A DNA stretch of 63,964 bases, filler included, from Cladosporium halotolerans (lineage: Eukaryota), in NCBI RefSeq assembly GCF_011745625.1. It is 13 parts of 13 records of this genome, joined end to end, with 100 filler letters (N's around TTAATTAATTAA, not from the genome) between each part and the next. Parts side by side here need not be neighbours in the genome. Positions count along the whole stretch, not along the records: positions 30,923 to 35,791 come from NW_027191678.1; 12 more parts are not named here. The stretch is one strand, 5' to 3'. Below are positions 1-63,964 of the stretch, piece after piece. Positions within the stretch are counted from its first letter, which is position 1. Each line of letters starts with the position of its first letter. The position numbers were made by a program, and so were the translations under genes. Below the pieces are notes generated by a model, which had not been told where the DNA came from, searched no databases, and saw nothing but the letters and a program-made list of their open reading frames with translations.

Positions 1-149
1 TTATGGAAAGTATCATTTCGACGACCCACTTGCCACCTGTGGATGTCCGTCCCCAAGGCAGACCAGTGGCTTTGTATCTTCATGCAATTGGAGGGAAGCA
101 ATCTTAAACCTGCACGTGGTCACCCCTTCTGTTCTCATTGTCACTTCGT

Positions 150-3100
150 TGGACGTCTTGCTAGAAGTCTCGCTTTGATTTCTTCCCATAACGCCGGTTG
201 GCCTGGACCGAGACCGTCGAGGCAGCTGATGTTTGCTCGATGGGATCTTGATCAAAGTCTAGGCGAAGTTAGCGGCGCTTCGCGAAGCAAGCTCGACGGA
301 CGCCTGCATGTGGATGTTGCTTGTGGATATCGTTCCGCGCCACGTTGAAGCTGGTGACGAAGGTTGACGGTATAATTTATTTGTCAAAACCCAGATCTTA
401 CGCGACAGTTGGCTACCCCATCAAGGCACTTCGACTGATCTCGTGTTCCGCGGTTTGATCGGCAGTTTGCCAGGGTATCAGTACACACGCCTCAGCCTTT
501 TTGCAGCGGCAGGCCGGCGCGCCCATTCACTCACCTGCTGGTAACGGCGTTGGAAAAGGAAAATGGCTGTCACGGCCTGACTGATCACCAACTGCCAGTG
601 ACCGGGGCGGTACTTTCGCCAAGGCGTCCGGTCAGAAAGCACGGCGGCGCTATCGAACTTTGCCACCACACAGCCGATCGTGCCACCACGCACGCTTTCC
701 TCAATACCAAGCAGCGGCTTTACTGGTAATTTCGCTCAGCTCCGCTTGACGGCCATGGACGCCGGATGCCCCGACGGACATGTTTTGCGGCCTGTCGCAT
801 TGCAGAGGTGACAGCGATCCTCTTATCCACGGACCGATTTTCACTCGGCGGCGGCAGGTGCGGAGCTTGACACGTCGTTTCGAAACCAAGATCCATAACG
901 ATACTTCATTGGAATGAATGCTGGTTTCACTATCGTACCGCTCGCTCCGACATGCGCGTGTTGTGGCTTGAATGTGAGATCCACCCTACCTTGTCACAAG
1001 TTTCCGCATCGACGACAGCATCCCGACGCCGGCCATGGCTTGGCTCTTCGACCGACAAGGGCTTTGTCCATGAGCACGGGCCAATGCAGCTACGGTGTCC
1101 GGCCGCCATGTCATCCTTACTACGGACGTCGGGCGACCTTCCAGCTGAGGTCCTCATCGTCACGTGCGAGCGATTCATCTCGTCACCTAATTTCTTATGT
1201 AAAGGGGGGGCGGGGGCGGGGGCGGGGTTGGGAGGTCTGACAAGGAGTTGACAGGTCGCCACGTCGACCACAGGCCCCTGCCATTCCTTTACCACCACGA
1301 ACTAGTGACGCTGGGACAGAAGCCTTTGGGTGAACTCCGTCAGCAGCTCCGAGGTAATGCAGCAATCGCCGAGGACTTCCACCCAGCGTCCTGTCCACGC
1401 GGGCGCGTGGAAAATTGTTTCTGCTCCGAGCTTGTCCATAGGGGCAATGCAAAGATGGTAGAAGAACCCCACGAACACCTCGGCTGCACTGTCGACCTTT
1501 CGATATGTGGCTCTAGGAAGCAAGGACAGCGCGCCCGCGGGCACGGATCAAAGCCCTCCTGGCGATGCGGACAGACGTGCGGACGGCAGTGCTACAGTAA
1601 AATCTGCACCGGAGAGCCATGTGCTATGATGGTTGGGCAAGGTCAACCAGCATCCGTACGGAGGCTCTGCAGCGGCGAGGTCGGACGGCGTTATTGGCCA
1701 CAATAAAGGGAAGCCCTGCAGTCGCAAAGGACCGTCGCTTCTGGCCTTGAGTAACCCTCAAAATCAGCGCATGCAACCGCGAATGTCGTGGCACACCAAA
1801 TCTTTCGCAACCACGCCGATAGTGTGCGAGAGGTGTGTCAACATTCTGTGCTTGATCGAGGTATTACCAAGCTCCCAGTTGTCTGAAGGGGCAAGGGGTG
1901 AACTCGCCGCAACCGCTGTCGATCCTCCTGCCCGCCTCGGGCTATTCGGGTTCTTCCCTGTCGAACTGCTTTATTGGCGTGTTGGACGGCTCGCACTGAC
2001 GAGGTACAGACCTTGCTGCTTTGCATCTTCGGGCAAGGCAACAAGGGTGGTCCTGCTAACCTGGGGTCGGCACGTTCGTGGAATGATATCCCTAGCTGGC
2101 AGCATCTGTCGATTCCCACACAGGTTTGGAATGGCGAGGGGAACTATGAAGCGCCAGACTGGCGGCTTCGATGTCGTTGCACTTTGACGCGATGTATCAT
2201 ACGGTGCCGTGGCACGGCGTAACATATGGTGTCGTCGCATGCTCGACGACGCTTTTCGGTGCTGCTTTGCTCCTGCTCATGACTTGTTATCTTGTGTCCT
2301 GCTGTATGGCACGCCGTATGCTTCTGTGCCGTGCTACGATTATCTTGACTCGCCGTTCGTTTATGCGTACTCCAGACGACACGAATGCGCGAAAGTGAAA
2401 TGCCGATCTTGATCTCAAGCTCTTTTTCTGCCTCAGCTCACGGCATTCCGCGGTAGTGCGCTGCGTAGGAAGCATTGTCATCGCGCCGTGACGTAGAGGC
2501 AGACCGCTGACTGGTTTCTCTCGAGGTGGTTGGGTGATTGGGTGGAAGGGAGGAAGGGAAGATGGAAGGAAAGCCAAAGGCAGGAGGGAAGGAAGAAGAG
2601 ATAAAAGAAAGGCAGGAAGGAGGAGTAGTGAGCGACGGCAAGAGGAGGCCAAGACGGAAGCAAGAGACGAAAAGGCTGGACTGGAAGGTAGGGAAGGAGG
2701 CAGGAAAGATGGAGGGAAGAAGGGAAACAGAAGGCAAGGGAGCAGTGTAGGAAAAGGACAAGTCAGAATGAGGAGGGAGAGGAAGAGGAGTGAAAAGAAA
2801 GAGAAGAGTGCAGAAAGGAAGAAGGCAAGGAAGGGAAGAGAAATAGGAGGAAGAAAATGGAAAGGGGGGGCAAGCAAAGGGCTGCGAAGGGGCCAAGAAA
2901 GGTAGCGGACGAGAAAAAAGAGGCGGAGGCAGGCCAGCCGGCAGGGCAGACGCATGGGGAAGGCTGGGAAAGAGATCGGAGTGGAAGGTAGGGAATGAGG
3001 CAGGAAACGAAGGAAAAGAGGAGGCAGAGGAGCAGTCAGAGTGGAAGGCGGGAGGAAAGGCATGGAAGCGGACGGAAAGAAAGGGAAGGGAAGGGAAAGG

Positions 3101-4445
3101 GAAAAGTGCAGGGGGACAAGAAAAGGGTAAGAAAGGGGCCAAGAAAGAATAGGGCACGGAGGAAGAGGAGGCAATGCAGGAGAAAGAGAAGCTGGCAACA
3201 AGAAGGCGCGAAAGACGACCGCGACAAGGCAGGAAAAGGGTAGGAAGGACGTCAGTTCGGAAGGCAGCGAGGAAGGCAGGGGGGACACATGATGGTCATG
3301 CTGGACTGTACTGTGCAGTACCATGTCATGTCAGAACCGCCAAAGACCGTACGCGTGCCACTGTCCGTTCAAGGATCCCGCCTGGACTCGCCAAGACTCA
3401 TTCCGGTCAGCAAAGGCTGGTGGTAACTCCGTCCGTGGCACAACCTCGAAACCTGGCCTCTAACACCATACCTCCATCCCGCGTCTTTCCGCTCCGTGCT
3501 TTGAGAGCCCTGCGACTCTAACCTCGACGCCGTGAACGGCCGTCAGTCTGGCCGCTGCTGCCGCTATTCTCTTTTTTGACCGCTGCAGCGCAAGCACGGC
3601 CGACACCAGTTTGTCGACAGGGGGAGCTGCGTTGTCTTCGACAACTCTTTGGCCCCGCGCGCTGTGTGCATTCCTGAGCCAAGTGCGCACGGAACAAGAG
3701 CCGTATCTCCAGAAAACGGATCGGCGTCCGTGCAGCGCTACCTGAGCGGCCTCGGGCGGAGGCCAAGCGCTTTGGAATTACCACCTTTCTTCGTTCAATT
3801 CTATGGTCTCTTCCTTTCCTCTCTCTCCGTTACTCGCGAACGTCTTTACTGGATCGCGCCGTGTAGCGGCTCATCGAAGACTCTTCACGACCACAAATCC
3901 TGAGCCACACGTTCAATTCACCACAACAGGCCATAATTCGTGGGCTTTTGTTCTGAGCCATCACAAAAGCATCAACAGGGTCGCAGAAACAATGACCTAC
4001 ACGTGAGGCCTTCACCCTTGTGCCGACCAGAAATCGGTCTAGCCCTTCCCGAGCGTGAGTCAGCATGCGCAGCGATTCATGCCTAGCGCGTCGGAAGACG
4101 ACCTGGGTACCTGAGCATGGCATACGATGAACGGCGCCAGGTGTGTCTTTGGTCGCGCTTCGCGAAGGCAAATATGAAGCCTGGCAGGCATGTTTGCTAT
4201 CACCAAAGCCAAGTTCTCGCCGTGTTGGCCAAGGTGACGCTTTTCAGCATGGCCTGTCATTGTGAAGGGCGGTATCGAGCCGCAGAGAGCGCGGCATCCG
4301 TTGTCCCGACCAAAGTGACGACGGTAGGCCATACTGGCCGGTATTGGGGGGCAGCACCCAGCCATGGAGCGCGTGGCCTCCACCGTATTGGCCGAGATGG
4401 CGGTCCTCAGTCAGGCCTGCCATCGTGAAGGGCGGCATCGAGCGT
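150..4445 (+). repeat. Dispersed ~4-kb repeat, copy 1 (copy 2 at 15950-20678, reverse orientation)
   Basis: TGGACGTCTTGCTAGAAG at 150 is the reverse complement of 20661-20678. Paired ORF translations are near-identical (1248-1706 vs 19121-19501; 1302-1544 vs 19283-19525). Colinear to ~3892/16813, then resumes at ~4128/16120. Confidence 0.92.
2535..3290 (+). repeat. Purine-rich (A/G) low-complexity tract inside the dispersed repeat
   Basis: About 750 nt dominated by GGAAG/AGGAG/GAAAG; pyrimidine-rich counterpart at ~17460-18300. Confidence 0.9.
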
Positions 4446-5351
4446 CGGCACGCGCAGTCCCCGGCACCTCGGCCAGTTTATAGTACTGTGGCTCCAGGGA
4501 CTAAGGCCTTTGAGGTAGGGTCAAGCCATTGACCTCGCGGCCTGCTGTTTCCTAGCCAAAGTGACGCTCCAGGCCCAGGTCTGCCGTTCCCGAGGGTCGC
4601 GCCGCAGCCATGATCAATCCAAATGCCCGGGTCCGCCCGACGTCAAGTTGCAAACCGAAGTTAACTTGCCAGGTCTTTTGCAGATGCCCTTGACGAGTCG
4701 GCCTCAGACCCTCCTATTGGGACCGGTGGTCTGGTCCGGCCCGTGACGCACGTCTAAGCCCTCGATGCCCGCTTGAATTTCCGAATGTGATCACATCGCT
4801 GACTATTAGACTGGCTGGCGCGCATCCTGTCATCAACCCCAGCGGGAGTATCAGTAACGCTCCAGCGGGTCAGGCGGCCCGAAAGCTTCGTAACTAGTAC
4901 TGCTACACGTTATTTTTGAACCCGTCTCATGCGTGGCATCTTGTGCGAGTCCAGTCACCAGCGGTCGGCAATGCCGTTGTGGCAAGCTGCCAAGTTTGCG
5001 AGAGGTTGTCCTGACTCAAGCCCCGGGATTGAAAGAGACTAGCACCACGATGCGTTGGCCTTCAGTCCAAAGTTCTGGAGCTTCTCCAACGCGCAGACAA
5101 GCCTGGCAAGACAGTAAGCAGATCTGGACCCCAAACACTTGCTTCATCGCGCTTCACATGCTTGACTAAAGCTTCAGTGAGACTGCTTCCCCGCCACGTT
5201 CGACCAGACGCGCTGAGGCAGCAAGCAGGCCCAGGCCCCCCGCCTCCAGCCCTGACCCACCAGACGGCTTGGCTTAGGTTCCAGCACTATCGTTTGCGGA
5301 ACCGGTTTCCGGAATTGCATCGTCTTTCTGGTTGATCCCTACGCGGCAGAT

Positions 5352-5451
5352 NNNNNNNNNNNNNNNNNNNNNNNNNNNNNNNNNNNNNNNNNNNNTTAAT
5401 TAATTAANNNNNNNNNNNNNNNNNNNNNNNNNNNNNNNNNNNNNNNNNNNN
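5352..5451. other. Artificial contig spacer (N44-TTAATTAATTAA-N44); first of 12 in the window
   Basis: Identical 100-nt N-padded linker with stops in all six frames recurs about every 5 kb; contigs are roughly size-sorted. Confidence 0.98.
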
Positions 5452-7598
5452 CTTCTGCAGGGCGCGTCATATAGCTGAACCACCAACACAAACATCACAG
5501 GCAGGTCTAGAAGGCGGAGTTGCGGGGGTGGAGCCAAAGGCCGAGCGCATTGTGTGGTTTACTTTCAATCTCGTCCGGACGATCTCAAACAAGGAGGTGC
5601 AGGGAGGTTCAATTGCATGACTTGGATGCATGTAGCCACCGGATTATCCAAGCGTCAATATCAAAGGTCTAGATGTATGAATGCATGGGTGAACCTCAAT
5701 CAAGCAACACGCCATAGTCGATGCAGGCTGTGGAAGTGACTGTACAACAATGCGTTCTCACACAAGCGGTGAAGGCAATGCTTGATGTTGAGGCAGTATA
5801 ATCTTCAAGGCTCGTAGTTACAGATGTGTCGGCCTCGCCTCTCCGAAGCTGTGTCGGCTTCATGTGAGGTTCACAAGCTCAGCCGCTCACAGCGCGACCC
5901 GACGCCTCCTCGTCTGTCGGCTCTGCGCAGCGTTGTGCATCGCGAGTAAGCTCCTACACATCGTCCGAGCCATCGCAAATGTGCCTTGCCAATGACAAGC
6001 TTGGGTCGTTGCAAAAATTGCCCATCGCTGCTGCTGATCTCGTCAGAAGAGACACCAAGACACCAACATCGCCATGGAGAGCGCTGACGGCCGATCTACG
6101 AGGAAGAGATGAAGCACGCGAGCCCCCAACATTAGCAACCGCTTTGTGTGTAGACAAGTCCAGGCCCAGAAGGGATGATGGTTGCACATCATCAGTCTGA
6201 GCTCCGCGAAAGTGGATCTCACCTCACGTACGGAAGGACGATGATCATGGCTACACCAAAGCGCAATGCGGTGGGCTCATGAGCCATCACGAGTTTCGTG
6301 GCGAGTCTCAATAACGATGGTCATGTGACTCCAGATTTGGGCAGGGCCGTGGAGTCAGGTGGCATGAATCGAGACAGGGCTGGGATCGCCTGTGGTTCCA
6401 CGTCAGCCGGATGTCACAGCTCGTCCAGCCCGTGTATTCCCCGTCCTCCCACACGTACTCACATGGGATGATGAAGCGCCGCCGGCACTGTTGGGGACGC
6501 CTGGAAGCAGAAGATGAAGATGACGCGTAAATTACGCACAGAGACATCTGGGCACCGCGCTTGTCATGGACCCATGTCGCCTCCAGGAGCGAGATGGCCA
6601 GCACCGATGCGACGTCCCAGGAAAGCAGGATTCGGGCGGCGCGATCCTGGCGTGCGTCAGCTGAGTCCTTACTGCAGGAGCCGGTCCTCCTTGTTGGTGA
6701 CCCAACGCTTGAGAGGTCTCCGGCGATTGGTGGCAAAGCCAGATGATGCTGAAGCCAAAGCCGCACATCTGCATCCGTCAGCTAATGGATCAATCCTTTC
6801 CATCGAGCCCGCGACAGCCCGTGCGTACCATGCCTGGCAGTCGCAGCAACTTTGATGCTTGTTGCGGCGCGTTGCTGTCGGCCTTAAGCGGTATGTAACA
6901 TGTCATGAGGCCGGCCTGGACGGCAGTGAAGACCGCGAGGATCGCTGCGAGCAGCGCGAGGAAGTCCAAGGCGCGGGCGAGGACGAAGGCAAACTCGAAG
7001 ACAAGGGCGAAGAACGCGTGGTCCTGGCGGTACAGGTGGACGAGTCGGCCGTCCTACATATGTGACTGTCCAGGAGCCACTCGCAGAGATTGCGAGAGTT
7101 CATGAAGTTTCAAAGACATTGTGCACGAAGTTTCCGTGGATACAGTGGGCTCAGTCACCACTGCGGGTGCTTGAGAGTGTTGCTGTCCTGTTCCCGAGAC
7201 CTCATGTGGTGCAGCCGATAGCTATGGCCAAGGTCTAGACTCACTCGAAGAAACGGATCACCATCGCGGGCCTGGTGGCAGAGTCACTGATGCATTGATA
7301 ATATGTCTGCACCGAAGGTGAGCTACGGATGACCTCGCCGATAAGTAGTAAACTCACTCACATGCGCCGAACGGGAAATCGTGATTCCATCGTGGATCAC
7401 ACGCCAGTTGGGGCATGCTCAGAAAGCCAGGGGATGCCGCATTTTGCGAGCGCGGATGGGGCCGGAGGACCCATTTCCATGCCAAGCAGTCTCGGGTCGA
7501 GCTTTCTTGGCATCGAGTTCATCTCGCAGCGCCAACAGCGGGTGTTCTCTTCGCAATTCCTCCTGCGTTAAAGAGAGACATCACGAGACTTATTCAAC

Positions 7599-9145
7599 AT
7601 GGCAGCAACAGAAAGTGTCATCGGCATTGTCAAGGCTTATCTGCAAGATGCAGAACCAGACCAGGTATCAGAGAGCCTGAGTCCCTGTTCTGGCGACTCC
7701 TCCGTTGACAAACCTTCAGGAAATCGAGACAGCGCTACGACAATACTTCACGAGGCTAGACGAGTCGGCGCAGAAGCGGATACTACCCGGTTGGACCAGG
7801 CCATGTGGCCGAGGTTGTGGGGAAAAGCGACCTCGGCAAGAGGCAACAAGCGACCAAAACGAGAGCTCTTATGAGCGGTCTGACTCTGAGACGGAAGATC
7901 TCAATCGCCACATCAGAAAGGCTTGGAGGTTCCTCAACTCGAGACAGTCCGAAAGAGCTCGTGCAGATAAAACCGCGAAGAAATCGACTGTAGACTACGA
8001 GGTTGTACGTGGAGCTATATCGGCAGTGCAAAAAGGGTACACTTGGACTCAGGAAACCGATGTTGAGAAAATATGGTCTATCGATGGCTCAGCAAATACG
8101 TCCCAGGAGTTTAATAGCAGCTCGGACTTGCATCGCCTGTCTTTGCTATACAAGAAGGTGGTTTCGTCAACGCATGGCAGCGAGTGTAAGAGAAGGATCT
8201 TGGCCTTGCTCTATCACCACGAGTGCAGACGGCACCGAATTTCGATCGGCAAGAAGGGAAGGGGAGACATTGAAAAGTCGACTGGGATGTCATTCGGTAG
8301 CGCCAAAGATCTGAAGCTTACTGCATGTGCATGGTTGAAATTCGTAAATGCATGGGGGCTCGGCGGGTTGTTGATGCCTGGACCAGGGCAGAGGAACGTG
8401 TAAGATTGTACCTCTCAGAACGAAGGGGGCGCATAGCTGATGATATCGCAGGTTTGAACGTGAGCTGTCCAGCGAGCATATGGAAGACCTGTGGACCTTT
8501 TGTGATGAACACATGCCAGACATGGCGCGCAAAGTTGGAAGCCTACATCAGACTGCGAGAAATCTCATTGTGAAGGGGATTGAGATCTATCGAGGCGACG
8601 CGACGGTCCTTGAAACGATTCAAACTGCTTTAGCCCAGGCTTATCGGACAGATTGGCGGCAAGGAGTTAGTAAGTCGCGCGCGCAAGACAAAAGACTGGT
8701 GACAGACGAGACGTCGCCAACGATGGACCTTTGCGGGAGAACGCCACTGCTTACCCTCGCGGCTGCCGCCCACCATGTACAAGAGAACGCAGCATCACGT
8801 GCAGAAAGTTCGCCGCGTTTGGCACCAGAAGCTGTCACAGAAGTCGCACAAAATCAAAACTTGGGGGACGTGGGGGTTCAAAGATCGTTGCCATACGAAG
8901 GTTCATCGAATGTGCCAGAAATTTCCCACGGAGACGCCTTGACTACGATGTGGCCCAGCGATCAATCTTTATGGTCGGGCAACTTGGGGCCATCCGAATG
9001 TCAACTCGTTCATGCCCAAGACCACTTTCAAGATACTCAAATGTCGACAGGGGCATGTGCGGTCACGTTTCCGGAGCTTACCGACACCTGGTCGAACGAT
9101 CTATACTCATCGTGGTTTTCCAAATGCGTTCAGGATTTTTGTTGA
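7599..9145 (+). CDS. Hypothetical protein, ~479 aa, 3 exons (7599-7664, 7720-8399, 8452-9145)
   Basis: Introns 7665-7719 (GTATCA..TTGAC..CAG) and 8400-8451 (GTAAGA..CTGAT..CAG) join three ORF pieces in frame. No recognisable domain. Confidence 0.7.
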
Positions 9146-9161
9146 GTGGAGCCAGCGCGGA

Positions 9162-9650
9162 TCAGGTCCTTGTAACTTCGTATCCGAGATATATATTCCC
9201 TGCGTCGACCTTAAATGTCTCTTTGAGACTGAATGACCTTCCACGATCCGTCTCATTTTCGACAGACAGCGCCAGCACCCAAGGGTCCTCTTGCCTGCTG
9301 CTATCTTTGGTCCCGTTGAATGGCGCTGTGTTCTTTGTGACAAAAATCCTTCGCCACTGCAGTTCGCCGTGGTGCCTGTTTTGGAACACCTGCACACACG
9401 TGAGTCATCCTTCTACATGCCCTGCAATTGCTCTTTGCCCACCCACCTGCGACTTGAAGTGTTTCTTGATGGGGTCTAGGATGTCTTCGTATTTTCCAGT
9501 CGACACGGGTGCGAGCTCGGACTCCTGATTCGTGTATTCAGGATCTTGCGCCAATCTTTCCTTGAGCATGTCACCAGCAAGCTTAGCGAGCTCGCAGAAA
9601 TGCTCAGATGCAGCAGCATTGTTCCCAGTATGCATACGATCGCCAGCCAT
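9162..9650 (-). CDS. Small hypothetical protein, ~143 aa, 2 exons (9650-9447, 9389-9162)
   Basis: 57-nt intron 9446-9390 (GTGGGT..CTCAC..CAG) removes the stop and joins MAGDRMH..KSQ to VFQNRHH..VTRT. Confidence 0.6.
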
Positions 9651-10582
9651 GATCGACTAGGGCTCCAAGGAGCACGCAGAAAGTAGGTGGCGGTATGGTC
9701 CGTGTGGTTTCGATCCTGATGAGGAGGAGGGGTCGAACAGCTTCCCATGCGCGGGTGAACTGAGAATGCGTGTGGGGTTGCCAAGACAGATGTCATCAGT
9801 TTGCCAGTCCCCACAAAGGTCGAGGTACAACAGCATGAGGGAACAATGTCATGAGGATGACTGCCAAAGCCTCGATACAAGCTCGAGCTGTGAAGGAATC
9901 CCGTAATCATATGGTACGAAGAAGATCCATGCGTGGCCATGAGCATGCGCGCACACCCACGTTCTCGATATTCTAGAACACCCCACAATCATGTGACGGA
10001 TTTCGCAACGCTGCAGCATGTATGTTCAGCCTCCGGCGGAAACCAGCATTGAAGATGTGCAAGAACTGGCTGACTTTGCAATCGCGCATCTCCGCTGCGA
10101 CGATACTTCAAGTTAGGGCCTGCCCACCCGGACGCTGCCTGCAGCCCAGGGCTGGTCCAAACCCGATCCAAAGCTGTGCGCTGGACCAAGATGCCATGCA
10201 AAGTTATTTCTCAACAGCCACCCAGATGCAGCAAAGCGACGTCTTACCTCGCTGGAAAATTTGCTGCTGCTTCTGAGACCGAATGCAGGCAACGGCAAAA
10301 AATTCTTTGCATGTGAGGCGAAGAAGAAGCGGCGATCGTCGCAGTCAGGATGGCGCATTGAGGCTTCCAGAAGACGAAACGATTTAGAAGCTTTCCCCAC
10401 CTCAAGCACGTCCACACCTCAGGCACGCTTGACGCGGCACCAACGCGTCCTCTTCTCTACGTGATTTCTCAACGACCGCAACNNNNNNNNNNNNNNNNNN
10501 NNNNNNNNNNNNNNNNNNNNNNNNNNTTAATTAATTAANNNNNNNNNNNNNNNNNNNNNNNNNNNNNNNNNNNNNNNNNNNN

Positions 10583-11230
10583 GCCGACACATTTTGTGAT
10601 CTCTTCAACTAGTCGGCAGCAGCCGTCCTCCTGGCGCGCCCAGTCACCGAGGTTGTTCAGAACGAGACAGATGGCTTCCTCCGGCTCCATCGCGCCAACT
10701 TTCACCGTCGTGGTGCGCCCACCCAACAGTTGCGAGACTAGAGGGTTCCGTCTGGTGACTATCACAGTGCCTGCCGTGCTTTTCGGAACCAGAGCGTCCG
10801 CATGCCATGACAGGTCATCTGCATTGTCCACGACCGCCAGCCATCTCTTCTCTAGGCTCCGCAATAACGACAACACCGCTTGTACACAAGACATGCCCTG
10901 CGTGGGTCAGTTCGCATTCGAGGCCTCGACTGGCAGGCGTAGCGCGCGACAGCATCGCTCGTAACTCGACCACGCGGTCTTCTCGCTTCGTACATCTATC
11001 CAGAGAACAGTGTCGTACTCCCTCTCGTGTTCTTCGATATAGCGCAGCACGAGCTGGGTCTTCCCAGTGCCGCCGAGACCTATCACTGCGACAGCGTGTG
11101 CCAGCCCAGTTCCACCCTGCGCTCTTCCTAACTTCCCACAAAGCTCTTTTGACAAGTGAGGTCGTTCCGTGTAGGTTGAGACGGTAGCGAAGGGTACGGA
11201 GACGCACCGGCTCGAGCGTGGAGAACACTC
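10583..11230 (-). pseudogene. NB-ARC (NLR-like STAND NTPase) fragment, frameshifted and cut by the contig end
   Basis: P-loop VIGLGGTGKTQL, then YDTVLWID. In another frame, Walker B WLAVVDNADD and GTVIVTRRN. Frame break near 10900. Confidence 0.85.
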
Positions 11231-13793
11231 GTCGCTAGTAGAGTCAGTCTCGAAGATCGCTAGGATATTGAAAACTTCGGAGTCTTACGAGTAGATGTTC
11301 AGGCCACCGCGGATGGTTTGGCGGCCAGTTTCGTTAGTGATGCACGATCCTGGGAGATTTCGAGCTTCGAAGGTATCTGTAGACGCGGTCAGCCCTGTTC
11401 GGCCAGCGCTTCACACCATCTCGCGCGGCCAAGTCGAGATGAACAACTCACTGACGTTCTGTCCGAGGTGTGTACGGCTATAGCCCTCAACCGAGATGTT
11501 TCCATCATGTGAACACTCGGTGGCCATCTCTTAGCACTGGCGCTGATGGCCGGGACAGACCATAGACGCGAGGCTTGATATTCGCAAAAAGATTCGGAGT
11601 CGTCAGCATCTCTATAGACGCACACGGCTTCGTGTTTGACACCACGGCGTTGAGAAGATCGAGTGTAGCGAGATTCGTGCAACGCGAGAGGTCGGACTGA
11701 GCAGAGTGTCGCTCGTCGACATGGGTGCCTCGTCAGTGCGCATCTTGCCCCGCGGGCGGCGGCTTTGTGCATGTGGCTTTGTTTGCTGCAGCACCGTCTC
11801 AACAAGATGGCAGAGCCCGTCTAGCGTGATGAAATCGCACAGAGATAGAGCACTCCAAGTCATGTCGGACGCAACCCCAACCCTAAACCTAATATTCACG
11901 ACCTCGAATAGTCTGATGTAGAACTACCTCGGCAATTTGTCTAAACACGCCGCTCGACACTTTCAATCAATTATTGGAGGGCTGTTTTCAAGCAACAAGC
12001 GCAATCCATGTAACGTTGCATTCGCTTGCGCAAACGCTTGAGCGTATTGAGGAACAGACGGGTTCGAAACAATGAGAGGTGTCGCGATCTCAGATGCGTC
12101 GGGAGAACCAAGATCGCAAACGCTCCGCAATAAGGTTGTCCTCCGACGCGGCAGGGGACGACTGTGGAGCCAATCGACACGATCGCTGGACACTAAACCT
12201 GAAGACGCAAGAGAGATGGCGTTCGCAAGGTACAGTAAATCTAGTGTATGAAGTGGAACCACCGTGCGGAGCGGTATTGTAAATTCCAGTAGGTTAAGAA
12301 ACGACTCGGGTAATTAGACGTGTCCGCGATTCAGGACGTGGCGAAATGGCCCCACTTTCCCTTTTCCCCTGCACAAGCGGGCATTCCTCACGGCAAACCA
12401 GAGCCGAAGGCAGGTACGCAGGGTCCACCGTTGAAGCGAAGGATGGCGTTAGCTAATGATCGGTTCCGAATCACCCTTGCTTAGCCGGACTTGAATATTG
12501 CATACACGCTTCCGTTGCACCTCGGCTCCAACCGAAGCAACGTCGAGCTGCCAAGCGGCACGTTCTGCCTCTCCACGGAAGACGCTCGACAGGCATCCGT
12601 CTCGTGCGTTTTGCCGGCAGTTTTGCGAGTTGGAAATCCTATCATTGGATGATTAACTTATACCATGTCGAGCTACTGAGCCGATCAACCCGGACTCTCA
12701 TTCCTCAGAGCCTCCTCCACTCATCACTAGCTACTTTGTTGCACGGATCACATCCAATCAGAATGCTGTTAGCACGGTCCATGCTGCGCATTATCGCGCT
12801 TTGCAAATCTCACGCTCGGTCATTATGATTTCCATGTTTGACGCCTTGCGTCGCTTCCTCATGTCCACCGGCGGAGCAGTTTTCTTGGGTGCTGTATCAC
12901 TTGTCACATCTTTGCAAGACCACCAAAGAGACCGGCTTCGCAGCATCCGAAGATGCACATACCCAGGTTGCCGTTGGCACTGATACAGGACACCGAACGA
13001 GTGGCTCACGGTGCCACCTTGTCTGACGCAGTTACCAACTCTAGCGAGACTTGTAGCAGAGCCCAAAGTGCTCTGCTTGTGCTAACGTTACACGGCTTCC
13101 TCTTATGCATATATTGTTTCTGCGTTGCTTCGATGCATTTCTTGATGAAGCTTAGGGGCGGTTTGAGGTACAGATCGTGAGTTCTCCCCCAGAAGACAAA
13201 CATTAGGCCTGTTGATACCTCCGTCTTGAAGGCTGACAATAGCGGCGTAGGACCAGCGTCATTGTCTACCTGTCTCTTGTCTCGCACATCGTGCTTCTGC
13301 CAAATCTATGGTCTTCCGAGCAAAGTCCGCAAGGACTTGGATATTCGTTGTGGGTATTCGCTCAGCTAGCGATCGGCTGTACTTCCATCGCTTCACTTTG
13401 GCAACAAGACGAGGAGGAGATCCAGATCGCCGGTTGGTAAGTTGATCGCGCGACGTCCAACTCATGATCCCTTCCTGACGTGACCCTAGGCTCCTAAATG
13501 CATTATGCTTCGTTTTGGTCAACGTGCTTTATCAAGTACAGCATTCCTGCAAAACTGACGTCCGAACCGGCGTCGGCAGTCCCTTGTCCAGCGTGGATTT
13601 CTGGATTGTCCTTGGCCTGGATGCTGTATACCTGATGGGGAATCTACACAGGACATTGCCAAGTATTACTGCGGTTTGGAAGACGTATGGGTATGGAGAT
13701 GTGGGATTTTGAATAATATCGAGCCTGGGAAAGAATGATATCGCCACGGTACCTCTGGCGCAACATGCCGTTGGCGTGGTTAGCAAGCGTAAG

Positions 13794-15581
13794 CAGGGTG
13801 ATCATCAAACAAACAAACAGGATTTCGGAGAATGTTTGTCTGCTTACCTAAGCTTGAGCGTCTTGTTCGTTTGTTTGAGAAATGGCAATGATTTGTTTGT
13901 CTGTCTGTATCGTTTGCCAAGACATTATTCGGTCTTGGCGTTCGAATGAAAGCGGGTGGCCGATGCGAAGAAGGTGCTCTCATGTTGGACTGGCGGCAGA
14001 AAACCTCATGCTATCCCCTCATCGTACCAACTACGCAGCAGTTGTTGAGCTTCCGCAAGTTCATAAAGTGCCCGTGGCCTGTCGTTATTGACTGAGTTGC
14101 CAGCGATTGAGAATGTTCTTTCGTTCGCAGCAGCACTCGCTGGGATTGCAAAGAACTCGAACGCCAGATGTCTTAAGAGCGGGAACCTCGTATGGTTTTG
14201 ACGCCACCATTCGAGAGGAGATGGCGAGTACAGTCCCGGTGTCCGCTCTTCCCGCTTGTAGAGCTGCAGATCATCCATCGAGTCGACTTCTTGTGGCAGG
14301 GTATTGTACTCATCGAACCTCGACTCTGACTTGATCGTCGGCTCTGCCGGGCTCAGATAAACGGCCTTTTGCGCTTCCAGCGGCCATCTCACCTTCGCGA
14401 GCAGATACGCATTATCGATTGCATCTTTCGCAGCATCGATCCATGCCGGCCTGCATCCCCAATGCCTCTCGAACCAAGCCATCTTCAAGTGAGGATGGAG
14501 GAATATCGCCATCCTGTAGGCGAAGGTGTCATCCGACAAACCATAATACTTGTCAAGCTTCTTCCACCCCAGGTTGACACACGATTTGATGTGACTGCTT
14601 GGCTCGTATCTGTATCTTTCCTTCAGCTTCTCGAACTCACCCAGTAGGCTGTCGAATGTTGCCAGCTGCTCCCATAACGCGTGTTTCGTATCATTGTCTT
14701 CTTGTAACCGTAACGAAGCACTCTTCAAGGGTAAGAGTACTTCGAGCAAACGCTCCAGCTCGGACCAGTCTCCCGCATCAAGGCAATCCGAGGCAGATAG
14801 CCGGTCGCAATCGCCGAGAGATCGAAAATGGGTCTGGTAGAGCTCAATGGCATCCCGGAGCTTGATTGCGCGCTCGATCATATCACAGCTGCTATTCCAC
14901 CTGATGCCGCCGTTGACAATCACTCGGTAGATCCGGTCATCGTCGGAATCGGCGTCGACGTTCTGCTTCATCTCAAAGAAGCGTCGACGTTTGGGGGTCT
15001 TCTGGATGTGTGTGACCAGATTGTGGAGTTTACCGACGGGGCCTTTGCGACGCCATGTTTTCAGCGCTTCTTCGGCCGGAACAGACCGGACGAGTGCTTC
15101 GAAAGCTGCTATATGTCGGCTGTCCGAGAGGCCTTCCTCGCGCTCGCCTGGCTCGAGCGCATCGATGTCTGTACCGTAAAGCACGGCCTTGGCCACGAGG
15201 TTGATGACATGGGCCCCACAGCGCAGACGGTGGTACTCGGGATGAATGTCCAGAGTACTGCTCAAGATCTTGATCGCTCGATCGTTTGCAGTCGCGTTGT
15301 CCGCCATGAAGTATTGCACCTTTTCGCCAATACTGTAGTCATGAATCACCCGCAAGACTTCCTCTGCGATGCTCTCGCCACTGTGTGATCCGCGAGTGTC
15401 TCGCAGACCAAGGAGTATGACACGCGGACGGAGAGATGCGTCCAGGTAATGCGCCGTCACACCAAGGAAATCCAAACCGTTGTTCGCGGTCCAGTTGTCG
15501 AAGGATATCGTTATGCTGCTCGCTGCTTGTCCTAGTGACTTCTCGATTGTGCTTTTAGCAGAGGACGCTGCTTGCATGATC
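13794..15581 (-). mobile_element. hAT DNA transposon, 3' part with terminus
   Basis: Terminus CAGGGTGATCATC at 13794 followed by AAAC/GTTT subterminal repeats, just downstream of the transposase. Confidence 0.85.
14006..15581 (-). CDS. hAT transposase, open frame, 5'-truncated by the contig end
   Basis: SFDNWT, ADNATAN, RCGAHVINL, RWNS, and C-terminal dimerisation motif WW..FPLL..PASAAANERTFS. Confidence 0.93.
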
Positions 15582-15949
15582 NNNNNNNNNNNNNNNNNNN
15601 NNNNNNNNNNNNNNNNNNNNNNNNNTTAATTAATTAANNNNNNNNNNNNNNNNNNNNNNNNNNNNNNNNNNNNNNNNNNNNCGGAGAGCCCGAGGCCGAC
15701 TGTTCCAAGGGAGTCTGCAAGAGGCCTGACAAGGTTGCCTTCCGTTTCCACCCTTGACATCGGGCGCTTCCGGGCCTGTGAAAGGAGTACGGCCGCGGCT
15801 CGACTTTCGGCAATAGTAGACCTGTCTTTGGAGCGTCGTTTTGGCGAGGAAGCAGCAGGCCGCGATGCCATCGCTTGACCCTACCTTGCGGACCTTCATC
15901 CCTGACGTTGCATCGACCGAGGTGATGGGAGTTGCGCGTTTGGTGGCTG

Positions 15950-18900
15950 AATGCCATCCACCACGATGGCAGGCCTCTTCTTGAAGCACCACCTCGGCCA
16001 GCACGGCGGAGGCCGCGCGTTCCGTGGCGCAATATTGGCTCCAATGATGGCAGGCCTGTCTGCCAGACGTCATATTTGCCATCGCTAAGCGCGGTCAAAG
16101 ACACACCTGGCGCTGTTCGTCGTCTGCGCTGCCTGATTCATTTGCCGAGGCGCTAGGCATTAATCTCCGTTTGTCCTGACTCACGCTCGGCAGTGGTGAG
16201 CCTGATGACTGATCGGCACATAAATCAAGACCTGACAGTCGATTGCCGAACCGAGTTTGAGCTTATCTGCGCTCGGCTTAGAGCCAAGGTGCGGAAGCTG
16301 CCGTGCGGTGAGCTTACAGCAACGACATCGCAGTTCTGAACACCGATTTCGCCTTCGAGTGTACGTGCGGAAATATGTGTCTGCTACAGCAAACCACCGA
16401 TGCTTGATGCTTTTGCTATTTCGGAGAACATAACTTCACGCAAGCCCATGAGCTCTGGCATATGGCCGTGATGTGAACGTGCGGCTTGGATTCTGCGCGT
16501 CATGTGATGCGTGGCACATGACAACGATACTTGAAGAAGGGAAAAGACGATTGGTGTACTGCAAGCGGACGCTGCTCCTCCCTACTTACCGTCTCTTGTG
16601 TCGTGGCAGGTTGAAAACGCCCACGCCCCATTGAAGCACTACCTCTTGGAGCGCCGGTTCCTGACTTGAGCCGACGTGCGGCGAACTTGACAGCTTGCTC
16701 CGACAACTGAAGCTCCTGAGTCCTGGTTAGCTATACACAATGCCACCAGCGCCTTTGACTTGGTCCGCAACCTACATGCTCCCACCGCGGTGCACTTCAT
16801 AGCAGTACCTAGCGGTCGTGAGGGGTCTTCGATGACCTGTCACACGGCGCGGTCCAGTGAAGACGCTGGCGAGGGACGGAAGGAAGAAATGAGAAAGTGG
16901 AGGAAAAGGAAATGAACCACAAGTTGGAGGGGAAAAGGTGGTGGTTGCAAGGCGCTTGGCCTCCGCCCTAGGTCGCTCAGGTAGCGTCGCACGGATGCCC
17001 ATCCGTTCTCTGGAAAATACGGCTCTTGCTCCGTGCGTATTAGGCTCGAGACTGCAGGCAGTGCGAAAGCTGCCAAAACACGCTTCACGGAGCTTCGTGA
17101 CAGAGCGAGGTCGAAGAAAACGCAGCTCCCGCTGTAACGAACTGGTGTCGGTGGAGCTTGCGCTGCAGCGGTCAAAGATGAGAACAACGACAGCGGCGGC
17201 GAGACTGACGGCCGTTGACGGTGTCGAGGTCGATGTCGCGGAGCTCTGGAAGCATGAAGTCCAAAAGGTATGGCATGGGAGGATGGAGTTAGGAACCTAC
17301 TTTCGAGATTGGGCCGCGAGAGAAGTCTTGACCAGCTCTGGCTGGCTGGAATGAGTCTTGGCGAGTCCAGTCGGGATCCTTGAACGGATGGTGGTACGCG
17401 TCCGCCCTCCGACAATGCTGACATGACATGGTAGTTTACTGCACAGTATGACCATCATGTGTGTCCCCCCTGCCTTCCTCCTGCCTTCCTCCTGCCCCTG
17501 CCTTGCTCCCCTGCCTTCCTCCCTGCCTTGCTCTCTGCCTTCCTCCCTGCCTTCCTGCCTGCCTTCCTCCCTGCCTCGTCGCGGTCGTCTTTCGCGCCTT
17601 CTTGTTGCCAACTTCCTTGTCTCCTGCCCTGCCTCCTCTTCCTCCGTGCCCTATCCCTTTCTTGGCCCGTTCCTCACCCTTTTCTTGCCTCCCTGCACTC
17701 TTCCCTTTCCTTTTCCTTTCCTTCCTTTCCGTCCACTTCCATACCTTTCCTCCCGCCTTCCACTTTGACCGCTTCTCTGCCTCCTCTTCTGCTTCGTTCC
17801 CTGCCATATTCCCTGCCTTCCACTCCGATCTCTTTCCCAGCCTTCTCCCTGCGTCTGCCCTGCCGGCTGACCTGCCTCCTCCTCTTGTTTCGCGGCCCCT
17901 ACCTTTCTTGGCCCCTTCGCAGCCATTTTCTTGCCCTCCATCCGTTTTTCCTTGCTTGCTTCCTTTCTGCACTCTTCTCTTCCTTTTCACTGCTCTTCAT
18001 TTCCCTCCTATTACTGCCTTGTCTTTTTCCTGCACTGCTCCTCTGCCGTCTGTCTCCCTTCTTCCCGCCATCTTTCCTGCCTTCTTCCATATCTTCCAGT
18101 CCAGCCTCTTCCTCTCTTGCTTCCGTCTTGGCCTCCTCCTGCCGTTGCTCACTACTCCCTCTTCCTGCCTTTCTTTTCTTTATCTTCTCCTTCTTTCCTT
18201 CCCTCCCTCCTGCGTTTTTTGTCTTTATCTCTTCTTCCTTCCCTCCTTCTTTTGGCTTTCCTCTCATCTTCCTTTCCTCCCTTCCACCCAACCACCTACC
18301 TCCTCGACAGCAACCAGTCAGTGGTCTGCCTCGACATCACGGCGCGATGACACTGCTTTCTACACAGCGCACTACCGCGGAATGCCGTGAGCTGAAGCAG
18401 GAGAAGAGCTTGATATCAACGTCGGCATTTCACTTCTGAGCATTCGTGTCGTCCAGATACGCATAAACGAACCGTGAGTCGAGATCGTCGTAGCACGGCA
18501 CAGAAGCATACGGCGTGCGGTACAACACGACACAAGATGACAAGTCATGAGCAGGAGCAAAGCAGCACCGAAAAGCGTCGTCGAGCATGCCACGACACCA
18601 CACGGTACGCCCTGTCACGGCACCGTATGGTGTACCGAGTCAACGTGCAACGAAATCAAAATCGCTAGTCTGGTGCTTCATGCTTCTCCTCGCCATTCCG
18701 AAGCGGTGTGAGGATCGACAGACGCTGCCAGCTAGGGCTGTTGATCCGCAGACGTCCAAACTCCGGGTCAGCAAGGCCACTCTTGCTGCCCTGCCCGCAG
18801 ATGCAAGACAGCAGCGTGTGAACCTCCTCAGTGAGAGCTGTCCATTACACCACCAATGCAGTTCGACATGGGAGAGCCCGAATAACTCGAGGCGGGCGGG

Positions 18901-20678
18901 AAGATCGACAGCGGTCGCGGCGTGTTCACCCCTCGCCCCTTTGGACAATAGGGAGGTTGACAATACCTCGGTCAAGGATTGAATGCTGACGAACCTCTCG
19001 TAGATTGTCGGCGTGGTCGCGAAGGACTTGGTGTGCCACGACATATGCGGTTGCATGCGCTGATTTCGAGGGCTGCTCAGAACCAGGAGCGATGGTCCTT
19101 TGCGACTGCAGGGCCTCCCTCTATTGTGGCCAATAACGCCGTCCGACCTCGCCGCTGCAGAGCCTCCGTAAGAATTCTGCTTGACCTTGCCCAACCATCA
19201 TAGCACATGGCTCTCCGGTGCGGATTTTACTGTAGCACTGCCGTCCGCACGTCTGTCTGCATCGCCTGGAGGGCTTTGATCGGTGCCCGCGGGCGCGCTG
19301 TCCTTGCTTCCTGGAGCCACATGTCAAAAGGTCAACGGTGCAGCCGAGATGTTCGTGGATTTCTTCTACCATCTTTGCATTGCCCCTATGGACAAGCTCG
19401 GAGCAGAAACAATTTGCCACGCGCCCGCGTGGACAGGACGCTGTGTGGAAGTCCTCGGCGATTGCTGCATTACCTCGAAGCTGCTGACGGGGTTCACCCA
19501 AAGGCCTCCGTCCCAGCGTCAGTAGTTCGTGGTGGTAAAGGAATGGCAGGGGCCTGCGGTCGGCGTGGCGACCTGTATACTCCTTGTCAGACCTCCCAAC
19601 CCCGCCCCCGCCCCTGTCCCTCCTTTACAGAAGAAATTTAGGTGACCAGGTGGATCGCTCGCACGTGACGATGAGGACCTCAGCTGAAAGCTCGCCCGAC
19701 GTCCGTAGTAAGGATGACATGGCGGCCGGACACCGTAGCTGCATTGGCCCGTGCTCATGGACAAAGCCCTTGTCGGTCGAAGAGCCAAGCCATGGCCGGC
19801 GTCGGGATGCTGTCGTCGATGCGGAAACTTGTGACAAGGTAGGGAGGATCTCACATTCAAGCCACAACACGCGCATGTCGGAGCGAGCGGTACGATAGTG
19901 AAACCAGCATTTTTTCAATAAAGTATCGTTATGGATCTTGGTTTCGAAACGACGTGTCAAGCTCCGCACCTGCCGCCGCCGAGAGGAAATCGGTCCGTGG
20001 ATAAGAGGATCGCTGTCACCTCTGCAATACGACAGGCCGAAACATGTCCGTCGGGGCATCCGGCGTCCCTGGCCGTCAAGCGGAGCTGAGCGGAAGTACC
20101 AGTAATGCCGCGGCTTGGTATTGAGGGAAGCGTGCGTAGTGGCACGATCGGCTATGTGGTGGCAAAGTTCGATGGCTTCGCCGTGCTTTCTAACCGGACG
20201 CTTTGGCGAAGGTACCGCCCCGATCACTGGCAGTTGGTCATTCGTCAGGCTGTGACAGCCATTTTTCTTTTCCAACGCCGTTACCAGCAGGTGAGTGAAT
20301 AGGCGCGCCGGCCTGCCGCTGCAAAAACGCCCAGACTGTGTGTACTGTACCAAGTACCCTGGCAAATTACCGATCAAAACGCGGAACACGAGAACAGTCG
20401 AGGCGCCTTGATGGAGTAGACGGCTGTCGCGTAAAATCTGGGTCTTGACAAATGTACCGTCAATCTTGGTCGTCAGCTTTCACGTGGCGCAGAACGATAT
20501 CACAAGCAACATCCTCATGCAGGCGCCCGTCGAGCTTGATTTGCGAAGCGCCGCTAACTTCACCTAGACCCTGATCAAGATCCCATCGAGCAAACCCCAG
20601 CTGTCTCGAACGGTCTGGGGTCTAGGCCAACCAGCATTACGGAAACATATACAAGCGACACTTCTAGCAAGACGTCCA
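15950..20678 (-). repeat. Dispersed ~4-kb repeat, copy 2
   Basis: Reverse-complement match to 150-4445, with a longer non-matching segment at ~16120-16810. Confidence 0.92.
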
Positions 20679-20778
20679 NNNNNNNNNNNNNNNNNNNNNN
20701 NNNNNNNNNNNNNNNNNNNNNNTTAATTAATTAANNNNNNNNNNNNNNNNNNNNNNNNNNNNNNNNNNNNNNNNNNNN

Positions 20779-20930
20779 GTCTTATCATCACACTGAACAC
20801 CCTGAACATGCTGAACGAACAGGTATATTTGTTCATTCGATCGATTATGTAATCAGTCATCTGTTCGTTTGTTCAACTGGGTCCGAACGAACCGAACGAA
20901 CTGTTCAGTGCTCGTTCACTGCCCACCCTG
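20779..20930. mobile_element. hAT-like element terminus (ends CACCCTG)
   Basis: Reverse complement of the CAGGGTG terminus at 13794; GAAC/GTTC subterminal repeats; runs off the contig. Confidence 0.7.
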
Positions 20931-20955
20931 CATGCCCACTTTGGTAAACCATGCC

Positions 20956-22005
20956 TCACGCCTGCTTCTCTTCTATGTGCCATTGATCTCCGACCCTAAA
21001 ACCCTCAGGAAAAGGATCCTGTGGATCAAGAACCATCTGTTTGAAACTCGTGATCCATGCTCGGCCCTTCACAGTCGGCAGAACGGCGGGGTGCGACCCG
21101 ACTTTTGCGAACCCTCGTATGCGACTGATGAACTCCGTACCGATTATGCTTCGGTGCTTGAGGATTTGGCCCTCTGCGATCTGCCCGCGGGCGTGCATTA
21201 CCGCCAAGCGCGCACAGGTACCAGTACCACAAGGACTCCGATCGAAGCGCCCTGGAGACACTACGACCGCGTTGCTTGCAACCATCGTCTGGTCCTGACC
21301 TTCTGTAATTGGCGGCTCGGTGAATTCGATGACACTGAAGCCTCGAATTCCAGGGATCTCTGGGTGCACAGGAGTGTACACTGCTTCGACCGCGCGCTTG
21401 ATCCGCTCTCCAATTTCGACCAGTTTGGCGGCATACTGGTTATGAACCGCCATTCCAAGCGAAGGGGCGTCCACTAACACATACATCATACCCCCGTAGG
21501 CGATGTCGACTGACACTTTGCCGAGGCCGGGTACATGAACCGGGTAGTCGAGCTCTAGAACAAACGCGGGAACGTTGTTGAACTCAACACTCTTACATTT
21601 GCCCGCTTCGCACTCGGCGGTCACCGTCACAAGCCCAGCAGCGGTGTCTAGAACGACCTCAGTGGTCGGCTCTTTCATAGCCACCATTCCGGTCTCCAAA
21701 AGTACTGTCGTAGTACAAATCGTGTTCGATCCGGACATCGGCGCATATTCTTCGCTCTCCATGATCAGAAATCCAGCATCCGCACGTGGGTCGCATGGCG
21801 GCAGGACCACATTGACGTTCATTGAGGCTCGACCCCGTGGCTCGTTCAGTAGGAACTGGCGCAATCCGTCTTTCTCAGTCTCGAAGTGACGAAGTTTGTC
21901 GAACATTGTGTTGCCAGGCACGTTCAGAACCCCACCCACAATCACATCGCCGACTTCCCCCTCGGAATGACATCCGACAATGTGCACAGAGCGTGAGAAA
22001 TGCAT
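20956..22005 (-). CDS. Proline racemase family protein (Ser/Cys active-site variant; hydroxyproline epimerase/dehydratase-like)
   Basis: HSEGEVG, LLNEPRG, YAPMSGSNTIC (Ser where racemases have MCGH) and DRSPCGTGT; intronless, 349 aa. Confidence 0.93.
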   Translation of the reverse strand: MHFSRSVHIVGCHSEGEVGDVIVGGVLNVPGNTMFDKLRHFETEKDGLRQFLLNEPRGRASMNVNVVLPPCDPRADAGFLIMESEEYAPMSGSNTICTTTVLLETGMVAMKEPTTEVVLDTAAGLVTVTAECEAGKCKSVEFNNVPAFVLELDYPVHVPGLGKVSVDIAYGGMMYVLVDAPSLGMAVHNQYAAKLVEIGERIKRAVEAVYTPVHPEIPGIRGFSVIEFTEPPITEGQDQTMVASNAVVVSPGRFDRSPCGTGTCARLAVMHARGQIAEGQILKHRSIIGTEFISRIRGFAKVGSHPAVLPTVKGRAWITSFKQMVLDPQDPFPEGFRVGDQWHIEEKQA

Positions 22006-22497
22006 GGTTGGAGTAGTGGCGAGGTTACATCGAAAGACAATGTAGGTGGTATGGAAGCTGAACTGGATGTGATGAATCTAAAGGTTGTGCTCTGCAAGCA
22101 CCATGGACACATATATATACACTCATACGAAAGGACTCCCACAGTATTTGTGGAGTTTCATAGAGCTCATCCAAAGAGCATCCACATATTCATGTGAACG
22201 TGTCTACAACAGGAAAGTGGGTCGGCTAGGGTCACAGGCATTGAGTGTAAGGTCCACATTTGGCCGTCTTGGTCTCCCACTATGCGGTTACGGAGTTCTT
22301 TCCGCCGAGGATCGCCAGACTATCGAGTGACGCCCTACGACGAACATAGCATGGCGGGGTAGGCGGACGCGACCACGGTTTGCCAACTCGGCATTGCCTT
22401 CCCAACGTTGCTTGATCGGCGGATCAATACGGACTCAGGCGTCACTTAATTGGCCAGATACCAGGGAGATAAGAAGCTACTGTTCCGCACGGACATA

Positions 22498-24637
22498 GAA
22501 GCTTTCCCGGTGTGGGGCACATCCCGACGTCGGGCACACCCCCGCGTACGTGAGCAACACCACCTTCTCGGTCTCAAGCATCGTCAAATCTTGATCAATT
22601 GAGCTAAAACCCCGAGAGGGCGTAGAAAAAGGCTTGGTTGTGATGTCTGTGTGATCACTTTTCATCAATGCGAGCCGGTTTCTTGATGGTACGTCCACGC
22701 CTTGACCTTGGCCGGATTGGCACCATCTCCTCGGTCAATTCGACTGTAGCCGAAGCGGCCGTGCTAGACGACTTCTGCTTGGTTGGTCTACTTTTATGTC
22801 TCTTTCGCCGCGCTGCGGACTCTATTTGAAGTTGCTTTCGAGCGTTCTTGGCCTCCGTGGCTTGCTCCCTTCGGGCCTTCTTGAGAGCGTGCTCGGCCTT
22901 TCTTGCTTCAGCACGCGCAGCTCGCTCTTTACGCTTGCGTTGAGCTTCCAACTCCTTCTGCACTTTCGCCGCAGCTCTAGCTTCAGCTCTGGAGACCTTT
23001 TCTAGAGCCTCGCGTTCTTTGGCAGCCTTTTTGGCGTCCTGAAGCTCTCTGGCCCTTCGAATCTTGGGAGGGCTGAAGAACAGAGCACCGATGCCCTCAT
23101 CCGCTCTGAGCTCCTCAGTAAACGGCTGCCCACGCTTCCTTTTCTTCTTCTCTCCATTGAGAGCCTCGGCATAGCCTTTCTCGCGGTCTTCCGCCAGCCT
23201 GAGCTTGGCGGACAAGGTGATGCATGCTCCGCCTAGTTTTCTGATAATTTTCGCGGTCTCAGTGTCTATCTCGGCCACTGCTTCGTTGACGATCCTCCTG
23301 ATGGTTCTCTGCGCCGGCGGTGTGTCCAAGCAGCTGCTTGAGTGTCTCGAGGGTACCAGTTCGACTTGGGAGGCCTCAGGATGGTCCCCTCGCTGCTCAT
23401 CGAAGATCTTGAGCACCTGGTTCGAATCGAAGGGTTCGATGCCCGTCCTGCGCCATCCAGGCCTTACGTTGGCTTCTGTAAGGGCTTTGTCAAAGGCCGA
23501 GTAGAAGTTCTTGAAGAAGTCTCGCTTGGTGACACTCGCAATGCCTTGAGACAGCCTAGAGTGAGCGTCTAGCTCCTGACTGTAGTGCGTAGCCAAAGGC
23601 CCGAAGAGACTGACGTCCAAGGGCTGCAGCCTGTGCGTCGAGTGAGGAGGAAAGACTGCCACCAGTATCTTGTGACTCCGGCACCACTTCAGGAAGCTCA
23701 ACGTACAGTGCGAGCCAGGGCCGTCGAGAATGAGAAGTCTCCAGTCTCTACCAGCCTTACCGGCAGTCTGCTTGTCGAGTAGGCTCTGCAACCAGCTCAG
23801 AGCAAGTTCATTATTCGTCCATCCATAGGTGAGCTCGCGAACCAGCAAGGATGCTCCTGTGGGTCGTGGTCCTGCAGCCAAGAGTCCTGGAGGTCGCCGC
23901 TGACCGCCTTGTAGATCAAAGCTGGTGCTAATGAGCTTCCGTCTGCACAGATAGTTGCAATAAGAGTGATCTACTCTCTCGAACCGTCCTGCCCTGCGCC
24001 TAGTAGCCTCTGTTGTCGCACGAGAGCTCTAGGAAAGACCCTCCTGACTTTCTGTAGGTGGCCGATGAGGAAGCCTTTCTCATCCATGTTGTAGCAATTG
24101 TGAGGCCGTATGCTGTACTGGTCAATCTTCTGCCTCAAAGTGGAGAAGTACTGTCTATATGAAGCCGCAGAGTCGGCCTTGTGTCGTGAGAGGTCGATGG
24201 TGTTGAGGTATCTGCAATCCAAGACATCCTCGTGTCTGGCTTTGAAGTCTGCAGACCAATTTTTGCCGGGCTGCTTGCCACATACATAGGAGGCCCAGAG
24301 AGTTACCATTGCCGGCGTAGGCGGCAAACACCAGTCACAGAGCTTTTGTATCTCTCTCACAAGCACCATTTCTTGCTTGTTGGCTAATAATTGCTTTGTC
24401 CCGTTAGCCTTAGCTACAGAGACTCTCTTTCCACGGAAGTGCTTGCTAAGCACTGATCTCTCAACATTAAACATTCTAGCTGTTTCAGAAACATTGGGCT
24501 CATCGGCGCTTTTCAGAAACGCGACTGCTTCATTGATAGCTGCCATGGTCGCAGAGTGAACGCGTGTTGAAGCGGTATTGTTTACAGCTGTGGAGGTGTG
24601 CCCGACGTCGGGATGTGCCCCACACCGGGAAAGCTTC
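22498..24637 (-). mobile_element. Fot1/pogo-type DNA transposon, 2140 bp, complete ends
   Basis: Perfect 43-bp TIRs (GAAGCTTTCCCGGTGTGGGGCACATCCCGACGTCGGGCACACC; 22498-22540 and 24595-24637) flanked by TA on both sides. Confidence 0.96.
22655..24546 (-). pseudogene. Pogo/Fot1 DDD transposase, inactivated
   Basis: HTH N-terminus, YNMDEKGF, LLILDGPGSH, PPHSTHRLQPLDV. TAG at 23971-23973 where RE(W)IT is expected; 1-nt frameshift near 23827 before GWTN. Confidence 0.92.
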
Positions 24638-25169
24638 TAGGGCGTATGATACATTAAAAAACTTCGGCGAGGTAAGGATAAGACTTGATCCCGTTTGTCG
24701 ACCTGCTGGAGGCGCGGATACATTCCAGATTCATAATCCGTGCAGCGTGTGCAAGATAACACGTCACCTGCTACCCCTCACAATCTACACCTAATGCGGT
24801 TAGGCCCGCGAGCAGAGAGGAAATCGATGCAATGCTGATCGTGACGAATATACTATTGTTCGAGTGTCCGTCTGCTTGCATGTAGAAGGAGCCAATTCCA
24901 CGATCATCTTCCAGACTCTATAAGCTTCTCGGCTGTACCTGGCGTTGTTAGATGGTGCACTCTCAGAACACTTTGGTATTCCACTTTGTATCATATGCGC
25001 CTCTCCAGCTCTTACCTGTCTTGAACGTTATGCGGTGAGCTCCCCAACAAATTCAGCTCCACGTTATCCAGATAGCCGGAAGTTCACGTACTCCTTATTT
25101 TATATGGACGTGACGGCGAAGGCTTGGATTATAGCATCGCTTAGTTTACGAGTGGGTCTAAACTCATAG

Positions 25170-25662
25170 GCCGCCGCTTTAGACCACCATATCATCGTCG
25201 TAATAGAAGATTTGAGTGTATCGACCAATCGGCGTATATCTCTAGGCTATCTTCTATCATGGTTTAGGGTCCCAGCCACGCGTAATAAATCTATCCAACT
25301 TCGTGAATACGCCGTGGAGCACGTCTAAGTATTTTCTGGGGGACTCGAATCTAGGCTCCGATAGGCGCCTATTTAGTGGATCCTATCGGCGTAGTATACC
25401 CTCTACTTGGTTATAGCTATCATTTACCACCGTCTACCTATCGCTACACTTCCTTTATCGTTCTAGTCGGATTATAGTATAAAGAAGCAAGTATATCGGG
25501 GTACCCTAGGTACTACTACATAGACCTAGGAGGGTTGTGGTATATATTAGCCTTGCAATATAAATACCCGCGTGTTATCCCATATCCTTAGGCAATATTG
25601 GTCGAGTATAAGCTATCGATACTACCTCTTTACGATTCGAATAGCACTTAGACTACGTAGAC
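25170..25662. repeat. RIP-degraded repeat remnant
   Basis: Abruptly AT-richer, with many TA/CTAG/TATA, few CA/TG and no ORF. Confidence 0.6.
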
Positions 25663-25761
25663 CAGGGTGTTCATCAGACAGACACAGACAGACTGTCTGT
25701 CTGTCTGATCACGTAATCAGACAAACAGACATCGGCAAAGTCATTATATAAGCAGACCAGA
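25663..25761. mobile_element. hAT-like element terminus (CAGGGTGTTCATCAGACAGAC)
   Basis: Close match to the 13794 terminus CAGGGTGATCATCAAACAAAC; AGAC/GTCT subterminal repeats; runs off the contig. Confidence 0.78.
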
Positions 25762-25943
25762 NNNNNNNNNNNNNNNNNNNNNNNNNNNNNNNNNNNNNNN
25801 NNNNNTTAATTAATTAANNNNNNNNNNNNNNNNNNNNNNNNNNNNNNNNNNNNNNNNNNNNAAAGTCGATGTAAGCGGAAGTTCTGTAACCTTTTACGGT
25901 TAGCGCCGCCTTAGGGTTAGTAGGAGATCAGTGTTCTCCTCCG

Positions 25944-27848
25944 TTGCCTTTTGGCGAGGACTATTCAAAGGATCCTACGGAGATTATCGTTAAGCAGCAA
26001 GCGCAAGTGAAGCAAGACCTGCCTTTTGCTAATCAACAAGATTTTGTCAATGCGGAGAGAGGCTTGAGAGGTCGTATCCATCCAAACACTATCTATAACG
26101 AGAAAGGTGTGGCTGTCTGGAGCAATGACTCGTATGATTTCTTACAACATGAGTCGCCAGACTCAGTCAATCCAAGCCTTTGGCGCCAATCAAGACTTGT
26201 CCACTTAGACGGCCTATTCGAAGTGACTCCGCACATATACCAAGTTCGTGGCCTTGACCTTTCGAACACTACGCTGATAGAAGGGAAAGAAGGGTTGATC
26301 GTTATCGACCCACTGACTTCGAAGGAGACCGGCAGTGCGGCGCTAGCACTATACCAGAAGCATCGTGGCTCGCATAGGCCAGTGAAAGCCGTCATCTACA
26401 CGCATTCTCATGCCGACCACTTTGGTGGGGTGAAAGGGTTTGTCCAAGAGGAAGACATTAAACCCAACAATATCAAGATCATAGCACCAGAAGGCTTTCT
26501 GGAGCATGCGGTGTCCGAAAATGTCTTCACGGGAACAGCTATGAGCCGTCGCGCTGCTTACATGTACGGCGCAGCTCTTCAACAGAACGCGAGGGCGCAA
26601 GTCGGCGCTGGTCTCGGACAAACAGTTTCTACCGGAGAGGTCACCTTGATTGCGCCAAATGACATCGTCAAAGCGACTGGAGAGAAAAGATCCATCGATG
26701 GTGTCGAAATGGTGTTTCAGATGGCGCCAAATACTGAGGCTCCCGCGGAGATGCTCATCTATTTTCCGCAACACCAAGCATTGTGTGCAGCCGAAGATGC
26801 GACACACACCTTCCACAATGTCTTGACACTCCGCGGAGCAGTGGTGCGAGATCCTCACGCATGGGCCATGGCACTTACCGAAACCATCGACATGTTTGGT
26901 AGCGATGTCAAGGTTGTCTTCGCATCTCATCATTGGCCAACGTGGGGGAACGATGAAGTCGGGAAATTTCTCACTGTCCAACGCGATTTGTACGCATATG
27001 TACATGATCAAACCCTGCGCCTTATCAACCAAGGCTATAATGGCCCCGAGATCGCGGAAATGATGACACTGCCGCCATCGCTCGATCAGTCCTGGAGTGC
27101 TCGTGGATATTATGGCTCCTTGAATCACAACATCAAAGCTGTTTACCAACGCTACAGCGGATGGTTCGATGGCAACCCCGCGCATCTTTGGGAGCACGTT
27201 CCCGTGGCAAGAGCGCAGCGGTATGCGGAGCTCGCGGGCGGTATTCAAAATCTAATTGTCAAGGGACGCCAGGCATTCGACGCTGGGGATTTCCGCTGGG
27301 CAGCCGAACTCCTGAATCATGCTGTCTTTGCTGATTCTACAAACACATTGGCCAGAAGCACCCTTGCTGACACCTACGAGCAACTTGGTTACGGCTCGGA
27401 AAACGGAACTTGGAGGAATTTCTTCATCTCGGGATGTACGGAGCTTCGCCACGGCAACTTTGGCACTCCAACCCAGTCGGCGTCGGCCGATGTCATCGGA
27501 CAACTCACCCCTGAGATGCTTCTCGACTCGATTGCCATTCAGATCAATGGCCTTGAAGCCGCACAGAGATCGTTGTGCATCAACATGGTGGTCACAGATA
27601 TGAGCCTGACCTATCATCTCTGGCTTTCGAATGGTGCGCTCATCTATAGCACGGCGCCAAGGGAGACCAGCGCACCTCTTACCCTTACTGGAACTTCAAG
27701 ACAACTCACAGCTATCGCAATCTATGGACCAAATGCTGCTGCTCTTTCAAAGGCAGGCATCACCGTCGAGGGAGATCAGAGCCAGCTAGATACCCTCGCC
27801 AGCTTGCTTGACCCGGGCGACCCTAGCTTCAACATCGTGACTCCGTGA
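25944..27848 (+). CDS. Alkyl/aryl sulfatase (SdsA1/BDS1-like metallo-beta-lactamase fold); true start uncertain
   Basis: VNPSLWRQ, IYQVRGLDLSN, YTHSHADHFGG, PNTEAPAEM, HNVLTLRGA, SHHWPTWG, RGYYGS, GWFDGNPAHL; intronless; the called ORF starts at TTG. Confidence 0.95.
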   Translation: MPFGEDYSKDPTEIIVKQQAQVKQDLPFANQQDFVNAERGLRGRIHPNTIYNEKGVAVWSNDSYDFLQHESPDSVNPSLWRQSRLVHLDGLFEVTPHIYQVRGLDLSNTTLIEGKEGLIVIDPLTSKETGSAALALYQKHRGSHRPVKAVIYTHSHADHFGGVKGFVQEEDIKPNNIKIIAPEGFLEHAVSENVFTGTAMSRRAAYMYGAALQQNARAQVGAGLGQTVSTGEVTLIAPNDIVKATGEKRSIDGVEMVFQMAPNTEAPAEMLIYFPQHQALCAAEDATHTFHNVLTLRGAVVRDPHAWAMALTETIDMFGSDVKVVFASHHWPTWGNDEVGKFLTVQRDLYAYVHDQTLRLINQGYNGPEIAEMMTLPPSLDQSWSARGYYGSLNHNIKAVYQRYSGWFDGNPAHLWEHVPVARAQRYAELAGGIQNLIVKGRQAFDAGDFRWAAELLNHAVFADSTNTLARSTLADTYEQLGYGSENGTWRNFFISGCTELRHGNFGTPTQSASADVIGQLTPEMLLDSIAIQINGLEAAQRSLCINMVVTDMSLTYHLWLSNGALIYSTAPRETSAPLTLTGTSRQLTAIAIYGPNAAALSKAGITVEGDQSQLDTLASLLDPGDPSFNIVTP

Positions 27849-28309
27849 ATAAGATAACTGACTGATATGGTGTTCGGTGCTATGAGAATATAATGTCGTG
27901 GAGTTTTGGCTTTTTCGTATGGCTAATGGACTTGAAAAGACAAGCACATAGTGTTATTGAAGAGAAAGGTCTCACATTCATGTGTTGTTTGGTATTCCTT
28001 AGGTTTAGTGTTTCTTGTCTTACGATACCGCGTTTCTCGAGGGATAGGTGGCCGGAATATGTCTCAAGGTCTGAGACAGCAGCTCAGTTAAATAATGGAA
28101 ACGCCCTTCCCCCACCAGCTATGCTTTGTAGCCTACTAAGGAAGAGCTTTTCAGGTGCTACATCTTACTAGTTCGACCAGTTGTGCTAGAATTTCCATGA
28201 ATGTTCTTCGAAGCTTTGATCTGTTTTCGCCATGTCCAACAAACGAAATGAAAGGGGCACTTTCATTTCTGATTACTGCTCTATTGCAATGCGTGATGAA
28301 TACGACGTA

Positions 28310-29953
28310 TCAGACCCTTTCGCGGACGCGGCAGTATAACGGTCCTTTATCCCACATGAGAAATACTTTCTGTTTGTTCCAAACCCTACTCTCCTCGCAA
28401 AGCTCAAGATCAAAATTGTAGAAGAGCTTTGCGAGTATGAGTCTGATCTCATGGTAGGCCATGCTAGTGTAGCATCAGCGTCATCCATCGACAATATCTT
28501 CCTGTAGCTGAAGGAGACTCACTTCTTTCCCAGACACATCCGTGGTCCAAACGAAAACGGCTGGAAGCCCTGCTTGTTGTCCGAAGCGTACTCGTCGTTG
28601 CCTGCGATCCATCGTTCGGGTACGAACGAGTCTGGGCTTTTGAAGCTCTTGGGATTCATATGAGAACCTAGAGTTGTCACGAACACTCGCGTCTATTTGA
28701 ATCAGCTCGGCAGCTCGGTCGCGCATGGGGACTCAACTTGCTCCTTCCGGTACTGGCTCGCCAGATATCATTGCACCGCCGATTGGGACCAGTCGAGGTA
28801 GCCCATTGGAGATGGGAGGGTACATCCGTAGGCCTTCTTCGATGCATGCATGTAAGTATTTCAGGGTTTGAAGACGCTCGATTGTGAAATCGTTCTCAGT
28901 AGCGAACGCCCCGCGGAGCTCTGCCGTCAGCCTTTCCATGATCGTTGCATCGGACAGCAGATAGTATGTGAGGCCACTCAGTAGAGTAGCAGTGGTCTCA
29001 GTGCCGGCGATCATGAAGAGATTAGAGTGTGCGTACATTTGCGCCCGGGTCAATGTGTCGTCTTCGCTCCCGGCTCGCAGCACCAAGCCCCAGATGTCAG
29101 GCCTGGCGTCCTTTTTCTCCAGCCTGCGATCGACGCGGTCATGCGCGAAGGAATGGTGCAGCTCTTGCTTGTCTTTGTTTGATTGAGGTATGTAGCGTAG
29201 CAGAAGGCTCTCAAGGGCGGGAAAGTACCGTATGCAGTGAAGATAAGTTCCGAAACGGAAGTTGGCGAGGATGGCCGCCACCCACGGATGGTACCCGGAT
29301 TCATCTAACATGTTGAGAGGCTCCCCAAAAGTAAGATCGCCCATGATGTCGAAGGTTGTGAAGTTGAACATGCTGACCATGTCAAAGCAATGGGATGGGT
29401 CAACGGCTGCACTTTCGCGTAAAATAGTGACCAGCTTGTCGACGTATGTGATGAAGAGAGGTTCTTGTTTCTTAAGTCCCCGGTCGGAGAAGGCGTTGGC
29501 AAAGATCCGCCTGATAACGCCATGATCGGCATCACTTGCGTTGACAATGTCGACAGTATCTTGTTTTGATGGATCTCGATAAAACCGCGGATCTTTCGCG
29601 AATGCTTTCTGTCCAGCAGCGCGGTGGCCATAGATGTCCTTCCAGGCGTCGGCCGAGCTGAAACTGAGCTCTTCTGGACTCACACGCACGATTTCGCCGT
29701 ACTGTCTGTGGAGCTCTACCACCCACTGCACCGCATTGCCCTTGAGAGATTGTCTGATCAACGGTATTGTGCTCGCAGCGCAGAGCCTTGGGCCCGGATG
29801 ATGCCTCAGAGGATGGAAGTGGATGTTGTAGATATACACAAGGACCTGGAGGATCAAAGGCTTCAACACGCATTGTTAGCAAGACCAAGGTATTGGAGCG
29901 GTGGCAGTTGGAATTACCACGACGACGATTAAGGCGAGGACAGGAAATGCCAT
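28310..29953 (-). CDS. Cytochrome P450, CYP65/Tri11-like, 4 exons
   Basis: PGP hinge, I-helix IAGTETTA, EEGLRMYPP. After a GC-AG intron (28741-28693) come FVPERW and heme motif FSFGPRMCLG; last exon MAYHEIRLILAK..RERV*. Confidence 0.92.
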
Positions 29954-30422
29954 GGCGATTCCTTCAGATCTATGAGAACGAAAGGGTATGTGTTCAGTTT
30001 TGCACAGAATCCGGAGTTTGATTGTAACCGCAGAAGAACGGAAAATGACTAGTTTATAAAGTCCTCTTGATAAAGCAGACCGCTTGTCTGCGCGACTCGT
30101 CGCCATCAGTCTGCCACGTATATGTCTCTCCACTCGCGTCACTGCGGCAAACAGCCAACCGAGACACGACTCCATGCATCGAGCATCTTGTTCTGTGCGT
30201 AGGGGTCGTACAGTGGGAGGGCTGGGTTTTAGGCATGAGCAAGGCTAGTCGCAAGGGTGGGGCGCCGAGCCGAACGAGCAAAGCGAGGTACCCGACAGGA
30301 ACGAGCTTCCACCAGCAAACGAGCTAAACGAGCACAACTGGCTGCCCTCGATATGATCAGGGTGGGGCGCCTAGTACAAGGCGCAATTTTAACGATTTGA
30401 TGTACACAAAAAGCCGATGATA

Positions 30423-30724
30423 CTACTGCATATGTTGAGGATGATCGTTGACAATCTGAATAGGCCACGCAAGTGCTTCTTCCCATGCTTTCCCCAGACG
30501 CGCGGTTATGTCGCGGACGAGCAGTTGCGGCCAGCGATGCAACCACCACAGATTAGGTCTGAGGCTGGCGACTGCAGCAAAGTATGCGAGGACCAGCAAG
30601 GCGACTGGAGATTTTGTAGCAAGCAGCTGCCAGAATTGGGGCGCGAGCTTGGTCGGCCAGGCATTGATCAGGTGGTATGTGAAGTGGTCCTGAGGTCGCC
30701 ACATCAGAATTTGCGCGGTCTGGA
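30423..30724 (-). pseudogene. 3' end of a fungal Zn2Cys6 (Upc2-like) transcription factor, separated from its 5' part by a TE end
   Basis: WPTKLAPQFWQLL..PVALLVLAYFAA..WWLHRWP..W..ALAWP matches the typical C-terminus of this family. Confidence 0.7.
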
Positions 30725-30822
30725 CAGTGATGTTGTTGGGTCGGTTCTTATTGGTGCGGTGCTGGTTTGGTTGGTGCTGGCTGGTGCTGGTTCGACTTGA
30801 TCTGTAAGTGGTTGGTAGTGGT
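30725..30822. mobile_element. Probable hAT terminus (CAGTGATG) with TGGT subterminal repeats
   Basis: Same style as the terminus at 45599; interrupts a gene and ends the contig. Confidence 0.5.
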
Positions 30823-30922
30823 NNNNNNNNNNNNNNNNNNNNNNNNNNNNNNNNNNNNNNNNNNNNTTAATTAATTAANNNNNNNNNNNNNNNNNNNNNN
30901 NNNNNNNNNNNNNNNNNNNNNN

Positions 30923-30954
30923 ACCCTAATATTAACCCTAATATTAACCCTAAT
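30923..30954. repeat. Telomere-like terminal repeat, 12-bp unit TATTAACCCTAA (~2.7 copies)
   Basis: CCCTAA cores at the contig start, on the C-rich strand as expected for a left chromosome end. Confidence 0.65.
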
Positions 30955-31584
30955 CAACATCCACATCTCACTCATCAACAAAAACAACCACCTTTTCATC
31001 AACACCCACTAAAACACACCCCTATTCACACACAACATCCTTATCATACAAACCATCCCTTTCAACACACAACCCCCCTATCTTCACCCCAATCTCCAAT
31101 CAACCCTAACCCTCTCCACCTCCAATCCTACTACCATTCTAACCAACTCCCCTTATCCTTCCTCCTATCCCCCCCACCTCATATACAACCCAAAACCTTC
31201 CCTCCCACTCTTCTCATCACCTATCTTCACCAACCTTACCACTACAACTTCCTCTACTCTCTCTCCCCCCTTCTTCCCTCCATCTATCCCTCCCTCCCTC
31301 CATCTCATCCTCCCCATCTAACTCCTTACTCTCTCAAAACATACCTTCTACACACCTCAATCCTTCATCCCCAACAACCTCACCTCCTTCCACCACAACA
31401 ACCCCATCTTCCCCCCTCCACACCCCTACTCCCTTCAAACACTCATCCTCAAACCCTCTCCATCCAATTCACCCTCCTCCCCTCCTCCCCTCTATCCCTT
31501 CATCTCCCTTCCTTACCAACCCTACACTCACTCCTTTAAATCTATCCACTAAACAACCCTTCTTACTTCAAACACACACTCCCA

Positions 31585-31832
31585 CCCATAACTTATTCCA
31601 ACTTCACTTCTCTCAATCCCTCCCTCCCATAACTTATTCCAACTTCACTCCTCTCAATCACTCCCTCCCATAACTTATTCCAACTTCACTTCTCTCAATC
31701 NNNNNNNNNNNNNNNNNNNNNNNNNNNNNNNNNNNNNNNNNNNNNNNNNNNNNNNNNNNNNNNNNNNNNNNNNCTCTCAATCACTCCCTCCCATAACTTA
31801 TTCCAACTTCACTTCTCTCAATCCCTCCCTCC
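31585..31832. repeat. 41-bp minisatellite, collapsed around an internal N gap
   Basis: CCCATAACTTATTCCAACTTCACTTCTCTCAATCCCTCCCT units at 31585, 31626, 31667 and after the gap 31701-31773. Confidence 0.9.
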
Positions 31833-34318
31833 CTTATATCCATTCTTCCCAACCAATCTTCTAAACCAACTCCCCAACTTCTTCTACATCCACTCTACAC
31901 ACCATACATCCCTCCCTCTTCTTAATCACTTTCTATCCCCTATAACACTCAACTCTTCCTTTTCCACCAAACCCTTCTCATCTTCTCTACTTCACCCCAT
32001 CCATCAATCCAATTCTTTCCATCCCTGCTCCCTTTTCCCCTCACTCAAACACATCCTCCAAACCATACCCTTCAATCCAATCCCCAACCTCTCTACACCC
32101 TCATCCTCACCCTCCTCTTCACCCTCATCCTCACCCTCATCCTCACCCTCACCCTCCTCCTCACCCTCACCCACTATTTCCACTTCACCCACCATACATC
32201 TCCTTTCTTTCTCCTCCTCCTCTCCCTCTTCATTCTCTTCTACCCTTTCACTCCCTCTCTATTCTTTTCTATTTCCATCTATCATCTACCATACTATTCA
32301 CCCTACCATTCTAATCCATTATACCCTCCCTTTTCTTTCTCCTACAATTTTCCCTTTACCTTAACCATCTCATTCTTTTATTACAACTTACAACCATATT
32401 ACATCTTCCCTTTTCCTCTTCCTGTTCCCATTTATTTTTACATTTATTTTTATATTCCCTTCCTGTTCCTCTTCCTGTTCTTCTGAACATCTCCCCTCCT
32501 CCTTTCTTGTCATGCTTACATTCATCTTCATATTTATCTTCATCTTCACTTCCCCACCTCGCCTACTTGTCCAAATCCATCTTCATTTTCATCTTCACCT
32601 TCCCCTATTTCCTTTGCCCCTTTCTTCTTCTTCTCTTTTGTTGTTGTTGTCTTCCTTCTCTCCCTCTTCCTTCCTATTTCATCCCTACTCACCACTCTTC
32701 TCCTTCTACCCTTCTCCTTTTCATCTCCTGTCTATCACTGCTTTCTTTTCTTCTCCTTTTTTTATTTTATTTCTATTTTATATACCTGTCCATGTCCATA
32801 TCCCTGTGCCCTGTGCATCTGTCCTTGCTTCCTTGTTCGTTTCTCTTTGCCTGTTCCTTGACTCCTCTCATCTCTCTGTTGAATTTTGCTCCTCCTTGAC
32901 TGCCTTGTGCCTTCTTTGTGTTCCCCTTCATCTTCCTGCTTGCCTTTCCGTCTACCCATGTGTCTGCTTGCCCTGTTCCAACTGCCCTGCCGCTTGCTTC
33001 TCCTGCTCTCCTTTTCTTTTTCTTTTTCTCTTTCTCTTTTTTTTTGTGCTGCCTCATCCTCTATCTACATTGTGATCACGGTTTTCTGTCGTCTTTCCCA
33101 TTGACACCCTGTCCCCACACTGACGTGTTCACACTCACCTGACTCACTTGCTCGCTTACCACTGCGCTTTCTGCGTTGCTGATTCCCTCGCCCACCCACG
33201 AATTTGTTGCATTTACCTTGTGACTTTGCACAAACCTTCGCCCGACCCGGAAACTCTGACTTTCCTCCACTACATTTTGACATCGTTTTCGATCATATTT
33301 ATGCTTACCACTTCCCTACCTGCCGCCCCAACCTTCCTGCCCTGTCCCTTCGACCCGGTCGTCCGGCACCGCCGTTGCACTAACGCACCCGCATCCTACG
33401 CTTGTATTCACCACCTGTCCGCGCCGCTCCCCAACCGCCCCCGCTAACGGCTGTCTGCTTCCACCTTACGGATCACATCTCCCTTGCTATCTGATTCGCC
33501 TCTTTGTGTGCTTGCTTGAAACCTAAATGCCATCACCTCGTTCGTCCAACCGGAAACTCTATCAACCCTAACCCTACACTGACATCCTCGATCTCGCCTT
33601 ACTCATGCATTCACTTACTGCTACTCTTTCTTGATTGCTGACATTGCCCATGCTTCCTCTTGCTACTCTCTCCTGTTCCGAAAATCTGCCCACGACCTAC
33701 TTCTTGTTCCTTGCACATGCCCTTTGAACGCTGCCCATTCTCGTCTTGCTGACTCATCCCCACGTTCACGCCCTGCTGACATAATACACCTTTTCATCAC
33801 ACGGATCGTATCTTCGGAACCTGTCACGGAAACCCCTGCTCCTGTCGTTGATTAAATCTCCTCTGTGCAATAAATGAACGCCCGTCCCACTTGACAACCC
33901 ACACCCTCGTCGCCTTCCATCGACGATCCCAAAAATTCCACCATGTTTCCCTTCCACTGCGCCTCTCCTCTTGCTTTGTCGAACCATCTCTTCCGCTCCC
34001 CCTGCCATGCGTGTTTGACCTCGTATGCGATACTTAAACGAACATCCCTAAACGAACTTTGCATCTATGCCTCATACTTCCTCAAATCCTTGTCCCGGTC
34101 CCTAAACTCTACCTCCGCTTTCCTCAAATGTCTGTTTCCCGGTCGTTATCGTGCGTACTGTCTCACACCCTTGTACCTTGCTGCCACAAATTTCTACGCC
34201 CTCACTCTTCGACCCGCCAACTCGCCACTGCCGTTATGCTATTGCGTGCGCATCCCACGCTTGAACTCACTACTTGTCCACCCCACTCCTCGACCGCTAC
34301 GCTAACGGCTGTCCGCAT

Positions 34319-34413
34319 CTAACCTTCTAACCTTCTAACCTTCTAACCTTCTACCCTTCTACCCTTCTACCCTTCTACCCTTCTACCCTTCTACCCTTCT
34401 ACCCTTCTACCTT
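34319..34413. repeat. 8-bp tandem array (CTAACCTT)4(CTACCCTT)7
   Basis: Read directly from the sequence; resembles a degenerate telomeric repeat. Confidence 0.9.
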
Positions 34414-35077
34414 ATGTTGTCGGACATCCTGGACCCTCATGACTCGTGCGTTCGGACGGCTATCTTCGTCCAACACTCACCCTGTTGCATCTGAACATAT
34501 TCCCTCCATCCCTTTACTTCTATCATGTCACTTCGTGCCGTCTTATGCCTCCGTGGGGTACCCCGCCTACATACTTAATCGTCCCCAACTTGACTCTCTG
34601 TCGACCCTCACCCGATCGCTTTTAAATGCTTTCATCCTCATCCCCCTTGCCCGTCGTGCCACTTCGTACCGTCCTATGCCTTCGTGGGGCACTCCACTCG
34701 CGAAACCATCCAAACCTCCGACGCCTGTCGGCACAAAACTGCTTAACATTGGTACTGATCCTTTTTCTTGTCTGTCTCGGCCTTCTCCTCGGTAAACGTG
34801 CCTTTTTCGATGCGCCCATCGATTCACCGGACTGCCCGCAACCTTGGCATTCTTCTACGCTCACTGAACACCGATCGCTCGCCTCAACGCTGCCCGCCCT
34901 TCGGCACCCCTGTATGTGCTTGTGACGGAATATCTCGGCATCGTTTCTGCCTTTCATTCCATCTGTGTGCGCCCCACGCTCACCGCTCGCCCTCTGAAAC
35001 TTGACGTATTCACTGACACTTATACGGGGACTCTCCGTCCTGATCGCCGTGACCGGTGACATTCTCTGGTCTCCGTG

Positions 35078-35791
35078 CTATGCTAGTAATGTTACATGTG
35101 CGGCACTCGATCGGCCCGCCTGGTCTACGCCTCCTCTTGCCGCTGTAAACAACTCCCTCCGCCTTTGCGCCTCCCTGCTCTGGCTCAACTTCCTCAAATG
35201 TGTATGATACGCTTCTTTCAAGACATCCACCTTGATCTCCGTGATGTCCCACATCCCCAACCATCCAAACGTCCGCCAGACGCGCCCCGCCTCGGTGAAC
35301 CCATACCGCTCTCCCTCGCACCTACGCTCCCTCCATGACCCTCCGCGTTCGCGTCCCTCCCGCGCCTCCCACTCATTCACATACCACGTCCGCGTTCCCA
35401 ATATCGCCGCGACGCTCTCTGCTACCACACCTCCTAATCGACACGCATCCTTGCTGGACTCAACCCAACACTCAATTTTGCCACGCCCACACTGACCACA
35501 CCACCCGTTGAACCCCTTGCAATCTTTACGTGTCCACAATCCCGAATTGTTCACCACACCAACGTACGCTCTGCGTACGGATTCGACGTCTGGGGGATAT
35601 TTCGTACACTCCCTCCAGTCGTGCTCCGCCCAGATACCATCGTGTATACGGCATATCGAACACGCTTCCACCCACGACTCCGCCTGCATATTCCATCTGT
35701 CTGATGGCTCGTCCCACTCGTCCAAAATTCTTTGTTTGTGGCATAGTAGAACATCGAAGATGACATCTTCGTTCTCCTTCGGCCTTGAATC
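35078..35791 (-). CDS. C-terminal Cys-rich part of a telomere-linked RecQ-helicase-like protein (5'-truncated)
   Basis: W..CSIC...H...C...WCGQCG...C...C..GGVV..VAAI resembles the tail of fungal telomere-linked helicases and points toward the CCCTAA end. The helicase core is not in the contig. Confidence 0.55.
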   Translation of the reverse strand, partial: DSRPKENEDVIFDVLLCHKQRILDEWDEPSDRWNMQAESWVEACSICRIHDGIWAEHDWRECTKYPPDVESVRRAYVGVVNNSGLWTRKDCKGFNGWCGQCGRGKIECWVESSKDACRLGGVVAESVAAILGTRTWYVNEWEAREGRERGGSWRERRCEGERYGFTEAGRVWRTFGWLGMWDITEIKVDVLKEAYHTHLRKLSQSREAQRRRELFTAARGGVDQAGRSSAAHVTLLA

Positions 35792-35961
35792 NNNNNNNNN
35801 NNNNNNNNNNNNNNNNNNNNNNNNNNNNNNNNNNNTTAATTAATTAANNNNNNNNNNNNNNNNNNNNNNNNNNNNNNNNNNNNNNNNNNNNAAGCGGGAG
35901 GCAATCACCCAAGCTGAACAAGCACATCAGAGACGCGAACAAAGCGGTAGCAACGCGATAC

Positions 35962-38346
35962 CTACAGTTGAAGTCGGGCCACGCCGTGACCGGCGTGCAT
36001 CTGATGAGAACAAAGAGAGTGCAAAACGCCCGATGCTGGTGGTGTGATGACAGCAGACAGAGCGCAGGGTGGCCAGCAAGTAAGTAAACAAGCCAGTAGG
36101 GAGCGGCTTGGCTTGAGTGGCACTGATGACCGGCTTGGCTTGGCAAGCCGGCTTGCCAAGCCATCTAGGAATGCAGTGAATATACTGCTTCCATACACAA
36201 AATGAGCTGAAATCTCGAGAATACGAAACCCTTTCGCAGCGGTCTGATCCTCAGATCTGTTCAAATTCCTTGAAAACTGCAAGGGAGCGATTACACTAAC
36301 AAGTCCAGCTAGAATCCACGCTCTCAAGCATTGATTGGCTTCCGCGTGATCCTCTTTGGTACGTGGTCTACTTTCGTTCAGCACATGGCCAGCCTTAGAG
36401 AACGCCCTTTCGCACTCTGAAGACATAGCCGGTACGGCAAGAAGATCGAATGCCATCTGGGATAATACAGGGTAAGGGTGGCGATGGAGGCGCCACCATT
36501 GCAGTGGGTCTGCGACATCTTCGGTGGGTGCATTCAAGTATTTGTCAAGCTCGTTAGCCCCGACCACCGCTACCGCCCTTCTTTTGTTGAACCTCTCGAA
36601 ATCGTTCATCTCTTTTTCCGGCTGTGCTGGGTGTACTGGCTGTCTTGCAAGGTAGCCTTGAAACAGCTGTGCGACGACTTTCTTCACCTCTTCCAGCCAT
36701 GATGTCTTTTCACCCCAGTGGTTCTGAAACCACTCGAGCTTGTGCTCAGGATGTATCAGAACGGCAGCACGGTATGCAGAAGTATCGTCTGAGAGATTGT
36801 AGTAGTCATCCAACTTCTTCCAGCCGAGGTTGACACACGTGCGTATGTGTGTGTGGCTATTCTGACGGTTCAGCAAAAACTTCTTATGCTCCAATTTGTC
36901 GAAGAGGTAGTCCATAGCAGGGAGGTATTCCCAGAGAGCACCGTGAACACCTTTGATTGCGTTGCCTTGTAGTTGAGTCGAGATGAAAGCAAAAGGCTTG
37001 AGGAATTCTCGGAATCCGGAGAGCTCGACCCAGTCGCTTGGAGTCATAGATGTCGATAATTGAATAACACTTAATATGAGGTCATATTAAGTATTCAATT
37101 ATTCAACCAGGCCTGTATTCAATTCAATTCAATTATTCATTTGATTTCGCCAAGACTTCCTTACGTCATCATCGGGTTCGTATAAACGGCTCATGGAGGA
37201 GGACGAGGAGCTAAAAGATAGCACCTGAGTGGTTCAATATTACATACCAATGAATTCACCTGTGGTCCGAATAGTTCGTTCTGTACGATGGAAGATGGCA
37301 TTATCGGTACGCGGTAGCAGCTCATCCGAAGCCCCACAAGAACATTTAGAGCCAAATTTACTCCCCGACCAACCTTATCTCCAGGCCCGATTTTCTAATC
37401 TGAATATCTGAATACTTGAATTAATATTGAAAGCAATATTCAATTCATGAATAATTGAATAATTGAATTGAATATTTAATATGAATAAATTATCGACATC
37501 TATGCTTGGAGTGAGTATATCTGTATCTGCAAGATCGCTCTGTGCTTGCTGATAGAGTGTGACTGTATCCTTGAACTGGAGCAGTCGCTCGATCATGACA
37601 TAGGCTGGGTTCCACCTCACGCCTCCGTCAACAAGGAGTTCGTAGAGCTGTGTTGCATATTCGTCCGCTTCTTTCTGTTTCGCCTTGAAAGCTTGCCTGC
37701 GAGCCTCAGAGTAATTGACATGTATGACGAAGTTGTGGCCCTTCCCGATAGCGCCTTTCTTTCGCCATGCGTCCAGTCGCTGCTCTTCGTTGGCAAGCGT
37801 CACTTTCCTCTCGAAAGCTTCCACACGTCTGTCGGGGTCAGGCTGGGAAAAGTCCTTCTCGAATGACTCTGCGTCGGTACTATGCAGCATGGCTTTGCAT
37901 AACAGATTCACGGCATGGCCAAGACACCGCAATCTCCTTTGCCGGACATTAAAGCCTGGCAAACTCTTCTGTAGTTCTTCCATCATGGTGCCATTGTTGC
38001 TGGCATTATCCATCATGAAGTATCCGACTTTCTCCTCAATGCCGTACTCTTGTATCACTTGAAGAACGATGTTGCTCAGAGTAACACCGGTGTGACGACC
38101 GTCAATGAACGGCAGTGCGATCAACGCGGCTTTGAGCTCGTAGTCAGCGGTCACAAAGTGCGCGCATATGCCGAGCAAGGGCAGTTTGCTGTCCGAGGTC
38201 TACGCATCGATAGAAAGATGAATCTTGCTGACTGCTATGGCAAGAGCGCTCTTGATCTGCTGTTTTGCGACGTCGTAATGCCCAGTGATCATATCTCTTA
38301 TGGATGTCTTGCTTGTCTTATGTAGGTCTCCAGCGACGGGGCTGAT
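35962..38346 (-). pseudogene. hAT transposase A, split by a MITE and cut 5' by an LTR
   Basis: IHLSIDA*TS (W-to-stop), MDNASNN, RCLGHAVNL, VRWNP, PAMSSECERAFS. Removing the insert rejoins DILTPS/DWVEL in frame. Confidence 0.92.
37045..37504. mobile_element. 460-bp non-autonomous hAT element (MITE-like)
   Basis: 17-bp perfect TIR CATAGATGTCGATAATT; 8-bp TSD CTTGGAGT (37037-37044, 37505-37512); ATTCAA subterminal repeats. Confidence 0.95.
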
Positions 38347-38471
38347 TGTTGAAGATCGGCAGCGCCACATTCGCCACCCACTGCTGTATATAGGTCAGGC
38401 ATGCTCCCACTTGATAGATCATCAATCAACTCTCTTCCAAAAACCGCATATCTTTAACAGGTTATGAGCCC
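38347..38471 (+). mobile_element. Short Copia 5' LTR (38347-38459) plus primer-binding site
   Basis: TGTTGAAGAT...ATCTTTAACA inverted ends, then GGTTATGAGCCC, identical to the PBS of the Copia at 50828. Confidence 0.8.
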
Positions 38472-38651
38472 GGCTGACGCTCTGGACCGTTGCACGTGAT
38501 CGTGGCCAGAGATGAACACAATCCGGGGTGCTCGCAATCCGGATTGTAATCCGACTGTCGCAGTCTGCACATATTGGTGGATTGCTCAGATTGTCATAGT
38601 CAACAATCCAAGCCCCTGTGGATTGTATGGATTGTATGGCTTGTGACTGTG

Positions 38652-40659
38652 CAGATCTCAAGCCAACCCCAACCCTTACCCTAGCTGAATATCAGAAATT
38701 CTCTGGATCTTCTCCAGGTTTTAGCTGCAGTACAGCGCGGGTACGCAGATCTATCATCGAATTCGGAATCTCCCCGCAATATTCGGAGGTGCGTGTCCTC
38801 AGGGCCAAATTTATGTCGTCAATACACCGAATACACCACCACGCCTAACGCTGATGCCCCAATCTACACTCTCTGGCTTCACCACCTCAGCACCTCCTAC
38901 TATTGACTCTGAAGCCTCGACTGAGCCATAGTATACGCACGGCTTAGCAAGCAATACTACTGCCACTTTGACTCAGGAGTTGCCTGTAATCACAACCGGT
39001 CTCTTAGATTGCGACCTCGATCGGATCCGTGGCTACACTGAATTACGGGATGAGAAGGTTCTTCATTCTTACGTCTGGGCTTTCGGGTACCGTGTACAGG
39101 ATGGGAAGCAAAGGGAACACTGGATCTGCCGAATATGTCATACTGGACCTCTCAAGCCTCGCAAGCCCACAGGTCACTGTTACTACGCCGGATCTGGAAC
39201 CTCCAAAGCTATATAGCACTTGAAGTCTGTTCATCGTGTCACAAAGGCTACAGACCCTGTCATCAGCATAGACGAGGCCCGGAACCTTGCAGGAAGTATA
39301 CAGCAGTCAATCAGTTCATTCCCGACTGCTATACCAAAGGAGTTTGACTTTGAGGTGTTTAAAGGCCTCATATTGCAGCTCTTCACTACAGAGCAGGTGC
39401 CGTTCTCATTGATAGATGCGAAGGCTTTCAGAGCGCTCCTCGTCTATCTACAACCACTGCTCTCTGACTGTATACCAACCAGAACAACTCTACGCCGGCA
39501 TATTGCAAAGGCGTACAACCAGGCTCTCACAAACGTCGAATCGGAGCTTCATCGTGCCACTTCACGGATCAATCTATCTTTTGACCTGTGGACATCACCA
39601 GGAAGACGATTAGCACTTCTTGGCGTGGTCGCTCACTATCTTGATGCCACCTACACGCCACGCGCAGTACTGCTGTCGCTACCGGCTGTCAAAGGTGCCC
39701 ACACAGCTGTCAATGTAGCGTCAAACCTCAGTGCGATTTTGCGTCATTTCAAGCTCCATCAATCCTTTGGTCACGCCATCACCGACAATGCCTCTGAGAA
39801 CGAAGCATGCATGAACATCCTGTCAGCGGAGCTCGCCATACCTCCGGGTAAGCGCCATGTGTTCTGCATAGGTCATATCATCAATCTGGTGGCTCATCAG
39901 CTACTCTTCGGCGAAGACCCGGAATCTTTCGAAGAATCACTCATTGCAGTGACTGCAGAGGAGGTTGAGCTACGCAATTGGCGGCGGCGAGGCCCAATTG
40001 GCAAGCTTCATAACCTCATACGGTACATAAATCACTCTACCCAACGGCGAGACGCCTTCGCACGGGCACAACGTGACCGGCCTGATGCCCTGCGGAACGA
40101 GAGGCTCCAGTCACAGGAGACCTACGAGCTGATCCGCGATAACCTCACCCGATGGAACAGCTGGCACGATGCCGCGCAGCGTGCACTGGATCTACGACCT
40201 GCAGTTGACGACTTCACCGACAATGAGCTGCACGACTACGATCAAAGACTCTCAAGGCATCACCGAAGGCCAGCAACAGAGCCTGCGCCAAAGGCTCCTT
40301 CACTTATCAATGGCCGCCTTGATGACGACGATTGGCACGTTATCGCACGCTACGTTGAGCTGCTGAAACCATTGAAGAAGGCAACAATGAACCTTCAAGG
40401 CAATGTCAGTACTACCGCGAAGCAGGAGCAGCCTATCAAAGGTGCTATCTGGCAGGTGTTACCTGCCTTCGAAGAGATACTTCAGGGGTTTGAGCACGCG
40501 CGCGAGCAACATCGACCCCTAGCTTCACAACAACTATCTCAAAAACCACGCGGCTCATCACTATCTGCCTCAGCAGGGAACAAACGCCGTCGCACACAAT
40601 GGTCGTCACCCGAGAGGGTAGCTATAGCTCCAACCGTCTCTGGAAGCGCCCCTAGTAGT
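38652..40659 (+). mobile_element. hAT element B with BED-finger transposase pseudogene, 3'-truncated
   Basis: WICRICH..HLKSVH, INLSFDLWTS, TDNASEN, CIGHIINL, TRWNSW; in-frame TAG at 39214-39216. Left boundary is approximate. Confidence 0.85.
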
Positions 40660-40756
40660 CATAGATCTTGAATCTTGATTTTCTCAATCAGATAATCAAT
40701 CAGGTAATCAATCAATCAGGTCCCTGATTGAGCTCGGACCTGAATAATCAGATTCA
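40660..40756. mobile_element. Terminus of a further hAT-like element (CATAGATCTTG) inserted in element B
   Basis: Shares CATAGAT with the MITE TIR; AATC subterminal repeats; terminates the transposase ORF. Confidence 0.7.
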
Positions 40757-42049
40757 NNNNNNNNNNNNNNNNNNNNNNNNNNNNNNNNNNNNNNNNNNNN
40801 TTAATTAATTAANNNNNNNNNNNNNNNNNNNNNNNNNNNNNNNNNNNNNNNNNNNNTCGAACGCTGCTGTCACCATTGACCTGCTGCCGATGTGTTTCGA
40901 AGTCCGTTTCCGCAGATGAACTTGGTGACATGTCACTGATGTAGTATCGTAAGGCCGCAGGTATGCGCTTTTGGCCAATGCCCGAGGAAGAGGGACTAGG
41001 CAATCGGCATCCGCTGGAGTGATAATTGTGAAACATAAGGGTTCAGCTTGGTAATGCCAAAAGTGGCGCGGATCTCTCGTCTTATCACGGTAGCAAGCAG
41101 GAAATTGGAAGACCAAGGGATGGCATGGAGCTCGCCCGCCTTATAGGTTGATCAAGGCTCATCGCCCGGCGTACCCACATGACTACGCACGGTCATGACA
41201 CAAGCGAGAGCCAGCATTCATTGGGGGAGGACTCTTACTTGACATAGGGCTTCTCCAATGAATGACTGCGAATACGTAATGCGCGTAAGCTTTCTTGGAC
41301 AACGGATCGTTTCTGCGACTTTCGTGGAGCTTCTTAAACTACTGTACAATACTGATTTGATTTAATTTGACTTGATTACGCCATCGTCTGTCCCAGCCAC
41401 GGTACGGTACTGGACCCCCCGAAACTTGACCTACACAGTCGCTTCGACGGAAGCAACACTATCGCGGGGTGGGTAGCTGATGGCGAGTCTTCCCTTCGGT
41501 ACGTTAGAGCAAAGCAGCATCGCGCACGTTTACGTTGGCATCTTTCTACCGTACATCAGCAGGGCTACCCCGATCCGGCGCTCCAGACCAAGGTGACTGC
41601 TCCGGATGCTACTGTAGCTCAACAAGCGAGCCTTGCATTCTGCTGCCATCATAGCGCAGCCAGCTTTGACTCTTCCGCATGACGACCGGCCATTCTTTCC
41701 GGGAGTTTCGCAAGCCAAATGACCACTCCATCCACTTCAGTGGGCTAAGTGCTTCGCAAGCCACGTGTGCCTCTGGCAAGCCACCTCGAACATCCCCACA
41801 GCTCGTTCAGGATACTCCAAAGGAGTTGTCACAGGAACCGGACTTTGGCTGAGGCGTCGATGGGTGCTTGTTCGCTTACGAGATGTTACGGAGGTATATT
41901 CGAGCAGCTACCTTGCTAGCCCGATGACGGGTCAAAGCACTAAATCAACGCCCGCGTGGAACTGTGGGCTTTGAATACATTACCAATAGCTACTGACTCT
42001 ACGTGTCCAGCATTTCCACGGCGGAGCAGGTTGTTCCGGGAGCGAGCAG

Positions 42050-43195
42050 CTAAATCTGCGCGCATCCTTCGTCGCACAACCCAAAATGCTCATTTCCAAT
42101 GCATACAATGAGGTCTTTCGAAGAGCAGGACACCAGGCCTGAGGGGCATGCACTGGAAGTGGTTGCGGTAGGTGACGCGTCGCATGTCGTAGATAGCGCC
42201 GCTGACCACAGAGCGTTTACAGACGTCGCGGCCGAACTGCCTGAATTGGGCATGATCTTTACGATTGATGAGTTTGTAAGAGACACATAGCTGGCCCCTG
42301 TCGCCGTCAAAGATCGTCTTCTGCAGTCCCCTGGTGAAAGGCCATCTCCGGAGGAGCGGTATGCTTTCTCGGAACACGGCATCGGTGATTCAGCGGCTGC
42401 GTGATCCGTAGTTGTGTCCAAATCATGGCCGTCTTGAAGCTGAGATGCCACGATGCTGCAGCTTGCGGTGGCAGATGGCCAGTTGCTCCCTTCAGTTGCT
42501 GACATGGAGGTTCGATATCTGCCAGGATTAGGAAACGCGACGTTGGTCCGTTCTGGAGACGAGGTGCAAACACCCGGAGGACCGATGTTGGCGACGTACA
42601 TGGCAGGGAGAGATTCCACTTCCTCGCCTGTCCCTCCGACGATCTCAACATTGGCGCAGTTCTGATACATTTCTCGTTCTCCAAGAGCATTGAACCACGT
42701 CCAAGACAGGATCGCATGTCCGGATCGCAGGCCAGCCGGCAATGGCACTTCCCATGTGTGCACGCACTCAGCCTGTCCTGGGGACGAACAATAGCTTGCA
42801 TTGCGTAGGTTCCCTGCGGAAGATGATGGACAGCCTCCCTCGATACTGTATATCACGTGCCAGTTCGAAGGGTTCTGGAGCATATCGGCGTCGGTATCGT
42901 ACGTGATAGCCACCTGGCAAGACCCTCCACCGTGTACAGCGGTATTGCTGCCGTTGGGGCCCAGGTCGAATCGAAGGGTAAAAGACGACCCGGCGTCCAT
43001 GATCTGACCGCCCTCCTTGGGAAGCGCCGCGCCATGGCACGGAAAATTGCTGCCGTCCGCCATGAGGGGATCTTTTGGTGCAGCACCTTCGATTGGTTTT
43101 GGAGAAGCGAGAAACATATGCGGGGAGACGATATGCGCGAAGGCCATGAATGGCACAAACGCAAGCAGCGCGAAGCAATGCGCGGAACGAGACAT
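42050..43195 (-). CDS. AA11 lytic polysaccharide monooxygenase, secreted; C-terminal Cys module ends early
   Basis: Signal peptide then HMFLASPKP; DGSNFPC, AVHGGGSCQ, SIEGGCP, WTWFNALGEREMYQNCA; S/T linker; CIG..HFGLCDEGC. Confidence 0.9.
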   Translation of the reverse strand: MSRSAHCFALLAFVPFMAFAHIVSPHMFLASPKPIEGAAPKDPLMADGSNFPCHGAALPKEGGQIMDAGSSFTLRFDLGPNGSNTAVHGGGSCQVAITYDTDADMLQNPSNWHVIYSIEGGCPSSSAGNLRNASYCSSPGQAECVHTWEVPLPAGLRSGHAILSWTWFNALGEREMYQNCANVEIVGGTGEEVESLPAMYVANIGPPGVCTSSPERTNVAFPNPGRYRTSMSATEGSNWPSATASCSIVASQLQDGHDLDTTTDHAAAESPMPCSEKAYRSSGDGLSPGDCRRRSLTATGASYVSLTNSSIVKIMPNSGSSAATSVNALWSAALSTTCDASPTATTSSACPSGLVSCSSKDLIVCIGNEHFGLCDEGCAQI

Positions 43196-43613
43196 GGCTG
43201 GTTCAGCCAAGAAGGCTTCAAACACAGCGAGCTCAAACTGTGGTACGCTCCAGCAGTACTCCGTGCTGTGTACCGATCGTAAAGTTGAGGAAAAGAGGGC
43301 GAGCAAATGGAGTGGAAAAATAGAGGTGCGAGCCCTCACTGTACTGGAAGGCCGCGCCGGCTTTAATGGATCACACATGACGAGAAGAATGCGTTCTCAC
43401 GTCGGCTAATACGAGCGGTATCGTACGCCCGGCCGCGTGGGCCTCTGGCTGCTCCCTGATGCTTTGATTGACGGGGAACATTGCTGCGAGCCTATTTGTA
43501 CGGCCAAAATCCTCGAGACAAATGTTGCTCCCGAGTTTATCTTGTCTATTCTACCCACAGTACGTCCATACTTACCGACACAATAACGATCATCCTTTGC
43601 CGTGGAGTTGATT

Positions 43614-44489
43614 ATGGAGGGAGATACACATTGCCGTGAGGCTTCTTCGAACAAAGAATCTCTGCACAAAATGAGCATCCGATTCATGCTCACCGACGAC
43701 CCTCCTGATACTGCACCGCAGGTTTTGCCGTCAACGAACATCGAATACAGCAAGAAGACTCTGTACGACAGCAGTTACCAGCCAAAAGACCGCAGCACCC
43801 CGGACGCCAGCTGCGGTGGACTCCCCACAAGACACTGGATGGATGTCGATAAGACGTTTGCCGGTCACGAAGCGGCTTCGATGCTCGCGAACAAGGATCT
43901 TCACACGAGCATTCGGCCAAGTTTTGTCGCACGATGGGTGGCTTCTCAGTCTCTTCCTTTCTTGACACAAAGGAGGCTGGACTTGGGGACAGTACCAATT
44001 GTTGACGGTCGGATTGGCGGACCAACCTCGTCAGAAGGGCAAGAAGCGCTCGACGAGCCGACTTGCTCTCTGCCAGTCCTGGTCCAGAAAAGCGTGACTG
44101 ATGTCCAGAACGACGCGAATCAAGGGATGCACATGTATCGAGCATGGTCTGCGGAGCCGGAGCATTCATCACTCACAGACAACCGTCGTTCCCGTCGTGC
44201 ATATTCCCCCGAGCAAAAGCTTTTCATCATGTACCACCGCATTCTCAAGGATACCAAGTGGCAAGATATCTCCGCAGGGTTTGGCACGGTGTTCGGCGAA
44301 GATGTCACGCATCGTACGATCAGGACTCTCAGTAGCACGTACTACCGTACGCGAAGAGACTGGGGCTTGGATTATGTGACGAGGACGGCGCAAAGACCGA
44401 AGTCGGACAAGGCGGTGGTGCTGGAGCGAATGAAGCGTCTGGGCTTCTGCTCGGATTATCCCCCTTGGAACATCTGTAGCGTAGATTGA
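43614..44489 (+). CDS. Hypothetical protein with a C-terminal Myb/homeodomain-like helical domain
   Basis: RRAYSPEQKLFIMYHR..KWQDI..F...RTIRTLSSTYYRTRRDWGL. Confidence 0.55.
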   Translation: MEGDTHCREASSNKESLHKMSIRFMLTDDPPDTAPQVLPSTNIEYSKKTLYDSSYQPKDRSTPDASCGGLPTRHWMDVDKTFAGHEAASMLANKDLHTSIRPSFVARWVASQSLPFLTQRRLDLGTVPIVDGRIGGPTSSEGQEALDEPTCSLPVLVQKSVTDVQNDANQGMHMYRAWSAEPEHSSLTDNRRSRRAYSPEQKLFIMYHRILKDTKWQDISAGFGTVFGEDVTHRTIRTLSSTYYRTRRDWGLDYVTRTAQRPKSDKAVVLERMKRLGFCSDYPPWNICSVD

Positions 44490-45014
44490 GCGTCCAGTTT
44501 AAGGACATTATGCTTTCCATCATCGAAGCTTGCCGCCAACTCCGCTGTCTTAATTGTACTGGCACGCTCTTACCAAAATAGACTACAATCTTAAGGAGTT
44601 ACAGTAACCCGGACCGGTCCGTCTTTTCACCATTTCTGTGGCGAGGTGTTGAGCCCCGCCTGCGGAAGTCGTCCCAGACTGCAAAAGAGTGACGCGTTGT
44701 CAAGCTTAGTCCGACCGGACTGGCTTTTGCAAAGTGCAAAGGGTTCTTTGCTACAATTGTCTGACCATCAGTACCTGTCGTTGTACTTATTACGTGCAGA
44801 CGAAGTGCTCAGGATAGCCGCTCACAATAGAGTGTCAATTCACCACACTTCTTGTATAGTACTTACAAGACCACTTCGAAAGCCACAATGGCACCGCCTG
44901 AGACCGTCGATGGAGTTCAGTCCCACGCCAGAGGTCCCTTCTTGATCTTTCCTGGTATGTTGGTTTCAGATCTCGCTAGATTCATCAACTCCATCACTGA
45001 CCGGAAGCCCAGAC

Positions 45015-45598
45015 ATGAGAACAGACCGTGAGCTGGACCTCCCGCCAACGGAAGTCGTCGACGATCAGGGTGATGAGGTGTCCTGGGAGCTGCTCAACAA
45101 GATCATCGATGAGGTTTTCACCGCGGCCGACGGACAGATTGAGCGGGGAAGAGACCACGCAGGACAGCATCCCATATTCCATGGCGATAAGGAGATGCGC
45201 TCGCATTCCACGAAGACAACATCTTACGAAACAGCTGGTGGAGCCGAGACACGCAAACCGCGATGCTTGCAAGGCGTGCGAAGGCCACAGAAGGACGACG
45301 AATACTGGTCCGTCTCTCCATCGGCGTGGTCACGACTGTCACAAGCCCGGCAGGAGGTCTTGTCCCACGTCGGCCGCATCAACGAGACAGCAGAAGGTGT
45401 GCAAGCTCCCGACGGTGAATGCTTCAGGTGTGCGCAGAGCGGAGCGGAATGTATGGTGTATCGTTCGGAGGCACGAATAGCCACCAGTGGCGATCAGATC
45501 CTGTCTTACAGTCGTTGCAGGTTCCGCGGCCTGGGATGCTCTCTTGGCGAGACCGTGAAATCGCGCAGGCGAAAACGTAAAGCTGTCAGGTTCGACGC
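45015..45598 (+). pseudogene. Hypothetical Cys-cluster protein interrupted by a TE end
   Basis: CFRC..SGAECMVY..YSRCRFRGLGC followed by basic RRRKRK; sequence switches to a CAGTG terminus at 45599. Confidence 0.45.
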
Positions 45599-45697
45599 CA
45601 GTGAACTTATTGGTTCGGTCAATCTGGTTTTTGTGGTTCAGTTGGTAGGTTTTCGTAGGTTACGGTTCGGCCTTGGTCATGTATCTGGTTGGTTTGG
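45599..45697. mobile_element. Probable hAT terminus (CAGTGAAC) with GGTT subterminal repeats
   Basis: Similar to 30725; runs off the contig. Confidence 0.5.
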
Positions 45698-46135
45698 NNN
45701 NNNNNNNNNNNNNNNNNNNNNNNNNNNNNNNNNNNNNNNNNTTAATTAATTAANNNNNNNNNNNNNNNNNNNNNNNNNNNNNNNNNNNNNNNNNNNNTGC
45801 TGCATCCATAGCTGAACAATTGATGGAGATACACGACGATAAAGCCGTCTGTTGACAAACGCGTCGCGTGAGCACGCGGTGGGTCTGTGCACACGGTGGG
45901 GAAGACTTCTAGGGAAGGAAGTGTACAAGGTTAAGCTCGTGGTCCGAGCGTCATTCCAGTCGGGATCCAGAAAATGCTGGCTGACTTCATTGCTCTAAAT
46001 GTCTTGAAGACATCTTTCCCACATCGCTCTCGCGAGCTACATTTAGCAAGGCGCTCAAGCGACATGCGCATTGCTTGATTCAATTACATCAAGTACCCGG
46101 GAATCATCGAAACCCAGGCGACTCCATCTCTCATA

Positions 46136-48624
46136 ATGGACGACTTTGCTCGCCTTCAAACATCCGTCCAGTCTGCCCTTGTCGACACCACTCGAAGCGC
46201 CACCGCTCTCGCGGCGGAGGATCTCCCCTTTCACCGTACAGTCGACCCATCGCTCAGCAGTGCCCTTGATACACAGAATGCGCGGCTTCTCTCTCTGGCG
46301 AGCCGCCTTCTCGGTTCTGCGACAGCGCACGCGGACAACGTACGTCCGACCCTGCGCGACATTGAGGATGTCGAAAGCAACTGGACTCGGGTTGTTGATG
46401 TCGTCGACAGCCTGCTTGAACGCGCCGATACCGCGTTGGACGAGTTTACGGGTGCAGTGAAGAGGTTGAGCCCAAGGGAACAGGTAGGACGCATGGACAA
46501 CCGAAACGCAAGAGAATACTTACTGACTGGTCTGAAGACACCGGTCGCGAATAAGTCTTCGAAGGCCTCGCGGACTTCTGCAGCACTACGTCCTCAGGTT
46601 ATCGAAAAGCCGCAGCTTACCTTTGAAGACAAACCTTTCAACCAAGAAACCCAGCCTTTCAGGCCACTTTTGAAGAGCAAGCCTCACGCAAGCGTAGCAC
46701 TGGAGACCCAGCCAAGCAATTCCGAGAAACAGTAAACTCACTCGCCTCCTATGAGATACTCATGGCTCTTGCATATACGGATGCTAACGTTGGCTCCAGA
46801 TTTTCCCATCCCTACCAGCTCGAAATTGAGCAGTACAAATACCCGTCCACAGTTTATACCCACGCCGAGCCGATCTCTTACCATCCATTCGAATCAACCA
46901 CTGCGACATTCGTCGACACCGAGGAGGGCTTGGAGGAGATGCTGCAAGAGTTGAAGAAGGCAAAGGAGATCGCAATCGACCTGGAACACCATGACCAGCG
47001 GTCTTACATCGGCATCGTTTGTTTAATGCAAATCAGCACGCGCGACCGCGACTGGATCGTGGACACCCTCGTACCCTGGCGACGAAAGCTGCAAGCTTTG
47101 AACGAAGTATTTGCGGACCCAACGATCGTCAAGGTTATGCATGGCGCACACATGGACATGATCTGGCTACAGAGGGATCTCGGGCTTTACGTTGTTGGAC
47201 TTTTCGATACCCATCACGCGTCTCGCGCGCTTGGCTATCCTGGTGGTAGCTATGCTTTCTTGCTGCAGAAGTTCACAGGAGTACAAGCACAGAAGCAATA
47301 CCAGACAGCAGACTGGCGCATTCGACCTCTACCCCAGGAACTGGTCGACTATGCCCGCAGCGACACACATTATCTCATGTACATATACGACAACATACGC
47401 AACGAGCTCATCGAGAAGTCAGATTTCTCTCAGCCCCACCACGAGAAGGACAAGGTCCACGACGTCTGCCAGCGCTCGAAAGAGTATGCGCTCCAAAGAT
47501 ACGAGCACCCTGTCTACGACGCAGAGACTGGACAAGGAGCAGGCGGTTGGTACAAGTTGGTCTCACGGACGTCAGCCAACTTGAGCAAACAGGAGTTTGC
47601 TGTCTTCCGCGCCGTTCACCAGTGGCGCGACGAGGTGGCGCGAGAGCAGGACGACAGCGTGAATTTTGTGATGCCGAACCACATGATCTTCACACTTGCC
47701 CGCGCCATGCCGAGCACGAGAGCAGAGCTCCTCGGCGTCGCGCAGCCAGCTACTCAATCTATTCGTCTTCGCGCCGATGAACTAGTTGCCACCATCGTGA
47801 AAGCGAGAACAGATGGCGAGAACGGCCCCGAGCTGATGGAGGTTCTTGCCAAGATCGACCCAGTCCACTTCAAGAAAGCAATGGAGAAAGCGGCGCCTCA
47901 GTCTGCCGCTGGGTTTGAGGGTGTGGCTCGATACATCCAGCCGGGCAACGCCGCAGCACCTACCATCAACGTCAGCTCATTACTCTCAAGCTCCCTCCGC
48001 AGCGGGCTGAGCATGTTCTGGGGCGGCAACAACAACTCGCAGCAGACGAGATCCATGTCCACCGCTCCGAACATCCAACTGAGCGTCCCAATGCCACCCC
48101 TCAACGCCGAGGTCTTCTCCGAGACCGCCGCCTCGGAAGCAGCGCAAATGACCACGCCCTCCGCCCCCGAATCCCGCACCTCCCCCGAACCACCCGCCGA
48201 AGAAGACCAAGACGACACCTTCATCCTCAAGGAACAGGGCCGAGGCAAGAAGCGCAAGCACGCCGACCCCGCGCCCACTTCCGACGCGCTCGCCACCCAG
48301 ACCGACGAAGTCACAATCGACCCCGCTGCTGAAAAGCGGCAGTCGAGGACCCAGCGCAAGAAGGCCAAGAAGCAAGCGAAAGCTGATGCCGACGTGGAAG
48401 CAGCGGCGGGAGACGAAGAGGCCGCTGCGCTTGACGATGAGGAGCCTGCGTTCGACTACGCTTCCGCGCCCAGCATTCTGAACCCGCCCAAGAAGAGCAT
48501 CCAGGAGCTGAAGGCGGAGAGGAAGAAGGTCAAGGATCCGTACAAGAAGAGCATGGATGCGCCGAAGGGCCAGCCTAGGGCTCAGAAGGAGAGGGCGGGC
48601 AAAAGTATGACTTTCAAGAAGTAG
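46136..48624 (+). CDS. RRP6: Nuclear exosome 3'-5' exonuclease Rrp6 (introns 46484-46537 and 46732-46799)
   Basis: PMC2NT (EDLPFHR, VVDVVDSLLE), HPYQLEI, IAIDLEHH, LMQISTR, WLQRD, ADWRIRPLP, YARSDTHYL, HRDC WRDEVAREQDDS, K-rich tail. Confidence 0.97.
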
Positions 48625-49392
48625 GGTCGTCGGGGCCACCGATATTGCAACATAGAACAAATGAGAAGAGGTTGCTGCTTGTGAGGATGGTGCTTGGCCG
48701 GAAGACGAGAAGTGTAGCATACCTACTAGTCTAGAAACACCGCGGGCGCACAAAGCGCCCACTCGAGGGAATACCCAGATTTTACTTCACAGTAACAACT
48801 CCCACGTGCTTCACCTTCGTGGAAATATGCGTAAACACAGGCGCACCACCGCATTTGCATTACACCAACACACATAAACCGAGCGTTTCAAAGAAAGAGG
48901 AAGCGAGTACTGTCTGACAACGACATTGATTCGATGCGGCCAGCAGCTAAACCACTGGCCGAACTACGCTGCCCTCGGGCATCCAACCTCTTTCGAACCT
49001 CATCCAAACACCATCGAAGAAGAACCAAAGAAAGAAAAAAAAAACCAAAGGCCCTGTCAGCCAACATCCAAATCTTCTCGAACACCCGAACACCATGCTA
49101 GAACCAAAGAGAGAGAGAAGAAAAGAAAGGCCCCATCAGCCAACACCTCCAAAAGCCAAAGAGAGAAGAAAAACCAAAAACCGCCCTCCCAACAAGCGCG
49201 CCCCATCCTCACATCCTGCGAAGGCGACGAAAAGAAACAAGCCAGAAGAGACCCAGAGTAGTAACGCCCCGGCGCGTCTCGTCGCCGGTCATTGCATCCC
49301 AGCCACCTTGCGAAAGTAAAAAGCGGAGAAGCTGAAAGCCGCCAGTGGAGTTGTCTTTTGTCTCTGCGTCGTTGTCGTTCGACGCTCGTCGT

Positions 49393-50628
49393 TCAGTGCT
49401 GCTCGTCCATGGCGTCGTCGTGCTCAGCGGCACCGTTGTTGAAAGCGCCGTTGCCGTCGTGGGCAACCTCCTCGTACGGCGGAGGCAAGTCGTTGTTGTT
49501 GGCGAGGGCGGCATTGTTATTGTTGCCAGCGCCGTTTCTGACGTCGCGGCCAACGCCAAAGACAAGTCCGTAGCCATAGAAAAAACCGGCGTCGTAGCCA
49601 CGGTCGTAGCCATCGTGGTGGCCATCGTCGTAGCCATCGTTGTAGCCAGCTTCGTTGCCCTCGCTGTAGCCATTGTAGTGGCCCGCTTCGTAGCCATCGT
49701 AGTGGCCATCGCTTTCGCCATCGCTGTAGCCACGTTCGTAAGCAGCGAGATCGGCAGCGGCATTTCCAGCGTTATTGCCAGCAGGCTGGACTTGAACGCC
49801 GGCGTTCATGTTGCCGAGTCCTCCAGGGTTGCCAGCGCCGTGCATGTTGCCGAGACCAGGAACGTTGCCAGCGGCGTAGACATTGCCGTGGACAGGAGCG
49901 AAGCCACCGGCGTTCATGTTGTCGAGACCAGCAAAGTTGTCAGCGCCGTAGACATTGCCATGGACAGGGGCGTAGCCACCCGGATTGATGTTGCCGAGTC
50001 CGATGGGGTTGCCAGCGCCGTATGCATTCCCGTAAACAGGGGCTTGGCCAGGACCGTACATGCCGGGAGCCGCAATGCCAGCGCCAAAGACATTGTTGAA
50101 AATTGCGATGTATCCGTGGTTGTTCATGTTGGCGAGGGGGGCAGGGGCGACAGCGGGGCCGTCGAGCCCGGCGAGGTTGCCGGCGTCGCCAGGGCCGGGA
50201 GCACGGGGGATGGCAGCAGCGCCGATGTTGTGGGCTGCTGCGCCGGCGGCCGCGCCTTGGGGAGAACCAAAGCGCGGACCGTTGCCGGCGCCGCCGACGC
50301 GCCCATTGCCGACACCGAAGAGCCGGCCAACACCAACGCCACCACCACCGTTCCCGTTGCCGTCGCCGGGTGGCCCTCCGCCGTCGCCACCATGGTCACG
50401 ACCATGGTCACGGCCGCCCCCCTCGCCACCATCGTCCCCGTCGGAGTCGTCGGAGTCGGAACTCCCATCCCCATCCCCATCCCCATCCTCATCATCCTCC
50501 TCTTCCTCCCCTACCTCATCCTCGTCCTCGTCCTCCTCCTCCTCCTCCTCCTCCTCCTCCTCCTCCTCCTCCTCCTCCTCCTCCTCCTCCTCTTCCTCCC
50601 CTACCCCATCCCCCTCCCTCTCTCTCGC
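49393..50628 (-). CDS. Low-complexity protein (poly-E/D, G-rich, G/N pseudo-repeats, GYxxG repeats, PPPY), 5'-truncated
   Basis: Frame is open from the contig end through MNNHG..DEQH*; regular GGC/AAC/GAC codon use. Confidence 0.75.
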   Translation of the reverse strand, partial: AREREGDGVGEEEEEEEEEEEEEEEEEEEEEEDEDEDEVGEEEEDDEDGDGDGDGSSDSDDSDGDDGGEGGGRDHGRDHGGDGGGPPGDGNGNGGGGVGVGRLFGVGNGRVGGAGNGPRFGSPQGAAAGAAAHNIGAAAIPRAPGPGDAGNLAGLDGPAVAPAPLANMNNHGYIAIFNNVFGAGIAAPGMYGPGQAPVYGNAYGAGNPIGLGNINPGGYAPVHGNVYGADNFAGLDNMNAGGFAPVHGNVYAAGNVPGLGNMHGAGNPGGLGNMNAGVQVQPAGNNAGNAAADLAAYERGYSDGESDGHYDGYEAGHYNGYSEGNEAGYNDGYDDGHHDGYDRGYDAGFFYGYGLVFGVGRDVRNGAGNNNNAALANNNDLPPPYEEVAHDGNGAFNNGAAEHDDAMDEQH

Positions 50629-50729
50629 CNNNNNNNNNNNNNNNNNNNNNNNNNNNNNNNNNNNNNNNNNNNNTTAATTAATTAANNNNNNNNNNNNNNN
50701 NNNNNNNNNNNNNNNNNNNNNNNNNNNNN

Positions 50730-53700
50730 TTCAGGTTGGCTACATATATACAGTCCTTACCTCCAGAATGTAGAGAAGATATGGGATGATATTGCGCACG
50801 ATGCTACTGATCAGAAAATGATCAACAGGTTATGAGCCCGGAAGCTGCTTTACGCATTCGTTGAGATATACGACTTTTGTATCATTCCCCACACTTTGTC
50901 CTTGTGGTGGTCGTCTCCAACGCGGCGACGATTGTTTCACAAGGGGAGTTCTCTTCGCTGAGATACTCCATATTCCGAGCGAGTTGAGGGTGCGCTGCGG
51001 CTCACCTTCTCTCTTCTCGAACATCAGGAGTTCAAGTGCGCACCGCGACTTGCTCTATCAAGACGCCACCTCGATACTCGACAACGGCGAAGATGCAGAG
51101 CTCTGGATCCGCCGGATCGAGCAAACTCACCAAGCTGAAAGGCCGAGAAAACTACAGGTTTTTGGCGCACTCAAATTCAGTTCTATCTCGACGAGCACAA
51201 TTGTTGGGACATCGTCACTGGCCTCGAACCTCGACCTGACGGATCTGCGCCGCAGACGCCTGTCACTGGGGACGACGAGACCATCGCTTCAAGTGACAGA
51301 CACCAACAACACACTCTGCGTGACTGGAAGTCGAGGAATGCTCGCGCTGCGAGAGTTATCATGACCTCGACTGTCCCGGAGATTGGTGAGAATCTGGTCG
51401 ATTTTACAGATGCCCAATCCATGTGGGTCTACCTCAAACGTTATGAAGGCTCAGGACCAGCACAGCGCATTGAAGCCTACAATGCATGGAAGGACCTTCA
51501 GTTCAACGGCAGGGATTTGCAAGTCTTCACCGAGAAGTATCAGAAGACTCTGCGGCAGATGGACAACTTCAACATGGCACTCGGCCATGAGCTTCGTGTG
51601 TATGACCTGATCAACCGCGTAGCGCCGTTCTACTCCACCTGGGCAGACATCAAGCGTGAAAGTCTTCGAAAGGTCACGCTTGCCGCTACCGCACCCGCCG
51701 ATGAGCATCTACCTTCCATCGATAGTCTGACCAAGGATCTGTTGGACCAGGACGCCGAGATGAGACGTCAGGACAAGAACGTAAACGTCACGTTCAAGTC
51801 ACCGCCTTCAAGGAGCCACCAGCGGAAAAACACCGGAAAGGCGGCTTTGAAGTGCACTCACTGCCATATGACTGGACATACCGAGGACAAATGCTACCGG
51901 AAACATGGGTTTCCCGAGGGTAGAGGTCCCAATAAGCATGTCAAGAGCACTGAGAATACCGGCGCTGTGGGCGCCGTCACTGCCAATCGCGGCATGACCT
52001 TGGCGATGCGCGAGATACCGTATACGCCTACACATTTTGCTTCTCGAAGCCTATCAGCAAAAGACAGCTGGTGCTTCGATTCTGGAGCGGTCTATCATAT
52101 CACCAACGATCTGAACGACTTTGACGAGTACACGGCTGTCGACTCTGGCGTCGTCGTTGGGGACAACCGCCCACTCAAAGGCTTTGCTGTTGGCAAGGCC
52201 ACTTTACCCCTCGTTGGGATCGACGGCAGCATTACGCCCGTCACATTCACTGATGTGCTCTACGTGCCGCAGCTCTCGGTGAAGATCATATCCGAGCAAG
52301 TGCTGCGTGCCAAGCACAAGGTCTATTACAGCGGTGAGACCTTTTCGTTGTATAAGCGTACCGCTGCCGGCGGCGCTTTACACTTTGCTACGCTTCAGGA
52401 CATCGATGGACTACCGCATTTAGTCATCGACAGTACCCATAGGAAGCAATTTTTCGTTCGCGCTGAACCACCAGCTGCTGAAACTTCTGTGCCTTGTGAT
52501 TCTTCTGATGCATCTGATTCAGAATGCCAAGCCAAGGTGCTTCTTAATTCGCATAAGATATCCTCGTCTGCCGCGTCCGCCAAAGATTGGCACGCACGCC
52601 TCGGTCATCTTTCTGACCGTGCTCTCCAGAATTTGACTGTTGAGGGGGTGACCATTGTCGGATCTTGCGATCATGGCTCCTGCGATGCTTGTTTGCAAGG
52701 CAAATTTAAGCGCAAGAAGTCGCGTGTCCCAGTGCCTCGACCAGCACACGTATACGACGAACTCAGTATCGACGTTGTCCAGAGTCGGCACGAAGGGATC
52801 GGCGGTGTGAATTGGCTCACTATTGCCACGGATGGCAAGAGTCTTTACCGCCATGAGTTCACTCACCGATTGAAGAGCTTTGCAGGAGAAAAGATCGTCC
52901 ACTTGCTCATTCATATCGAAAATCAGACAGGTCGCCGCGTGAAACGCTTGCGACTGGACAACGGCAACGAATTCGCCACTGTCAAGACCTACTGTGAGAA
53001 GAACGGCATCCTTCTGATGCCTACTACTGCGCACAATTCATCACAAAATGGACGTGCAGAGGTCTCCAACTACATCGTTGAGAGAACAGCTCGTACCATG
53101 ATGATCGCTGGTAAAGTGCCGCAGCACCTTTGGCCGTATGCCGTTCGGACTGCGGTGATGCTTCTCAACCTCACACCGTCTCCCGCTCTCGACTACAAGT
53201 CGGCGATTCAGCTGCTTGAAGAGCTTGGCGACGACTTCAAAGGCCCCATTCACCTTGGCCATCTGAAAGCCTATGGTTGCAGAGCCCTGGTCTATGATGA
53301 GACCAAACCACGTGGTGACAAGTTCACTTCACGTGTTGATGTGGGCAAGCTCGTCGGATACGAGCGTGGCACCCACAACATCTTTTATGTCTATCTGCCC
53401 GTCCGCCACAAGGTTGTGCGCACGAGTAATGTGGTTTTCGAGGAACCCCGATTTGACACCAACGATGATGATGCTCTCGTCGACGAGGATGAAGACTCCA
53501 ATGGCTATATCGATCCAGAAGAGGAGCTCTATGATCCTGCACCAATTGCCTCTTCAGGGGGTGATGTAGGTATGGAAGAGCCACTGGTGCCGATTAGACC
53601 TGCGTCGTATTCCGAACCGCAAGGTGTTACTGAACCTGAGTATATTGACACTGGTATGCCGGATCCTGGTCACCGTTCTTCACCTCCGCAAACTGAAGAT

Positions 53701-55415
53701 GCGGTTGAGCCTCCCACGGTTGATGATGAACCGCCCTCAACCGCACCACGCCGCAGCAGCCGTCCCGCACAGCATTCACAGAAGGCTCAAGATAACATGG
53801 ACCAGGGCAAGACGTCCTTCGGTCGAAGGAGCAATGTGAATCTGGTGAGACGATTGCATCAAGTCTACATGACCTCTGTCGCAGGCAACGTTGGACTGCA
53901 ACCATCCAGCCTGTCAGTCAAGGATATCATCATCCCGAAGACATATGCTGAGGCAATGGCTTCGTCTCAATCTGAGGAATGGCTGGCGGCAATGGAGGGA
54001 GAGGTGCGGAATCTCAGGTCGAATAGTACCTGGAAATCTGTTCACCCGATGCAGACACCGCACAATGCCAACATCATCGCAGGTCGCTGGGTGTTCACCA
54101 TAAAAGCTGATGCTGACGGCAATCCCACACGGTTCAAGGCACGGTGGGTTGCGCGTGGCTTCACCCAAAAGCATGGTGTCGATTACGAGGACACCTATGC
54201 ATCAGTTACCAAACCAGCTACGGTGAAAATCATGCTAGCGCTCGCTGCTAAGCTTGATCTCGAATGCAAGCAGTTTGACCTCGTCACTGCCTTTCTTAAT
54301 GCTCTCATCAAGAAATATGAAATCTATGTTGAGATGCCACATGGGTTTGAGGAGTATGGCACAGACGGCACGCAACTCGTTTGCCTGCTGCAACGTGCGC
54401 TCTACGGCCTCAAACAGTCGCCCTTACTCTGGTATGAGGAGCTGACAACATTTCTGCGCTCCATTGGCTGTCGGCCATTACGGAGCGATCCCTGCCTGTT
54501 TGTGCATTCCGCCACAGGCACCTTCATCTTGATATACGTCGACGATCTTCTGCTTCTTGCAAAGTCTGATGCGACAGTTGATCAAATTGCTGGGCTTCTT
54601 GCCAAGAAGTTTCCAATGAAGGAACTGGGGGATGTCACCTGGTTTCTGGGATGCAGGATCATTCGCGACAGGTCGCAGCGTAAAGTCTGGATAGTTCAGG
54701 ACGCCTACATTGGACGTATGGCAGAACGTTTTGGTGTCGTACTCAAGAAGCGCTTGACACCAATGAAGAGCGGGACCGAACTACGCAAGGCGCCGACTGA
54801 TTATGCCGCTAAGAAGAAGCTGCGCCATCAGTATCAAGAGCTTGTCGGCTCGATGATGTGGCCAGCTACGATTACACGTGGGGATATTGCCACAACAGTG
54901 AGCAAGCTCGCGATGTACCTGACCAATCCTACGCAAGACCATTTTGATGCCGCTGTCTGGTGTGCCGAGTACCTACTCCACACCAAGACAGAAGGGCTGT
55001 GCCTTGGAGGCAATGATGGTCAACCCACATTGCAGCTCGAAGGCTATGTCGATGCCTCATGGGCCGACAACGCAGACGACCGCCGATCCACGTGCGGTGT
55101 ACTGTTCAAATTTGGAGGCGGTCCAGTCTTTTGGAAGTCTGGACGTCAATCCATTGTTGCTCTCTCTACTACAGAGTCCGAGTACATTGCCATGAGCGTT
55201 GCCGCAAAGGAGGCAGCCGCTCTACGCCGTCTTGTGTCCGAGATCTTGGACGAGGAGCAAGGTGCTATCGTCGTCCATGAGGACAATCAGCCGGCCATTG
55301 ACCTTCTCCGCAAGCCACCCGGAGCCGATACCAGGACTAAGCACATGGATGTGCGCTACCACTACATCCGCCAGGAAGTAGATCGCGGTGCAATCAAAGT
55401 CGTCAAAATTCCCAC
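50730..55415 (+). mobile_element. Ty1/Copia LTR retrotransposon (LTR end 50827, PBS 50828-50839, gag-pol from 51093)
   Basis: CTHCHMTGHTEDKC knuckle, protease WCFDSGA, WHARLGH, integrase RLDNGNEF/NGRAE, RT FKARWVARGF and IYVDD, RNase H YVDAS/EDNQ/TKHMDVRYH, in Copia order. Confidence 0.98.
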
Positions 55416-55515
55416 NNNNNNNNNNNNNNNNNNNNNNNNNNNNNNNNNNNNNNNNNNNNTTAATTAATTAANNNNNNNNNNNNNNNNNNNNNNNNNNNNN
55501 NNNNNNNNNNNNNNN

Positions 55516-55812
55516 CGGTTGATACAACTCACTGAGCACGTCGACTTGCTTGAAGCCGATCATCTTCGCTAGGTCGCGACAGCTCTGTTGCGTATCGCCA
55601 GACTCTTTCCAGGACTGAAAGAGCCCAATGTCCAAATACAACTTGACGGAAGCCGTGAGGGCGGGAACGTCGATAACGATTTCCCAAACGCGCTCGAAAG
55701 GATCTTGCAGCCTGGTCAGCAGCGCTTGACACGCATTCACGGCTTCGATCCGGTCTCGATTGGTTGCAAAAGACTCTCGGGAGATGGTGCGCAACACCCG
55801 GACGGTCTCCAT
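55516..55812 (-). CDS. O-methyltransferase-like protein, first exon (remainder off contig)
   Basis: DRIEAVNACQALLTRLQDPFERVW..ASVKLYLDIGLF..W...LAKMIG fits the fungal OMT N-terminal dimerisation region; GTGAGT donor follows. Confidence 0.65.
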
Positions 55813-56238
55813 TGTTGGTGCGGTGGTGTGACTTGACCAAAGGATGACCAGATCAGACGTCGCGCGGATAGAACATACGTTATAAGGGTCTTCTTGGGAA
55901 TGGTTCGAACGTATCTTACGGAGCTACGTAATATCACAGCACTATGCAAATCGAGATACGGGCTTCCAGGGTGGAGCTTGACGATTGAATTCCGGGAAAC
56001 GTGGGACTGCCTGTCGTCAAAGCACTGTCTTCGGCAGCGATAAGGGCCTGCAAAAGGGTTGCGCAAAAATCTGTTTGTGGCAGGATATTGTAACAGTCCT
56101 GAGCACAAGTCATACCTAAACCCATCTCTCGAAGAACCCCTGGTTCCCACGACGAAAGTTCTTGTTGATGCCTTCTCATGGCACGATCTGGCGGTACCAA
56201 CAACTTTGCTTCGGAGGTCGTCATTCCTCGAGACCTGC

Positions 56239-59200
56239 TCACGCCCCACTGTAGTCCGCATAAGGAGTAACGTTAGGACTGAGCTCGTCGTGCGTTAGCT
56301 TTCTCGCTTTGCGGTGATTGAAGGCTTGTGTCGGAAGCTGTTGAGATGAAGCCCTCCGCTTTCGGTCATCCAATTTGGGGAGCTCTGGCAAACGATCGCA
56401 AACACACCGCTCACGTTCTGAGGGGCCCAAGGAGAACACGTCGAACAGGCCCTGTTGCTTGCAGAACCACGACATTGTCTGAGGAAAGCCCGATATTGGG
56501 TACTTCACGTCTTTATCGAGCTTGATGTAGATGGCGTGGGGGCTGTCTCGGCCACGGACGTGGAACTGGACATGCTGAGCGAACATCCTGCAACTGGGAC
56601 AGATCGCGTCTGCCAAGCACACCTCGCCCAGTTCGTCCTCTTCGCTCACAAACTCTACGGACGGATAGTTCAAGGAAAGAAGCAAGTCAAGGACGAGACC
56701 GGGATCACCTCTGATGCGAATGGTTCCTTCGCAGAGATACGTGGCGGCCCGACCGTGCTTTGGACTGCGGCAGAGTTCGAAGAAAAAGGACGAGGCGATC
56801 AGTGCGATCTTGAATTCAGTCCGCGTTTCTTCGGACGGGTAGGACTTGATATGTTCGCGGATGTGCTGAATCTGTTCAACATCATCCAGACGCGGAAGGC
56901 CGTCTGGAAATTCGGGATTTATTCTGAAGTATGTCATACGCCTGGTGTCGTCCAAGGCGGCGCGCACTCGTTCGTGGACCTCTTCGCCATCTATGGCCTC
57001 CAGCAACCTCGCTCGGGACCATCGCAGAAGCCTGGCCAGCGTGCCGTTCTGGATCTTTCCCCGGAAGGGTGTTTGAGTGTGGACCTGCGATTGCCGAGTC
57101 TGCCCGGTACCTAGAGAAAGGATGAGAGAGGGCGACGTGTCCGGCCATAATTTCAAGCTCTCTGCCATGGCGATGTCAGTGTTGTTGGGATTGCGGAACC
57201 CACCGTCCCGGTGCACTCCGTCGTCACCTATCGCGACGGGTTCGAAAAAGCTACAGACAAGTCGGTCAGCGCTGATGACTCAGGGCGTCTCCCGCTGTGG
57301 CGGATACTGTACGACGCACGGTGGAGCTGCGGACGTTGCTCTCGCTCTGGACACTCGCCGTTAGCGTTGGGCCCGTTCCCGAGTTGGCGGGAGCGTCTGG
57401 CTAATCTACTACTCACACTTCCCACAGGAATGGACTTTCGTCCGCGCGACTGCTTGTGTGCCGGTGATACGTCGACTGAGGAAATCGAGACTGGCGTTTA
57501 GAATCACTGACACCTCCCGTCACCGCTTTGAGGGGATGGCTCTGGTCGTTCGACGCGGCCACGGTGTAGTTTGAGAAGACGAAGGCTGCTGTGTCATCGA
57601 CTTTCGTCGTGGTCACCGCATACTTGTGGCGTGACAGGCTTGCCGGAGCAGGCCCGAGCATCCGTGTTTCCGCACCGAAGCTCTCTTGAAGCAACGAAAC
57701 CACCGTTTCGCTGCCGTAAAGTCCATCGTGTAGCAGGCAGCACGTCAGAGTGTGGGCCAAACCGAGCACGCCTTTCATCCGCGCGCTCGACGGTGCGAAC
57801 ATTCGTTGCGCGGCTTCGCAGAACGATTTCGTGCAGTGCTGGAGGCTCCACTGCTTTGCGAACATACCAAGGACAACGAGACCGCCTAAGCGAACGTCAG
57901 CAGGCTGCGTCAGAGAACATGGAAGCAGCGAGGGTGCGGAATGCGACCCCAATCGGACGTACCCGCACTGACGCCAAACGCGAGGTCGAAGAAATCTTGC
58001 AGCCGAGCTTGAGGACCGAGATCTTTTTGCAGCTTGTTGAGGACATCGAGGGGCACGATGCCGCGTACACCACCGCCATCGATCGTCAGTATGCGCGGTC
58101 CCGCGGTCGGTGGCTTCAAGTGAACCACCAAGCCGACAGGAAAAGCGCAAATCGCGCATTCCTCTACGACGTAGCGGTACTCTTCGCCCGCCCACGGTCT
58201 TCCAAACCGCCTGACGCACAGGTCGCACAGCGTGTGACCGCATTCGAGAACATGTTGCGGAGAGCCAGCCAGGCAGGAGATGCATATTTCGGTAGAAAAC
58301 AACATCTTGCGAGCGTCGCAACGCCCCAGCGACGTCAGGCTGTTTCTGTGCTGACGTAGAGCCCAGTCTTGCTTTCCGTCCCTCCGGCAAGCCAACGAGG
58401 CAAATTTGGCGAGTATCTTGAAGCGGCCGTCCTTGCAGATGCTGTTCTGGAGCGCTCTCTCGCCCGGGTGCGAGAGGGCTGCATGGTTGGATCGGAGAGC
58501 CGTACTCAGAGGCTCGTTGTAGAGCTCTTGAAAAATGTCGCAAGCCCTGAAAGCTGTTTCAATCAGCCAGAAGCGGCCGGCGCTGGTGTTGCATGGCCGG
58601 GGACTTACCATGGGAAGCGCGCGGATACGCATCCAGCAACAAGCACGAGCTGATCAGCGTGGTGACCTTGTCGAAGCCAACGCCGTGCTTGGCCCTATTG
58701 CGCAAGATCACGCCGATCTGCTCGGGGTAGGATGGGGGTACGGGTCGGTGCGCCCTTGAAGCGGATATAAAACTGAACTTCTGAGTGGGATTGCTCCCGA
58801 CGTGCAAGGTTGCTTGGGAAAAGAATTCGGCCAGATGGCAGGCGCTGAACGAGACTCGATGCCTCTCCTTCACGGAATTGGAATTTGTCAGCTCTTCGAG
58901 CAGCAAGGGACGAAAGTCCTCGTGAAACTCTTCGAGGCTGCCTGTGTCAAAGCGGAGGATCTGTACATTCGAAAAATGATTGCGGAATTCGATCTTCTCC
59001 AGCCGTGAGCGCGCTGCTTCCTCTTGGATCTGGGCATCGGCATCCAAGGGCCCAGAGGTAATCAGGAACACTCTGGGGAGTGCCCGACGGGGGAAGTCAG
59101 CAAGGTCCGTTGCGGGCGGAGTGAGCGACCACTTTTTGAGCTTGTCCAGTGCAACATCGAATCCGCCGAGGTCTTTCACGAATATGCACACGAGGTCTGA

Positions 59201-59632
59201 GAAGGGGAAGAGCAGCTTCGTCAGGACGGCGTCGTGGACCCCTTGCTGCGACGCGGGCCACACGTTACGCGCAAACCTTGTCTCGTGACAGAGGTGCTCT
59301 CTGCTGGCCGGGATCGCACCTTCGACCCGGCCGTGGGCGAGAAAGATCGGGTGGTCAACGTTGGACTGCGATTTGTCCGAAACGATGGTCGGATTCCCGC
59401 CAAAACGGGACTTCTTGGTCGACGAAGAACCGGGGATTCGTTGACAGAACAGAATCTGGCTGATCAACTTTCGTTTCTCTTCTTTCCCAAGACAAAGCAC
59501 GATCTGGGGGTATTGTTTGGCAGCCCTTTCCAACTGTCCAACGAGGCGATGCAGACGGGCGGGATCAGAAAGACGCAGATGACGCGTTGTGGCGGACAAC
59601 TCCACCCAATCGGTGTGACGGCAGCCTGCCAT
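56239..59632 (-). CDS. Large patatin-like phospholipase with Cys cluster, 5 exons
   Basis: CISC..CGHTLCDLC..CAIC, LTIDGGGVRG, FGVSAG, ARATSAAP, RDGG, LSLGTG, ALIASSFFFEL. Introns 58608-58554 and 57962-57886, plus two more between ~57417 and 57250. Confidence 0.9.
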
Positions 59633-60913
59633 GATTTCGCAGGTCAGTCCGGGGCGTACAGTGTTCACCGGTTGTATTCCTCGGTCGACCGCCGCTTGAT
59701 GTGTTGCGGCGCGCCCGAATGGAATGTGCTTCTCTATGTTGGGAGCAGCCACGACTGTGACTACTGTATTGATACGGATACCTCGGACAGTACCATTCCA
59801 TATATACAGTGGAAGCCTCCAAGTAAGAGGAAGGGGGGGGGGGGAACACCCAAGCTGTAATCTGAAGCCATGGCATGCTTTTTGAGCCCCGGGTCTGGCC
59901 CATCAGCTTCGCCCTCGCTCCGACCTCGTCCCGTCTGAATCTCGACTTTCCTCACGGCCCAATTGATTCACTTGATCGAATGGTGAAACGCTTGCGAAAC
60001 AAAGGTGAGACTTGCGAGGCCAGATCACTCGTTTGCGCTGCTATTATATTACTCTTCCAAAGGCATGGCTCTTGTTATATTTTAAGGAAAGGGGTAGCGG
60101 TATAAAGAAGGCAACAAGTTCGAACATATACAGACAAGATGGAGGGAAGGCAGCAAAGAGCCACACGTGTCTGTAAAGCCTCCTCACAGTCAGCAGCTCC
60201 TTTCCACGAAAACCATGGACTTACCGTCTTCCGCGTATCAGTCAGCCGAGNNNNNNNNNNNNNNNNNNNNNNNNNNNNNNNNNNNNNNNNNNNNTTAATT
60301 AATTAANNNNNNNNNNNNNNNNNNNNNNNNNNNNNNNNNNNNNNNNNNNNACCAATCGTGTTGCACAAGACCCACCAAGCGCAGGCAAAAGACGGGATCG
60401 GGTCGGGTTTTGCGACGTGCGACCCCCTCGACCGGCGTGGGAGAACTCCGTGTGCTGGCCTCCCTGTCGATCCAGTACCACGTCCGTCGAAGCGCTTGTT
60501 TGTTGGTTCAGCCATTATGTTCTCGCACTTCAAGCCATGCTCTACCCCATCCAGCCGCTTGCACAGCCTGGACTACTCTTGCGATGATGCTGGGTTGGCG
60601 GTCTTATCTTCCGGTCGCTGGACCGCAGAGTGATTGGCAACAACGGCGCGAAAAAGCTTGAGGTTAGCATCTCTGGCCCGGCTCCGGCCATCACAATACT
60701 GTGCCGTAGTGCCAAGTTCGCACATTTGGCGGTGGCAAAGGAGGTTCCTTGTCTTTCGAGTCGTCACGTGCGGATAGATAGATCGAAGGCCGCAATGCCA
60801 AGACGTTTCATGCTGACCGTCACCCTCCGGCCCTGGAGGGCATGAAACGCTTGGCATTGGGGCCTTCGATCTTATCTTTCTGCACGTGACGCAGAAGAAT
60901 CTGCCAAGCGATT

Positions 60914-62679
60914 CAGGCCCTCCGATTCTCCGAAAGTTTTCGGCTTTCGCCAAGCAATGGGGCTACCCATCGCTGCAATGAGCCGCTCCTCGGTTCTCAA
61001 CCATTTTGAGATCGCCTATTATACCACCACCCTCGCTTGCGCTTGTATCACAGACAAACACACTATGGGAAGAGGCCCAGAAAGTCCTCCTTGGAAGCGG
61101 CACTGTGTCATCGCATACGCTTTCGACTTGGCTATGCCACAGACCGAGATTGCAAGAAGGCTCGATCTGAAAAGATCGACCGTCAACAGCCTGGTTCAAG
61201 CCGCCAGAACGCGCAGCTCAACTTCAGACCTAGCGGATTTGCAAGCGGCAATTGACGTGCAGCCACGTAGTGGGAGACCCAGAAGGGCTGCCCCTGGTGA
61301 TGAGGTATCTCTTACTGTTCGTAGGGGTGTCCAAGAGCGCCCCTACCATGCTATGGACGACGCAGCCAACCGTCATCTTAGGGATCGTCAAATACTCGGC
61401 GAGATAGATCGCAACATCCAGCCACTAGGCACTCAGCAGGTGTACAATATTCTCCAGGGTCCTGCACAATGTGCGGCAGATCCAGAGGAACAGCGAGCGC
61501 TGACACGACACCGCGTATACAGACGGAACGAGCTGAGCAATGCGAACATATCCAAGCGTCAAGCGTACCTCTTCGAGATCGAACAATTGGATCAGGCTGA
61601 AGCACTCATCATATGCTGTGACGAGAAGGCCTATCATTTCGGCGGCACACCCAACCAGCATATAACACTACCAATCAATACAAGTGCTTATCAAAGTTGT
61701 ACCCCGACACGCTTCAAACTCGAACAATGGGCCGCGGCGTGCGGTGACGACTGTAGCGTGAAACGGCCCTGGACTGTTTGGGAACTCTGAGATCAGACAT
61801 CAGAGGAGCTGCAAAAGCAGTTAGGTGAATGCAATGCACAAGCAAAGAATATCACCGAAGAACAGCGTACTAATGCCAGAATTCATGGCACTCCCGAACA
61901 CCAATACCTCACTTGGATGAACACTCAGGTGAAGCTCAAACGTCTGTGGATGCGCGCCAACGCCGACGACAGTGGTGGTCCTAAAGACTGGACTCCGGAA
62001 CGTCTGTTTCCTCATCAGCGACACGATCCGAAGGAAGGCACAAAGAAGCTCAACTTTGTGTGGTATGCTTTTGAAGTGTATAGAAAGCTGCTCTTTCCTT
62101 ACTATAGAGAGATATGTAGACGCAATCCAGGGAAACGAGTGGTCATACAGGAAGATAACCATGGCCCCCATTTTAAAGGCTCGTCAACTGCTGAAACCTG
62201 AAATCCAGCAGCAAGGGATCGTCTTCGTGAATCATCCTGGCAACTCGCCAGATCTAGCGCCAATCGAAAGTCTCCATGCTGAGCATGAGAGAAAACTCGC
62301 GGACTTTATCTACCAGGTGAGAGATGCGCAAGCTTCCACTGTGCAAAGGGCAAAGAACCTTCTTATGTACACCTGGCAGAGCAAAGACTTTGATGAGACG
62401 GTGAAAGGGAGGGTCTGCAGGGCTGTCTACGTAGAACTAGCCAAGAGGTGCAAGATGGCAGGAGGGAGTAATCACTTCAGAGACGATATTTTCATTCGTG
62501 TAGACACAGAATAGACTACGGAACACAAACCAGTTACTGTGTCTCGTCGGATGTTCGATGAAGCGTATAGTTACTGGACGCCGTGTCAGCTCCGTGTTGA
62601 TTGCTGGCTCTGTGTCAAATCTGAAGATAATTTGGCCAAGCTGGGAAATCCGAAAACTTTCGGAGAATCGGAGGGAGTG
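60914..62679 (+). mobile_element. Tc1/mariner-superfamily DNA transposon
   Basis: 26-bp perfect inverted repeats CCCTCCGATTCTCCGAAAGTTTTCGG (60918-60943, 62650-62675) around a DDE transposase. Confidence 0.88.
61065..62514 (+). pseudogene. Tc1-like transposase with stop (61788-61790) and frameshift (~62172)
   Basis: HTH QTEIARRLDLKRSTV, PRSGRPR, CCDEK, IQEDNHGPH, HPGNSPDLAPIE. Confidence 0.88.
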
Positions 62680-63367
62680 TTTCTCTCGTCGACGAGGTTT
62701 GCGAAGTCAATGCAAGCAAGAAATCATAATTACCTAAGACTTGACACACAACGAGGAGCGCTCGCAGTTGAATTTAAACAGTTGGTCGAATTTGCTGCTG
62801 TGAACAGAATGCCAGAGGGGCGCGTCACGGAGAGTATGCCGCAGAGGACACGCAGCGAGGAGCGTTCGGATTTGGACTTACCTTCCTGGCGGCTGGCCGG
62901 ACTCCATCCAGAGCCGGTAGGAGATGATTGGCGCCTCTCGGCCATACGGAACAATTATTGCGGATGCCCGCGATTCGTGGAAGAATACAAGGGCTGTTCC
63001 CGGCCAATGTTCCTATGCCGACTCTGCCGAAATGAAGCAATCGACCTTCATGGCAAGAAACGCAAAGGGATGGCGTTGTTGAACTGTACTTCACGAGACG
63101 TGGCCCATCAATTGTTGGGTAGATTCTCAAAAAGTGATCGACATGATTTGCATGGCAACATGTGCGAAGTGGTGTACGATGTTCCTTCTCACGGCACTTG
63201 TTGGGTCTTTACTGGTGGACGCTGGTCCGCACTACAACGCTGTGTGCAGGCGCCGCTGATTGCAGTCTGCCTGTCCGCCGATTGTTGCTGCTGTGCAGAG
63301 TTGACGGCCTTGCAAAAGTGACGGTCTTGTGATCAAGATGTGGAAGGGGCCATTAAAGGCTCCTTGT

Positions 63368-63446
63368 TGCCCTGAGGCTTCAGGATGCCATGAGGCTTTG
63401 GCATGCCCTGAGGCTTCGGCATACCCTGAGGCTTCGGCATGCCCTG
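63368..63446. repeat. 18-bp tandem repeat (GCCCTGAGGCTTCGGCAT consensus, ~4 copies)
   Basis: Read directly from the sequence. Confidence 0.8.
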
Positions 63447-63544
63447 GAGCATGAAGCACCAATTGCGGTACAGGGCATGCCGAAGCCTCAGGGCATGCCG
63501 CCAGCCTGAGAGCCTGTCACGCTCTTCGCACCATTCGTTGCTTC

Positions 63545-63964
63545 CTCTCGACGGCATCCTCCCTGTCGACAATATTTCCCCGTCGATGGCATCTTCCTGT
63601 CGACAGTATTTCCCCGTCGACGGTTCCCTCCTGTCGACGGTTCCTCCCCGTCGACGATTCCTCCCTGTCGACAGTATTTCCCCGTCGACGGCATCTTCCT
63701 GTCGACAGTATCTCCCCGTCGACGGCATCTTCCTGTCGACAGTACTGTATCTCCCCGTCGATGGCATCTTCCTGTCGACAGTATCTCCCCGTCGATGGCA
63801 TCTTCCTGTCGACAGTATTTCCCCGTCGACGGTTCCCTCCTGTCGACGGTTCCTCCCCGTCGACGGCATCTCCCCGTCGACGATTCCTCCCTGTCGACAG
63901 TATTTCCCCGTCGACGGCATCCTCCCTGTCGACAGTATTTCCCCGTCGACGGTTCCCTCCTGTC
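63545..63964. repeat. GTCGAC-cored higher-order tandem array (17-20-bp subunits), continues beyond the window
   Basis: Alternating CCTGTCGACAGTATTTCC, CCGTCGACGGCATCTT and CCTGTCGACGGTTCCTC subunits. Confidence 0.92.

Follow-up and report, generated by a model that had tools for sequence, protein, structure and literature searches.

Why is one strand nearly free of cytosine at a probable chromosome end while the other strand stays normal? The question is raised by a window of 63,964 nucleotides from Cladosporium halotolerans (the whole stretch of DNA analysed here), which consists of 13 small scaffolds joined by linkers of the form N44-TTAATTAATTAA-N44. The C-free finding is confined to exactly one of them, a 4.9-kb unplaced scaffold (30923-35791) that opens with CCCTAA-type repeats and on which the loss is read as missing G on the plus strand.

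Composition and soundness of the scaffold

Counting of the bases in the region 30923-32423 yielded one G (at 32027) among 1428 called bases, with a 73-N gap at 31701-31773, which confirms the near-total loss of G noted in a preliminary description of this DNA. The gradient reported there was also found: the plus strand contains 8.7 % G in 32424-33100 and then climbs to 14-18 % toward 35791, and C is abundant along the entire scaffold (34-46 %). The GC skew of the scaffold is -0.59, whereas the window's 12 others have |skew| <= 0.083 and no G- or C-free run of at least 60 nt, save a (CCT)n array at 50460-50626. The GC content stays near 50 %. The plus strand is 61-85 % pyrimidine with A depleted as well; on the C-poor strand, T is low too (15-20 % in genes, 8-22 % in most of the tail) and G and A are high. 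Since transitions alone cannot yield such a composition, G>A decay of an ordinary sequence in place found no support.

In the cytosine-free terminal domain (30923-32423, minus strand; G-free on the plus strand), complex sequence alternates with short minisatellites. Short tandem arrays make up about one third of it (approximately 475 of 1428 bases, summed by hand), and the remainder is complex, as had been stated before, and contains no unit related to TTAGGG. A 41-bp minisatellite (31577-31836, plus strand) lies across the 73-N gap; its word depth in the sequencing runs is 8-10 times that of its neighbours. In the adjoining transition zone (32424-33100), the minus strand is very purine-rich and the few G of the plus strand are nearly all found in TpG. 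TpG holds 53 of the 60 plus-strand G in 32000-33099; thus, only CpA cytosines survive on the minus strand of this zone. The run without CpT on the minus strand (no ApG on the plus strand) extends from 30923 to 35084 (4162 bp, 4089 called bases), where none was seen and 67 were expected; the reverse dinucleotide GpA occurs 71 times on the plus strand of this run.

The left tip carries telomere-type repeats (30923-30954, plus strand), namely 2.7 copies of ACCCTAATATTA with three CCCTAA units. These are in C-strand orientation, as at a left chromosome end, and the genes point toward the tip. Among the listed contig pieces of four runs none passes the left end of the scaffold, and the right end is overrun by contig pieces from all four. 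The left end is therefore a probable chromosome end, and probable only because the scaffold contains no canonical telomere repeat array. Of 404 sampled 31-mers from 31774-35791, 94-99 % were found in 20 of the 24 listed public runs (15 studies), and contigs cover 30 of 30 bins of the scaffold in each of the four runs examined (four studies). Contig pieces differ from the G-free part at 0-2 positions (none for X11, 30925-31606, and X7, 31804-33411); all three listed differences inside this part are T>C. This confirmation rests on run contigs, not on raw reads. An artefact of sequencing or assembly, such as bisulfite-like conversion or missing G calls, has a negligible chance: nothing speaks for it beyond the oddity of the tract, and it is refuted as far as contigs can tell, since the letters are identical in the contigs of four independent public runs from four studies, the words are present in 20 runs, and diverged relatives from other metagenomes show the same pattern.

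A subtelomeric element with ordered, one-strand loss of cytosine

Relatives of the scaffold were taken from metagenomes (L001, L002, L003, L005, L006 and L007). Judged by homology to these, the scaffold is the 3' end of a conserved subtelomeric element, probably of the telomere-linked-helicase (TLH, Y'-like) kind. The relatives contain two RecQ-type helicase genes, the same small gene as the window, and a homologous tail; in L005 the helicase genes (2671-8010 and 10041-14828; OrsD, DEAD and Helicase_C) adjoin the end. The window's own scaffold stops inside the small gene and carries no helicase gene, and in its closest relative, L001, the gene upstream is Pif1-like. The small gene, rich in Trp, Arg and Glu, is conserved and is represented by its last 237 codons and stop (35078-35791, minus strand) including a CxxC...H...C motif; it extends beyond the right end of the scaffold, and all 8 residual CpT of the scaffold fall in it. 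Upstream of the tip, the minus strand contains the conserved non-coding module B (33232-33592), which holds GGGTTAGGGTT and is approximately 94 % identical to L005 15079-15440 over its 200-bp core, and module A (34198-34325), a diverged second copy of the module core. An 8-bp array of 11.8 copies, TCTACCCT / TCTAACCT, lies at 34318-34411 (plus strand; AGGGTAGA on the minus strand). A 44-bp motif (33747-33790, minus strand) is 95 % identical to L005 7970-8013, the 3' end of helicase gene 1, and a similar copy is located approximately 60 nt downstream of helicase gene 2. The element opens at its 5' start with a G-free, C-rich array of 88-141 nt.

The element genes of the relatives are intact and CpT-free at 57-86 % protein identity, and the proximal tail module is about 94 % identical, compared to about 69 % for the gene. 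The proximal tail aligns between species and the distal tail turns over fast: homology between the window and L005 is limited to the first ~450 nt, and none above shuffles was detected between the window and L002. The C-free tail pattern is shared by related fungi. A hypermutated copy of some other sequence found no support as an origin of the tract, which belongs to the conserved helicase-type element; after in-silico C>T, C>G and C>A conversion no C-containing part of the element matched the C-free tail.

The affected strand, whose 5'-to-3' direction points at the chromosome end, has TTAGGG polarity and serves as sense strand for every gene of the element. On this telomere-directed strand CpT is nearly absent in the window (0 seen/67 expected), in L005 (5/497 over 15,266 bp), in L003 (0/241), in L007 (2/170 and 0/33) and in L002 (1/48). 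ApG on the same strand is at expectation (576/534, 1559/1540 and 608/601 among these elements), showing that the other strand is normal and that the earlier assignment of the loss to the strand of TTAGGG polarity was right. In flanks outside the element, CpT is normal (120/129 and 617/566).

The loss of C is ranked by the 3' neighbour, CpT >> CpC, CpG > CpA, which overturns the earlier view of a context-independent process, and its order toward the end is identical in three tails (window, L002, L005/L006). The last CpT, CpC, CpG and CpA lie 4163, 2158, 1638 and 1501 bp from the end in the window, with one stray C at 1104, and 6254, 2214, 1635 and 1605 bp from it in L005. CpC and CpG are thus gone from about 2.2-1.6 kb, and CpA is the last to go, at about 1.5 kb.

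All lost cytosines are on the 3'-ending strand, a feature tested as a mark of single-strand-specific damage at resected telomeres. In the three tails, loss of CpC, CpG and CpA weakens with growing distance from the end, in line with the proposal that the process is anchored at the telomere; loss of CpT departs from it and stops abruptly at the element border. At the 5' border of L005, L003 and L007, 15 kb from the end, CpT reappears within ~300 bp, and a purely distance-driven process finds no support for this reason. Within L005, the C content goes up again at gene starts and down toward gene ends, a sawtooth, whereas the CpT-free state carries on through the second and third gene starts. In the window and L001, CpT thins along one gene from 5' to 3'. 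An internal broken element copy, L007, is one where CpT is beginning to return; CpT returns where the effect fades, here and in the 5' half of the small gene. The L007 contig also contains a 2-kb insert with a classical RIP signature (CpA 0.46, CpG 0.55, TpA 1.36), which the element beside it lacks.

Genes without CpT and the direction of change

Coding and non-coding DNA of the element are equally depleted of CpT, and the L005 ORFs of 1779 and 1595 codons remain open. In these two long ORFs Leu is encoded by TTR in 85/85 and 77/78 codons and NCT codons number zero; the Leu share is 4.8 %, compared to 9 % in a flanking ORF. To determine what the missing C became, we compared the third base of the four-fold codons GGN, GTN and CGN where the next codon starts with T with that found elsewhere. 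Among such codons before T, 73 of 197 in L005 have T as third base, compared to 72 of 618 elsewhere (Fisher 2e-14); the expected number of T is 87 if C became T, 34 if the remaining bases are simply renormalised and 23 if C turned into G or A. In 31 control ORFs the trend is opposite (69/425 before T, 487/2158 elsewhere). The second lineage, L003, has T in 20 and A in 24 of 64 such codons. At GGN, GTN and CGN codons the missing C of L005 went mostly to T and that of L003 to T and A; of the four junction comparisons, one (the NCN codons of L003) gave counts that fit C>G. Silent codon sites thus indicate that C missing before T mostly turned into T.

Changes along two polarised branches show that the CpT constraint is active, with those creating CpT nearly absent (C>T after C, 1/52; T>C before T, 1/27; A>C plus G>C before T, 0/27). 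The same branches show no excess of C>T over G>A (33 vs 66 and 43 vs 70), and C>A vs G>T amounts to 28 vs 13 and 20 vs 11. In the 5' half of the small gene, the CpT of the window and L001 is derived: the outgroups have no CpT at 12 alignable sites, and at 5 of these all three have TpT. In the non-coding tail TpT is not specially enriched after allowing for the CpT ban, by our own arithmetic on the counts. The C-to-T direction proposed at the outset agrees with silent sites before T, and disagrees with the T-poor strand and with recent branches. Taken together, strand specificity, context order, gradient, conservation across four lineages, open, re-coded genes and a T excess at silent sites before T were demonstrated by these analyses. 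In the literature we found no published description of a strand-specific CpT-free state or C-free tail in TLH elements, nor of such one-strand loss of C at chromosome ends.

Possible causes and comparison with known systems

The best explanation, to which we give slightly less than an even chance, is a long-standing, strand-specific and context-graded cytosine-removing pressure on a repeatedly single-stranded strand, balanced by selection. C would be lost for the most part as C>T, with sites followed by a 3' T strongly preferred, exposure would grow toward the end, and selection would have re-coded the element genes to work without CpT. We infer that single-strandedness marks the target and that mutation, not avoidance, is the cause. 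The strand could be exposed in one of three ways: end resection would leave it as the 3' overhang, break-induced replication between ends would produce it as the newly made strand, or transcription toward the telomere would displace it as the non-template strand. In yeast cdc13-1 cells, according to passages of the study, resection bares the subtelomeric 3' strand and a deaminase or bisulfite mutates C there only (PMC3521656). Plain C>T should enrich T, and the T-poor affected strand therefore counts against this explanation; McLean and Tirosh raise this composition argument to reject deamination as an explanation of the skews in fungal genes (PMC3315797). The sharp CpT border is unlike a smooth decay with distance, and a barrier or homology limit would thus be needed. 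A preference set by the 3' neighbour is, to our knowledge, not that of the known single-strand deaminases. With a non-reversible mutation process, pure selection could produce the silent-site T excess as well. More speculatively, and as less likely than not, we consider a dedicated and so far undescribed activity in Cladosporium-type fungi that edits or removes C on the 3'-ending strand of ends with the preference T >> C, G > A. The telomere-linked helicase elements might have co-evolved with it, resulting in CpT-free genes and an immune 1.5-kb C-free terminal domain, perhaps an extended cap; it would be a strand-specific RIP counterpart on single-stranded DNA.

An unlikely rival is that the tail is the never-reset end of a gene-anchored GC skew, in which the sense strand is C-rich 5' and G-rich and C-poor 3'. 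The last transcription unit would enter the telomere without a downstream promoter to reset the skew, and C would therefore drop to zero. The cause would then be the driver of that skew, which is linked to transcription phase. The polarity is the same, the element opens with its G-free array and ends C-free, C content in L005 resets at gene starts and declines toward gene ends, CpT thins along one gene in L001 and the window, and GC and AT skews agree in sign, as they do in McLean and Tirosh (2011; PMC3315797). Against it, four ordinary ORFs profiled (three genes flanking relatives and one long window ORF) have a skew of at most ~0.3, normal CpT and no C-free run; the CpT-free state is not reset at the second and third gene starts of L005, though C content is; and the published skew amounts to a few per cent, not total loss (PMC3315797). 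Should the displaced non-template strand be the target, this reading and the best explanation would overlap.

Selected avoidance rather than mutation is less likely again. CpT across the element, and any C near the end, would be harmful or costly on the strand or its RNA, for instance as a single-strand nuclease site, for a G-rich C-free strand in capping, R-loops or quadruplexes, or for CTP-sparing transcription. Genes that stay intact while CpT-free at this protein divergence, the stronger conservation of the proximal tail module than of the gene, the lowering of both T and C, as expected if both letters of the dinucleotide are shunned, and recent branches without a net C>T excess all agree with it. 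However, zero CpT over kilobases of fast-changing non-coding DNA needs selection at every site, and a C>T flux accounts better than renormalised avoidance for the three-fold T excess seen before T at silent sites. No nuclease or binding protein is known to us to follow a dinucleotide rule of this kind.

Classical RIP was rejected because it is two-stranded and CpA-preferring; here one strand is untouched and CpA, first in RIP, resists longest. A relative of RIP that is one-sided and limited to repeats (premeiotic, homology-guided, preferring CpT on one strand of an element that would be repeated among ends) is improbable on the same grounds, and also with GC near 50 % and a classical signature in the L007 insert that the neighbouring element does not share. 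In its favour, the sharp borders coincide with the element, and RIP preferences are likewise set by the 3' neighbour, with CpA>CpT>CpG>CpC in N. crassa (as cited in PMC5496416). TLH genes elsewhere survive saturating RIP as open frames: passages on Z. tritici describe a RecQ ORF of 3480 bp at 34.7 % GC (PMC4522978).

To the possibility that the terminal 1.5 kb never had C we assign the same low standing. It would consist of telomerase-type or variant G-strand repeats and expanding G/A/T-only minisatellites, and the CpT-free body would need another cause. The tandem arrays, a composition close to the G-strand, fast turnover of the distal tail and the lack of a C-containing progenitor after in-silico conversion speak for it. 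Yet two thirds of the domain are complex without a TTAGGG-related unit, and C-free sequence would regain C by mutation unless it was removed. Across a transition zone that is homologous and can be aligned, the loss is ordered by context, which is a decay pattern, not a junction. The head-to-tail short unit of telomerase-made or variant telomere repeats is not what the domain shows, with only 2.7 copies of the 12-mer at the tip and mixed minisatellites in about one third of the domain.

If cytosine-removing pressure on an exposed strand is the cause, these ends would be a natural, long-running record of strand-specific C loss; so far, such loss has been demonstrated in yeast reporters alone, after induction, and deduced from cancer genomes. 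Context hierarchy, sharp border and open re-coded genes would form a clean footprint for the hunt for the agent, and could test the driver of the unexplained gene-anchored GC skew in fungi. A ban on one dinucleotide on one strand is compatible with genes of 1,600-1,800 codons, and absence of CpT from the telomere-directed strand is a simple signature to find such elements and orient unplaced subtelomeric contigs.

The TLH elements (yeast Y', S. pombe tlh1/2, Magnaporthe TLH1, Ustilago UTASa, Z. tritici RecQ) resemble the one described here in the helicase genes by the end in the relatives, and in a homologous distal part, telomere-type repeats at the start and fixed gene orientation on the window scaffold; unlike them, this scaffold is without a helicase and the L001 upstream gene is Pif1-like. 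APOBEC3G-type G>A gradients in retroviral genomes are one-stranded, context-specific and graded by single-stranded time, with the context set by the 5' neighbour; the likeness is in the single strand and the specific context, whereas here the 3' neighbour counts and there is no sign of reverse transcription. RIP and the RIP-saturated open TLH genes are alike in context-dependent C loss while helicase frames persist. RIP acts on both strands, prefers CpA and leaves an AT-rich, TpA-rich product, in contrast to one-stranded loss with CpT first, CpA last and GC ~50 %. The fungal gene-end skews of McLean and Tirosh (2011) share a sense strand with a C-rich start and a G-rich, C-poor end and GC and AT skews of the same sign (PMC3315797), and this polarity is seen in the element as the G-free 5' array, the C-free 3' tail and the L005 sawtooth; they are a statistical skew, whereas here one dinucleotide is absent over up to 15 kb and all C over 1.4-1.6 kb. 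In the yeast cdc13-1 reporter, as far as passages of Chan et al. (2012; PMC3521656) describe it, only C on the 3'-overhang strand near the telomere is hit, as here. Those hits were induced in the laboratory by a foreign deaminase or by bisulfite, and C>T and C>G were about equal with UNG present; here, the missing C mostly became T and A, in an evolutionary steady state with a 3'-neighbour hierarchy.

A scaffold almost without G on one strand

The window consists of 13 unplaced scaffolds of about 3.6-5.4 kb each, placed in roughly descending size and joined by linkers of the form N44-TTAATTAATTAA-N44, so that adjoining regions are not physically linked. The tract under study is exactly one of these scaffolds (30923-35791, 4869 bp), with an internal gap of 73 N at 31701-31773. 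Base counts confirmed the near-total loss of G reported in the preliminary description: among the 1428 called bases on the + strand of 30923-32423 there is a single G, at 32027. The G content rises to 8.7% in 32424-33100 and to 14-18% farther right, and C makes up 34-46% along the whole scaffold. The GC skew is -0.59 for this scaffold compared with values within ±0.083 for the other 12, where no G- or C-free run of at least 60 nt was found except for one (CCT)n array. Purines account for 15-39% of the + strand per 200-bp bin and for 22% within the G-free part. Since A is scarce on the + strand as well, this composition cannot have come from G>A changes alone in ordinary DNA, and that explanation was rejected. 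The scaffold opens with 2.7 copies of ACCCTAATATTA, including three CCCTAA units in left-end orientation, and is probably terminal at a chromosome end.

Short tandem arrays make up about one third of the C-free domain, the complement of the G-free part. Two minisatellites with 41-bp and 12-bp units (31575-31737 and 32064-32226) show a word depth 6-10 times that of their neighbours in the sequencing runs; they are either longer in reality or also present elsewhere in the genome. Two further sites of biased composition, the G-poor, (CCT)n-containing and C-rich end of another scaffold (50430-50629) and an A-free run of 152 nt (17458-17609), do not follow the dinucleotide rule described below.

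Of 24 listed public runs, 20 (15 studies) contain 94-99% of 404 sampled 31-mers of 31774-35791. Near-identical copies of this region occur in runs with a dozen organism labels and in metagenomes from air, food production and factories, as would be expected of a widespread mould or a frequent contaminant. Contigs, which report presence and not read-level detail, were compared for four runs from four studies, none flagged as a possible source, and cover 30 of 30 bins in each run. In the G-free part, contig pieces from two runs are identical to the scaffold (X11, 30925-31606; X7, 30991-31606 and 31804-33411), one piece has a single difference (X13, 31804-33407) and another has two (X8, 31181-31639). 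This part holds three of the 29 listed differences, all T>C and none a G. As population variants, none of the 29 creates an ApG on the + strand (about 2.5 expected, not significant). Pieces from all four runs extend about 1.4-3.7 kb past the right end, and none of those listed extends past the left end. The question whether independent data show normal G content is thus answered by the same G-free letters in four studies; together with the pattern in relatives, this rejects a sequencing or assembly artefact as far as contigs allow.

The element and its relatives

At the right end of the scaffold an ORF of 237 codons (35078-35791, - strand) runs open into the scaffold border. An exhaustive HMMER search of 1.8 billion representatives yielded 39 proteins at E ≤ 0.001, the best of which shares 86% identity across 236 of its 370 residues. 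The family has an N-terminal coiled coil, a CxxC-x9-H-x4-C motif and a composition rich in Trp, Arg and Glu, and judged by these matches the small gene belongs to a conserved fungal family. Neither a Pfam family nor longer homologues (by word search) were found; Foldseek returned no PDB match at E ≤ 0.001 for the AlphaFold model (mean pLDDT 74.5), and inspection by eye revealed no deaminase motif.

Scanning metagenome contigs with this protein family yielded seven loci (L001-L007) from three further lineages: L001 and L002, which are 98.9% alike and 88% identical to the window in the small gene; L003 with L004/L007 (91-97% alike); and L005 with L006 (99.9% alike). On one strand, L005 shows a normal flank, a G-free (CCCATAA/CCCACAA)n array, a 1779-codon gene with OrsD, DEAD and Helicase_C domains and then the small gene. 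A conserved module comes next, followed by a second helicase gene of 1595 codons, another copy of the module and a purine-rich tail, of which the last 1605 bp are without any C. The reverse complement of window positions 34027-32223 aligns to L005 14653-16399 with 74% identity, and the core of this alignment reaches about 94% over 200 bp, compared with 69% for the small gene. This homology of the telomere-side non-coding tail marks the window scaffold as the predicted distal end of a TLH-type element (telomere-linked helicase, Y'-like). In L001, the nearest relative of the window, the place upstream of the small gene is taken by a Pif1-like gene instead of a RecQ-like one; positions 3-992 encode the C-terminus of this Pif1-family helicase directly upstream of the small gene, and it is possibly part of a Helitron.

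The start of the CpT-free state coincides exactly with the G-free array (L005 2560-2760, L003 2637-2777, L007 2416-2547), which lies about 40-240 bp ahead of the ATG of the first helicase gene and looks like C-strand telomere repeats with CT broken up. The module is non-coding, CpG-rich and contains GGGTTAGGGTT; it is present in two copies per element (window 33232-33592 on the - strand and 34198-34325; L005 15079-15440 and 9318-9556), and in L002 it lies at 1505-1688. Its core is about 94% identical between species, the neighbouring gene only 69%. Searches for structured RNAs, tRNAs and Rfam families in the scaffold and the module were negative (covariation term -0.28). The module may serve as a promoter, as an origin or as a binding site for proteins. 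A 44-bp motif, 95% conserved, lies in the window tail at 33747-33790 and in L005 at the 3' end of the first helicase gene (7970-8013) and about 60 nt downstream of the second (14890-14932).

Homology of the C-free domain between species is detectable in its first ~450 nt only. Between the window and L005 three segments score 54-61 bits (shuffle maximum 50), and between the window and L002 no segment exceeds the shuffles. Since interspecies homology is nearly lost yet the C-free state is kept, the sequence of the distal tail changes rapidly but remains free of C. In-silico conversion (C>T, C>G, C>A) of a limited reference set of five segments gave a best match of 41 bits, equal to the shuffle maximum, and the idea that the tail is a hypermutated copy from elsewhere in the element was rejected.

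Order, direction and maintenance of cytosine loss

Dinucleotides were counted on the - strand of the window, which runs 5'->3' toward the chromosome end and is the sense strand of the element's genes; CpT on this strand is ApG on the + strand. In 30923-35084 (4089 called bases) the + strand contains no ApG where 67 are expected, and 71 of the reverse dinucleotide GpA. For 32424-35084 alone the count is 0 with 56 expected (Poisson 3e-25), and 53 of the 60 G that survive on the + strand of the transition zone are in TpG. Measured from the end, the loss on the - strand reaches 4.16 kb for CpT, 2.16 kb for CpC, 1.64 kb for CpG and about 1.5 kb for CpA. The distances in L005 are near those of the window (CpC 2214, CpG 1635 and CpA 1605 bp), and the order CpT, CpC, CpG, CpA toward the distal end is the same in all three tails (window, L002, L005/L006). 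On the tail-directed strand of the relatives, CpT seen versus expected is 5/497 over 15,266 bp in L005, 0/241 in L003, 2/170 and 0/33 in L007 and 1/48 in L002. ApG on this same strand is at expectation, and CpT is normal in the flanks (120/129 and 617/566). The rule covers four lineages, all close relatives. The loss is therefore one-stranded, as the preliminary description proposed; it is not independent of context as stated there, but follows the 3' neighbour, and it extends beyond the G-poor tract described, which itself was confirmed, to the end of the ApG-free region at 35084.

The direction of change was investigated at silent sites. In the third position of GGN, GTN and CGN codons of the three L005 genes, A 57, G 67 and T 73 were found before a T-starting codon (n=197), compared with A 141, C 202, G 203 and T 72 elsewhere (n=618). 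If C had become T, 87 T would be expected, 34 after renormalisation and 23 if C had become G or A (Fisher for T, 2e-14). The opposite trend was seen in 31 control ORFs outside the elements, some of which overlap each other and are probably not genes (T 69/425 versus 487/2158). In L003 the test was mixed (T 20 and A 24 of 64). These data support C>T as the flux at CpT, together with some C>A. Three observations do not fit a simple C>T change: T is low overall on the affected strand, the non-coding tail has no particular enrichment of TpT, and on recent branches C>T does not exceed G>A (33 versus 66 and 43 versus 70). No tandem CN>TT double changes were seen as a footprint of CpT>TpT, and in the unpolarised tail comparison of the window with L005, C stands opposite T at 26 sites, G at 21 and A at 11. 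The C-to-T process put forward in the preliminary description is thus favoured by the silent sites of L005 and not matched by the T and TpT contents or the recent branches.

The two helicase genes have open frames and contain no NCT codon; all 85 Leu codons of one and 77 of the 78 in the other are TTR. Their Leu content is 4.8%, compared with 9.0% in a flanking ORF, and third-position T is 10-11% versus 22%. With L005 as outgroup, 323 derived changes were assigned to the L003 branch and 261 to the L007 branch. Changes creating CpT are nearly absent from both branches together: C>T after C made up 1/52, T>C before T 1/27, A>C and G>C before T 0/13 and 0/14, and G>T and A>T after C 1/13 and 0/7.

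L007 represents an internal copy, on a contig of 50.6 kb with normal DNA downstream; its helicase frame is split into three consecutive ORFs. Since the copy is internal, broken and interrupted by an insert, yet has only 4-5 CpT, it looks like a recently stranded copy beginning to decay. The insert (about 2 kb, AT-rich, ~7500-9500, corresponding to L004 ~2500-4500) has CpA 0.46, CpG 0.55 and TpA 1.36, a two-stranded signature like that of classical RIP which is absent from the surrounding CpT-free element. Downstream, L007 12136-15777 is a distant RecQ-type pseudogene in the same orientation with in-frame stops and normal CpT.

In the small gene of L001 the 5' part has normal CpT (14 in 400 bp) and the 3' part none. 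The CpT of the 5' half in the window and L001 are derived: at 12 alignable sites none of three outgroups has CpT, and at five all three have TpT. A process bounded by single transcription units is weakened by this difference within the L001 gene and by L005, where the CpT-free state shows no reset at later genes.

Possible mechanisms and known systems

The facts call for an agent that tells the strands apart, strongly prefers C before T, acts more strongly toward the end and stops at the 5' border of the element. We tentatively propose a cytosine-removing pressure on a repeatedly single-stranded strand, a reading whose chances we put just short of even. If chromosome ends copy each other by break-induced replication, the CpT-free strand would be made first; the sharp border would then mark how far the ends share homology, and the rise toward the end would be explained as well. 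End resection would expose exactly the CpT-free strand, and in yeast the exposed subtelomeric 3' strand alone acquires cytosine mutations (PMC3521656). Alternatively, the G-free telomere-like array at the border may act as a protein-bound barrier to resection. Telomere-directed transcription, displacing the non-template strand, would be a third route of exposure.

The rivals to such single-strand exposure are selected avoidance of the lost dinucleotides, a RIP-like process confined to one strand, and synthesis of the terminal domain without C. RIP preferences have been described (PMC5496416), and CpT>TpT is named among RIP forms in retrotransposon alignments (PMC7882544). Classical RIP was rejected from the dinucleotide counts per strand and from the contrast between the insert of L007 and the element around it.

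Exposure of the displaced strand would link the cytosine loss with the GC skew that is anchored to genes in fungi (PMC3315797). The polarity is the same, G being missing from the start of the element and C from its end, with an AT skew of like sign; the four ordinary ORFs profiled, however, show only mild skew and a normal CpT content. In Z. tritici a subtelomeric RecQ ORF has 34.7% GC (PMC4522978). A full-text literature search found no description of strand-specific CpT loss or of a cytosine-free subtelomeric strand. TLH elements, strand-asymmetric mutation and gene-polar skew are known kinds, and the total, one-stranded and context-ordered loss in working genes is new as far as the literature search went.
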